From Patescibacteria group bacterium (GTDB taxonomy: Bacteria; Patescibacteriota; Patescibacteriia; UBA1558; GWA2-36-10): a stretch of DNA of 64,000 nt. Below, in pieces: positions 1 to 64,000 of the stretch (its first letter is position 1; every line of letters starts with the position of its first letter). The notes under the pieces were generated by a model. That model saw only the letters and a program-made list of their open reading frames with translations. It was not told the DNA's origin and made no database searches. The DNA lies in the NCBI GenBank assembly GCA_041665545.1, contig JBAYIQ010000001.1:222448-286447 (forward strand), read 5' to 3'. The position numbers and the translations under genes were made by a program.

Positions 1-10190: not shown

Positions 10191-10772
10191 TTATTTTTTA
10201 AACACTAAATTTTTTTCTTCTTCTATTCCCATCTTTTTACAATAGTCTTGATAGACTCGACGATAAGCAATGGTAATCCTTTCTTTATCTTCTAATCCTA
10301 ATTTTTTTATCATCTGATCTATTTCTTCCTTCTGTCCTTCTATCTCCATATAGCAACCGAAGGGCAAGGTGTCTATAACTATGCTTAAGTTGGCCCACTC
10401 TTTACTCTCCCAAGTTTGCCTGTACTTTTCATCAATCAGCACCTCGGTCAAACCAAGGATGGCCAACATTTTGACTAATTCTTCGGCATCTTCCACCCAA
10501 ATTTCATGTTCTTCTCTTTGAAAAAATTTCATTTCTCTGTCATCTACACCTTTTTGTTCTACCGGCTTAACCTTGATTGTAAATCTAGTTTTATCACCCT
10601 CAATTCTTACTCTGGGATATATGCCTTTTTTGAATAATCCCTCATTGGGAGTGGTTACCAAATAAGTTTTGTGAAAAACGGAATCTTTGACTGACCAACC
10701 TAAGTATTGCAATTTTTCTTGCACTTCCTCTTTATTATCTAGGCAAATTTTTATTTCTATTTCTTTGTTCAT
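10191..10772 (-). CDS. CYTH-domain protein (triphosphate tunnel metalloenzyme, class IV adenylate cyclase-like)
   Basis: 193 aa. N-terminal EIEIK motif, a CYTH hallmark, plus a downstream REEHEI acidic motif. It is a paralog of the ORF at 13110-13685. Confidence 0.6.
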   Translation of the reverse strand: MNKEIEIKICLDNKEEVQEKLQYLGWSVKDSVFHKTYLVTTPNEGLFKKGIYPRVRIEGDKTRFTIKVKPVEQKGVDDREMKFFQREEHEIWVEDAEELVKMLAILGLTEVLIDEKYRQTWESKEWANLSIVIDTLPFGCYMEIEGQKEEIDQMIKKLGLEDKERITIAYRRVYQDYCKKMGIEEEKNLVFKK

Positions 10773-10783
10773 ATATCAAGAAA

Positions 10784-11419
10784 TTATTCTATAAATTTCG
10801 CAAATGATTTTTTATTAAATTTAAAATTGTATATTTTGTAAAATTGAAACGAAAACTTTTTTTCGCTAATTTCTGATTTAATATTCAAACTTTTTATTAA
10901 ACTAACAATTTTTTTCTTACCGTATTTTTTGATCAAAAACTCTACCCAATATTGACCGACCATATAAACATCCGAGTCACTTTTGTTAAAATAATCAAAG
11001 ACATTTAGTAATTTTTCTTGATCACTGTTTTTAATCAACAATTCTTTGCCCGAAAGATAGCTAGCCAATCCTTCATTTAACCAAAAAGGGTGATGACTTT
11101 TGCTTATTTGTGTATAGTAAATATGGCTATATTCATGTTTTAGTGTTTGCCAAAAATCTTTGGCGTTATGATTTGATTCTTTGGCAAAAATTTTTCTGTT
11201 TAAAATATAAATACTGTTATTTTTACTTACCCCGACAAACCACTTAGCTGTTTTTCTACCGACAATCAAATCCAAATCCTGACGACTGCCCACAAAGCAT
11301 AACAAAGGATCAACAATTTTGAAATCAAAAAAAGTATCAAATTCACGCTTAGTCGCACTTAAAAAGCTAACTAACTTTTTATCGACTTTTGCTGATTTTA
11401 GATTAATATATTGGTTCAT
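10784..11419 (-). CDS. Hypothetical protein with an HExxH motif (putative zinc metallopeptidase)
   Basis: 211 aa with HEYSH and a downstream WLNEGLASY. No other family signature recognised. Confidence 0.35.
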   Translation of the reverse strand: MNQYINLKSAKVDKKLVSFLSATKREFDTFFDFKIVDPLLCFVGSRQDLDLIVGRKTAKWFVGVSKNNSIYILNRKIFAKESNHNAKDFWQTLKHEYSHIYYTQISKSHHPFWLNEGLASYLSGKELLIKNSDQEKLLNVFDYFNKSDSDVYMVGQYWVEFLIKKYGKKKIVSLIKSLNIKSEISEKKFSFQFYKIYNFKFNKKSFAKFIE

Positions 11420-11473
11420 ATGTCAAAAAATTATAAATTTTGTTGGGGAGAAATATTGACTACTCCTCCCCAT

Positions 11474-13126
11474 TTAAACAACGTCCCAAGTGTCACGAAT
11501 CAACCGCTTAGCTTCTTTCTCAGCTTTCGCTAAGTAAGACGCTAAACTTGTCTGCCTGACAAGGCCACCTTCTGATATCAGATAGGTTTCAGTACTCTTG
11601 AATCTTTCCAAGAAATAGCGATCATGGGAAACCAAGATCACTGTCCCTTGGTAGTGCTGGACTACCTCCTCCAAGGCATCCAGTGCTTCCAAATCAAGGT
11701 GATTGGTGGGCTCATCAAGCAACAAAACATTTACCGACAGACTGGAAAAAATTGCCAATAGCAGTCTAGCCCTACCACCGGGCGACAGATCAGCAACTTT
11801 CTTATCAAGCTCCTCTGCCTGAAAACCATATCTGACTGCTAGAGCATAAGCATCTTGCCTTGCCAATTTGCCCCGCTTCATCAAACAGTCCTTCATGCTA
11901 TCAGTACGCGGCAAATTATCGTGCTCTTGCATCAGATTACCCATGACTAGAGAGGTGCCCAAGACAACAGAACCAGCAAGCGGAATCAATTGTCCGCTTA
12001 TGGTTTTGAGCAAAGTGGACTTACCTGAGCCATTCGGACCAATTATCGCCAATCGACTGCCATATGGCACAAACAAAGAAACTGGTCCAATGCTGAAGCC
12101 CTGGCTATAGCCAGCCACTACTTCATTGAGCGCGATATCTCGCGTTCCACCGGGCTTTTGGGGCTCAAGCTCGATGCGAAACATTTCTCGCTCCACTGGC
12201 TTGGCCACAGAATCCATGTGCTCAATCCGCTTCTCAATGGCTTTGGCGGTTTTGCCAGAACCAGCTGAACGATCTCGTTTGAAGCCTCGCAAGTACTTGT
12301 CATTGTCTTTGCCTCGATAACACGCGCCTTGCGTGGCCTCAACGCGCTTGGCTCTAGCTGACTCAGTCAACCTCCTTATTTCCTCCTGTTGCGCCATGAA
12401 GACTTCCAACTGATGCTCTCGTTCTTTGCCCGCTCTAGCCAGATACTCTGAGTACAGGCCATTGGTTATGGTCAACTGACGAGTATACCAGTCAATCTCC
12501 ATGATCTTGTGCACCACACGATCAAGAAAAAGACGGTCATGCGAGACAACTAAGCAAATGGCTTTGGACTTGGTAAGGAAATGCTCGAGCCAGATCAAAG
12601 CTGGTAAATCAAGATTGTTGGTTGGCTCATCCAACAAAAGCAAGTCAGCGTCAGCCAGCAGTACTCCGGCCATAAACACTTTACTTTTCTGCCCAGCAGA
12701 CAAGGTGTTTATCGGTCGATCACCAGCGAGCAGACGAAGACCAAGGCCAGCCAAGACTAGCTCCAGGCGGTGCTGGAAACCATAGCCATTTCTTCGCTCG
12801 TACTCAACTTGCGCATCCGAAGATGAGTCCAAACATTGCTCCAATGAAGCCATGCCCGAGACTCTGTGCAGATACTGCTCTACGGTCTCCTCAGAAACCA
12901 AGCTGGTGTCCTGAGGCAGATAAGCAAAAACTAGCCCCTTTCTTTTTTTGACAGTACCGCTGTCTGGCTCCACAACTCCGGCTAATATTTTTAGCAGAGT
13001 TGATTTGCCAGTGCCGTTGTTACCCACCAAGGCGACTTTTTGCCCCCTTTCCAAAGAAAAAGAAACATTGTCTAGAACCGTAATCGTGCCGAACACTTTG
13101 CTAACTTTTTCAACCTTGAGTTCCAT
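11474..13126 (-). CDS. ABC-F family ATPase with two ABC domains and no transmembrane domain
   Basis: 550 aa. Two Walker A sites (GNNGTGKST and GPNGSGKST) and two LSGGQ-like signatures (LSAGQKSK, LSPGGRARL). The gene is visibly more GC-rich (about 45-50%) than its neighbours. Confidence 0.85.
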   Translation of the reverse strand: MELKVEKVSKVFGTITVLDNVSFSLERGQKVALVGNNGTGKSTLLKILAGVVEPDSGTVKKRKGLVFAYLPQDTSLVSEETVEQYLHRVSGMASLEQCLDSSSDAQVEYERRNGYGFQHRLELVLAGLGLRLLAGDRPINTLSAGQKSKVFMAGVLLADADLLLLDEPTNNLDLPALIWLEHFLTKSKAICLVVSHDRLFLDRVVHKIMEIDWYTRQLTITNGLYSEYLARAGKEREHQLEVFMAQQEEIRRLTESARAKRVEATQGACYRGKDNDKYLRGFKRDRSAGSGKTAKAIEKRIEHMDSVAKPVEREMFRIELEPQKPGGTRDIALNEVVAGYSQGFSIGPVSLFVPYGSRLAIIGPNGSGKSTLLKTISGQLIPLAGSVVLGTSLVMGNLMQEHDNLPRTDSMKDCLMKRGKLARQDAYALAVRYGFQAEELDKKVADLSPGGRARLLLAIFSSLSVNVLLLDEPTNHLDLEALDALEEVVQHYQGTVILVSHDRYFLERFKSTETYLISEGGLVRQTSLASYLAKAEKEAKRLIRDTWDVV

Positions 13127-13685
13127 GATTAATTTTTTTTAACATCAACTCTGGCTTACCAATAAGTAACTCTTCGCCCATTTTTAAATTCAATGATTTC
13201 ATAAATTCCCAAATCTCTGTCTTTGCTTTTTTTACGTCCGTAGTATTTTCTGAATTTATTATTTCCACTTCTAAAAATAACCCTAAATTTTCCACTTCCT
13301 CCAACATTATTTCATAATTATCATACACAAAATAATTTTTATGGCTTTTTACTTCTACTAATTTTTTTAACCCCAAATTATTAATAATATTAACAGCTGT
13401 GTCAAAATCCGATATTTTTATTTCATGCTCCTCGGAGTAAAGCCAATCTCCAGAATCTTCAAATTGATTTATTTTATAAGTTAAATAATACTCATTATTT
13501 TTATTTCTCAAGCGAAAACATTCCCTTAAAATACCCTTGCTGACTGGCTGTAAATTTTTCCTTTGAGGATCAAAATAATAAATATCATAAGTATCTTTAA
13601 GACCCTTGAAGTTAAATTTTTCTAATTTAGTTAAAGCTGACTGCTGATCATCAAAAACTTCAACTAAAATTTCTATTTCTTTCAT
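13110..13685 (-). CDS. CYTH-domain protein, paralog of 10191-10772
   Basis: 191 aa starting MKEIEILVEV (ExExK-type motif) with SEEHEIKISD matching REEHEIWVED of the paralog. Its 3' end overlaps the ABC-F start by 17 nt. Confidence 0.5.
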   Translation of the reverse strand: MKEIEILVEVFDDQQSALTKLEKFNFKGLKDTYDIYYFDPQRKNLQPVSKGILRECFRLRNKNNEYYLTYKINQFEDSGDWLYSEEHEIKISDFDTAVNIINNLGLKKLVEVKSHKNYFVYDNYEIMLEEVENLGLFLEVEIINSENTTDVKKAKTEIWEFMKSLNLKMGEELLIGKPELMLKKINHGTQG

Positions 13686-13703
13686 TTGTCTGATTCATTA
13701 TTT

Positions 13704-14240
13704 CTATAATAATTTCAAGTAATCCAAAGCCAAATAACCAACCTCTATGTCCGTCATTTCCCCGCTTCTTAATAAATCCCTAAATTTATCCAAATCCATC
13801 AATACAACTTCAGCAAATTCTGTAAGCTCAAGATTTTGCTCAGCTACCCTTTCACAATCCTCAGCTACAATACAATACCTATGCATATTGGAGTAAGCAT
13901 CATCATAACTATCAGTTATCAACTTCATTTTTCCTTTATATCCAGTCTCTTCCAGTAATTCTCTTGTAGCACATTCAATTGGATCTTCGTCTTTATTTAA
14001 AAATCCACCTGGCAATTCAAAAAATATTTTTTTTGGCCCTGGTCTAAACTGTTTTGCTAATATTATTTCTTTATTCTTTGTAATTGGCAACACGCAAACA
14101 GCGGGCCCCTCTTTTTTTATATAAAAATCACTTTGTTCACCATTTGGTAATTTGAATATAATTTTTTCTATACCACGACCATATTTTTGAAAAACAGACT
14201 CTCTAGAGATTTCTTCCCAATTTTTTATTTCTTTTGCCAT
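13704..14240 (-). CDS. NUDIX hydrolase (ADP-ribose pyrophosphatase-like)
   Basis: 178 aa with Nudix box PGGFLNKDEDPIECATRELLEETGY. Confidence 0.75.
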   Translation of the reverse strand: MAKEIKNWEEISRESVFQKYGRGIEKIIFKLPNGEQSDFYIKKEGPAVCVLPITKNKEIILAKQFRPGPKKIFFELPGGFLNKDEDPIECATRELLEETGYKGKMKLITDSYDDAYSNMHRYCIVAEDCERVAEQNLELTEFAEVVLMDLDKFRDLLRSGEMTDIEVGYLALDYLKLL

Positions 14241-14366
14241 ATTATTTAATTTTTAATTGTAATTTTTTTAGTAAATATTTATGATAATTTTTTTTACTAG
14301 CCAACCACCCCTTAACATGCTCTATACTAACTACCATTCAGGGGGCTTATTTGGGTCATATAATGC

Positions 14367-15044
14367 TTACTTTGCTAAACAAATTGGTGTAGATAAATAT
14401 TCTAATATATTAATTTTACTATACTTCAGTGAAAATTGATCTATTGAACACACGGCGATTTCAGTTTTTCCATCTAACTCAAAATATTTCACGAACCATT
14501 TTTTAGATTTTTCTCTATAGCCAATCTTAATGTTATTTTTTATTCTAACAACATTAACCTCCTTTAGCGAAATATTTAGACCACATCCTATTGCCTTACA
14601 GTAACTTTCTTTAGCAGTCCATAATTTGCATAAAGACAATTTTGTATCAACCTTACTAAAATAGTCCCGATCCGATACAAAAATAGATTTAGTTTTTGTA
14701 TTTATTCTTTCTATCTCTTCTATATCTGCTCCAACAAGATCTTCGCCCAAAACAAGAACTCCGTATTTGTCATTATGTGAAAAATTAAAATAATACCCCT
14801 TCTGTTTTCTGAAGAATGGTTTTCCAAATTCATTGGTTATTATTTCATCATTGTCATATCTTAATCTATAATTTTTATACATAAATTCTCTGAGTAAAAA
14901 ATCGTCAATAATAGCTGTGCATTTTTCTTTATAAGTCCACTTTTGTAAAATACTCTTTTTTGAATAGTCTGAAGTATAATTCAAAAGATTTCTGTAAATA
15001 TCTGATGGGATGTTTACTTTTTCGTATAGATATAAATAAACCAT
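14367..15044 (-). CDS. 4'-phosphopantetheinyl transferase, Sfp type
   Basis: 225 aa with PPTase motifs FNFSHNDKYGVLVLG...GADIEEI and WTAKESYCKAIG. Confidence 0.7.
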   Translation of the reverse strand: MVYLYLYEKVNIPSDIYRNLLNYTSDYSKKSILQKWTYKEKCTAIIDDFLLREFMYKNYRLRYDNDEIITNEFGKPFFRKQKGYYFNFSHNDKYGVLVLGEDLVGADIEEIERINTKTKSIFVSDRDYFSKVDTKLSLCKLWTAKESYCKAIGCGLNISLKEVNVVRIKNNIKIGYREKSKKWFVKYFELDGKTEIAVCSIDQFSLKYSKINILEYLSTPICLAK

Positions 15045-15090
15045 AATTACGTGGGGCTATAATATTATTTTAAAAACCAACCAATCGTCT

Positions 15091-15711
15091 TTATGTATGT
15101 TTTGTATTATTTAAAAGAATGAACCTAACTAAATTATTAAATATTTCCATTCCTTCATTTTGAGGACTTATATTTTCTGGGTGAAATTGAAAGCCAAATT
15201 GTTGTTTTCCTTGAACTTGGATAATTTCACAACCATCAATAGAACTAGCCAGGCAAACAAGAGTTTCTGGAATTTCTTGAACCCCAAATCGATGTTTTTC
15301 TGAGACAGTATAATCATTTTTATTTTGAAAAATTGAATGTCTGGCTTTGGCTGTAATTTTTACCAAACCTTCTCGTTTCTGAGATAATTTAACTAATTTA
15401 GCACCATAAGCATAACATAAAACTTGAAACCCATAGCAAATACCAATCACCGGAATAGAGGTATTACGAATGAGTTCAATCTCATCGATGTTTTCCGAAG
15501 CATTTAAAGAATGACCATCTGATAAAATAATTAATTGACAATCATTAAGGTCACAATTTTTTATATCTTGAAACATAATGTTTCTAACTTTATATCCAGT
15601 TAACAAAGTAACGTATTCGCTTAGCGAATCTGCGCCGTTATCAATCAATGCTACATTTACCGAAGCGATATTCCTTTCTGTTGTATTATAATTTTCTATC
15701 ACTTGTCTCAT
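15091..15711 (-). CDS. Class I glutamine amidotransferase, stand-alone (PabA/TrpG-like fold)
   Basis: 206 aa. Catalytic triad context GICYGFQ (Cys) and FQFHPE (His, Glu). Confidence 0.65.
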   Translation of the reverse strand: MRQVIENYNTTERNIASVNVALIDNGADSLSEYVTLLTGYKVRNIMFQDIKNCDLNDCQLIILSDGHSLNASENIDEIELIRNTSIPVIGICYGFQVLCYAYGAKLVKLSQKREGLVKITAKARHSIFQNKNDYTVSEKHRFGVQEIPETLVCLASSIDGCEIIQVQGKQQFGFQFHPENISPQNEGMEIFNNLVRFILLNNTKHT

Positions 15712-15713
15712 AA

Positions 15714-16625
15714 TTATATTAAATTATTAAATAATATTGAAAATTTTTCTACGCATCCTGGATTAAATATTGAAAAATGATCTCCCTTAATAGGATGAAT
15801 CTTTATGGGATGTTCTGAATATAAATTCCACTCATACTTTCGTTTAACGGGGCTATCATTCGCCTCGAAAAAATGAATATCAGCATTGACCTTACGTGCA
15901 GGCATATAAAATGCCTGAGCATTTGCATCTGTCCTCATAACATTCAAATAGTAAATCAGATCGCGAAAACTAATATTATCAAAATATGGAATTGCCTTAG
16001 CCCTGTCTTCGGGAATATCCTGCTTAATAACCTCCATCAAAGCACTTTGATATTTAGACATACCAAACATTTCAACAAAAATCTTCCACATATGTTCTTT
16101 ATTGTAACATAATTCATTGTTTATATTAGTAGACTTGATTTGTGATAACCACTTATGAATTAATATTTTTTCTGTCCCCAAATCAAAGCGTGACTTTTTA
16201 TTTGGATTTTTATTCGGTTCAAGTAATGCATAATCATTAACCATGTTTATCATCTGTTTGTCATCAATAATTGGTGGCGCAGAATTAATTATCGACAAAA
16301 AATCAATTTTTTCACCAATTGATTCAAGTTGTAATGCAATTTCAAATGCCCTCACCCCTCCAAAACACCAACCTGCCAATAAATATGGCCCACAGGATTG
16401 AATTTTTTTAATTTGCTTCAAATAAGATCTTGCCATTGACGAAATAGATCTATTTTTAGGAGAAAAATCATTAAACCTATCGGCTCTTAACCCCCAACAA
16501 TTTATTTCCGATGAAAAAGATGAGCAAAACAAAACATAATGCTGAATTTCACCATTTCCTGCGTGAATTAAAAATAAATTTTTATTTGAATTCGTTCCCT
16601 TTTTGAGAAAAACGACATTATTCAT
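15714..16625 (-). CDS. Type II thioesterase-like alpha/beta hydrolase with a Cys in the nucleophile position (GWCFGG instead of GxSxG)
   Basis: 303 aa. The pattern LFLIHAGNGE ... GPYLLAGWCFGGVRAFEIALQLESIG matches the thioesterase-domain consensus GPYxLxGxSxGGxxAxExAxxLE, but with Cys replacing Ser. Confidence 0.65.
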   Translation of the reverse strand: MNNVVFLKKGTNSNKNLFLIHAGNGEIQHYVLFCSSFSSEINCWGLRADRFNDFSPKNRSISSMARSYLKQIKKIQSCGPYLLAGWCFGGVRAFEIALQLESIGEKIDFLSIINSAPPIIDDKQMINMVNDYALLEPNKNPNKKSRFDLGTEKILIHKWLSQIKSTNINNELCYNKEHMWKIFVEMFGMSKYQSALMEVIKQDIPEDRAKAIPYFDNISFRDLIYYLNVMRTDANAQAFYMPARKVNADIHFFEANDSPVKRKYEWNLYSEHPIKIHPIKGDHFSIFNPGCVEKFSILFNNLI

Positions 16626-16626
16626 T

Positions 16627-18456
16627 TTATTTTTGGTTTTTAATTATATACTCAGCTTGTTTTTCTATTGTAGGTAAGTTTATAATATCATTAATGGCGA
16701 CATCAATCTTGAATTTATTTTGTAATTCTAAAGCCAATGAAGTCAACAATAATGAATTTCCGCCCACCTTGCTAAATTCTGTCTTAGTACCACAAACATC
16801 AATATTTAACAATTTTTTCCAAATTTTTACTATATTACGCTCTACTGCATTCTTTGGTTTAACATTTTTTTCTTCTCCAAAATTAGGTTTAAAGGTATCC
16901 ACAATAAATTTTCGATCAATCTTTCCAGTGGCGGTTAATGGCACGCTGTCAAGTTGATAAAAATAAGTTGGAATCATATAAGACGGTAATGTTTTTAGCA
17001 AATATTCTTTTATTAAATCTGAACTTACAGATTTATTACCCTTAGTAGTATAGTAAGCAATAATTTGAGATTCTTTTTCTTCGTGTATAATCGGCATCAC
17101 AACACTCTTATCAATAAAATAAAAATTATCTATTACGGATTCAATTTCATTCAATTCTATTCTATACCCTTTAATTTTAATTTGAAAATCATTCCTTCCC
17201 AGAAATTCAATCGGCCCACCAACCATTTTCCTACCCAAATCTCCTGTCTTAAATACTCTGCCTCGCTTCGTCACTGGATCAGTTATAAATACCGCATTAG
17301 TCTTTTCTTGCTGATTTAAATAACCTAACGCAAGATAATCGCTCTTATAAACTAACTCGCCAATTTCACCATTTTTGACCTCCCGACCATTATTATCCAA
17401 AAGATACACTTTGGTATCTTCTACCGGATAACCAACGGGAACGGTAGCCTGATTTATTTTGGTGGTTTTATCAATAAAGTACTGCAGAGTAACTGTGGAT
17501 TCAGTTGGCCCCAATCCATTAATAAAAACGCAGTTATCATTGAAATGCAATTTATAAGCTTCAACATCATTTATTAAAACTGACTCTCCTCCCATTACCA
17601 CCAACCGGACACTATCCATTAAATTTTTTTCCTTTATATTGCTAATAAAATAACGATATAAGGTTGGAACTGAGTGAAAAATAGTTATTTTTTCTTTTCC
17701 AATCCAAGCGGTTAATTTTTCGACTGCACCTAATTCCTTCATGTCGTAAGGATACAATGTTGCCCCATTTAATAAGGCACCAAAGATATCCATAATAGAT
17801 GCATCAAAACCATATGTTGAGAATAAGGTAAGTTTATCAAAGGGACTAATTTCTAGATTATTAGTATACGTACGGATAAAATGTAAAACATTGCGGTGAT
17901 TTTGAATAACACCCTTTGGTTTTCCTGTTGATCCTGAAGTATATAATATATAAGCACATTGAGAAGGGTCTATCATTATCCCTAAATTTTTCGCTTCTTC
18001 CTCATTATCAAGTTCATCCACATTAATGATAAAAACCCGCTTATTTGGCAAATCAATCGTGAGACTTTTGGCTAAATTATAGTTAAGATTATTGGTCAAA
18101 ATAATATCCCCACCTGAATCAGAAACTATATACTCAAGTCGATCTAACGGATGAGCAGGATCAAGAGGAACATAAGCATTCCCTGATTTAAGAACAGCTA
18201 TAATTGCAATAATCATTTGAAAATCATGTTCGAATAATAAATATACTCGCTGAGAAATTCCTTCTTTATTGTACTTTAATATTTGATTGGCAACTATATT
18301 CGCTTTATTATTAAGCTCTTGATAAGAAAGGACACGAGTCTTAGTTACTATAGCATTCTTAATTGAAAAATCGGCAACCTGATTTTCAAATCGGGTTACT
18401 ATGGATTGATTTATTTCTTCTTTAGGAAATTGATTATTATTCTTATTTATTTTCAT
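16627..18456 (-). CDS. Stand-alone NRPS-like adenylation plus peptidyl-carrier (A-T) didomain protein
   Basis: 609 aa. Adenylation motifs A3 YTSGSTGKPKGV, A4 FDAS, A5 NGLGPTESTV, A7 FKTGDLG and A8 GRNDFQIKIKGYRIELNEIE, plus a C-terminal carrier motif FSKVGGNSLLLTSL (phosphopantetheine-binding Ser). Confidence 0.85.
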   Translation of the reverse strand: MKINKNNNQFPKEEINQSIVTRFENQVADFSIKNAIVTKTRVLSYQELNNKANIVANQILKYNKEGISQRVYLLFEHDFQMIIAIIAVLKSGNAYVPLDPAHPLDRLEYIVSDSGGDIILTNNLNYNLAKSLTIDLPNKRVFIINVDELDNEEEAKNLGIMIDPSQCAYILYTSGSTGKPKGVIQNHRNVLHFIRTYTNNLEISPFDKLTLFSTYGFDASIMDIFGALLNGATLYPYDMKELGAVEKLTAWIGKEKITIFHSVPTLYRYFISNIKEKNLMDSVRLVVMGGESVLINDVEAYKLHFNDNCVFINGLGPTESTVTLQYFIDKTTKINQATVPVGYPVEDTKVYLLDNNGREVKNGEIGELVYKSDYLALGYLNQQEKTNAVFITDPVTKRGRVFKTGDLGRKMVGGPIEFLGRNDFQIKIKGYRIELNEIESVIDNFYFIDKSVVMPIIHEEKESQIIAYYTTKGNKSVSSDLIKEYLLKTLPSYMIPTYFYQLDSVPLTATGKIDRKFIVDTFKPNFGEEKNVKPKNAVERNIVKIWKKLLNIDVCGTKTEFSKVGGNSLLLTSLALELQNKFKIDVAINDIINLPTIEKQAEYIIKNQK

Positions 18457-18740
18457 AGTTTACTCAGTTTCTAGAATCTAGCTTAATAGCACTGTTAACT
18501 AGTTGATTAAAAACTTGGTGGGTATTTTTAAAAACTCAGAACTTATCTGATTAACCCGCTGGTATTTTCATTAGCACCTCGTCCCCAGGGGCTTCTTAAA
18601 TAAGTAAAATAAACCCTGGCTCTTGTTGATATTAATAAACGGTTTGTTTTGAGCCATTGCTCTACCTTGAAGTTCCATGAGATTATCATACAGCCGTCTA
18701 TATGATTATAGCCGTCTATTTACACACTTTCATTATAGAC

Positions 18741-18768
18741 CAAACAAAAAAGCTGTCAAGAGACAGCT
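18741..18768 (-). terminator. Rho-independent terminator for the histidine kinase gene
   Basis: Stem agctgtc/gacagct (18751-18768) with a 4-nt loop. On the minus strand it is followed by tttttgtttg. Confidence 0.5.
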
Positions 18769-18794
18769 AAAAATCACTAAATTTTTTCTTTTAG

Positions 18795-21605
18795 CTAAGA
18801 CTGCATTTCTTCTTTATTCGGCTCACCGCCACTGACTGGTATCACAAACTGGAAAATACTCCCCTTTTCTTTGCCAGCACTCTCTACCCATATTTGACCA
18901 CCATGCTCTTTGATAATCTTCTGAGCGATGAATAAGCCCAAACCAGAACCACCAGTGTGAATCTGCGCCGCGCCACTAGCGCGCACAAATTTTCTAAATA
19001 AATTTTTGGCTTCCTCGGGGTCTATACCAATACCAGTATCTTGCACTTGGAAATGAAAATTTTCACCTTCAATAAAAGCGCTAACTTCAATCTGCCCTTT
19101 GGGCGTATATTTTATGGAATTATCAATCAAGTTCAAAATCACTTCGCGCAATTTATCAGAATCAGCGGCCACCAATGGCAAGGCCGGCTTTGATTTTTTG
19201 TAAATCAACTTCACGCCTTTTTTGTCTGACTCATTGTGTAGCTCGGCAATGACACTATCAATCATGTCGCTAATCTGCAAGGGCTTTTTTTCTATTTTTA
19301 ATCTTCCGGACTCAATGCGCGACACATTCAAAAATATATTGACCAAGCGAGCCAAGCGAGCGGCGCTTTCAAATAAATCTTTGATTACTTTGCCAACTTT
19401 TGGCGTTACCGGCCCAAAATCTCCATCAGAAATCATAGACAAGTAGCCCTTAAGCGCTGAAATTGGTGTGCGCAACTGGTGAGAAGCAATGGACAAAAAC
19501 TCTGATTTGGCTTGATCCAACTCGCGCAAGCGCATATTAGCAATTTGCAAATCTTGATTGGTTGTTTGTAAATTATTATATAAGCGCAAGTTTCTGGACA
19601 CAATGCCCACTTGGCTGGTCAGAGCCGTCATGGTGTCTAAATCCAGTGAAGTCACTTTTGATTTTTCTACAGCCAACAAAAAATGAATAATACCAATTAT
19701 TTTATCTTCCGAAAAAATTGGAAAGCCAACTATTGCTTTGACCCCCAAGGCCTCCTGCACTTTATCCATGACCAACTTATCAACTGGAGGTGAAAAGAAA
19801 TCCGACATTTTGTCAGAATCATTTCTTGTTCCGGATAATACTGTCTTGACGCCCAAAGAATAGCCCGCCTCTAATTTGGCTTCAAACTTTTTGGGATCCT
19901 GCCCCAAAATTTGCGTCACTAGTTTAGTCTGTTCACTCTCTGTGATTGCCCCAATACGTAAAACATTGGTTCGCTCATCCACAAAGCTCAAAACACCACC
20001 TACATAGCCAAACTCAGAATAAATACTGTTAGCAATCATTTGATTAATCTGCTTGAGGTCCATGGTGCGACCTACTTTATTGGTCACGGCCTGCATGGCT
20101 GTCAAAAACTTATTGCGTTGTTCTAGACCTACATTTGCTATTTTTAAACTTTTTGTCTTAGCATCAACCTTGACTTGCAAGTCACGCTTTTGTAACTGAA
20201 CTTCTTCGTAGAGTTTGGACTTCTCAATTGCTGTGGCAATTTGGGGAGTCAAAATTTTCAAAAAATTAATGTCGTCTTGACTGTAAAGATCGCCAGAGCT
20301 TTTTGCAGAAAAAAATAACATTGAAGTTAAACTCCCATCTTCTCCAGAAACGGGAACTATCATCTCTATTTTTAAATTTTCTGCCTCTTGAATAAAATTA
20401 CCTAAAATTTTATAATAAGGAACTTCTGAGCTTATATTACTATGGTCTCTTATTAATTCCTCAACGATAATAAGTTCCTTTTTATTTATGATAAATTGAA
20501 TAAAATTTATATTAAACTTTGGAGGGGCACTATCTAGTTGAGAGCTGGCTATTAATATCCATTCCCCATTTTTTAATATTAATGACGAAATTAATCTAAT
20601 TTTTAACTGATCAGACAACAAATTGACTAAAGCCAATGAAAATTTAGCCAAATCAATCTCTTTGGCAACTACCGAACTAGCTTTCTGAAGTAACTTCTGA
20701 TAATCTACCCTGTTCTTATAAAATATACGGTCGGTCAAACGAGCAAAAATACTCTTCAAGGGGTCAAGAGTCAAGACGATAACTAAAGAAGTTACAACAA
20801 AAATTATTGCATTGCCGGACTGGTTTTCTCTGCTCAAGTATGTTCCTGATAAAAAAACCACCATTGCAAAAAATGATGCAAACAAAGCTACCAAAATTCC
20901 GTATAAAACACTTCTAATCAAAACTAAACGAATGTCCATTAATCTGTACTTAACAATCGCATATGTGGTAAATCCTACCATGAAGATAGTTAAAACTTGC
21001 CCAGACCAATTAATTGTGAAAATGCCAAACCAAGGTAACAATAAATTAGATATAAAAGCTAAATTGCTGGATAGTAAATAACCAGAAAAAACATATTTTA
21101 CCTGCAATTTTTTTAACCCCTCAAGTTTTTTAATCTTACTATTAAGATTATAAAAAGCTTGAAAAAAGTGGTAGAAAAAATAAACTACATACAAAATATA
21201 CAACTTACCAAAATATATAATGTTTTCACCGTCAACAACTGTTTTAGCACTAAATATAATTCTATCCGTAAAAAGAATCATACCGTTTATAAGTATAAAA
21301 AAAACGGATACAAATATTATGTATTTCGGGTTAAGTTTCCCGCCCTCTGGAAAAACGATTGAAAAAAACAAAAAAGCTGGTGATGTAAACGTCGCAAACA
21401 CATACAATAGTTTGCATAAAAAAACTATATTAGCTTGATCAGAAAGTCTATACAATATCATCCCTGTACCCCAAAATATAATAGCTACAATAACAAATAA
21501 ATAACTTCTATTTACGGATGCATGTTTATTATTTTTATATATAAAATAACCTAATAATATATTAAGGATAAGTACAACTAAAATGATTATATTAATGTAA
21601 TCCAT
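18795..21605 (-). CDS. Sensor histidine kinase with N-terminal multi-TM (HisKA_7TM-like) domain, GAF-like region, HisKA and HATPase_c
   Basis: 936 aa. N-terminus is multi-pass. H-box EFLSIASHQLRTPISALKGY. C-terminal ATPase G-boxes (GIGIDPEE, GGSGLGLFIAQKI). Confidence 0.8.
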   Translation of the reverse strand: MDYINIIILVVLILNILLGYFIYKNNKHASVNRSYLFVIVAIIFWGTGMILYRLSDQANIVFLCKLLYVFATFTSPAFLFFSIVFPEGGKLNPKYIIFVSVFFILINGMILFTDRIIFSAKTVVDGENIIYFGKLYILYVVYFFYHFFQAFYNLNSKIKKLEGLKKLQVKYVFSGYLLSSNLAFISNLLLPWFGIFTINWSGQVLTIFMVGFTTYAIVKYRLMDIRLVLIRSVLYGILVALFASFFAMVVFLSGTYLSRENQSGNAIIFVVTSLVIVLTLDPLKSIFARLTDRIFYKNRVDYQKLLQKASSVVAKEIDLAKFSLALVNLLSDQLKIRLISSLILKNGEWILIASSQLDSAPPKFNINFIQFIINKKELIIVEELIRDHSNISSEVPYYKILGNFIQEAENLKIEMIVPVSGEDGSLTSMLFFSAKSSGDLYSQDDINFLKILTPQIATAIEKSKLYEEVQLQKRDLQVKVDAKTKSLKIANVGLEQRNKFLTAMQAVTNKVGRTMDLKQINQMIANSIYSEFGYVGGVLSFVDERTNVLRIGAITESEQTKLVTQILGQDPKKFEAKLEAGYSLGVKTVLSGTRNDSDKMSDFFSPPVDKLVMDKVQEALGVKAIVGFPIFSEDKIIGIIHFLLAVEKSKVTSLDLDTMTALTSQVGIVSRNLRLYNNLQTTNQDLQIANMRLRELDQAKSEFLSIASHQLRTPISALKGYLSMISDGDFGPVTPKVGKVIKDLFESAARLARLVNIFLNVSRIESGRLKIEKKPLQISDMIDSVIAELHNESDKKGVKLIYKKSKPALPLVAADSDKLREVILNLIDNSIKYTPKGQIEVSAFIEGENFHFQVQDTGIGIDPEEAKNLFRKFVRASGAAQIHTGGSGLGLFIAQKIIKEHGGQIWVESAGKEKGSIFQFVIPVSGGEPNKEEMQS

Positions 21606-21609
21606 TTGA

Positions 21610-22713
21610 CTAAGATAAAATATATTTTAAATAATCATCACTAATTGGTCTACCGAAAGATCTAAATCGTGCCGGTTCTATGCCAATGACATTCGCCATT
21701 TTTTTTATCCTAATAATTTGTTCCTTATTTGTATCGCCTATTGTGGTGCAATTACTATCTAATGCGGCAAGCGTTATTAATTCTCCCATACAGCTAAATA
21801 TATCCCCATCATCTGTTAACCCTAAATCAAAATTATATTTAATATTTTTATAATTACAAACACCACCCTCTATAACCAATGTCCGATGATTTTTAGAATT
21901 AATTTTTTTTGATGCATTTAGTGGTTGTGCATCATCTATAATAATTGTCCCCTCCTTCAACATGTTGCTAGATTGTATTATAGAGTAAGGTGCGTTTGTG
22001 GCTGTAATAATTATATCGGCTTTTTTTATAATATCTAATGAGCTACTATAACTTAAAATTTTTTCCGACGATAAATTAAATTTACTTTTTAATTTTTCCA
22101 TATCTTTGTCAACCAAAATAAACTTTTTAAAATGGTCAGTTAAGACTGCATAACATGAGGAGCCAATTGAACCCGCGGCCCCAACAATACCAATTGTTAA
22201 TTCTTTGCTAGTCAAATTTTTCATTCTTATTGCATTATTTGAAACCACCCATGCCGTGTAAGAATGTCCCGTTGTTAATCTACAATTAATTTTATCTTTA
22301 ATATCTAAACCATTTCTAGTAAATGACGCACTCAGTGCTCCTAAACCAATGATCTTGGCTCCTAATTTTTCAGCAAACTTTGCTGCTTTAAGAATTTTTT
22401 TTGTGGCCAACTCTCTATTTTTAGTCATGTCCGAAGCATCCATTGGTGACCCAATAAACAAGCCCCTCTTTTCAATATTACTATATTTAAGGCCGTATAT
22501 GTAACTCAGTCTTATTGGAAATAAATATTTACCTATAAAACTTAATATTTTGTATGGAACTCGATTATTAAGCAAGGAAAATTTCCTATTGAGATCGTGA
22601 TAATCCCTAGAATGCACAATGAAAACATAGTCTGCAGAAATATTTAACTTTTTAACCAATTTAATTGAGATATTCTTTGGCAAAAAATTTATAAAAAAAT
22701 CAATCAACAACAT
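21610..22713 (-). CDS. Putative NAD(P)-binding oxidoreductase; family not resolved
   Basis: 367 aa with Rossmann-type glycine motif IGIVGAAGSIGSS in the central region. Confidence 0.35.
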   Translation of the reverse strand: MLLIDFFINFLPKNISIKLVKKLNISADYVFIVHSRDYHDLNRKFSLLNNRVPYKILSFIGKYLFPIRLSYIYGLKYSNIEKRGLFIGSPMDASDMTKNRELATKKILKAAKFAEKLGAKIIGLGALSASFTRNGLDIKDKINCRLTTGHSYTAWVVSNNAIRMKNLTSKELTIGIVGAAGSIGSSCYAVLTDHFKKFILVDKDMEKLKSKFNLSSEKILSYSSSLDIIKKADIIITATNAPYSIIQSSNMLKEGTIIIDDAQPLNASKKINSKNHRTLVIEGGVCNYKNIKYNFDLGLTDDGDIFSCMGELITLAALDSNCTTIGDTNKEQIIRIKKMANVIGIEPARFRSFGRPISDDYLKYILS

Positions 22714-22740
22714 AATCTTATATTTAATAAAATGTATTCG

Positions 22741-23613
22741 TTAATAATATTTAGTAACCTTTGCAATATGTGGCATTTCGGATTTAAATTTATTCTTTTT
22801 GTGCATTTCTAATACAGCGTCAACGATAAATAAGTTTTTATTTTCATTATTTCTTAAAAAGCCAAAACTAGTAATATCTTGTATTTGCTTAGCACTATAG
22901 CCCTGATCTTTCGCCTCAATTATTATTTCTGCTTCTAAATAACTAAAACCCAATTCATCTTCGTCTGTTTGATTTTTCCAGAGACCAGCGGTTGGTGCCT
23001 TACTTATAATATTATCTGGCACATTCATAAATGAAGCAATTTCTCTAACGTGCCGCTTTGACAAATCGCCAATCGGACTTATGTCAACCTGTCCATCTCC
23101 CCTTTTAGTAAAATAGCCCAAAGCATAATCCTCGTCCTTATTACCTGTTCCCAATATTAAACTATCTAGAGCGGCAGCATATCTAGACAAAATAATTGCC
23201 CTAATTTCGCTTGCAACATTACCTTTATCATAATTATTCCTAACAATACCCTTCAATAAACCACAAAAAGATTCAATTATTGATGATATATCAATGACTT
23301 TATAATCAATGGCTAATGTTTTAGCAATATTAATGCCAATTTTAGTATCATTAATATTGTTAGTACTAGAAGGCATTATTAATCCACACAAAGACAATTC
23401 TTTTTTACCATTTTTATATTTATAATCATCAAATGCTGCTTTTGCTAAATAAGCCACTGTCGTAGAGTCAACTCCACCACTCAAACCAATAACCCCGCCC
23501 TTTTTATTAGCATTTTTTATTTCATCTACTATAAAATTCTGTATCTCCTGAGCAACAATTGCCGTTTTAATTTTGGGCAATTTAATTTTTTTTTCTATCT
23601 TTTCTAAATTCAT
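22741..23613 (-). CDS. nadE: NH3-dependent NAD+ synthetase
   Basis: 290 aa with PP-loop GLSGGVDSTT. Size fits single-domain NadE. Confidence 0.7.
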   Translation of the reverse strand: MNLEKIEKKIKLPKIKTAIVAQEIQNFIVDEIKNANKKGGVIGLSGGVDSTTVAYLAKAAFDDYKYKNGKKELSLCGLIMPSSTNNINDTKIGINIAKTLAIDYKVIDISSIIESFCGLLKGIVRNNYDKGNVASEIRAIILSRYAAALDSLILGTGNKDEDYALGYFTKRGDGQVDISPIGDLSKRHVREIASFMNVPDNIISKAPTAGLWKNQTDEDELGFSYLEAEIIIEAKDQGYSAKQIQDITSFGFLRNNENKNLFIVDAVLEMHKKNKFKSEMPHIAKVTKYY

Positions 23614-23640
23614 ACTATATACAAAAAATAACCAATTTAT

Positions 23641-25362
23641 TTATACAATATACTTATTTAAAATATTCTTTCTTCTCAACTTCAACGTAATAGTCAACAT
23701 TCCATTCTCCACACTAAATTCCTCAGCAATTAACTTAAAACTACTAATTTTTTCATTTTTTGACAGATCTTTTAACGATTCGTCAATGATCTGTGTATAA
23801 AGATTTTTCACAGCGCTCAGCTCCAATACTTCTGGTAATTTAAACTCTATATTTGCCTGTTCACACCACTTTTTTAATTCAGCCATATCTGGAACAATAA
23901 AAGCTGACAAAGCTTTTTGCTTGTCGCCATAAACCATGCTTTGGCTAATATATTTGCTGGCGTTTAAGTCATACTCTATTGGCTCAGGAAAAATATTTTT
24001 GCCAGTTGACAACACTATCACATCTTTGGCTCGACCAATGATGGTCAAAAATCCATCATTATCAAAAAAACCCAAATCTCCAGTGCGTAGCCAAGCATCG
24101 GCGTCAAAAGCTTCCTGGCTCAATATTTCATTGTCATAATAACCAGACATCACATTATCGCCTTTGAGCAATATTTCTTTTTCCGATGACAACTTAATTT
24201 GATTGCAAACCAAAGGCAAACCCACTGTGCCAAATTTATAATTATCCGGATGATTGACCGCCACTATTGGCGAGGCCTCGGTCAAGCCATAGCCCTCAAT
24301 CAGCTTCAAGCCCAAGCTATCAAAAAATTTGGCAATAGCTGGATTGAGCGAAGCTCCACCGGAGATAGCCAAGCGTAATTTACCACCCAAAATACTCCTT
24401 ATTTTCTTAAGTACCAAATAGTCTAAAATCTGATACTGCCATTTTTCTATAAAATTAAGCTGTCTTTTTTTCTTGGCATCAACCAAATTTAAGGTGCGAT
24501 AAAATAATTTTTTTTTAAAATTACTACCGCTCTTGATTTGATCAAAAACTTTGGCGTATATTTTTTCAAATATTCTAGGTACACAAGGCAAAACAGTGGG
24601 CTGAACCAACTTAATATCATCAATCATGGTCTTGGCGCTCACTGCGTAATAAATACTACAACCCGTAAAAAGCGGGCTATAATAGCCAGCCATTCTTTCA
24701 AAAGCATGTGACAAGGGCAAAAAGGAAAAAAATTTATCACTTTCGTAGATTGGTACATTGCGTCGGGCTGATTGAGCATCGCTGACTAAATTCTTCTGCG
24801 AAAGCATCACACCTTTGGGGTCACCCGTAGTCCCAGAGGTATAGATAATAGTATGCAAATCATCTTCCTGAGAAATAGCTTCAATATCAACTAATTTACT
24901 CTTATCAAAAACTGGCCAAGGCAATACTCTTTTATCCTCAATGTCTTGTGTCAGACCAACTACATATATTTCTTTGAGTGGTAAAGATAAGATGTTATTT
25001 TTATATTTGGCAAACAATTCTTGATTAATCAATAAATATTTAGCACCAGAATGATTAACTATGGTTTCCAAATATTTTTCTGGATAAGTATAGTGCACGG
25101 GCACTAAAACTAAACCCAAAGTAGCCACGGCCAGATCGGCCATGACCCACTCCGCACTATTGGGCAACATGACGGCTATTTTTTCACCCCTCACATAGCC
25201 CTTTTTTTGCCAATATTCGGCCAACTGACTGCGCAAATTGTTGAGCTCTTGATAACTAATTGTTTGATACTGACCTTGAACCAAAAAACCCAAAGCCGGA
25301 CGCAGACCAAAATCGCGAACTACTTCCAGAAAATTAGCAATGATTGTGCTGGACATAGGCAA
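23641..25362 (-). CDS. Long-chain fatty acid--CoA ligase (AMP-binding family)
   Basis: 573 aa with AMP-binding motif YTSGTTGDPKGV and C-terminal ligase core. Confidence 0.8.
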   Translation of the reverse strand: MPMSSTIIANFLEVVRDFGLRPALGFLVQGQYQTISYQELNNLRSQLAEYWQKKGYVRGEKIAVMLPNSAEWVMADLAVATLGLVLVPVHYTYPEKYLETIVNHSGAKYLLINQELFAKYKNNILSLPLKEIYVVGLTQDIEDKRVLPWPVFDKSKLVDIEAISQEDDLHTIIYTSGTTGDPKGVMLSQKNLVSDAQSARRNVPIYESDKFFSFLPLSHAFERMAGYYSPLFTGCSIYYAVSAKTMIDDIKLVQPTVLPCVPRIFEKIYAKVFDQIKSGSNFKKKLFYRTLNLVDAKKKRQLNFIEKWQYQILDYLVLKKIRSILGGKLRLAISGGASLNPAIAKFFDSLGLKLIEGYGLTEASPIVAVNHPDNYKFGTVGLPLVCNQIKLSSEKEILLKGDNVMSGYYDNEILSQEAFDADAWLRTGDLGFFDNDGFLTIIGRAKDVIVLSTGKNIFPEPIEYDLNASKYISQSMVYGDKQKALSAFIVPDMAELKKWCEQANIEFKLPEVLELSAVKNLYTQIIDESLKDLSKNEKISSFKLIAEEFSVENGMLTITLKLRRKNILNKYIV

Positions 25363-25466
25363 TTAAACAACTATATTTTAACACAAATAGCCCACTATAT
25401 ACAATAGTTAGAAAAAACAAAAAACCCCACATTACGGGGTTCTTTACTAATTGATTAAATAATCTA

Positions 25467-27137
25467 TCACTTACCCAAAGCTTGTACCTCTTGTTCTACC
25501 ACTTCATCATCTATTCTGGCAAACAATGGCTCAACTTTAGCAATCTTAATAGTTGGCAACAAAGCATACTGCCAGCCGGCTGTTTGGTTTCTCTCTTGAC
25601 CAAGCATTGTCAATATTTTATCAGTCGAATTTGGTATAAATGGATTAAGTAGGGTCGCTAGGTTATAAATTACTTGGCTAGCCACAAACAATGAGCGCTC
25701 TGCTGAAGCCCGATCAGTAGTTATCTGCTTCCAAGGTGAGGTCTCTTCTAAGTATCGATTGGCGCTTTCGGCTAGATTCAAAATAATTTTTATACTGTCT
25801 CTAAATTTTGCCTTAGCAATATTCTCTCCCACACTGCCAAAGGCCTGCTCAGTCAACTTCAATAAATCTTTGGCCGGCTTATCAAGCTTGATGTCTGATT
25901 CGTGTAAACCATCCGGACAATGCTTGTTGATAAAAGAAAAAACTCTATTAACCAAATTACCAAACTTGCCAATCAGTTCAGAGTTGACTTTGACCTGGTA
26001 CTCGGCCCAAGAAAAATCCGCGTCCGATGTCTCTGGACCGCTGATCACCAAATAATATCGAATGGTATCGGCCTCAAATTTGGACAAAAAGTCTGGCAAC
26101 CACACTGCCCAATGACGGCTCTTGGAAAATTGCTTGTTTTCTATGGTCAAAAATTCTGACGATATAATATAATCAGGTAAGTGCAAATCTCCATGGCCCA
26201 AAAGCATGGCTGGCCAAATCACGGCATGAAAAGGAATATTATCTTTACCATGGAAATAATAATGCTGAGCCGAATCATTCTGCCAAAAATCTTGCCATAA
26301 TTTAGCATCACCCCTGTTTTGGGCCCATTCACAACTGGCTGATAAATAGCCAATCACGGCCTCAAACCAAACATAAATCTTCTTGCCCTCGTAACCGGGC
26401 AAGGGTATGTCTATGCCCCAATTAGTATCGCGAGTAATTGCTCGATCATGCAAGCCCTCTTGCAAAAAATTTAAAGTAAAATTTTTGGCATTGGCTCGCC
26501 AACCCTGACTCTTGGCTACCCACTTTTCCAGTTGTTTTTGGAAAGCTGATAATTTTAAGAAAAAATGTTCAGATGGTTTCCAGACTGGTGTAGAACCGCA
26601 GGTTTTACAGCGTGGCTTAATCAACTGATTGGCATCAAGTAATGACCCGCAATTATCACACTGATCACCACGAGCGCCTTCAAAATGACACTTGGGACAC
26701 TCGCCCTCAACATAACGATCTGGTAAAAATCTTTGACATTTTTCACAAAAAGCCAGATCTTCAAATTTGGAATAAATATAACCTTTTTTTTGCAGATCCA
26801 AAAAAAATTCTTGCACTACTTGCTCGTGATTTTTGGTAGTGGTCTTGGTGTAGCAGTCAAAAGAAAAATTTAATTTGTTAAGAAAAATATCTTTGAATTC
26901 GGCGTGATATTTTTCAGCAATTGTCTCTGGCGCCACGTTTTGCTTATCAGCTTCCACGGCAATCGGCGTGCCATGGCAATCACTGCCCGAGACCATCAAG
27001 ACATCATGCCCAGCTAGACGGTGATAGCGCGCCACGATATCCCCGCCCAACAGTCCAGCTAGATGCCCCAAATGCAAAGAACCATTGGCATAGGGCCAAG
27101 CCAAACCAATAAAAATTTTATTTTTTTTCTTATTCAT
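25467..27137 (-). CDS. metG: Methionyl-tRNA synthetase
   Basis: 556 aa. HIGH-type motif PYANGSLHLGH, Zn-knuckle cysteines CPKCH...CDNCG and KMSKS-type KFSKS. Confidence 0.9.
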   Translation of the reverse strand: MNKKKNKIFIGLAWPYANGSLHLGHLAGLLGGDIVARYHRLAGHDVLMVSGSDCHGTPIAVEADKQNVAPETIAEKYHAEFKDIFLNKLNFSFDCYTKTTTKNHEQVVQEFFLDLQKKGYIYSKFEDLAFCEKCQRFLPDRYVEGECPKCHFEGARGDQCDNCGSLLDANQLIKPRCKTCGSTPVWKPSEHFFLKLSAFQKQLEKWVAKSQGWRANAKNFTLNFLQEGLHDRAITRDTNWGIDIPLPGYEGKKIYVWFEAVIGYLSASCEWAQNRGDAKLWQDFWQNDSAQHYYFHGKDNIPFHAVIWPAMLLGHGDLHLPDYIISSEFLTIENKQFSKSRHWAVWLPDFLSKFEADTIRYYLVISGPETSDADFSWAEYQVKVNSELIGKFGNLVNRVFSFINKHCPDGLHESDIKLDKPAKDLLKLTEQAFGSVGENIAKAKFRDSIKIILNLAESANRYLEETSPWKQITTDRASAERSLFVASQVIYNLATLLNPFIPNSTDKILTMLGQERNQTAGWQYALLPTIKIAKVEPLFARIDDEVVEQEVQALGK

Positions 27138-27175
27138 CTTACTTTTGATAAGTAGAAATTTTAACAGATATTATT

Positions 27176-27991
27176 TTAAGCGTCAAAACTATCGCTATTT
27201 TCCTTAATAAAACGAGTAATTTTTTCAAAAACTAAATCATTTCTAGTTTTGTGAATCAAGTGATGATTTTCCTTATCCAAGATATAAAGCTCTTTATTTT
27301 TATGTTTGATCTGTTCAAAAAACCATTGGGAACTATACACTTGAGAAACCCGATCATTTCGGGAGTGGATGATTAGGGCCGGAATACGCACCTGATGACC
27401 TTCTTTTTTGGTAAAATTATCAATAAATTTGTAGAAATTTTTTATACTGGCTATTGGCAAATACAAATGTCTACCTAATTCTTTGATCTGACGCACATCC
27501 TGCACATCTATCCATCTTTTTTTGTATTTGTTAGTAACTAGAGCGGCTAGGGGCAGAAAAAAACGAATTACTTTTTCTTTCCACAAAAAAACTGGCAAGC
27601 TGATGGTCACCACTCCTCTGAGCTGAGGGTAGTGCGCGGCCAGATGCACAGCAACATTACTGCCAAATGATTCGCCAATCACAAAAATATTTTTGTAACG
27701 GGATAAATTTTTGTGCAATACTTTTTCGGCTGACTGGTACCAATCCAAGGCCGTGCTTTTTTGCAGAGCTTTGAAATCCCGACCATGTCCAGCCAACAAA
27801 ACTGTTTCCGTATCTATACAATGACCGGATAAATATTCGGCTAAATCATGAAAAATATAGGGCGAGCTAGAAAAGCCATGAATCAAAATAGCCAAAGTGT
27901 TATTGGACTCAGCGTGGATGACAAAGGGTTGGGCTTTGGGTGAAACATCCGGTAAAAAAGTAAAGTGTTTACTGACAACAGATTTTTCCAT
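27176..27991 (-). CDS. Alpha/beta hydrolase (esterase/lipase family)
   Basis: 271 aa with GxSxG nucleophile elbow GESFG. Confidence 0.65.
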   Translation of the reverse strand: MEKSVVSKHFTFLPDVSPKAQPFVIHAESNNTLAILIHGFSSSPYIFHDLAEYLSGHCIDTETVLLAGHGRDFKALQKSTALDWYQSAEKVLHKNLSRYKNIFVIGESFGSNVAVHLAAHYPQLRGVVTISLPVFLWKEKVIRFFLPLAALVTNKYKKRWIDVQDVRQIKELGRHLYLPIASIKNFYKFIDNFTKKEGHQVRIPALIIHSRNDRVSQVYSSQWFFEQIKHKNKELYILDKENHHLIHKTRNDLVFEKITRFIKENSDSFDA

Positions 27992-27993
27992 AA

Positions 27994-28575
27994 TTATTTT
28001 TTGATTTTAAACTTAGTCGACAAATAGTTTTGCCACTCTTTATCATTATCCATCAAGCCCTGTATTTGTTGTCTCAATAAAGTGGCTTTGTCTATTTTGG
28101 TAGATGCGCTTTTCCAATCCAAATATTCATTGATCTTGCGTGACAAACGTAAAGTATATTTGATGTTGTATAGTTCGGCCAAATTTTCCTGCCCCAAAGA
28201 TTCTAGAAAGTTGGCTACTTTTTCCAAAGCATTCTGGTTCTGATAACGCTCCAGGCGCATTTTCTTGGCTACTGTTTTGTCCACCAATAAATGCTCCAAG
28301 GCCTGATCAATTTTGGCACCAGCTGGCAACAAACACAAAATATCTTTATTCTTGGACACGGCCCAAGCCAGCCAATAGCCACCCTGAGCATCTAGTCGCT
28401 GGCCATAAATCACCAAGGCATCTACTTTGTCCATTGGCAAGCTGGTGGCATCAGAGCTGGCTTTTTTGGTGGAGGTTTCACTGATGACAGTGGCTCCGAC
28501 GCGACGCAAATACTGCAAAATTTGCTGACTATTTTGATCCGTATCGCTGGTGTTGCTGTAAAAATAAATATGCAT
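27994..28575 (-). CDS. Hypothetical protein
   Basis: 193 aa ORF tightly packed between neighbours. No recognisable motif. Confidence 0.4.
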   Translation of the reverse strand: MHIYFYSNTSDTDQNSQQILQYLRRVGATVISETSTKKASSDATSLPMDKVDALVIYGQRLDAQGGYWLAWAVSKNKDILCLLPAGAKIDQALEHLLVDKTVAKKMRLERYQNQNALEKVANFLESLGQENLAELYNIKYTLRLSRKINEYLDWKSASTKIDKATLLRQQIQGLMDNDKEWQNYLSTKFKIKK

Positions 28576-28587
28576 AAATTTTCTATC

Positions 28588-29553
28588 TTATATTAGTTCG
28601 CCAATAAAATTCTGTTGGCCGATTTGCTCAAAAGAAGCAATCTTATCCTTGTTGGCCATGGCCCACATGGCCTTGGCCATGGCTGATTCAAAAGTGCAAG
28701 CTGTCATGATTATTGCTTCATCAGGACCGTGTACCTGAATAGGGTGATAAAGAAATACTGGAATTTTAGAATCTTTGATTTGTTTTATTTTGGCTGGCTC
28801 TAGTTTGTTTTGGTGATTGAGCTTGATAAACAAAGCATCATAATTATTCTGTTCAAAATTTGTTAGCCAAGTAAGGCCCGGTAAATCGTCAAAAACAAAA
28901 ATATTGGCTTTGATTTTATTGTAAATCTTTGGTTTTCCAGTGTGATAGCCAAGGCCAGATTTGACGCTAATACCAAAATCTACTCGACCCCAATAGTTAT
29001 CATCAATGCTAGCAAATAAATTTAAGCCCGTATCCTTGTCACAAGTGGCACGCACTCCCGGAATAAGCCGAGTGCCAAACATAATAGCTGGCGTAGGCAA
29101 ACTGTAATCCAACACTTGAAAAGCATTTATTAAATTGGAGCGCAAACCCAAATCGTTTTTTTGACCAACAATATTTTTGCTTAGCTCAGCTGTGCCACTA
29201 CGAATGGCTGAGGTCAAAACCACTGTCTTTTTTATATTCTGCAGTAAAAAACTTAAGGCGTTGGCCGTCATTAATAGCTGGTCTGAGCGCGAAACAACCA
29301 CAAAACCACTGCTAGAGTCCAAGCGTTCAGCAATCTGCTTGGCCATTTCTTGCCAATGTTCCGGTGTCAAAATACTGTCTTCTGGGGCAATAAAAATCGG
29401 CTCCACTTCGGCTAATAACCTAAGCTCGGGCATTTGCTTGAGCCAGATTTCAATATCATCAGGACTCTGGATAGTAAGCAACCTTTTGTTCTGATCAAGT
29501 AAAGCTGTGCCACCAGCCAACAACAAAGTAATTTTTTTTCTTACTTTAGTCAT
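28588..29553 (-). CDS. L-asparaginase/GatD-like family protein; probable start at the internal Met (MTKVRKK)
   Basis: Motif LLLAGGTAL resembles the asparaginase TGGT signature. The first 13 residues of the track ORF overlap the upstream gene. Confidence 0.45.
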   Translation of the reverse strand: MTKVRKKITLLLAGGTALLDQNKRLLTIQSPDDIEIWLKQMPELRLLAEVEPIFIAPEDSILTPEHWQEMAKQIAERLDSSSGFVVVSRSDQLLMTANALSFLLQNIKKTVVLTSAIRSGTAELSKNIVGQKNDLGLRSNLINAFQVLDYSLPTPAIMFGTRLIPGVRATCDKDTGLNLFASIDDNYWGRVDFGISVKSGLGYHTGKPKIYNKIKANIFVFDDLPGLTWLTNFEQNNYDALFIKLNHQNKLEPAKIKQIKDSKIPVFLYHPIQVHGPDEAIIMTACTFESAMAKAMWAMANKDKIASFEQIGQQNFIGELI

Positions 29554-30241
29554 TGATTTTTTCTTTAGGAGAAATAATAAAACCAAAAACAACTAGATTA
29601 ATAAATAGAGTAAATAATGGGCCCATGTGAATGGAAGTAAAATTATCTTTATACATGGAAAATAGATTAAAGTAACTACCAAAAGCAGTACCCATGATAA
29701 CTCCGAATAAAACCAAGCCGATTTGGGTTCTAAATATCCCGTCTGATTTTATATATTTATCGACTAGAAAATAGATTGCTGAAAAAATTACTAAAACCAT
29801 GAAAATAGTATATATTATATAACCAGCATTATTATAAGTTGCAAAATTTATTGATCCAATTCGGACGCTATCTACAAAATAATTGTAGCCAAATATAGTA
29901 TATATAATAATTAAAATACTAACAATATTTATTAACCATTTAAATAATTTATTTATTTGAATTTTTTTATAAGGAAAATAGAGAGAAAAGTAGAATAAAA
30001 AAACTATAACTAACCAGGCCATGGTGTATGGTAGACTAGAGAAAAATCTCAAAGCATCTTCGCTTAAGCTAATATTATAAAAAACTAAGCTAGCAGACCA
30101 GAGAAAAACAAAAAATGTCATCAAACTAAAATATAAATTTATTTTATTTTTTTGGCCACGAAAAAAAACAAACAAACTCATGCCTAAATTTGTCAAACCA
30201 GTAATTGATAAAATTAAATTTTGTGAGTCAGTTAAAATCAT
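29546..30241 (-). CDS. Stand-alone 7TM sensor-like membrane module, tandem paralog 1 of 3
   Basis: 231 aa multi-pass membrane protein sharing the N-terminal pattern (GL.NL.M.FFVF.RG..NKINLYF.L.TFF.F.W) and C-terminal ISPKEKI with the two neighbours and with the N-termini of 31671-33056 and the kinase at 18795-21605. Confidence 0.6.
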   Translation of the reverse strand: MILTDSQNLILSITGLTNLGMSLFVFFRGQKNKINLYFSLMTFFVFLWSASLVFYNISLSEDALRFFSSLPYTMAWLVIVFLFYFSLYFPYKKIQINKLFKWLINIVSILIIIYTIFGYNYFVDSVRIGSINFATYNNAGYIIYTIFMVLVIFSAIYFLVDKYIKSDGIFRTQIGLVLFGVIMGTAFGSYFNLFSMYKDNFTSIHMGPLFTLFINLVVFGFIISPKEKIND

Positions 30242-30245
30242 ATCT

Positions 30246-30944
30246 TTAATTACTTATTTTTTCTTTAGGGGAAATAACAAAAAACACAACTATGAAATTC
30301 ATTAAAACCGTAAAAATTGGGCCAAGCCAATCAAACCTATAATCATTAAAATATTCAATAAATAAATCAAAATAACTCCCAAATGCCAATCCAATAATAA
30401 TCGCAAACAACAACATTTTAATTTGCTGCTTTACCACGCCCTCTGCCAACTTATATTTTCTGAATAATTTACATAAAGCCCAAACTGCCACTATAACAAA
30501 ATAAACGGCATAAAGAAAAAATCCCGCCTCATTGTAATAAGAAATATACTCATAATTGCTATAGGCCCTAACCGTCTCCGTGATAAATCCCTTGGTATAA
30601 ATAAAAAATGATAAAATTATCGCCATCAATAAAATAAGAAAATGATAACTTTTTTTTAGTTTTTCAATTTGGTAGGGAAAGTGATGAACAAAATAAAATA
30701 AGGAAATAACAATTGCTAACGCGGAAACATAAGTGCTCCTAGCAAACAAACCAACCAAATTTATATCTGAAATCGAGCGTGAGATTAATAGTCCCAAACT
30801 CCAAGTAAAATTAAAAAAGGTCAGTAAACTAAAATATAAATTTATTTTATTTTTTATACCTCGTCTAAAAACAAAAAAAGTCATAAACAAATTAACCAGA
30901 GCAGCAATCAATAAAATAAAATTTTGAGTTGAAAAAATTATCAT
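30246..30944 (-). CDS. Stand-alone 7TM sensor-like membrane module, tandem paralog 2 of 3
   Basis: 232 aa. Same architecture and conserved termini as paralog 1. Confidence 0.6.
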   Translation of the reverse strand: MIIFSTQNFILLIAALVNLFMTFFVFRRGIKNKINLYFSLLTFFNFTWSLGLLISRSISDINLVGLFARSTYVSALAIVISLFYFVHHFPYQIEKLKKSYHFLILLMAIILSFFIYTKGFITETVRAYSNYEYISYYNEAGFFLYAVYFVIVAVWALCKLFRKYKLAEGVVKQQIKMLLFAIIIGLAFGSYFDLFIEYFNDYRFDWLGPIFTVLMNFIVVFFVISPKEKISN

Positions 30945-30948
30945 ATCT

Positions 30949-31644
30949 TTAATTACTTATTTTTTCTCTAGGGGAAATGATGAAATAAAATACTACCGCA
31001 TTCATAAACAAAGTGAACACCGGACCAAACCAAGCATAATGATAATTAGCAAAATAACAAAGTATCAAATCAAAGTAAGCGCCAAAAACCAAACCTATCA
31101 AAATAGCAATAAATAATATTAAAGTTTGTTTTTTGAAATAAATGTCTGGCATTTTAATTTTGCGATACAAGTTTAGTAGAGCTAACCCAGCCACAAAAAT
31201 AAAATAAACCCCATATAAAATATAAAACGGCTTGTTTACATACAGCGTGTATTCATTTCTGGCTAAATCTTTGGTAAAGCTCAATACAAACGCTCCTTTT
31301 GTATAAACGATTATTGATAAAATAAAGGCTGGGGCTAAAAGCACCAGATCATAAATTTTTTTATTTTTACTAGTTTGTAATGGAAAATATTTGGAAAAAA
31401 AGTAGAGCGACAAGGATATCCCCAAGGCAATGGGATAAGCCAAAAGTGCTCCGCCATAAAACCAAAAGTTAATATTTTCACCCATTCGAGCAATCAATAT
31501 TGTCATGGTCCACAGAAAATTAAAAAAAGTAAGCAGACCAAAATACAAGTTTATTTTATTATTAAAACCACGGCTAATAACCACAAAAAACATCATTAAA
31601 TTAACCAAGCCCGCAATCAATAACAATAAATTTTCTATACTCAT
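30949..31644 (-). CDS. Stand-alone 7TM sensor-like membrane module, tandem paralog 3 of 3
   Basis: 231 aa. Same architecture, ending ISPREKISN. Confidence 0.6.
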   Translation of the reverse strand: MSIENLLLLIAGLVNLMMFFVVISRGFNNKINLYFGLLTFFNFLWTMTILIARMGENINFWFYGGALLAYPIALGISLSLYFFSKYFPLQTSKNKKIYDLVLLAPAFILSIIVYTKGAFVLSFTKDLARNEYTLYVNKPFYILYGVYFIFVAGLALLNLYRKIKMPDIYFKKQTLILFIAILIGLVFGAYFDLILCYFANYHYAWFGPVFTLFMNAVVFYFIISPREKISN

Positions 31645-31670
31645 ATTTATTAATTAATATTGAAAAATAA

Positions 31671-33056
31671 TTATTTTTCTTCCTTATTAGCCATGGCCTG
31701 CTGATAAAGCAACAAACTGCCAATGGCAATATCCAAATATTTGTTCACTTCCTTCAAAAAATCCAGTTGCTGTTGGTAAATCAGCTTTTTATTGTTATCC
31801 AGCATGACTACTCCCAAAAGCTGATTATTATAGTATATTGGGAAAGATATGTCAATATGATGATTAACCAGCTCTTGGCTCAGCTGGGGATCAAGCCCCA
31901 AGTAGTGCACTTCTGGACTATGAAGTAAATCTTGATTTTTAGCCAAATATTTTAAAAGCAAATCCTGCTCCATGTGCAGTGTGCGCTCGCCCACTGGAAA
32001 TACTTGGTGGAAAAAATTAGCATCCCCACGCTTGGACAAATAAATAAATATTTCTTTGTAATCAATCACTTGGGCAATTTCTTTGGACAGTGATGACATC
32101 AATCTATTGAGATCACGACTAGAGCGCAAGATCACGGCAATATTATTTTGCGCTTGAATTATTCTCTCCAAAGGATGATAAATAAAAAACTTAGCCGCCA
32201 CACTGGCTAGACCAAATAAAATAGGTGCGGTCAAACCAAAAAATATCAAAAACAAAATACTATTTATGCTGCGAGAAAAATCCACCTGTACTGGCCCGCT
32301 GAGTACTAAATACAGCAAAGCATAAACCAAGCCAGTCAAAAGCAAGCGCACCAAGTTGACCAAGGTTTTGTAAAAACTTATTTTCAAATCCAAAAAGCGG
32401 TAGCGAAACAAAGCATACACCACAATAGCGGTAAATATCACGCTACTATTAACTCCCAGATAATAAAACTCCACCACTCCCAAAAGTGGTAAGAAAAAAA
32501 TAAAAATCAAAGCCGAGATAGCGGTCAAAGCCGTGGCCACAAAAATATAGTCAATTTGCTTTTTGACTATCTGATCATAGCGACTGCGCTGACGAATCAA
32601 CACTACCAGGCCCCAAGACATGAGGGTGAGAAAATAGGCCGCAAAATAAAAATAAATCGGCCCTGGTACATAAGCGACACTGTTTTGGCCGACGACAATA
32701 CTGCTGACATTATATTTGCTAAAAACAAAGGGCGACATGATATAAGCGGGCAAGAAAAAAAGATGCTGTTTGCTGCGAACTTTTTTCCAACCATCAACCA
32801 GTAAGTAGCTAAGCCAGACAAAGACCGGGGCAATATACAGTGTTGGCAATAAACCAGCGCGCACTCCCAGTAGCAAGGATTGACTGCGTAATAAAAATAA
32901 AATATTAAACAGTTCACTGCTCTGCCATAGCCACAACAAAAAAACCATGATGAAAATTGGCCAGCGCCTTTGCTTATTTTTGTTGAGGAGTATAAAAAAC
33001 AACAAGCCCAGATTGATCAGCCAAACTACTGCTAAAATTAAAGTATCTAGTGTCAT
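31671..33056 (-). CDS. 7TM sensor-like membrane domain fused to a C-terminal GAF-like cytoplasmic domain; no kinase domain
   Basis: 461 aa. Multi-TM N-terminus related to the three tandem paralogs, with a roughly 160 aa soluble C-terminus. Confidence 0.55.
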   Translation of the reverse strand: MTLDTLILAVVWLINLGLLFFILLNKNKQRRWPIFIMVFLLWLWQSSELFNILFLLRSQSLLLGVRAGLLPTLYIAPVFVWLSYLLVDGWKKVRSKQHLFFLPAYIMSPFVFSKYNVSSIVVGQNSVAYVPGPIYFYFAAYFLTLMSWGLVVLIRQRSRYDQIVKKQIDYIFVATALTAISALIFIFFLPLLGVVEFYYLGVNSSVIFTAIVVYALFRYRFLDLKISFYKTLVNLVRLLLTGLVYALLYLVLSGPVQVDFSRSINSILFLIFFGLTAPILFGLASVAAKFFIYHPLERIIQAQNNIAVILRSSRDLNRLMSSLSKEIAQVIDYKEIFIYLSKRGDANFFHQVFPVGERTLHMEQDLLLKYLAKNQDLLHSPEVHYLGLDPQLSQELVNHHIDISFPIYYNNQLLGVVMLDNNKKLIYQQQLDFLKEVNKYLDIAIGSLLLYQQAMANKEEK

Positions 33057-33091
33057 AACGCCGTCTTGTCATTTAAGCCGTCCGTGACATA

Positions 33092-33120
33092 AATATAGAG
33101 TTTTTGGGATTATTTGTCAA
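33092..33120 (-). promoter_or_regulatory. Sigma70-type promoter for 31671-33056
   Basis: Minus strand reads TTGACA, a 17-nt spacer, then TATATT, about 35 nt upstream of the ATG at 33056. Confidence 0.45.
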
Positions 33121-33145
33121 ATAGAAAAATCAACCCGACGAGTTG
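33118..33145 (-). terminator. Terminator-like hairpin downstream of the tRNA locus
   Basis: Minus strand has caactcgtcgggttg followed by atttttctattt. This hairpin is related to the hairpins at 33584-33598 and 60758-60772. Confidence 0.4.
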
Positions 33146-33192
33146 AAAATAGAAAGCCCAGGTATCCGACGATGACCTGGGCTCGATAGAAT

Positions 33193-33268
33193 TGGAGCGA
33201 GTAACTGGATTCGAACCAGCAACCTCTTCCATAGCATGGAAGTGTTCTACCAGCTGAACTATACCCGT
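33193..33268 (-). tRNA. tRNA gene with encoded CCA and anticodon GCU (Ser-type anticodon), but a class I structure with a 5-nt variable loop and tRNA-Gly-like acceptor features
   Basis: Minus strand reads ACGGGTA-TA-GTTC-AGCTGGTA-GAAC-A-CTTCC-ATGCTAT-GGAAG-AGGTT-GCTGG-TTCGAAT-CCAGT-TACTCGC-T-CCA. All invariant positions are present (U8, A14, G18G19, A21, U33, T54T55C56, A58, C61). The acceptor stem pairs 6 of 7, with A1 and C72 mismatched. Pairs C2-G71 and G3-C70 and discriminator U73 are present. Confidence 0.6.
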
Positions 33269-33445
33269 TCCAACTTAGCTTGAAACGCTGGCGGGAGGGA
33301 TTGATACCTCATGATGTGCCCTGGACTTGGACACTGCGGGGGTTTGGAGGGAGAAAGTGCAGTGGAAGTCCATAGGCGGCCGCCAGCGTATTCGGGAACA
33401 AATGATTGCTCACTACCCTAAAATACTAACACTGACAGTTTTTTT
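33269..33445 (-). ncRNA. Candidate structured leader or ncRNA immediately 5' of the tRNA, with its own promoter
   Basis: Minus strand carries TTGACA (RC of 33448-33453), a 16-nt spacer, then TAGTAT. Downstream of this promoter, a long-range 9-bp helix CGCUGGCGG/CCGCCAGCG (plus 33288-33296 with 33400-33408) encloses nested helices UGGACUU/AAGUCCA and CACUGC/GCAGUG and a 21-nt C/U-rich loop containing CCCUCC. Confidence 0.3.
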
Positions 33446-33570
33446 GTCAAGAAAATAGGTATGCCTCCAGTACCAAGAACTAGAGCTTGTTTATTATCTA
33501 GAGTCAACTAATACCACATCTCGCCCCGTAGCGACCCAGCTCCTCGCGAGGAGTTGGGTCGCTTATGGGG

Positions 33571-33598
33571 TCAAATACAAAAACAACCCGACGGGTTG
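33571..33598 (-). terminator. Rho-independent terminator for the aminotransferase gene
   Basis: Hairpin caacccg-t-cgggttg followed on the minus strand by tttttgtattt. Confidence 0.55.
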
Positions 33599-33621
33599 AT
33601 TATTAAAAATTATATTTAATA

Positions 33622-34659
33622 CTAATTATCAATATTTTTCAAAATTTCAAAAAATCTTTGATTGTGTTCGGGTAAGCCAATAGAAACTCGCATCATATTG
33701 TCCGCCAAAAATAAAGCAATAGTAAAATCTTCTTTAGCTATCAATTCTTTTAATTGGTCTATTATTTTTTCATTTACTTTTACCAAAACAAAATTGGTTT
33801 GGGAATCAAAAATTTTAAAATTGTTCAAAGTCCGCACCTGCCCTATCAGCCAATCTCTATCTTTGATAATTTTTTGAGCTGTTTCTTCATAATAACTAGC
33901 TGAATCCAAGGCCGCCAAAGCTACTTTTTCCAAAATAGTGCTAAAACCCAAATAGCGATGCTGGTAAGCTATTAGATCTTTGGCCTGTTCGCCCACCAGA
34001 GCATAACCAATGCGTAAGCCAGCCAAAGCATAATATTTAGAAAATGTTCTGACTATTAATAAATTAGGATATTTTTTCAAAATCTCAATATATTTAGCTG
34101 CTTTATAATTTTTATCATAACCATAATAGGCCTCATCTAATATCAACAAGGTGTCTTTGGTAATATTGGCTAGTACTTTTTCTAAATCCTGAAAAGCCAA
34201 AACATTGCCAGTGGGATTGTTGGGTGATGTCAGTATTAATATTTTGGGCTGATGTTTTTGGTATAGCTTCAGGCAATCATCAATATCAAAAGAAAAATCG
34301 GTGTTATTTTCAATCATTCTAAATTCCACAAATTTTATACCCAAAAAATCCGCGTATTTTTTGAAATAAGCAAAATGCCATTGATTGACCAAAATGGTAT
34401 CTTGCTTGGGATCAAGTTGTAAAAACAAATTTCTAAAAAAATCTTCCAAGCCGTAAAAAATAATAACCTGTTTTTCAGGCAGATTGAATTGCAAAGATAT
34501 TTTTTGAGCTAAAGGAGAATTATAATAGCCCTCTTGGTAATGAATAATGTTGGCCACTGGAAAATTTCTAATGACTGCCAAAACTTCAGGCGCTGGCCCG
34601 TATAAATTTTCGTTGCGATTGATTATCAGTTGCGACATGGTTTGATTAAAACTGGACAT
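33622..34659 (-). CDS. Class I/II aminotransferase (histidinol-phosphate aminotransferase-like)
   Basis: 345 aa with PLP-fold motifs SPNNPTG and TFSKYYALAGLRIGYA (Lys for PLP). Overlaps cysS by 14 nt. Confidence 0.65.
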   Translation of the reverse strand: MSSFNQTMSQLIINRNENLYGPAPEVLAVIRNFPVANIIHYQEGYYNSPLAQKISLQFNLPEKQVIIFYGLEDFFRNLFLQLDPKQDTILVNQWHFAYFKKYADFLGIKFVEFRMIENNTDFSFDIDDCLKLYQKHQPKILILTSPNNPTGNVLAFQDLEKVLANITKDTLLILDEAYYGYDKNYKAAKYIEILKKYPNLLIVRTFSKYYALAGLRIGYALVGEQAKDLIAYQHRYLGFSTILEKVALAALDSASYYEETAQKIIKDRDWLIGQVRTLNNFKIFDSQTNFVLVKVNEKIIDQLKELIAKEDFTIALFLADNMMRVSIGLPEHNQRFFEILKNIDN

Positions 34660-36028
34660 TTATAGCTTGTTGCCCAGCGTTTGTATCCTCTACTTCTACC
34701 CCCTGCTCTTTCAACTGCTCACGCAAATCATCAGCCAGTTTATAATTTTTACTTTGTCTAGCTATTTCTCGCTTTTTTAGCAAATCTTGAGCATTTTTTG
34801 GTATTTGTAAGGCCCTGCTTCGTAAATTTTTTAAATCCAAACCCAGCACTTCATCCATTTTGTAAACTGTGGCCAATTTCATGCTCCCATCTTCTTTGCT
34901 GGCCAAGAGCTGTTGTAAGACCGCCATGGCCTTGGAAGTATTTAAATCATCACTCAAAGCCAAATAAAAATCCGCTAAATATTTTTCATTTATTTTACCC
35001 GACTTATTTAAAGTCGCCAGACTTTTTACAATATTATGTAAACCGGTTTGCCCGGCGGTCAGTGATCCCCAAGAAAAATTCAAAGGCGTGCGATAATGAT
35101 TTTGCAAAAGTAAGTATCTATAAGCCAGTGGTGATATTTTTTTCTTTTCCAAATCAGTGACCGTGGTGATATTGCCCAAAGACTTGGACATTTTTTGATT
35201 ATCAAATTTCATAAAAGCATTGTGCAGCCAATAATTGGCCTGCAACTTGCCAGTGACGGCTTCTGATTGGGCCATTTCATTGGGGTGATGCACAGTCAGA
35301 TGATCCATGCCACCAGTGTGAATATCAAAAGTATCGCCCAAGGTCAGGCGGCTCATCACTGAACACTCCAAATGCCAACCCGGAAAACCCTTGCCCCAGG
35401 GTGAGTCCCATTCCATATCGCGTTGTGAATTTTTTGGTGAAAATTTCCAAACTGCAAAATCGCTCAAATGTTTTTTTTCGTCATTTTTTTCCACGCGCGC
35501 ACCTTCTTGCAAATCAACATTTTGTAAATTACCCAAAATTCCGTAATCTTTTATTTTGGAAGTATCAAAATATAAACCATCGGAAGTTTTATACAAAAAA
35601 CCTTTTTTATCTAAAATTTTTACAAACTCTATTTGCTCCTTGATAGTTTTGGTTGCTCGCAAAGTTTTTGTTGGCGCTATTATATTTAATTTTTTAGCAT
35701 CAGTCACAAAAACATTGGTATAATAATCGGCGATTTCCCAAGCGCTTTTACCTTCCCGCTTCTTGGCTTTTTCCATCTTATCCTCACCGCTATCAGCATC
35801 TGAGGTCAAATGCCCGACATCGGTGATGTTCATGACGTGCTTGACCTTATACTTTTGCGAATTCAAAAAACGCTTCAAAATATCCCAATATATATAGGGC
35901 ACAAAATTACCAATATGTGGGTAATCATAAACAGTCGGACCACAAGTATACAAACCGACCTGGCCCTTTTTTATGGCCTTAAACTCCTCTTTTTTGCGAG
36001 TTAAGCTGTTGTAAAAATTTATAGACAT
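34646..36028 (-). CDS. cysS: Cysteinyl-tRNA synthetase
   Basis: 460 aa with YTCGPTVYDYPHIGN (HIGH) and KMSKSLGN. Confidence 0.9.
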   Translation of the reverse strand: MSINFYNSLTRKKEEFKAIKKGQVGLYTCGPTVYDYPHIGNFVPYIYWDILKRFLNSQKYKVKHVMNITDVGHLTSDADSGEDKMEKAKKREGKSAWEIADYYTNVFVTDAKKLNIIAPTKTLRATKTIKEQIEFVKILDKKGFLYKTSDGLYFDTSKIKDYGILGNLQNVDLQEGARVEKNDEKKHLSDFAVWKFSPKNSQRDMEWDSPWGKGFPGWHLECSVMSRLTLGDTFDIHTGGMDHLTVHHPNEMAQSEAVTGKLQANYWLHNAFMKFDNQKMSKSLGNITTVTDLEKKKISPLAYRYLLLQNHYRTPLNFSWGSLTAGQTGLHNIVKSLATLNKSGKINEKYLADFYLALSDDLNTSKAMAVLQQLLASKEDGSMKLATVYKMDEVLGLDLKNLRSRALQIPKNAQDLLKKREIARQSKNYKLADDLREQLKEQGVEVEDTNAGQQAINVQF

Positions 36029-36103
36029 ATTAGCATAATAACATAATATATAATTATATCAAAAAATCGCCCCGAGCGTTAGTCGAAGGACGATTTTTTA
36101 AAA

Positions 36104-37105
36104 TTATTTAGCAATTTGTCCAATCATTTCTATTAAGCGACAAGAATACCCCCACTCATTGTCATACCAAGCAATAATTTTGACCATATTGCCGCCAACT
36201 ACTTTGGTCAAGGCCAAATCAACTATAGAACTGCGTGAATCTTTAATAAAATCTGAGGAAACTACTGGCTCATCAGTGACACCCAAAATATTTTTCATTC
36301 TTGGTGATTGACTAGCTTTGATCAAGGCTTTATTTATTTGCTCGACAGTCGCATTTTTTTTCAACACAAAAGTAAAATCAGCCAAAGAAACAACAGCAGT
36401 TGGTACGCGAATAGACAGACCATCAAACAAACCCTCCATCTCTGGTATTACTTGACCAGTGGCAATAGCCGCACCAGTAGTAGTTGGTACAATATTTTGA
36501 GCGGCTGTGCGTCCGCGACGCGGATCTTTGTGTGGACTGTCAACCAAATGCTGATCAGCTGTATAGGAGTGAATAGTGGTCATCATGGCTTTGTCCACAC
36601 CAAAAGTATCTACCATCACTTGCGCCACTGGGGCAATACAATTGGTAGTGCAAGAAGCATTGGAAATTACTTTTTCATTTTTATATTTTTTCTCATTGAC
36701 ACCCAATAAATAAGTCATAACATCGGCACCCTTGGCTGGAGCAGAAATAATTACTTTTTTGGCGCCAGCTTTGATATGCAAACTGGCTTGTTCACTTTTT
36801 ACAAAACGGCCAGTACATTCCAAAACTACATCTATTTTTAATTTCTTCCAAGGCAATTTATCTGGCTCAGGCACAGCTGTCACTAAAAATTTTTTGCCAT
36901 TAACTATAATATTATTATCCTTGGCTGATACTTTTTTATTATAGCGACCATACATAGTGTCGTATTTCAATAAATAGGCCAGAGCATCAGCCGGAGCCAA
37001 ATCATTGATGGCTACTACTTCATACTTGGAGCTATCCAACATTATTTTGAAGGCCGCCCGACCAATGCGACCAAAACCATTGATTGCTACTTTTATTTTT
37101 GCCAT
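36104..37105 (-). CDS. gap: Glyceraldehyde-3-phosphate dehydrogenase
   Basis: 333 aa. N-terminus INGFGRIGR and active-site ASCTTNCIAP. Confidence 0.9.
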   Translation of the reverse strand: MAKIKVAINGFGRIGRAAFKIMLDSSKYEVVAINDLAPADALAYLLKYDTMYGRYNKKVSAKDNNIIVNGKKFLVTAVPEPDKLPWKKLKIDVVLECTGRFVKSEQASLHIKAGAKKVIISAPAKGADVMTYLLGVNEKKYKNEKVISNASCTTNCIAPVAQVMVDTFGVDKAMMTTIHSYTADQHLVDSPHKDPRRGRTAAQNIVPTTTGAAIATGQVIPEMEGLFDGLSIRVPTAVVSLADFTFVLKKNATVEQINKALIKASQSPRMKNILGVTDEPVVSSDFIKDSRSSIVDLALTKVVGGNMVKIIAWYDNEWGYSCRLIEMIGQIAK

Positions 37106-37166
37106 ATTTTTTACCTTGTTAAATAATATTTAAGCGTCTATATTATACCAAATTTTAAAGCAAAAG

Positions 37167-37832
37167 TCATTGATAATTTTTCACAAAATATTTTCTCCAT
37201 ATTTCATAAATCGGCGCCCAATATAATGAAAAAGAAAAAATCCACAAAAATTCTTCCACCGGAATACCGGCCAGCAAAATGCCAGATAAATTATTAAATT
37301 GGTAGCTGGCTGACAACTCAGGGTATGTGTACCACAAGAAATAATAAAAAATTGAATAGATAAGCGTACTAACAATAGCGGCATAAATTATTTTTTTGGC
37401 TTCAGCACCCGCGTAAATCATCGCAATAAATGCACCAATTAGCATTGACAAGCAAACATAATACATTAAATTAAAATCAAAGGGTCTAAAAAAATAAGAT
37501 AAAAATAAAACCGGCGCCAGCAGGGTCAAAAAAGGATTTATTTTTTTACATTGAAACAAATTTTTTTGAAAAAATATTTGATAAGCCACGGCTGAAACAC
37601 CGCCCAGGAAAAAACAAAATAAAATGCTTTCTAGAAATAGCTCCTGACCCAAGGGTATTGTCTTAAATTGTGGAATCCAGTATTCGGGAATAAACAAGCA
37701 CTCTGATATCCCCAAAGGAGCTGCCAAAAAACTGGATACTAATATTTTTTTTCGCAAATCTTTTCTGAAAATAAAAAACATCAGCCAAATAAAAGCATAA
37801 ATGCCACTACCAATCAAATACACATAAACCAT
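37167..37832 (-). CDS. Hypothetical polytopic membrane protein
   Basis: 221 aa, highly hydrophobic, no motif recognised. Confidence 0.4.
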   Translation of the reverse strand: MVYVYLIGSGIYAFIWLMFFIFRKDLRKKILVSSFLAAPLGISECLFIPEYWIPQFKTIPLGQELFLESILFCFFLGGVSAVAYQIFFQKNLFQCKKINPFLTLLAPVLFLSYFFRPFDFNLMYYVCLSMLIGAFIAMIYAGAEAKKIIYAAIVSTLIYSIFYYFLWYTYPELSASYQFNNLSGILLAGIPVEEFLWIFSFSLYWAPIYEIWRKYFVKNYQ

Positions 37833-37851
37833 ATAATAAAAATAAACTGAC

Positions 37852-38697
37852 CTAATTCTTACATTTTAATTCTTCGTTATAAGGATACTCTACTATTTCA
37901 CCATTGATTTCCAAAGCAACACTCTGTTTGTCTAAACAGACTTTGATGACTTGGCCACTGCCTAGCTTGGTTTTTATAATATCACCAATTTTTGGTGCCT
38001 GACCTTCGGCAAATCTATAATTTTCCTCTTCAAATCTCAAGCAACATTTCAGACGGCCACAGACACCGGTCAGACGATCAACTCCCCGGTGCATCAAATC
38101 TTGATTCTTGATGCAATCAGGATTGACCTTGCCAATTCGCGAAAGCCAAGCTTTGCAACACAAGGGCAAACCACAAGATCCCACATCACCACCAATTCTG
38201 GCGGCATCTCTGACGCCAATCTGCTGTAAGCGAATTTTTTCGTGAAAAGTAGCGGCCAAATCTTTGACCAAATCACGAAAATCAACTCTGGTGTTGGAAA
38301 TAAAATAAATGGTCAAATGGCTATTATCTAGCGACTCCGAAACATCAATCAGCTTCATTTCTTTGAGTTTGTGCTTTTGGCACAGTTCTTGAGCGATCTT
38401 CAAATATTGAGCATAATTAGCTTTATTTTCCTGGCTTTTTTCCAAATCATTTTTTCTAGCTTGTCTAGTTAGGGTTTTAAGATCACCGACGCTCTTTGCT
38501 TGAGCCACTTTTATTTTTTCTACTTCTGTTTCATTGCAATCCAAAAGTTCTGTCACTATACCCAAATCCCGGCCCAAAGCCGAGTCGGTTATTACTTGAT
38601 CATTGACCTTGACCTCATATCGTTGGTCTTCGCTAAATTCTGGCAAGAAAAAATATTCTTTTTCTAGCTTATGAAATTGTATTTTAGCTAACCTCAT
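37852..38697 (-). CDS. PSP1 C-terminal domain protein (RicT/YaaT-like)
   Basis: 281 aa with Cys-rich PSP1 signature CGLPLCCKAWL...CGRLKCCLRFE. Confidence 0.65.
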   Translation of the reverse strand: MRLAKIQFHKLEKEYFFLPEFSEDQRYEVKVNDQVITDSALGRDLGIVTELLDCNETEVEKIKVAQAKSVGDLKTLTRQARKNDLEKSQENKANYAQYLKIAQELCQKHKLKEMKLIDVSESLDNSHLTIYFISNTRVDFRDLVKDLAATFHEKIRLQQIGVRDAARIGGDVGSCGLPLCCKAWLSRIGKVNPDCIKNQDLMHRGVDRLTGVCGRLKCCLRFEEENYRFAEGQAPKIGDIIKTKLGSGQVIKVCLDKQSVALEINGEIVEYPYNEELKCKN

Positions 38698-38744
38698 TGT
38701 TTATATTAATAAGCAAAGTATGACAAATATTAGTAATAAAAACA

Positions 38745-38785
38745 AGGGTAAAAAAGAGGCCGGCACGCTGTGTCGCGCGCCGGCC
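38745..38785 (-). terminator. Rho-independent terminator of the GC-rich islet gene 38810-39316
   Basis: GC-rich hairpin ggccggc...gccggcc (38758-38785) followed on the minus strand by tctttttt. Confidence 0.5.
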
Positions 38786-38809
38786 GAGTAGTATTCGTCA
38801 AACCTCAAG

Positions 38810-39316
38810 TTATAATGCTCCCCACATGGAAAGCGTGTTCCTCTTGGGTGCTATCGGCTCATGCCCATTGATCCAACGTTTGCTGATCAGGATCGACAAT
38901 GGCCTAGCATCACGCCCATAAGGACGGATTGCCCAGACCGCCGTGGAATCTGTCACCTCACAATCGAAATAGATATCTCCCGGAAGTGGCTTTCTGTTGT
39001 TGGCCACTGCCGTCGCCCTATCTTCTAGATAGAACGATTCTCCGATAAAGGGGTTGTCCAGAGAAATCTCCGCCAGATAATGGATCGAGGTACCCGTCAC
39101 CTTGCCCACATCATACACACTGCAGGGCGGCTGGTTAGCGTTGGCGGCAAACCAGTCATCGGCCATGGCCTTGAGCTGCCAAGCATTGCGTATGCTGTGA
39201 CCTTCCATAATATTCAGCATTATCTCCTTGTCCGAAGCCTTATCGTGTTCCACGCGCGCTGCTACCGCGAAAAGGACAACCCCCACTGTCACTAGAATAC
39301 TTATTGATCTGTTCAT
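38810..39316 (-). CDS. Secreted hypothetical protein encoded in a GC-rich islet
   Basis: 168 aa with signal peptide MNRSISILVTVGVVLFAVAA. The gene and its flanks are markedly GC-rich relative to the surrounding genome, and it has its own promoter-like sequence and terminator. Confidence 0.5.
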   Translation of the reverse strand: MNRSISILVTVGVVLFAVAARVEHDKASDKEIMLNIMEGHSIRNAWQLKAMADDWFAANANQPPCSVYDVGKVTGTSIHYLAEISLDNPFIGESFYLEDRATAVANNRKPLPGDIYFDCEVTDSTAVWAIRPYGRDARPLSILISKRWINGHEPIAPKRNTLSMWGAL

Positions 39317-39423
39317 GACACGACATCCCTTCTAGTCCCTGGGGACTGCTTGAATACATGCTAAGAAGAACTCTTAATAAACTATTATTATCATAAGGTA
39401 ATATTAAAGTCAATTTTAAACAA

Positions 39424-39453
39424 ACAAAAAAACCACCCCGATAAATAGGGTGG
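39424..39453 (-). terminator. Rho-independent terminator for tsf
   Basis: Hairpin ccaccc-cgataaata-gggtgg followed on the minus strand by a T-run. Confidence 0.5.
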
Positions 39454-39462
39454 CTTTTTCTT

Positions 39463-40239
39463 TTATAACGAGAAGTAAAAAAATTTATCAATTTCCGCTT
39501 TGTTGGCTTGCAAATACTGTTCAATGGTCTGCTTGTCATCTTTGACATATGGCTGCCCGAGCAAGCACACTTCCGAATAAAATTTAGCAATTTTACCGGG
39601 CATAATCTTTTCCCACATGGCCTCTGGTTTGCCTTCGTTTTTCAATTGCTCAGTATAGATTTCTTTTTCTTTGGCCACTATTTCGGCGGGTACATCTTCC
39701 GGACGCAAATATTTTGGCGACATAGCGGCTGTATGCATGGCCACTTCTTTGGCAATTTCCGCTGTTCCTGATTGGAGAGTGACAACAGCGGCTACTTTGC
39801 GATTGGAATGCAAATAGCTACCCATGATATCGGCTTCAATTAAATCAAAATTAGCCAACTGCAAATTTTCACCGATTTTGACAATAAAATCATTTTGGAT
39901 TTTATCAGTCGCCCAAACTTGAAAATCATCCTTACCTCTTTTCAACAATTCTTGGGCTAGCTCTTGGACGCTATTTATAAAATCTTTATTTAGGGCCACA
40001 AAATCTGTTTCACAACCCAAACCAACGACCGCTAATTTTTTACCCTCAACAGCAAAAACAATAGCGCCTTCTTTGATCTGGCGTTCCGCTTTTTTGGCGG
40101 CAATTTTCTGCCCAGCTTTACGTAATATTTCCACGGCTTTGGTTTCATCACCATTGGCCTCGTTCAAAGCTTTGTTGATATCAGACATACCAGCGCCTGT
40201 GGCAAGGCGTATTTTTTTTACTAATTCTAAATTAGGCAT
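39463..40239 (-). CDS. tsf: Elongation factor Ts
   Basis: 258 aa. N-terminal UBA-like LVKKIRLATGAGMSDINKALNEANGD plus EF-Ts dimerisation core. Adjacent to rpsB. Confidence 0.9.
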   Translation of the reverse strand: MPNLELVKKIRLATGAGMSDINKALNEANGDETKAVEILRKAGQKIAAKKAERQIKEGAIVFAVEGKKLAVVGLGCETDFVALNKDFINSVQELAQELLKRGKDDFQVWATDKIQNDFIVKIGENLQLANFDLIEADIMGSYLHSNRKVAAVVTLQSGTAEIAKEVAMHTAAMSPKYLRPEDVPAEIVAKEKEIYTEQLKNEGKPEAMWEKIMPGKIAKFYSEVCLLGQPYVKDDKQTIEQYLQANKAEIDKFFYFSL

Positions 40240-40305
40240 AGTTTTATTTTAGTTAAAAGTTAAAAGTATAAAGTTTGTTACTTTAAACTTTTGACTTGCT
40301 ACTTT

Positions 40306-40995
40306 TTACTTAGTTACTCTGGCCTCTTTGATGGTCTCAGCTAGCAAATTAGTAATTACTTCAATGGATTTTATGGCATCATCATTGGCTGGTATGGCAT
40401 AAGTCACCAACTCAGGATTGACATTGGTATCAGTCATGGCAATGATAGGAATATTCATTTTGCGAGCTTCACTGACCGCGGTTTTTTCTTTGCGAATATC
40501 TACCACAAAAATAGCTTGTGGCAAGCGCTTCATGCTTTTGATACCACCGACATTGTCGTTCAGCTTGTTGAGCTCTTTGCGAAAATTAACCTGTTCTTTT
40601 TTGGTATAAAGCTCCCAAGCTCCATCACTCTCGTCTTTTTCCATTTTTTCCAGCTTGCGAGTCAATTTCACAATATTTTCAAAATTGGTAAAAGTACCAC
40701 CCAACCAACGACCAATAATATATGGCGATTGGCAGGCATCAGCGGCCGCTTTTATAATATCACGAGCTTGCTTCTTTGAGCCGATAAATAAAATCTGGCC
40801 ATTGCTTTTGATAATTTTTTCTACAAACTCAAAAGCTACAGGCAGGGCCTCGACTGTTTTTTGCAGATCAATGATGTGTACGCCATTTCTATCGGTGTGG
40901 ATATAGCGACTAGCTTTGGGATGGCGCTTAGAAGTTCTATGCCCAAAGTGCACACCTTTCTTCAATAATTCCTCTAAAGTGGGAATTTTAATCAT
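40306..40995 (-). CDS. rpsB: 30S ribosomal protein S2
   Basis: Starts at the internal Met MIKIPTLEELLKKGVHFGHRTSKRHPK, with AAGGA 7 nt upstream. The longer track ORF has an unconserved N-terminal extension. Confidence 0.9.
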   Translation of the reverse strand: MIKIPTLEELLKKGVHFGHRTSKRHPKASRYIHTDRNGVHIIDLQKTVEALPVAFEFVEKIIKSNGQILFIGSKKQARDIIKAAADACQSPYIIGRWLGGTFTNFENIVKLTRKLEKMEKDESDGAWELYTKKEQVNFRKELNKLNDNVGGIKSMKRLPQAIFVVDIRKEKTAVSEARKMNIPIIAMTDTNVNPELVTYAIPANDDAIKSIEVITNLLAETIKEARVTK

Positions 40996-41289
40996 ATGTT
41001 TCTTTTCCTTTCTTGCCTCTTTAAAGTCAAAGACTAGAGACATTACCCGTATTTTGCGACCCAAGTGCCTCATAGATGAGGAAGGATGCTTGAGTTTTGT
41101 AGCAAAATACTTGTGATTAATAAATAAAATTAGGTAAATAAACCTAAGTGCCAATATATTAGCACAAAAGTTTATATTTGGCAAGGACAGTGGCCTGAGT
41201 AGCTAAACTTGACCTATTGATTGCTTTATGCTATTATTTCCGAGCATTTATTAGAAAAACTCCCACATTTTATTGGGGAAAAAATTTAT

Positions 41290-41661
41290 ATGAAAAAAGA
41301 CATACACCCAACTTATTACTCTGATGCCAAAATTATTTGCGCTTGTGGCAACATCATGACCACTGGATCTACCCTCAAGGAAATCCATGTAGAAATTTGT
41401 TCTGCTTGCCATCCTTTTTATACTGGCAAAGAAAAACTCATTGATACTGCTGGCCGTGTGGACAGATTCAAAAAAATGAGAGAATTGCAAAAAACTGTTG
41501 GTGCCACCCGCCGTGGTCGTACTATCAAGCGCCAAGCTTCCACTACTAAAAAGCTGGAAAAAGAACGCGCCAAGGCCAAAGCCGAGATGAACGCTCCAGA
41601 AGTCAAAGTCAAAAAAGTTGTGGCCAAAAAAACTATTACTAAAAAAGCTACAAAAAAATAG
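41290..41661 (+). CDS. rpmE: 50S ribosomal protein L31 with a Lys-rich C-terminal extension
   Basis: [10 protein letters not shown] with CxxC...CxxCHPFYTG zinc-ribbon motifs, starting at ATG 41290 inside the longer track ORF. Confidence 0.85.
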
Positions 41662-41773
41662 CTATATTTAGATAAACAAAAAACTCTTTTTTTAATAGGA
41701 GTTTTTTTGTTAGGTGAAAAAGGGTATAATTAAAAAGTAATCCCACCCTTAGAAAAGCATTAAAATGACATGC

Positions 41774-41884
41774 CGTCATCCCGCACTCCCGCCCGACACG
41801 CCTGACGGCAGTCATGGCGGGCGGGTGTTGCGGGATCTAACTAGAAATATATAAATACTAGATTCCCGCCTGCGCGGGAATGAC
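41774..41884 (-). repeat. MITE-like inverted-repeat element, copy 1 (reverse orientation, with a GC-rich insertion)
   Basis: Its reverse complement matches copies 2 and 3: gtcattcc(c/t)gcgcaggc(g/a)ggaatcta ... agatc(c/t)cgcaa ... tgcgggatgacg. Copy 1 carries an extra nested GC hairpin, cccgcccg...cgggcggg. Confidence 0.7.
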
Positions 41885-41911
41885 AGATAAATAAAAAGAT
41901 TGTAAAAAACT

Positions 41912-42967
41912 ATGGAATTAAACATTACAAAATTACAACAAGACCTAAAAGACCTGGAAACACAAATGCAGTTACCAGAAATTTTGACGGACAACAAAAA
42001 AATTACCGAACTTGGTAAAAAATACAGCGAAACCAAGTACACTTTTGATTTGCTTGAAAAAATCGAAAAAAATAAAAGCGATTTGGCTAGTTTACAGGCC
42101 TCAATGTCCCAAGAAAGCGATGAGGAAATGCTAGTCATGACTCACGAGGAAATTGACCAGCTAAAAACTCAATTAGACAAAGACCTGTTTGAGCTAGAAG
42201 AAATCGTTCATCCTCTTGATCCTCGCGACAAAAAAAGCGTTATTCTGGAAATCCGCGCTGGCACGGGCGGCGATGAATCAGCGCTTTTTGCCTCGGAGCT
42301 TTACCGCATGTACTCCCGCTTTGCGGAAAAAATGGGCTGGAAAGTAAAAATTCTATCCCAAAACCGCACGGGTTTGGGTGGCTTCAAAGAAATAATTGCC
42401 GAAATCGTTGGTGATAATGTCTACAAATATTTAAAATTTGAAAGTGGCGTGCATCGCGTGCAACGCGTACCAGAAACCGAAAAAGCTGGCCGAGTGCATA
42501 CTTCAGCGGCTACGGTGGCGGTCATGCCCGAAGCCGAAGAAGTTGATCTAGTGATTGAAGCCAAAGATATTCGTATTGATACTTTTTGCGCCTCTGGACA
42601 TGGCGGACAATCAGTCAATACTACCAAATCAGCCGTGCGCATAACGCATCTACCCACTGGTACAGTAGTTTCTTGCCAAGATGAAAAATCCCAAGGCCAA
42701 AACAAAGAAAAAGCCATGGCTATTTTGCGTTCGAGAATATTGGATAAAATGGAAGAAGATCAGCACCAAAAATTGGCTCAAGATAGAAAAAGTCAAGTTG
42801 GCTCAGGCGATCGTAGTGAAAAAATACGCACTTACAACTTTCCCCAAGACCGCTTGACTGACCACCGCATCAAACTGACCCTCCACAATTTGGCCATCAT
42901 CTTGGATGGCGAGCTACTGCCCATCATCATGCCTCTCCAGCAAGCCGCTAGAAGCCAAAAAAATTAA
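41912..42967 (+). CDS. prfA: Peptide chain release factor 1
   Basis: 351 aa with GGQ motif [11 protein letters not shown] and RF1-type PET/RVHTS region. Confidence 0.9.
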
Positions 42968-42993
42968 AATACAAATTTTATAGGAAGTAAATC

Positions 42994-43824
42994 ATGACTA
43001 TAAAAAATATCTGCCAAGACGCTCAAAAATCATATCCCCAGCTCCCCCTTGGGGATATTGAATTATTGCTGGCTGAAAGTCTACACCGCTCGCTAAATTA
43101 TCTTTACAAAAATCCCGAAAAAATATTGAGCCGCTCAAATCAGACTACTTTTTGGCGTTTGCTAGAACGCCGTAAAAAAAAATTTAGCATTGCCTATCTG
43201 ACTAGAGCCCGAGCTTTTTTTGGCTTGGATTTCTATGTTTCTAGCCATGTCTTAGTGCCCCGCCCCGAAAGTGAACTATTGGTGGAAGAAGGTCTAAAAT
43301 ATCTGAAAAATAAAAAAAACCCAAACATAATTGACGTGGGTACTGGCTCTGGCTGCCTGATCATCTCTCTAGCCAAAAATTATCAGTCATCATCCTTATT
43401 TTATGCTGTGGATAATTCTGGTCGGGCTCTCAAAGTAGCTAAAACTAACGCTAGAAAACATGACCTAAAAAGCCAAATCAACTTCCTAAAATCCAATTTA
43501 TTAAATAAAGTGGGAAAAAATAAATTTGATCTTATTTTAGCTAATTTACCATATCTGACTAAAAAACAATTACAAGAACCGAGTATAAAAAAAGAACCGC
43601 TCCGTGCTCTCTATGGTGGCTCTGATGGTCTGTCTTTTTATAAAACTCTACTCAAACAAATACCTAGCTATTTAAATAAAAAATATTTAGTATTATTAGA
43701 AATTGACCCTCAACAAGAACTCACTATCCAAAAAATATCTAAGCAATATTTACCAAAAGCCAAGTTAGAAATTATCAGAGACTTAAACAAGCAAGCTCGT
43801 GTATTAAAAATAGAAAATAATTAA
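42994..43824 (+). CDS. prmC: Release factor glutamine N5-methyltransferase
   Basis: 276 aa with SAM-binding VGTGSGC and NLPY (NPPY-like) motif. Directly downstream of prfA. Confidence 0.8.
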   Translation: MTIKNICQDAQKSYPQLPLGDIELLLAESLHRSLNYLYKNPEKILSRSNQTTFWRLLERRKKKFSIAYLTRARAFFGLDFYVSSHVLVPRPESELLVEEGLKYLKNKKNPNIIDVGTGSGCLIISLAKNYQSSSLFYAVDNSGRALKVAKTNARKHDLKSQINFLKSNLLNKVGKNKFDLILANLPYLTKKQLQEPSIKKEPLRALYGGSDGLSFYKTLLKQIPSYLNKKYLVLLEIDPQQELTIQKISKQYLPKAKLEIIRDLNKQARVLKIENN

Positions 43825-43908
43825 AACCCCCACGCGCCGAAGCGAATGGGGGCTTTGAAAAGGATCTAGTCAGACCGGTGAACCAGACAATGTCTCATCG
43901 GCACAACT

Positions 43909-44220
43909 CTAGATTCTTGTTGAGCCATCACCGACAAGACCGTCGCCTGACGAACCGTGCTCGACCTCGTCTACAATGGGCTGTTCGGCGGTAGCGACTT
44001 CGGGAGCCCTCAGTGGCATATCCAGAAATGGCTCGACACGCTGATGCAACTTGAAGGCATCCGGCTCGCTAGCTGCCAGAACGATAACCTTCCTGAATAG
44101 ATCTCTGGCAGTGCCCATATTACGCGCCAAGTTGCGTATGTTGAGCCCACCCTGCAGACCGCTGTCAAGAGAGCTACTGAAGAGACTAATCAGAAATGCA
44201 CGCTCATCTGAGTCTAGCAT
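43909..44220 (-). CDS. Hypothetical protein in a GC-rich islet
   Basis: 104 aa from ATG at 44220 (MLDSDERAFLISLF...) with GGAGGGAGG 6 nt upstream. Local GC is far above the genome background. Confidence 0.4.
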   Translation of the reverse strand: MLDSDERAFLISLFSSSLDSGLQGGLNIRNLARNMGTARDLFRKVIVLAASEPDAFKLHQRVEPFLDMPLRAPEVATAEQPIVDEVEHGSSGDGLVGDGSTRI

Positions 44221-44390
44221 CTTACACCTCCCTCCAAACACGGGTTAATGTACAATAGATTCAAGCCCATCTTACAATATCAATCAAATTTGTCAACAAA
44301 AAAAGCCAAAATACTGGGCTAGGCAAAATAAAAACCCAGTGCTAATATAATACAATTGGGAAAAATCGGGTACGAAAGGAGGTGCACCCG

Positions 44391-44597
44391 ATGCCTAGCA
44401 TGACCAAGTATGTTGTCTTCACTGGCCACAACCCCGCCGTTCCTTTTCCGCACTTCGAGCTCCGGATCGAGAGTCTCTCTGTCGACGATGTCGTGGAGTG
44501 CAGACACGACCAGCAGGTGTTCCACTTCCGTGTCACCGAGATCGACAGCTGGTTGATGACTGCCAAAGCCGTTCTGCACGCCAAGGGCGCAACCTGA
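44391..44597 (+). CDS. Small hypothetical protein in a GC-rich islet
   Basis: 68 aa (MPSMTKYVVFTGHNPAVPF...) with AAGGAGG 9 nt upstream of ATG 44391. Divergent from 43909-44220. Confidence 0.4.
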   Translation: MPSMTKYVVFTGHNPAVPFPHFELRIESLSVDDVVECRHDQQVFHFRVTEIDSWLMTAKAVLHAKGAT

Positions 44598-44617
44598 AAC
44601 GGAGCCCGAACCGAAAA

Positions 44618-44672
44618 CCGCCCTGTACCAGTCGCCACTTGTGTGGCTCCGGTACAGGGCGGGTATTTTTTT
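44618..44672 (+). terminator. Rho-independent terminator, possibly bidirectional
   Basis: Stem ccgccctgtacc/ggtacagggcgg with an inner stem gccac/gtggc, followed by tattttttt. A-runs lie on the other side. Confidence 0.55.
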
Positions 44673-45723
44673 ACTTAATTTCTAACTTATTTTCATCATC
44701 AATAATCTGCACCCAAGTATGTCCGGGCAATAAATTCAATTCCTCAGTGCCCTGCTCATTAAAAAATCTAGTGCGATTGTTGATGTATTTCCACTGACCA
44801 CTTTGCTGACCCAAGGCATTGAAAATCCAAACTTTACCACTTTTTTGGGTATCCATTGAACGGCGCTCAATGTCTATCAATTTAGCAGACACTACTTGAA
44901 CTACGACATTGGTAGCTTGGGCTTGGTCGCCAGTATCAAAATCAAACTTAGCGTCATTCTGCCAGCGCTGATATTGCTGTAAGACATTATTGAAGCGCCA
45001 ATTGACTTTGTAATAATCATCGGAATATTTTATCAGCAACTCTGGTTTTTGACTGTCATTGACTTCTGGGGCATCAACAAAATGCCACAAAATATTCACA
45101 CTGGAAATAGCGTTTTGGGACTTTACTTCTTTGATTTCACCGACCCGCAACCAATTGGTAGCCGACGTAAAAACATTGGACGGACTTTTTAGTTTCTGGT
45201 CACGCCAAAAATATATTTCACCAGCGCCAATCTGGTCAATATTGGTAAAATTATAATCTTTGATGCTGGCTATAGCTTGGGGACTGCCACCAACGTGCAT
45301 ATACACTCCCCCGTACTCCTCGGCCCAATCCATAAAATATGGCCGAGCTGAGCGCACTGGCCCAACTTTTTCTACTGATTCATTTTTATCAAAAATAGCC
45401 AGTAATCGAGTGATATTACTTTCGGCTAAGGCCTCATAAATAATGCCCGCCTTGGCTAGTCCGGCTTGGGGTCGGATATTATACGAATTATCTATCATAA
45501 TAGCCACTGGAAAATACGACCAATTTTCGTTATTGACCTTTTCACCAGTCAAAGGATGGCGCCAAATATTGGTTGTTGAGCTGGCATTTTCCAAACTAGT
45601 TTGATCGGCAACCGAGTGTCTACGCGAACCAAAAAATAAACTCCAAAAACCAACGATAATCAAAATAACTGCCAAACCAATGACAGTTATTGCCAAATAA
45701 ATTTTTCTTTGGCGATTGAGCAT
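44671..45723 (-). CDS. Membrane-anchored hypothetical protein (possibly DUF3048/YerB-like)
   Basis: 350 aa with N-terminal TM LAITVIGLAVILIIVGFWSLFF and a large extracytoplasmic domain. Confidence 0.45.
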   Translation of the reverse strand: MLNRQRKIYLAITVIGLAVILIIVGFWSLFFGSRRHSVADQTSLENASSTTNIWRHPLTGEKVNNENWSYFPVAIMIDNSYNIRPQAGLAKAGIIYEALAESNITRLLAIFDKNESVEKVGPVRSARPYFMDWAEEYGGVYMHVGGSPQAIASIKDYNFTNIDQIGAGEIYFWRDQKLKSPSNVFTSATNWLRVGEIKEVKSQNAISSVNILWHFVDAPEVNDSQKPELLIKYSDDYYKVNWRFNNVLQQYQRWQNDAKFDFDTGDQAQATNVVVQVVSAKLIDIERRSMDTQKSGKVWIFNALGQQSGQWKYINNRTRFFNEQGTEELNLLPGHTWVQIIDDENKLEIK

Positions 45724-45871
45724 GGGTTATTTTTTGCCACCCACAGGGTGGCCGCCCTGTGGGCGGTAAAACTGGCGATAGCATTTCAATCGCTTCTCCA
45801 CCAGCTGTCTGATAATTTTTTTATAGTAATCTATTTCGACTGCCGTATTCTTGATGGACAGCAAGCCCCAG

Positions 45872-46531
45872 CTATTTTTTGTCTGCCGCTGGAGCATCGG
45901 TCGCGGATTTTTCACCTTCAACAGCTGGCACTTCTGCTCCGGCCACAGGTGCAGCCGCTTCAGTCACAACTTCTTTACGAGGTACCACTACATCAATAAC
46001 CTTATCTTGAATACTATCTAATATCTTAACATTTTTAGCCACTGATAAATGATCAACTGTAATGTCACTACCAATATTTACTAACTCACTCAAATTTACT
46101 TCTATAAAAGCTGGCAAGTCCTGAGGCAAGCAACGAACTTTGACAGACTGTTTTTTTATTTCCAACTTACCACCTTGCTCACGAACTGCTTTGGAGGTAC
46201 CACTGAATTTCAAAGGCACGATAGTGGTCACTTCTTGTTTTTGGTCAACAGCCAAAAAATCAACATGAATCAATTTGTCGCTGACTGGATCTTTCTGAAA
46301 TTCACGCAAAATCACGGGGATATTTTTTCCCGACAAATCTAAATTAATCACTTGGCTAGTACCGGCCGTATTAATTATTTTTACGATGGTGTTGTAATCA
46401 GCGCTAATCAATAATGATTCAGCTTTCAAACCATAAATTGCGCCAGGAACCTGGCTATTTTTTCTAATAAAAGATAAGAGACTGGCTTTGCCTTTTTCTC
46501 TGGCGCTTACTGTTAACTTGAGTTCTGACAT
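45872..46531 (-). CDS. rplY: 50S ribosomal protein L25 / general stress protein Ctc form
   Basis: 219 aa. N-terminus LKLTVSAREKGKASLLSFIRKNSQVPGAIYG matches the L25 fold, with an acidic C-terminal tail. Confidence 0.75.
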   Translation of the reverse strand: MSELKLTVSAREKGKASLLSFIRKNSQVPGAIYGLKAESLLISADYNTIVKIINTAGTSQVINLDLSGKNIPVILREFQKDPVSDKLIHVDFLAVDQKQEVTTIVPLKFSGTSKAVREQGGKLEIKKQSVKVRCLPQDLPAFIEVNLSELVNIGSDITVDHLSVAKNVKILDSIQDKVIDVVVPRKEVVTEAAAPVAGAEVPAVEGEKSATDAPAADKK

Positions 46532-46614
46532 AAATTTTTGTCTTACGAATAAATATAATGGTACTATTTAATCATAATGCCTATAAAAAGTCAACCCCAA
46601 TGAATAGTCCGACA

Positions 46615-47709
46615 CTATCTATTCCTGATATAGACACTTTGGGCCATACCCAAAGCGATCATCACTGACCACAAGGAACTGCCACCACCAGAAACCAGTG
46701 GCAAGGGAATGCCAGTAACTGGTGAAATGCCCATATTCATACCAATATTAATAAAAGCTTGTACCAAAAGCATGCCCACAATACCTAAGACCAAATAACA
46801 GCCATAGTCATCCTGAGCCAAACGAATAATCACAAATAAACGATAAATGATAAAAGCCAAGAGCCCCAAAGTCAACAAAACTCCTAGGAAACCAAGGTCT
46901 TCGGCAATTACCGCAAAAATAAAATCAGTGCCTGGTTCTGGCAAAAAGCGCAAATTGCTTTGTGAACCCAGGGCCAATCCTCTGCCCCACAACTGACCAG
47001 AACCAACGGCGGTCATTGATTGCAAAACATTGTAACCTCGCCCTTGCGGATCTAAGCCGGGATTCAAAAAAACCATTATTCTAGATTTTTGGTAAGGCGC
47101 CAAAACAAAAAACCAAGCGCAAGTGACTATCACAATACCAACGGCCAGTAACCAAAAAAAATATTTTTTTCTCAAACCCGTAAACAACAGCATGACTAAC
47201 CAAATACCAATAATTACTAGTGATGAACCCAAATCTGGTTGTTGCATTACCAGACCAACATAAAACAAAGTAATCAAGCCGGAGTAGACTATATGCTTAA
47301 ACATATAAAACTCCCTGGCATTATCCGAAAAATATCTGGCCAACAAAACCAAAGAAGCCACTTTGGCAAATTCTACTGGCTGTAGGCTCAAAGGTCCAAT
47401 CACTATCCAACCAGTGGTGCCGTTTATTTCTTTACCCAAAAAAATCACGACTACTAGCACCAAAGCAAACAAAACATAAATCAACTTACTAAAAGTTGAC
47501 CATACTTTGTAATTAATATTGGCCACCAAAAAAAATAAGACCAAGCCCAAAAGTATAAAAATAATCTGCTTTTTGAAAATCAAAAAATCTGAACCCTCGA
47601 TATTAAGATTCAAGCTATACAATATACTGGCGCTCAAAAACAACAAAAAAAGCATAGCAAAAAAAAGCAGCCAGTCTAAGCGGCGCAAAGTAGACAAAAA
47701 ATCCCTCAT
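46615..47709 (-). CDS. SEDS-family peptidoglycan glycosyltransferase (FtsW/RodA)
   Basis: 364 aa polytopic protein with a conserved SEDS C-terminal region (VTGIPLPLVSGGGSS). Confidence 0.8.
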   Translation of the reverse strand: MRDFLSTLRRLDWLLFFAMLFLLFLSASILYSLNLNIEGSDFLIFKKQIIFILLGLVLFFLVANINYKVWSTFSKLIYVLFALVLVVVIFLGKEINGTTGWIVIGPLSLQPVEFAKVASLVLLARYFSDNAREFYMFKHIVYSGLITLFYVGLVMQQPDLGSSLVIIGIWLVMLLFTGLRKKYFFWLLAVGIVIVTCAWFFVLAPYQKSRIMVFLNPGLDPQGRGYNVLQSMTAVGSGQLWGRGLALGSQSNLRFLPEPGTDFIFAVIAEDLGFLGVLLTLGLLAFIIYRLFVIIRLAQDDYGCYLVLGIVGMLLVQAFINIGMNMGISPVTGIPLPLVSGGGSSLWSVMIALGMAQSVYIRNR

Positions 47710-48581
47710 AGTCTTAATCTATTTTGATTGTCGGGAGTCAATTCTGATGACTTATAATTATTTTTATCCAACCAGTTCAACACTGGCCAAACTTCTGCTC
47801 TAGTAGCCCGTGGCAAATTATAAGCCCAAGTAGCTTCAATGGGCCTAGTTTCTAAAGACTCAAAATCACGCTCATTGACTTCAGCCACACCAATGATGTT
47901 GTCATTTTCAAACAAAGCCACTTGCCAACCCACTTCCCAAAAGTTAAACAATGACTTATTTTTGGCTTGCCATGACACCTGCGCTGGCAATTTGACATTC
48001 TGACCATTGACTACCACTGAGCTTTCTCCTTGATATTTCAAATCATTGATCTCCCAAGAAATTTGTGGCGTATCAGTTTGCAGGCGTTGCCAACGAACCT
48101 TGTCAATCTCCACATTGACGCTACCAACAGAAACATCCACCTTATAACCGAGTTGCAAAAGCAGATGCTGATCCGAAGCATTCAAAAAAGAGGTTCTAAA
48201 TGGCAATTCTTGGCCATTGACTATAAAACGATATTCCAAAGAAGACACCAACCAATCTTCATTGGGATTTTTGATGGTGGCCACCAAATTATAAATGCCA
48301 TTACCCAAAGTTAGTGCCTTGGCCTGTCCTAATTCAATGTCTATAGGCGCTTCTTCTTGGTGATAGGCCGACCAAGCGCCATTTTTTTTGACTGTTTCCG
48401 AAATCTCCAGCCAACTAGGGGCTTGGACATAGCGCACCACATTGATTACCAGTATGGCATAGATAATAAAAATTATTAAAAAAGAAAAAATCCAAGCCAA
48501 ACGAATAAACATGGCTTTGTGTTGCAAGACATACATGCCGCGCTTAAGGTCTTTCTCTGATAGCGGTTCAAAATAATCCAT
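47706..48581 (-). CDS. Hypothetical membrane-anchored protein
   Basis: 291 aa with one N-terminal TM. Its stop overlaps the ftsW/rodA start by 4 nt. Confidence 0.45.
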   Translation of the reverse strand: MDYFEPLSEKDLKRGMYVLQHKAMFIRLAWIFSFLIIFIIYAILVINVVRYVQAPSWLEISETVKKNGAWSAYHQEEAPIDIELGQAKALTLGNGIYNLVATIKNPNEDWLVSSLEYRFIVNGQELPFRTSFLNASDQHLLLQLGYKVDVSVGSVNVEIDKVRWQRLQTDTPQISWEINDLKYQGESSVVVNGQNVKLPAQVSWQAKNKSLFNFWEVGWQVALFENDNIIGVAEVNERDFESLETRPIEATWAYNLPRATRAEVWPVLNWLDKNNYKSSELTPDNQNRLRL

Positions 48582-48697
48582 AAATTAGCATCACTAATAT
48601 GGTTATTATACTAAAAAATTGCTTCCAAGACAACTATTTGGCGATAGTGGAAAAATTATGTTATAATGAACTCACTAATTGATTAAATTATACTTTC

Positions 48698-49000
48698 ATG
48701 TTTGACACTTCAAAAGACGTACTAAATTTAGTGCTAAGTATCTCCATTTTTTTGGTGGCGGCTGCTTTGGCTTATCTTTTGTTCCAAATGTCCAAAACAT
48801 TTCGAGCCATGAATCACGTGGTCGAAGGCGTGGAAAAAATTGTCAAAGCCATTGAAGAAAGCATTGAAAGATTCAAAGACAAAACCAGCAATATTGCTAC
48901 TTATCTCACTGTGGTATTAAAGACTGGCCAGCAGATATTGGAAATGGTTCAAAACAAAAGAGCCGCTCGTCGTAGCAAAAAAAGCGCCGGGCCGGAATAA
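48698..49000 (+). CDS. Small membrane-anchored hypothetical protein
   Basis: 100 aa with an N-terminal TM, a coiled-coil-like remainder and a basic C-terminus. Followed by a hairpin cccgataat/attatcggg plus T-run at 49022-49065. Confidence 0.45.
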   Translation: MFDTSKDVLNLVLSISIFLVAAALAYLLFQMSKTFRAMNHVVEGVEKIVKAIEESIERFKDKTSNIATYLTVVLKTGQQILEMVQNKRAARRSKKSAGPE

Positions 49001-49083
49001 AACAAAAACCAAAACAAACACCCCGATAATATTTTGTTGCCTTACAAATTATCGGGTTTTATTGTTCGCGCCAAAAAACAAAA

Positions 49084-52000
49084 ATGTTTATTCACCTACA
49101 TACTCATTCACACTATAGTCTGCTTGACGGCTTGGGCACCATAGATGGATTGATCGCGGAAGCGAAAAACCAAGGTGCTACGGCTTTGGCTTTGACTGAC
49201 CATGGATCCATGTATGGGGTAATTGAGTTTTACCAAAAATGCCGCAAAGCTGGTCTCAAGCCAATAATTGGCGTCGAGTCTTATGTCACTCCCGGCCAAT
49301 TGACTGATCGCAGTTCCAAAGAAAAACCCTACCATCTCATACTCCTAGCCGAAAACAACGAAGGTTATCGCAATTTATTAAAATTAACCAGCATTGCCCA
49401 TTTGGAAGGTTTTTATTATAAACCACGACTGGATTGGGAAACGCTCAAAAAATATTCAGCTGGACTAATTGCTTCTACCGCCTGCCTCAATGGACCGCTA
49501 GCCCGACATATTTTGGCGCGTCAAAATGACACCGCTGAAAAAAATTTAAAAATTTTACTGGATATTTTTGGGCCAGACAGATTATTTATCGAATTGCAAA
49601 GCCGTCGCAATACTGATCAAAATATCGCTAACCAAGGAATGGTGGCCCTAGCCAGAAAATACAATGTACCGCTTATTGCCACCAACGACATCCATTATGT
49701 AAAAAGCACTGATGATCAAGCCCAGGATGTTTTGCTTTGTATTCAAACCAAACAAAAACAATCCGATCAAAACCGCATGTCTTATTTGGGTGAAGACTTT
49801 TCCATGTTTTCTGAAAATATGATGCGGGATTTTTTTATTGACACTCCTGAGGTCATAGACAACTGCCTCAAAATTGCCGAGCGCTGTAATGTAGAAATAG
49901 AATTAGGAAAAATACAATTACCAACCTACGATTTACCGGCTGGGGTGACCCCCGAAAAAGAATTAGAAAACTTATCTCGCTTAGGCGTTGAAAAAAGATT
50001 TGGAAAAAAACTGGAAGAATTGCCAAAAAATATTAGCGAACGACTGCAGTATGAACTATCAGTCATTGAGCGCACTGGCTATGCTGCTTATTTTCTAATT
50101 GTTCAAGATTTTGTCAACTGGGCCAAGAACAACAAAATAATCGTCGGCCCGGGCCGCGGCTCAGCCGCTGGCAGTTTGGTATCGTATCTGATTGGCATCA
50201 CCAACATTGACCCCATCAAATACGACTTGCTTTTTGAAAGATTTTTAAACCCTGAGCGTGTTTCCATGCCTGATATTGATATGGATTTTGCCGACACTGG
50301 ACGCGATGCTGTCATCCAATATGTGGAAAACAAATACGGCAAAGACCATGTGGCCCAAATAATCACTTTTGGTACTATGGCGGCCCGGGCCGCTATCCGT
50401 GATGTCGGCCGAGTTTTGAGCTACAGCTACAGCTATTGCGACCAAGTAGCCAAAATGATCCCCATGTTTATGTCTTTGAAAGAAGCTCTAAACACTGTGG
50501 AAGAAATCAAACGCCTCTACAATGAAGACCCCGAAGCTCAAAGATTGCTGGATATGGCCAAAAAATTGGAAGGCCTAGCTCGTCACACCTCCACTCATGC
50601 TTGCGGTGTCTTGATTACCAAAGAGCCACTAGTCAACCATGTGCCCATCCAATACGCCAGCTCTGATGACAAAACTATTATTTCTCAATATTCTTTGCAC
50701 CCCATTGAGGATCTTGGCTTGTTGAAAATGGACTTTTTGGGCTTAAAAAACTTGACCATCATTGAGCAGGCCATTGATATTATTGAAGCCACTGAAAAAA
50801 TAAAAATAGATTTGGACAACATACCCTTGGATGACAAAAAAAGTTTTGCGCTTTTACAACGCGGGGAAACAACTGGTGTTTTCCAACTAGAATCTGGGGG
50901 CATGAAGCGCTATTTGAAACAACTAGTGCCCACTGAACTAGAAGACATCATTGCCATGGTCTCGCTTTATCGCCCTGGTCCCATGGAATTTATTCCTGAC
51001 TTTATTGAAGGCAAACATGGTCGCAAAAAAATAACCTATTTACATCCTCGCTTGGAACCGATTTTGAAAAATACTTACGGCATTGCTATCTACCAAGAGC
51101 AAATCATGCGCATTGCCAGCGATTTGGCTGGCTTTAGCTATGGTCAAGCCGATGTTTTGCGCAAAGCAGTTGGTAAAAAAATCAAAGAACTTTTAGTGGA
51201 GCAAGAGGTGGCCATGATCGCTGGCATGTCCAAAAACGGCCTTGACAAAAAAACCGCGGAAAAAATCTGGGAATTTATTTTACCTTTTGCTCGCTATGGC
51301 TTCAATCGATCACACGCCGCTTGCTATGCCATGATCGCCTATCAGACCGCCTACCTCAAGGCCAATCACCCTGAGGCTTTTATGGCCGCTCTACTTACTT
51401 CTGACCAAAACAATATTGATCGCATCACCATCGAAATAAATGAGTGCCGTAAAATGGGTATTGAAGTACTGCCACCAGATATCAATGAAAGTTTCAGCGA
51501 CTTTACAGTGGTCATGAGCAAAGACCCGCAAATAAAAAATAAAATGCGCTTTGGCTTGAAAGCCGTAAAAAATGTTGGCAAACATATTGCCAAGGAAATA
51601 ATCCACGAAAGAAAAGAGCGTGGCCCTTACAAATCAGTAGAAGATTTTCTACTGCGCATCAAAGATAAAGATTTAAACAAAAAATCATTGGAAAGTTTGA
51701 TCAAGGCCGGTGCCTTTGATTCCTTTATTACTCGTGGGCAAGCTTTGGGCAACTTGGATAAGCTATTGGAGTTTCACAAAAGAGTGCAAAATGACCACTC
51801 CAGTGGTCAAAACAATCTTTTTGCTGATTTACCACTGGCCGCTCCTATTTTTTCTTTGAAATTAAACCAATTTCCAGACGCTGAAGACAACATCAAACTA
51901 ACTTGGGAAAAAGAACTGCTCGGCCTCTATATCAGCAACCACCCCTTCAAAGAATACTTGGATATTTTACCCCAACATGTTGTCCGACTATCTCAGCTCA

Positions 52001-52521
52001 AAAATCGCGATGGTCAAGAAGTGACTGTGGCTGGCATTGTCACGGCTATACAGAAAAAAATAACCCACAAGGGACAAAATATGCTTTTTGTCAGTTTGGA
52101 AGACTCTTTTGGCTCCTGCGAAGTGTTGATTTTCCCCAAAACTTTGGAAAAAACTTTTGCTTTATGGAAAGACGAGGTCAAAGTCGTAATCCACGGGCGC
52201 GTCACTGAAAAAGATGGCCAGCCCAAAATTTTGGCTGAAAGCGCTGAATTGATCAATGACCAAACTATTAAACAATGGCAATCTGGCAAGCTAATCAACC
52301 ACCGCCTGTGGATAAAATTACCAGCTGAATTCCAAAAAGAGGGCTTAAGTATCATAAAAAAAATATTAGAAACCAAACCCGGCAATACGCCAGTCTACTT
52401 GGAAATAAATAATGGCAAATCACGAAAATTAAAAACCAACCTAAAAGTTTCACCAGATGAAAAGCTAAAAAAAGAAATCTGCGATCTACTAGGACCAAAT
52501 GGTTGGGAATTAAGTAGCTAA
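49084..52521 (+). CDS. dnaE: DNA polymerase III alpha subunit
   Basis: 1145 aa. PHP domain MFIHLHTHSHYSLLDG, polymerase core (FLGLKNLT), C-terminal OB fold. Confidence 0.95.
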   Translation: MFIHLHTHSHYSLLDGLGTIDGLIAEAKNQGATALALTDHGSMYGVIEFYQKCRKAGLKPIIGVESYVTPGQLTDRSSKEKPYHLILLAENNEGYRNLLKLTSIAHLEGFYYKPRLDWETLKKYSAGLIASTACLNGPLARHILARQNDTAEKNLKILLDIFGPDRLFIELQSRRNTDQNIANQGMVALARKYNVPLIATNDIHYVKSTDDQAQDVLLCIQTKQKQSDQNRMSYLGEDFSMFSENMMRDFFIDTPEVIDNCLKIAERCNVEIELGKIQLPTYDLPAGVTPEKELENLSRLGVEKRFGKKLEELPKNISERLQYELSVIERTGYAAYFLIVQDFVNWAKNNKIIVGPGRGSAAGSLVSYLIGITNIDPIKYDLLFERFLNPERVSMPDIDMDFADTGRDAVIQYVENKYGKDHVAQIITFGTMAARAAIRDVGRVLSYSYSYCDQVAKMIPMFMSLKEALNTVEEIKRLYNEDPEAQRLLDMAKKLEGLARHTSTHACGVLITKEPLVNHVPIQYASSDDKTIISQYSLHPIEDLGLLKMDFLGLKNLTIIEQAIDIIEATEKIKIDLDNIPLDDKKSFALLQRGETTGVFQLESGGMKRYLKQLVPTELEDIIAMVSLYRPGPMEFIPDFIEGKHGRKKITYLHPRLEPILKNTYGIAIYQEQIMRIASDLAGFSYGQADVLRKAVGKKIKELLVEQEVAMIAGMSKNGLDKKTAEKIWEFILPFARYGFNRSHAACYAMIAYQTAYLKANHPEAFMAALLTSDQNNIDRITIEINECRKMGIEVLPPDINESFSDFTVVMSKDPQIKNKMRFGLKAVKNVGKHIAKEIIHERKERGPYKSVEDFLLRIKDKDLNKKSLESLIKAGAFDSFITRGQALGNLDKLLEFHKRVQNDHSSGQNNLFADLPLAAPIFSLKLNQFPDAEDNIKLTWEKELLGLYISNHPFKEYLDILPQHVVRLSQLKNRDGQEVTVAGIVTAIQKKITHKGQNMLFVSLEDSFGSCEVLIFPKTLEKTFALWKDEVKVVIHGRVTEKDGQPKILAESAELINDQTIKQWQSGKLINHRLWIKLPAEFQKEGLSIIKKILETKPGNTPVYLEINNGKSRKLKTNLKVSPDEKLKKEICDLLGPNGWELSS

Positions 52522-52549
52522 AAATAGCCGAAAACTATTTTTTTATTAC

Positions 52550-52622
52550 GTCATTCCTGCGCAGGCAGGAATCTAATTTTTTGTACATGTTAGCTAGATC
52601 TCGCAATAAATGCGGGATGACG
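52550..52622 (+). repeat. MITE-like inverted-repeat element, copy 2
   Basis: gtcattcctgcgcaggcaggaatcta...agatctcgcaataaatgcgggatgacg, with terminal inverted repeats GTCATTCC/GGGATGAC and two internal hairpins. Confidence 0.7.
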
Positions 52623-52679
52623 ATAAAAGAATAATTTGGTATAATATAAGCAGCTTAAATCTTATTTAACAGGGTAATT

Positions 52680-53810
52680 ATGACCAGCAAAATAAAAACA
52701 AAAAATAGTATTTACGTAAAAATAATTAGCTTCTTTTTGGTGTTGACCATTGGAGCTATTTTTTTAATCCTGCACTTTGCTCTGTCCAAAGCCACTATCA
52801 AAATTTTTAGCCGAGCCGAAGACCAAAATAAACAAATCGTTATTACCTTACAAGCCGAAAATGCTGAAGGCGTTTCTAATGAATCTTTGATTGGAAAAAT
52901 AATGAGCGTTGATTTGGAGCTGGAAGCCAGCGCTCCCAGTACCAGCGAAAATATCCCCTCTGAAAAAGCCGGCGGTCAAGTGATTATTTACAATAAATAC
53001 AGCAAAGACCAAACATTAGTAAAAACTACGCGCCTACTGACTTTGCTTGGCAAAATTTACCGCATTTCTGAAAATGTAAATGTGCCAAAAGGCGGTCAAG
53101 TCAAGGTTTGGGCTGAAGCTGATCAAATTGGCGCTGATTATGTCAGTGACGCTATTGAAAAGATGACTATCCCCGGCCTCTGGCCTCAGCTTCAGGATGT
53201 GATATACGCCTCGGCTCCCAATGGCTTCAAACAAGAAAGCCGACCCGGCTACAAAGTAACTAAGGAAAATATCGATACTGCCCAAAATAATTTGCTGGCT
53301 GAGGCCAAAAAACAAGGCGTAGAAAAAATAAACAGTTTATTGACTGACGATTTAAAGATTGATGCCGATCGCCTATTTATCAAACAAGAAATTATCAGCT
53401 CAAATGCTGTCAATGACAATAGCCCTGAAGCAACTATCCAAGAAAAATTAACCATATACGGATTGGTTTTTTCGGTGGCTGATTTGTACAAATTAGCTGA
53501 AAAAAAATTCAGTTCTCAGCTGGCTAGTGACCAAAGTGTCATGGAATTTTTGCCTGATCAATACACTTACAAAATATCAGAAATTGATGTGGCCAAAAAT
53601 CAAGCCATAATAGAAGTAAGTTTAGATGCTAAAATAAAATCCAGCAGTCACCCTTGGCTGATTGATAAATCAAGATTAGTGGGCTTAAACGCTGAGCAAA
53701 TCAAGGAATATTTGAAGGGTGAGTTCAATATTGAAGAGGCCGAAGTAAAATTTTATCCTTTTTGGGTAAAAACCGCGCCCAAGCTTAAGGATCATATTAT
53801 TATTGAATAG
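52680..53810 (+). CDS. Hypothetical membrane-anchored protein
   Basis: 376 aa with N-terminal TM IISFFLVLTIGAIFLILHFAL. No motif recognised. Confidence 0.5.
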   Translation: MTSKIKTKNSIYVKIISFFLVLTIGAIFLILHFALSKATIKIFSRAEDQNKQIVITLQAENAEGVSNESLIGKIMSVDLELEASAPSTSENIPSEKAGGQVIIYNKYSKDQTLVKTTRLLTLLGKIYRISENVNVPKGGQVKVWAEADQIGADYVSDAIEKMTIPGLWPQLQDVIYASAPNGFKQESRPGYKVTKENIDTAQNNLLAEAKKQGVEKINSLLTDDLKIDADRLFIKQEIISSNAVNDNSPEATIQEKLTIYGLVFSVADLYKLAEKKFSSQLASDQSVMEFLPDQYTYKISEIDVAKNQAIIEVSLDAKIKSSSHPWLIDKSRLVGLNAEQIKEYLKGEFNIEEAEVKFYPFWVKTAPKLKDHIIIE

Positions 53811-54021
53811 ATTATTTAAAAATCGCTGACCGTAGCATCATCCTGAACTTGGTTCAGGATCTCCTAATAACTAAAGTAAATTGGAGATGCCGAAATAAAT
53901 TCGGCATGACGGATAAGATCAGTGATTTTTTATTTTTCCCAAAAAGAAAAGGGCTCGGAACTCTCACCGCGGATGGTGAAAAAATTCCGAGCCCCAAGAG
54001 CCCTAGGCCCGAAGGCCCAGC

Positions 54022-54783
54022 TTACTCCCGAAAGGCCGGCACCGCCCACTCGTCGCACTGACTGCCAAGGTGAAAGGTGCGCAGCCAGAACTGACGCATA
54101 TCAGCATCCCAGCCGAAACACGGCACGAACTGCCAGTCTAGAAAGATGGGGGCGCAGGCCTCGTAACCAGGCAAGAAGACATAGGGAATATCCTTGCCGT
54201 TCATGGCCGACACCCACTTCGGACTGTAGTAAGCCATCCAGAGAATGGCCGCGGCCGGAGACTGGACAGAGTCGCGCACGTCCACGGACTTGCGGTTCTG
54301 GTTGGCACCCAGATCCACGATGCGCCACTTGAGACCTCGGCTGTGCTGACCCGAAAGCAGACGCAAGTGCTCGGAATCGGACAGAAGCCCACCCAAGCGA
54401 CTACTATTCGGCTGCTTGCTGGCGGCCAGCTGCCAGGCCGTATCGAAAGTCCGTTGAACGGTGTCCAAACAGACCTCCAGTATGACGACCGTCAGACGCG
54501 TGGTGTTGGCAGGCACAGGAGCCTGACCGAGCTTGATGAAATCCTCGTCGGTGAAGCCCCAGCAGTGCTGGACGTTAAGCACCTTGACCATGGAAAGCTG
54601 CTGAGCCGGGGTGGCGAACATGCCGTGGATGAGGTCGCACTCGAAGCCGCGACCCTCGACGATGCACTGCAGTTGATCGATGGTTGTGTTGAAGAGAATC
54701 GTGCCCTGATTGGCACGCCGCTTCACCTCGTCCAGTCTCCTGTCTAGTACTCTGTACTGCTCGTCGGACAATACGCTCGTCAT
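54022..54783 (-). CDS. Hypothetical protein in a GC-rich islet
   Basis: 253 aa from ATG 54783 (MTSVLSDEQYRVLDRRLDEVKRR...) with AAGGAGGG 6 nt upstream. Local GC is far above background. Terminator hairpin ggctcggaa/ttccgagcc at 53953-53994. Confidence 0.5.
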   Translation of the reverse strand: MTSVLSDEQYRVLDRRLDEVKRRANQGTILFNTTIDQLQCIVEGRGFECDLIHGMFATPAQQLSMVKVLNVQHCWGFTDEDFIKLGQAPVPANTTRLTVVILEVCLDTVQRTFDTAWQLAASKQPNSSRLGGLLSDSEHLRLLSGQHSRGLKWRIVDLGANQNRKSVDVRDSVQSPAAAILWMAYYSPKWVSAMNGKDIPYVFLPGYEACAPIFLDWQFVPCFGWDADMRQFWLRTFHLGSQCDEWAVPAFRE

Positions 54784-54903
54784 GACAAGCCCTCCTTTTG
54801 ATATTTTGCTGTTTTTTAGTATTTGGCTTATCCAAAACACCAAAAAACAACGGTTGTGAAAGAACAATATAATATATAACTTTTTAATAATTTTGTCAAT
54901 ATC

Positions 54904-54932
54904 TTACAAAATAAAATAATATGCTGTATAAT
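54904..54932 (+). promoter_or_regulatory. Sigma70-type promoter for the thrS leader
   Basis: TTACAA, 17-nt spacer, TATAAT. Confidence 0.5.
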
Positions 54933-54938
54933 TATTTT

Positions 54939-55108
54939 TGCTTTAGACGATTGGAATAGCTACCAACTATCCCCCCTACTAGGGTGCCTGCAAGGCCTAA
55001 GTCTAAACCTAATTGAGTGTCCTCTTTTTTGGGGAAACTTGGGTGGAACCACCCCTCGACTCGCTACGCTCGCTCGGGGTCCCAAGACAATCTGTCTTGG
55101 GTTATTTT
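54939..55108 (+). promoter_or_regulatory. T-box riboswitch-like leader with Thr (ACC) specifier upstream of thrS
   Basis: T-box-like sequence AACUUGGGUGGAACCACCCC at 55036-55055 (compare consensus AAUUAGGGUGGNACCGCG). A 7-nt UGGAACC bulge is flanked by helices CUUGGG/CCCAAG and ACCCC/GGGGU, matching antiterminator architecture. The competing terminator cccaagaca-atc-tgtcttggg plus ttatttt lies at 55081-55108. A candidate specifier gcuACCaac is at 54959-54967. Confidence 0.5.
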
Positions 55109-55119
55109 AATTCTTTAAT

Positions 55120-55191
55120 GTCATTCCTGCGAAGGCAGGAATCTAGAATATAAAATTATAAACTAGATCCCGCAACAAGTGCGGGATGACG
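55120..55191 (+). repeat. MITE-like inverted-repeat element, copy 3
   Basis: gtcattcctgcgaaggcaggaatcta...agatcccgcaacaagtgcgggatgacg. Inserted between the T-box terminator and the thrS start. Confidence 0.7.
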
Positions 55192-55228
55192 GCAAATAAA
55201 AAACTTAAATAAATTATAGCAAAAAAAT

Positions 55229-56977
55229 ATGAAAAACTTAGAAGAAATTCGACACTCGCTGTCGCACATCATGGCTATGGCTGTTCTCAAAAAGTTTCCT
55301 GATGCCAAGCTTGGTATTGGACCAACCATTGACAATGGCTTTTATTATGATTTTTTGCTGAGCGAAAAATTATCTGACACTGATTTACCAGAAATAGAAA
55401 AAACCATGCAAGAGCTGATCAAGCAAAACATTGAATTCAAAAAAACTATTGTTACTCGCGAAGAAGCTTTACAGAAAGTAAAAACTCTAAAACAAAATTT
55501 CAAAGAAGAGTTGATAAATGATTTACCAAAAGAAGAAGACATTATTTTTTATCAATCCGGTAATTTTGAAGATCTGTGCGCTGGACCACATATCAAAAAT
55601 TCCAAAGAAATTCCCCTTGATGGCTTCAAGCTCACACACTTGGCTGGCGCTTATTGGCGCGGTGATGAAAAAAATCCCATGATGACCAGAATTTATGGTT
55701 TGGCTTTTACTAATAGAAAAGATCTGGCCGTGCATTTAAATATGCTGGAACAAGCCAAGCTTCGCGATCACAGGAAACTAGGAAAAGAACTTGACTTATT
55801 TGTCTTTTCTGAAATTGTTGGACGTGGCTTACCCCTATTCACTCCCAAGGGCACTGCCATCTGGCAAGAAATGGAAAGATTGGTAATTGAAGAAGAAAAT
55901 AAACGTGGATACTCACGCACCCACACTCCGGATTTGGCTAAAGTTGATCTCTATAAATTATCCGGTCATTGGGATCACTATCAAGACTCTATGTATCCGG
56001 CAATTGATGTTGATGGTGAAGAATATGTTTTGCGACCCATGACTTGCCCGCATCAATTCATGATCTACAAAGCCAAGCCGCGCAGTTACCGTGAATTGCC
56101 CTTGCGATACGCGGAAATTGCCAAACTTTATCGCAAAGAACAATCTGGCGAACTGGCCGGCTTAATGCGCGTCATGTCTTTTTCCTTGGCTGACGCACAT
56201 ATCATCTGTCGACCAGACCAACTAGAGATAGAATTTGAAGCAGTAGTTGAGCTTGTTCAGAGTATTATGAAAACTCTGGGTATTAACAATTATTCTTATC
56301 GTTTTTCTAAATGGGATCCGCAAAATAAAGAAAAATATATTGATAATCCAACGGCTTGGCACGATTCACAAAGCTCCATGAAAAAAATATTGGATAAAAT
56401 GAAGCTTAAATATACAGAAGGTGATGGCGAAGCAGCTTTTTATGGCCCAAAGCTTGATGTTCAAATGCGTAATGTCAACGGCAAAGAAGACACCGCCTTT
56501 ACTGTACAAATTGACTTTGCTTTGCCGGAAAAATTTGACATGACTTATATTGATGTAGACGGCCAAGAGAAAAGACCAATGGTAATTCATCGCTCCTCTA
56601 TCGGCTGTATGGAACGCACCATGGCCTTCTTGATAGAACAATATGCTGGCAATTTCCCGGTCTGGCTATCACCAGTACAAATAAAAATACTAACCGTCGC
56701 CTCTACCCATACTGACTTTGCCAAAAAACTGCAAACCGAATTTTTAGCCGAAGGCATCCGTGTCGAGCTTGACGACTTGGACGAAACAGTCGGCAACAAA
56801 ATCCGCAAAGCGTCTCATGAAAAAGTCCCTTACACATTGGTGATTGGTGACAAAGAAATGGGATCAGACAATTTAGCGGTCCGTGTGCGCGGACAAAAAG
56901 ATTTGCTCAACATCGACAAACAAAAATTCATCGACAAAATAAAAACCCAAATTAAGAATCGTGACCTAAGCTTATAA
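55229..56977 (+). CDS. thrS: Threonyl-tRNA synthetase
   Basis: 582 aa class II aaRS with Zn-binding catalytic core (CRPM...HQFMIYKAK) and C-terminal anticodon-binding domain. Confidence 0.9.
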   Translation: MKNLEEIRHSLSHIMAMAVLKKFPDAKLGIGPTIDNGFYYDFLLSEKLSDTDLPEIEKTMQELIKQNIEFKKTIVTREEALQKVKTLKQNFKEELINDLPKEEDIIFYQSGNFEDLCAGPHIKNSKEIPLDGFKLTHLAGAYWRGDEKNPMMTRIYGLAFTNRKDLAVHLNMLEQAKLRDHRKLGKELDLFVFSEIVGRGLPLFTPKGTAIWQEMERLVIEEENKRGYSRTHTPDLAKVDLYKLSGHWDHYQDSMYPAIDVDGEEYVLRPMTCPHQFMIYKAKPRSYRELPLRYAEIAKLYRKEQSGELAGLMRVMSFSLADAHIICRPDQLEIEFEAVVELVQSIMKTLGINNYSYRFSKWDPQNKEKYIDNPTAWHDSQSSMKKILDKMKLKYTEGDGEAAFYGPKLDVQMRNVNGKEDTAFTVQIDFALPEKFDMTYIDVDGQEKRPMVIHRSSIGCMERTMAFLIEQYAGNFPVWLSPVQIKILTVASTHTDFAKKLQTEFLAEGIRVELDDLDETVGNKIRKASHEKVPYTLVIGDKEMGSDNLAVRVRGQKDLLNIDKQKFIDKIKTQIKNRDLSL

Positions 56978-56986
56978 AGAAAAAAT

Positions 56987-64000: not shown

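Follow-up and report, generated by a model that had tools for sequence, protein, structure and literature searches.

A putative threonine-specific T-box riboswitch upstream of thrS in Patescibacteria, with a compact junction module in place of Stem I

RESULTS AND DISCUSSION

The thrS locus and its leader

The window (the whole 64-kb stretch of Patescibacteria DNA analyzed here) carries thrS, which was identified from its translation, its Pfam domains (tRNA_SAD, tRNA-synt_2b and HGTP_anticodon) and the NCBI name of its product (“threonine--tRNA ligase [Patescibacteria group bacterium]”). The encoded protein is ∼50% identical to Firmicutes ThrS, and guaB, a miaB-like gene and miaA come after thrS almost without spacing. 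Both metG and cysS also lie inside the window, with no leader upstream of either, and a giant open reading frame extends past the left edge of the window. The leader of thrS and the parts assigned to it are as follows:

54904-54932, + strand: sigma-70-type promoter (−35 TTACAA at 54904-54909, 17-nt spacer, −10 TATAAT at 54927-54932), from the sequence and a promoter scan
54939-55109, + strand: leader element; promoter, T-box core, antiterminator, terminator and ACC triplet all lie 5′ of thrS
54942-54948, + strand: P1 5′ strand, UUUAGAC, pairing with 55001-55007 (minimum free energy [MFE] fold; inverted repeat I4)
54949-54953, + strand: junction strand J1/2, GAUUG (family consensus R-A-U-U-G)
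54954-54972, + strand: P2 specifier hairpin (covariation; RNAalifold)
54974-54984, + strand: P3, variable hairpin CCCU-ACU-AGGG (MFE fold)
54986-54996, + strand: P4, variable hairpin GCCU-GCA-AGGC (MFE fold)
54997-55000, + strand: junction strand J4/1, CUAA
55001-55007, + strand: P1 3′ strand, GUCUAAA
55008-55019, + strand: single-stranded linker with 3′ end GAGUG (the RRRNG motif before Stem III)
55020-55035, + strand: Stem III, UCCUC-UUUUUU-GGGGA (folds; Rfam alignment with high posterior probability)
55038-55086, + strand: T-box core and antiterminator (Rfam alignment; covariation)
55081-55109, + strand: intrinsic terminator (terminator scan; inverted repeat I5)
55229-56977, + strand: thrS, threonine--tRNA ligase, 582 amino acids

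An earlier note, made from the letters of this stretch, had placed a promoter (TTACAA, 17-nt spacer, TATAAT) ahead of the leader, and it is present as described. The promoter scan returned an identical −10 box and a −35 box in the neighboring register (CTTACA, spacing 18), and the promoter sequence is conserved in relative L001. The transcription start is predicted to lie a few bases 5′ of P1. As a separate candidate, attenuation by a leader peptide was rejected because the ACC ACC codons of the sole leader open reading frame (55013-55153, TTG start) are the universal T-box core.

A family of leaders on Patescibacteria-type contigs

At least 120 distinct relatives of the leader were recovered, all on Patescibacteria-type contigs. 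Of 120 distinct leaders, 108 are followed by thrS in the same orientation, and for most of the rest too little downstream DNA is available. Recurrence of the same leader before thrS in so many distinct sequences, together with compensatory base changes, makes a chance match unlikely. The large comparative set was gathered with a DNA pattern fixing AUUG, a 6-nt stem length, CYACCAA, CUAAR and GUGGAAYC, so that conservation of these letters is not judgeable from it. Unbiased for the fixed letters are seven same-type leaders found via ThrS similarity, or nine when variants L005 and L073 are included; the nine CPR thrS T-box leaders obtained in this way are those of the window, L001, L002, L004, L005, L006, L007, L045 and L073. 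Close relatives L003, L008, L079 and L080 have no leader at all before thrS. A −10 box (≥5 of 6 positions, ≤60 nt upstream) was found for 98 of 116 leaders versus 28 of 103 control windows, and its distance peaks at 12 to 20 nt before the AUUG of the first junction strand. In most leaders, therefore, there is no room upstream for a long Stem I. No paper linking T-boxes to Patescibacteria was found in the literature searched.

A canonical discriminator half with an overlapping terminator

The 3′ half of the leader is a canonical T-box discriminator. A short, purine-rich linker leads from P1 to Stem III, and RRRNG, a motif named as conserved in T-boxes in the TBDB paper (PMC7778990), immediately precedes the predicted Stem III in 83 of 111 members of the family; the AA that follows Stem III (55036-55037) is kept in 94 of 111. 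The near-consensus T-box sequence that had been noticed in the letters, AACUUGGGUGGAACCACCCC (55036-55055), is the only non-tRNA Rfam match in the window. Its 7-nt bulge, UGGAACC (55044-55050), in which UGGA (55044-55047) is the presumed site for the tRNA 3′ end, had been proposed to be flanked by helices formed with CCCAAG and GGGGU. Both helices are present and both covary: helix A1 (CUUGGG/CCCAAG, 6 bp; 55038-55043 with 55081-55086) and helix A2 (ACCCC/GGGGU, 5 bp, 20-nt loop; 55051-55055 with 55076-55080) are paired in 91 and 88%, respectively, across 117 distinct sequences (alignment A2). The antiterminator covariation score was 0.575, versus 0.11 to 0.22 with slid partners, and was reached by none of 500 shuffles.

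An alternative perfect terminator sharing CCCAAG was likewise found where the earlier note had drawn it. Its 9-bp stem, CCCAAGACA/UGUCUUGGG (55081-55089 with 55093-55101; 3-nt loop), includes the antiterminator 3′ strand in its 5′ strand and is followed by the tail UUAUUUUA; the terminator with its U tail lies 120 nt before the thrS start codon. The hairpin has an energy of −12.5 kcal/mol, and the MFE for the leader is −35.7 kcal/mol in the terminator state versus −20.3 kcal/mol in the antiterminator state. The MFE of the whole leader is ordinary for its base composition (z = −1.1). A terminator was detected in 108 of 118 family members with a fold-based finder (71 of 118 with a simple, stricter criterion), and in 72 of 84 members with a locatable antiterminator 3′ strand the two overlap.

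When 4,227 Rfam families were searched against the whole window, the T-box was the sole match besides one tRNA (E = 0.0011), and a local search of the Rfam T-box model on the leader gave an E value of 7.9 × 10−6. The earlier note had named model RF00230 as the check to be made, and the outcome is divided: the E value in the window is significant, and the score of 33.4 bits stays far under the curated gathering score of 93, so that Rfam itself would not count the leader as a match. Patescibacteria-type relatives score 30 to 42 bits, versus 94 to 108 bits for canonical Firmicutes thrS T-boxes with the same model (5 of 13 of these pass the 93-bit cutoff, and some fall just below it). With leaders ∼60 bits below the Rfam cutoff, Patescibacteria would look free of T-boxes in standard annotation. 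No T-box beyond the thrS leader appeared in the Rfam E-value scan of the whole window, and a regular-expression search for a T-box core plus U-run in ∼1 Mb of Patescibacteria-type DNA returned nothing apart from thrS leaders, a sample biased toward thrS neighborhoods that does not establish the absence of other specificities. The Rfam alignment is confident (high posterior probability) for Stem III, the T-box sequence and the antiterminator, that is, for the 3′ half only.

A different module in place of Stem I

The 5′ half folds into a module of 66 nt from P1 to P1′. The three junction-proximal pairs of P1 are paired in 97, 89 and 77% of sequences and all covary (alignment A1), with the innermost pyrimidine-purine pair occurring as C:G in 47 sequences, U:A in 37, U·G in 29 and C·A in 1 (Fisher P = 1.7 × 10−10). 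RNAalifold on alignment A1 recovered P2 independently and did not recover the long-range P1, for which the evidence is these pair counts. Of the junction letters fixed by the scan pattern, both AUUG and CUAA occur in 7 of 7 same-type leaders from the ThrS search alone, and the free position before AUUG is G in 100 members and A in 16 (n = 119). The P2 stem (GAAUAG/CUAUCC, 6 bp, with one A·C mismatch in the window copy) closes a 7-nt apical loop, CUACCAA (54960-54966), whose family form is C-Y-ACC-A-A. Across 119 sequences 97.5% of P2 cells are paired, with compensatory changes at 6 of 6 pairs; the observed score was reached by none of 500 shuffles, and slid controls were 31 to 42% paired. Family-wide, the segment from P2 to CUAA measures 28 nt (median) and holds one hairpin in 53 members and two in 65; it folds better than shuffles (median z = −2.4) and has no conserved sequence. 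In the window copy these are P3 and P4, short plain hairpins of variable sequence, and the nucleotides 3′ of CUAA pair with the 5′ end to form P1.

Several hallmarks of known T-box decoding domains were sought in this module. By inspection of the junction there is no K-turn at the base of P2, where G-A and A-A adjoin P1: a K-turn was rejected because the junction does not offer a 3-nt bulge followed by tandem G·A pairs. The junction letters GAU opposite UAA may be akin to the UAA/GAN internal-loop motif. Only 1 of 119 members carries the S-turn signature AGUA plus GAA, neither the window copy nor L045 shows loop-to-tail complementarity of the pseudoknot kind, and the leader has no recognizable internal Specifier Loop, elbow-binding platform or S-turn Stem II.

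These observations bear on whether the leader could be an ordinary T-box of class I, with a Stem I that has drifted in sequence only and keeps the usual K-turn, internal Specifier Loop and distal platform. Such a reading could appeal to Rfam, which forces a full-length alignment (model positions 1 to 219), and to those canonical Firmicutes thrS T-boxes that also score just under 93. However, the Stem I part of the alignment reaches into the promoter with low posterior probability and non-pairs, the −10 box stands 12 to 20 nt before AUUG across the family, covariation puts ACC at the tip of a 6-bp stem, in an apical loop of 7 nt, the entire P1-to-P1′ module is only 66 nt, and the S-turn signature is all but missing. 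We consider sequence drift alone highly improbable. A covariance model of the decoding module matches the window leader and other Patescibacteria-type leaders, and none of ∼50 Firmicutes and other thrS loci. The alignments and folds thus describe Stem I as replaced by a different module, composed of a closing helix, a junction and a codon in a 7-nt apical loop, and not as a shortened canonical Stem I. The suggestion in the earlier note that Stem I may be reduced was right in direction and understated the change.

Nor does the leader resemble a decaying or constitutive relic of a T-box, reduced to a fixed terminator or to no role. The reduced genomes of Patescibacteria and the four close relatives with no thrS leader would suit such decay, but the distinct versions in the family number at least 120, compensatory changes occur in four of their helices, the unpaired functional letters are kept, and a strong terminator acting constitutively ahead of an essential gene would do harm. 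A relic is, in our estimation, a quite improbable explanation.

Predicted threonine specificity and the expected tRNA

The candidate specifier had been located in gcuACCaac (54959-54967), and it fits the regulated gene: ACC-A (54962-54965, with the specifier ACC at 54962-54964) is a threonine codon plus purine in front of thrS. Both ACC plus purine and the UGGA bulge are kept in 9 of 9 CPR thrS T-box leaders found via ThrS, and UGGA is present in 45 of 45 recovered thrS T-box cores, mostly from Firmicutes. Among bacterial tRNAs, U73 is common only in tRNA-Gly, tRNA-Cys and a minority of tRNA-Thr (28,854 of 160,271 tRNA-Thr, or 18%) (PMC6097841). We predict that the tRNA-Thr of the host has GGU as its anticodon and U73 as its discriminator base. 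In 11 genes of the window, 75% of Thr codons are ACU or ACC, the two that such an anticodon reads. ARAGORN found a tRNA-Ser only, and no tRNA-Thr, in the window, and no tRNA-Thr gene was present in ∼200 collected loci or in the 6.7 kb past the right end of the window (∼2.4 kb short of the contig end). Genes for tRNA-Thr are often located near those for EF-Tu, L11, L1, L7/L12 and NusG, and tblastn searches for these five proteins gave no match in the DNA collected here.

It might be argued that the T-box core and terminator are functional while the 5′ module binds a protein or small ligand or aids folding, with specificity coming from the 3′-end contact alone. The invariant RAUUG, the CUAA and two variable hairpins with no assigned role leave space for this view, as does the failure to recognize contacts of the elbow or Stem II type. 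Against it, a threonine codon followed by A stands before thrS in 9 of 9 CPR leaders found via ThrS, the loop that holds it is laid out as an anticodon loop, and UGGA would be insufficient for tRNA-Thr, because UGGA alone cannot tell tRNA-Thr from tRNA-Gly or tRNA-Cys, both of which also carry U73 (PMC6097841). A 5′ module that does not decode thus seems very unlikely. Threonine-specific T-box control of thrS, as first suggested from the letters, is supported by the canonical discriminator, by ACC-purine and UGGA in 9 of 9 leaders, by the association with thrS and by the covarying antiterminator and specifier hairpin.

Proposed mechanism

Judged from sequence and comparative evidence, the thrS leader very probably acts as a T-box riboswitch that senses the charging of tRNA-Thr and controls thrS via transcription attenuation. 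Transcription would begin a few bases 5′ of P1, and the first ∼70 nt would fold into a compact decoding module in which P1 closes a junction holding P2, P3 and P4. The P2 loop, laid out like an anticodon loop (pyrimidine, U, three bases, A, A), would present ACC to the GGU anticodon of tRNA-Thr in a loop-loop contact, and the purine-rich linker with its GAGUG end would connect this module to Stem III, AA and the antiterminator. The UGGA bulge would then pair with the free 3′ end (U73-C-C-A) of uncharged tRNA-Thr. Uncharged tRNA bound at both sites would stabilize the antiterminator (about −20 kcal/mol by itself) and allow the polymerase to read through, whereas without tRNA, or with charged tRNA, the stabler terminator state (about −36 kcal/mol) would form and transcription would stop at 55102-55109. 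The sequence elements, the covariation of P1, P2, A1 and A2, the terminator, the association with thrS and the promoter position are observations; tRNA binding, the geometry of the loop-loop contact, the lack of contact with the elbow and whatever P3, P4 or the junction may contribute are predictions of this model.

Comparison with known T-boxes and tRNA mimics

The leader shares with class I transcriptional T-boxes (RF00230; for example, those of thrS, tyrS and glyQS in Bacillus and other Firmicutes) the succession of RRRNG, Stem III and AA, the T-box sequence and its 7-nt bulge UGGNACC, the two-helix antiterminator with an overlapping intrinsic terminator, and a specifier for the amino acid of the regulated synthetase with a purine 3′ of it. 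The choice of the fourth base in UGGA is common to the window leader and all Firmicutes thrS T-boxes recovered. In contrast, class I T-boxes have a long Stem I with a basal K-turn and an internal Specifier Loop with an S-turn, none of which is seen here; their AG bulge and distal loop, which form the platform for the tRNA elbow, are missing in the window leader, and their Stem II with S-turn and IIA/B pseudoknot was not found in it. The codon, which class I holds in an internal loop, is here in a 7-nt apical loop within a helix-closed junction.

The nearest parallel is offered by the ultrashort-Stem-I ileS T-boxes of Mycobacterium smegmatis, M. tuberculosis and Nocardia farcinica, in which the Specifier Sequence is in the terminal loop of a short helix and the elbow-binding platform is missing (bioRxiv 10.1101/2023.02.28.530422; PMC7583486). 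The window leader is like them in having a short helix with a terminal-loop specifier instead of a long Stem I, and no elbow platform. However, the short T-boxes of Actinobacteria are all described as regulating ileS, responding to tRNA-Ile and acting translationally by sequestering the Shine-Dalgarno sequence; a K-turn, a IIA/B pseudoknot and a long Stem II that carries an S-turn purine string are required for their function (bioRxiv 10.1101/2023.02.28.530422; PMC7583486). The leader of the window differs in its gene (thrS) and codon (ACC), in its readout by an intrinsic terminator, in the closing helix (P1) of its module and in its Patescibacteria hosts, and the S-turn signature (beyond the single member) was not found in the family, nor was a pseudoknot seen in the window copy or L045. 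A terminal-loop specifier appears to have been described so far solely for translational ileS T-boxes of Actinobacteria, and the transcriptional thrS variant of Patescibacteria looks new.

A hairpin resembling an anticodon arm in front of thrS also recalls the operator of Escherichia coli thrS, where tRNA mimicry is established and ThrRS binds its own mRNA (PMC9976931). The same gene is regulated in both cases, and the window leader could by analogy be an operator to which the synthetase binds as to the anticodon arm of tRNA-Thr, repressing its own expression; the 7-nt hairpin loop and the E. coli precedent speak for this. However, the E. coli loop imitates an anticodon and binds protein, whereas the loop in the window carries the codon ACC and not a Thr anticodon (NGU), which is what ThrRS recognizes, and would be expected to bind tRNA. 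Moreover, the hairpin lies ∼270 nt before the start codon and not beside the ribosome-binding site, and a complete T-box discriminator and terminator follow the hairpin in the window leader only. A ThrRS operator is, for these reasons, extremely unlikely, and a T-box sensing tRNA-Thr is the reading that we retain.

Complexes between two tRNAs with complementary anticodons are far stabler than free trinucleotide duplexes. The contact proposed here would likewise join two 7-nt anticodon-type loops via three bases, with the difference that one partner is in an mRNA leader and embedded in a junction. By analogy, a comparable loop-loop stability could explain how a bare hairpin binds the anticodon.

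Implications for T-box function and for Patescibacteria

Reviews hold that transcriptional T-boxes need the elbow platform of a long Stem I for fast capture of tRNA (PMC7583486), and in the current view the platform is dispensable only in slow-acting translational ileS T-boxes of Actinobacteria, which rely instead on an S-turn Stem II plus a pseudoknot (PMC7583486; bioRxiv 10.1101/2023.02.28.530422). Since no platform was recognized in the window leader, either this rule fails here or something unrecognized compensates. We see an even chance that the leader represents a third T-box decoding architecture, in which a mimic of an anticodon stem-loop carries the codon in a helix-closed junction and tRNA-Thr is captured by loop-loop pairing alone, without elbow platform, K-turn, S-turn Stem II or pseudoknot, while still driving a kinetically demanding termination switch. 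If so, a large natural family of transcription-terminating leaders without these parts would be a direct counterexample to the elbow-platform rule, and its module would be the smallest natural T-box decoding module, widespread in Patescibacteria and dedicated to thrS in the DNA examined. T-box riboswitches are a model for the recognition of RNA by RNA, and at ∼66 nt the module is compact enough for structural and kinetic work.

Regulation in Patescibacteria has been called virtually unknown, and riboswitch-based expression tools have been requested for these bacteria (PMC11665869, a perspective); the leader, if it works as proposed, would be a native tRNA-responsive switch in this group. With guaB, the miaB-like gene and miaA so closely spaced after thrS, T-box control probably extends to these three genes as well.

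Leader elements upstream of thrS

The window belongs to a 295-kb metagenome contig that carries the NCBI label Patescibacteria group bacterium. The leader under study lies between two of its genes:

54787-55228: intergenic region between a minus-strand ORF and thrS
55229-56977 (+): thrS, 582 aa

An earlier note had read 54939-55108 as a probable threonine-specific T-box leader, and its elements were recovered here. The promoter TTACAA-17-TATAAT (54904-54932) and the T-box sequence AACUUGGGUGGAACCACCCC (55036-55055) agree with that account to the single base; the proposed 7-nt bulge UGGAACC occupies 55044-55050 between the two predicted flanking helices, both present (A1, CUUGGG/CCCAAG; A2, ACCCC/GGGGU). 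The perfect terminator said to share an antiterminator segment is a 9-bp stem at 55081-55101 whose 5' strand includes the 3' strand of helix A1, with the U tail UUAUUUUA directly 3' of it, and the candidate specifier gcuACCaac lies at 54959-54967.

At Rfam gathering thresholds, one tRNA was the sole match in the window; under E-value reporting (4227 families, whole window) the only other match was the T-box family RF00230, at 33.4 bits over the leader (E = 0.0011 for the whole window, 7.9e-6 in a local search). The T-box model search that the earlier note had proposed was thus positive by E-value and negative by the curated gathering cut-off of 93 bits. The low score is accounted for by the Stem I portion, which extends back across the promoter at low posterior probability and includes non-pairs; over the antiterminator, the T-box sequence and Stem III that probability was high. 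With the same tool and model, canonical Firmicutes thrS T-boxes scored 94-108 bits as a control and six Patescibacteria-type thrS leaders 30-42 bits.

Relatives of the leader

A scan for ThrS proteins, limited to one genome per species, yielded leaders unbiased for RNA. The ThrS relatives were at most 66% identical to that of the window, the nearest being from Patescibacteria MAGs (some mislabelled). Six loci found in this way (L001, L002, L004, L006, L007 and L045) share the leader plan of the window, two more (L005 and the Saccharibacteria locus L073) carry variants with ACC still in a terminal loop, and four relatives (L003, L008, L079, L080) had no leader 5' of thrS. A DNA pattern drawn from the shared letters (ATTG-N6-CYACCAA-N22-48-CTAAR-N36-66-GTGGAAYC) was scanned against a metagenome collection and matched at least 120 stretches, giving at least 120 distinct leader cores together with the ThrS-derived set. 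The conservation of pattern-fixed letters and of the 6-bp stem length is built into this larger set and is to be judged from the ThrS-derived leaders alone. Among the matches listed, thrS followed on the same strand in 108 of 120 distinct cores (median distance, 155 nt); of the 12 cores where it was not seen, 5 had no downstream DNA, 6 had just 0.5-1.1 kb, and one (L176) had 7.5 kb with no thrS there.

Individual loci differ in arrangement. In L004 (2100-3000), leader and terminator are followed by another ORF (start ∼2349) and then thrS, the switch heading a two-gene unit. L005 (2755-2925; Patescibacteria MAG) presents ACC in a terminal loop of 9 nt, CUUAACCAC, whose stem has two parts. A pseudoknot resembling IIA/B could arise there from a small hairpin and the GUUAG-UUUU that comes next, and the terminator 3' strand has as its partner the Stem III 5' strand in place of the 3' strand of the antiterminator. 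The leader of L073 (2815-2985) has the hairpin CGG-CUACCAA-CCG and the bulge ACGGAAU(C) in place of UGGNACC; the usual pairing to the terminal A of the tRNA would therefore be lost.

A canonical discriminator half

The discriminator half of the window leader and its relatives is a canonical T-box. Across 117 distinct sequences (alignment A2), helix A1 was 91% and helix A2 88% paired, with both-side changes at 10 of 11 antiterminator pairs; the covariation score of 0.575 compares with 0.11-0.22 when partners were slid by 1-3 columns and was reached by none of 500 shuffles. The conserved T-box motif RRRNG-Stem III-AA (TBDB paper, PMC7778990) appears in the window as GAGUG-Stem III-AA, and 83 of 111 relatives keep it. 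Next comes, in 108 of 118 relatives, a terminator made of one hairpin and a U tail; among the 84 whose antiterminator 3' strand could be located, the two overlap in 72. The terminator state of the window leader is the more stable (-35.7 versus -20.3 kcal/mol), and the switch would therefore be off by default. With helices that keep covarying in this way, a relic T-box is very unlikely. In the window, helix A2 is capped by a loop made of a 20-nt insert, UCGACUCGCUACGCUCGCUC (55056-55075); L002 has it nearly identical (2784-2803), and L001, very similar elsewhere, has 7 nt at that place.

A noncanonical decoding half

The decoding half of the Patescibacteria-type leader is not canonical. In the decoding-module alignment (A1; 119 sequences), the specifier hairpin P2 (54954-54972) was 97.5% paired with compensatory changes at 6 of 6 pairs; none of 500 shuffles reached its score, slid partners were 31-42% paired, and RNAalifold predicted it unaided. 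Its apical loop is 7 nt, C-Y-ACC-A-A, throughout the alignment (letters fixed by the scan pattern), and so presents a threonine codon and a following purine in the layout of an anticodon loop. The closing helix P1 (UUUAGAC/GUCUAAA, 54942-48 with 55001-07) covaries at its junction-proximal pairs (97, 89 and 77% paired) and continues into a Y-R pair free of any constraint from the pattern (C:G 47, U:A 37, U.G 29, C.A 1; Fisher P = 1.7e-10). The junction where P1 meets the hairpins is lined by two fixed strands, RAUUG and CUAA, of which AUUG and CUAA were set by the scan pattern. The segment from P2 to CUAA (median, 28 nt) lacks conserved sequence; its fold, one hairpin or two (P3, P4), is supported by folding statistics (median z = -2.4 versus shuffles) and not by aligned covariation.

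Of 116 leaders, 98 had a -10 box (≥5 of 6 positions) in the 60 nt upstream, with a peak at 12-20 nt before AUUG; control windows had one in 28 of 103. The transcript therefore appears to begin at P1, with no room upstream for a long Stem I. An ordinary T-box that has merely drifted in sequence is very unlikely. R1, a covariance model built from the decoding module, recovered the leader of the window along with more of the Patescibacteria type; it matched none of some 50 thrS loci from Firmicutes and others, and nothing else in the window.

The 3' half of the window leader is that of a class I T-box; the nearest known counterpart of its 5' half is the ultrashort Stem I present in T-boxes of Actinobacteria. 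Those RNAs, described as translational regulators of ileS, depend on a K-turn, a Stem II with an S-turn and a IIA/B pseudoknot. Transcriptional T-boxes generally require, for kinetic reasons, a long Stem I with an elbow-binding motif (review, PMC7583486). In contrast to the Actinobacteria type, the Patescibacteria family is transcriptional and thrS-specific and joins its helices by a closing helix. No S-turn is recognizable, its signature (AGUA plus GAA) being found in 1 of 119 members, and in the window and L045 no loop-tail complementarity that would make a pseudoknot was seen. Gene regulation in Patescibacteria was called virtually unknown in a 2024 perspective (PMC11665869). No paper connecting this group, or the Candidate Phyla Radiation, with T-boxes turned up in full-text literature whose coverage takes in few subscription journals, and a prior description may exist.

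Threonine specificity and proposed mechanism

The window leader presents ACC plus A 5' of thrS, and its UGGA bulge is that of all 45 thrS T-box cores recovered, mostly from Firmicutes. In a census of bacterial tRNA-Thr, A73 was counted 131,288 times and U73 28,854 times, U73 being otherwise common only in Gly and Cys tRNAs (PMC6097841). UGGA and ACC together point to a U73 tRNA-Thr(GGU), predicted for the host, as the partner. Among the Thr codons of 11 window genes, 75% are ACU or ACC; the isoacceptor that the switch would sense is therefore the main one. Set beside this codon and bulge, binding of another ligand by the 5' module is very unlikely, and an E. coli-type ThrRS operator less likely still.

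By far the most likely reading of the leader is a tRNA-Thr-sensing transcription attenuator. Uncharged tRNA-Thr would make two contacts, its GGU with the ACC of the P2 loop and its UCCA end with UGGA, keeping the antiterminator in place so that thrS is transcribed; without such contact, the terminator would form. We infer loop-loop capture by an anticodon-arm mimic, without elbow contact. Genes guaB (IMPDH), a miaB-like radical-SAM gene and miaA follow thrS (55229-60751, plus strand), the spacings being a gap of 9 nt, an overlap of 4 nt and a gap of 91 nt. Packed so tightly, they are probably transcribed together with it, and the T-box terminator may thus control, along with thrS, one purine gene and two genes of tRNA modification.

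Other features of the window

Among the three synthetase genes of the window, T-box control was seen on thrS alone: metG and cysS (25467-27137 and 34646-36028, both minus strand) have 38 and 75 nt in front, with no T-box-like sequence. A REP- or MITE-like palindromic unit, GTCATTCCYGCG-N4-CRGGAAT, has three intergenic copies in the window versus 0 expected by chance:

41862-41884 (-): REP/MITE-like copy
52550-52572 (+): REP/MITE-like copy
55120-55189 (+): REP/MITE-like copy, 3' of the thrS terminator, in a 70-nt nested palindrome

Related copies occur in L002 (2878-2950, the same spacer) and L006 (2765-2830, inside the Stem III loop of the leader), and a weak Rfam FtrB match at 55084-55217 corresponds to this repeat. 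Divergent from thrS, the ORF at 54022-54786 (minus strand) has 53% G+C in a ∼38% G+C genome, and a near-consensus promoter in front (TTGACA-17-TATATT, 54871-54899, minus strand). It has no Pfam match, nor does the record of the called gene list any Pfam family, and it may have been acquired recently. A single frame at 1-7820 (minus strand) stays free of stops for at least 2606 codons and runs past the left window end; it is a giant gene. A cluster (16627-25362, minus strand; 18795-21605; 31671-33056, minus strand) encodes two AMP-binding enzymes, one with a carrier-protein domain, and two paralogous sensors with an N-terminal histidine-kinase-type 7TM region and GAF, kinase domains being present in the first only; these two sensors are unexpected regulatory content for a reduced genome.
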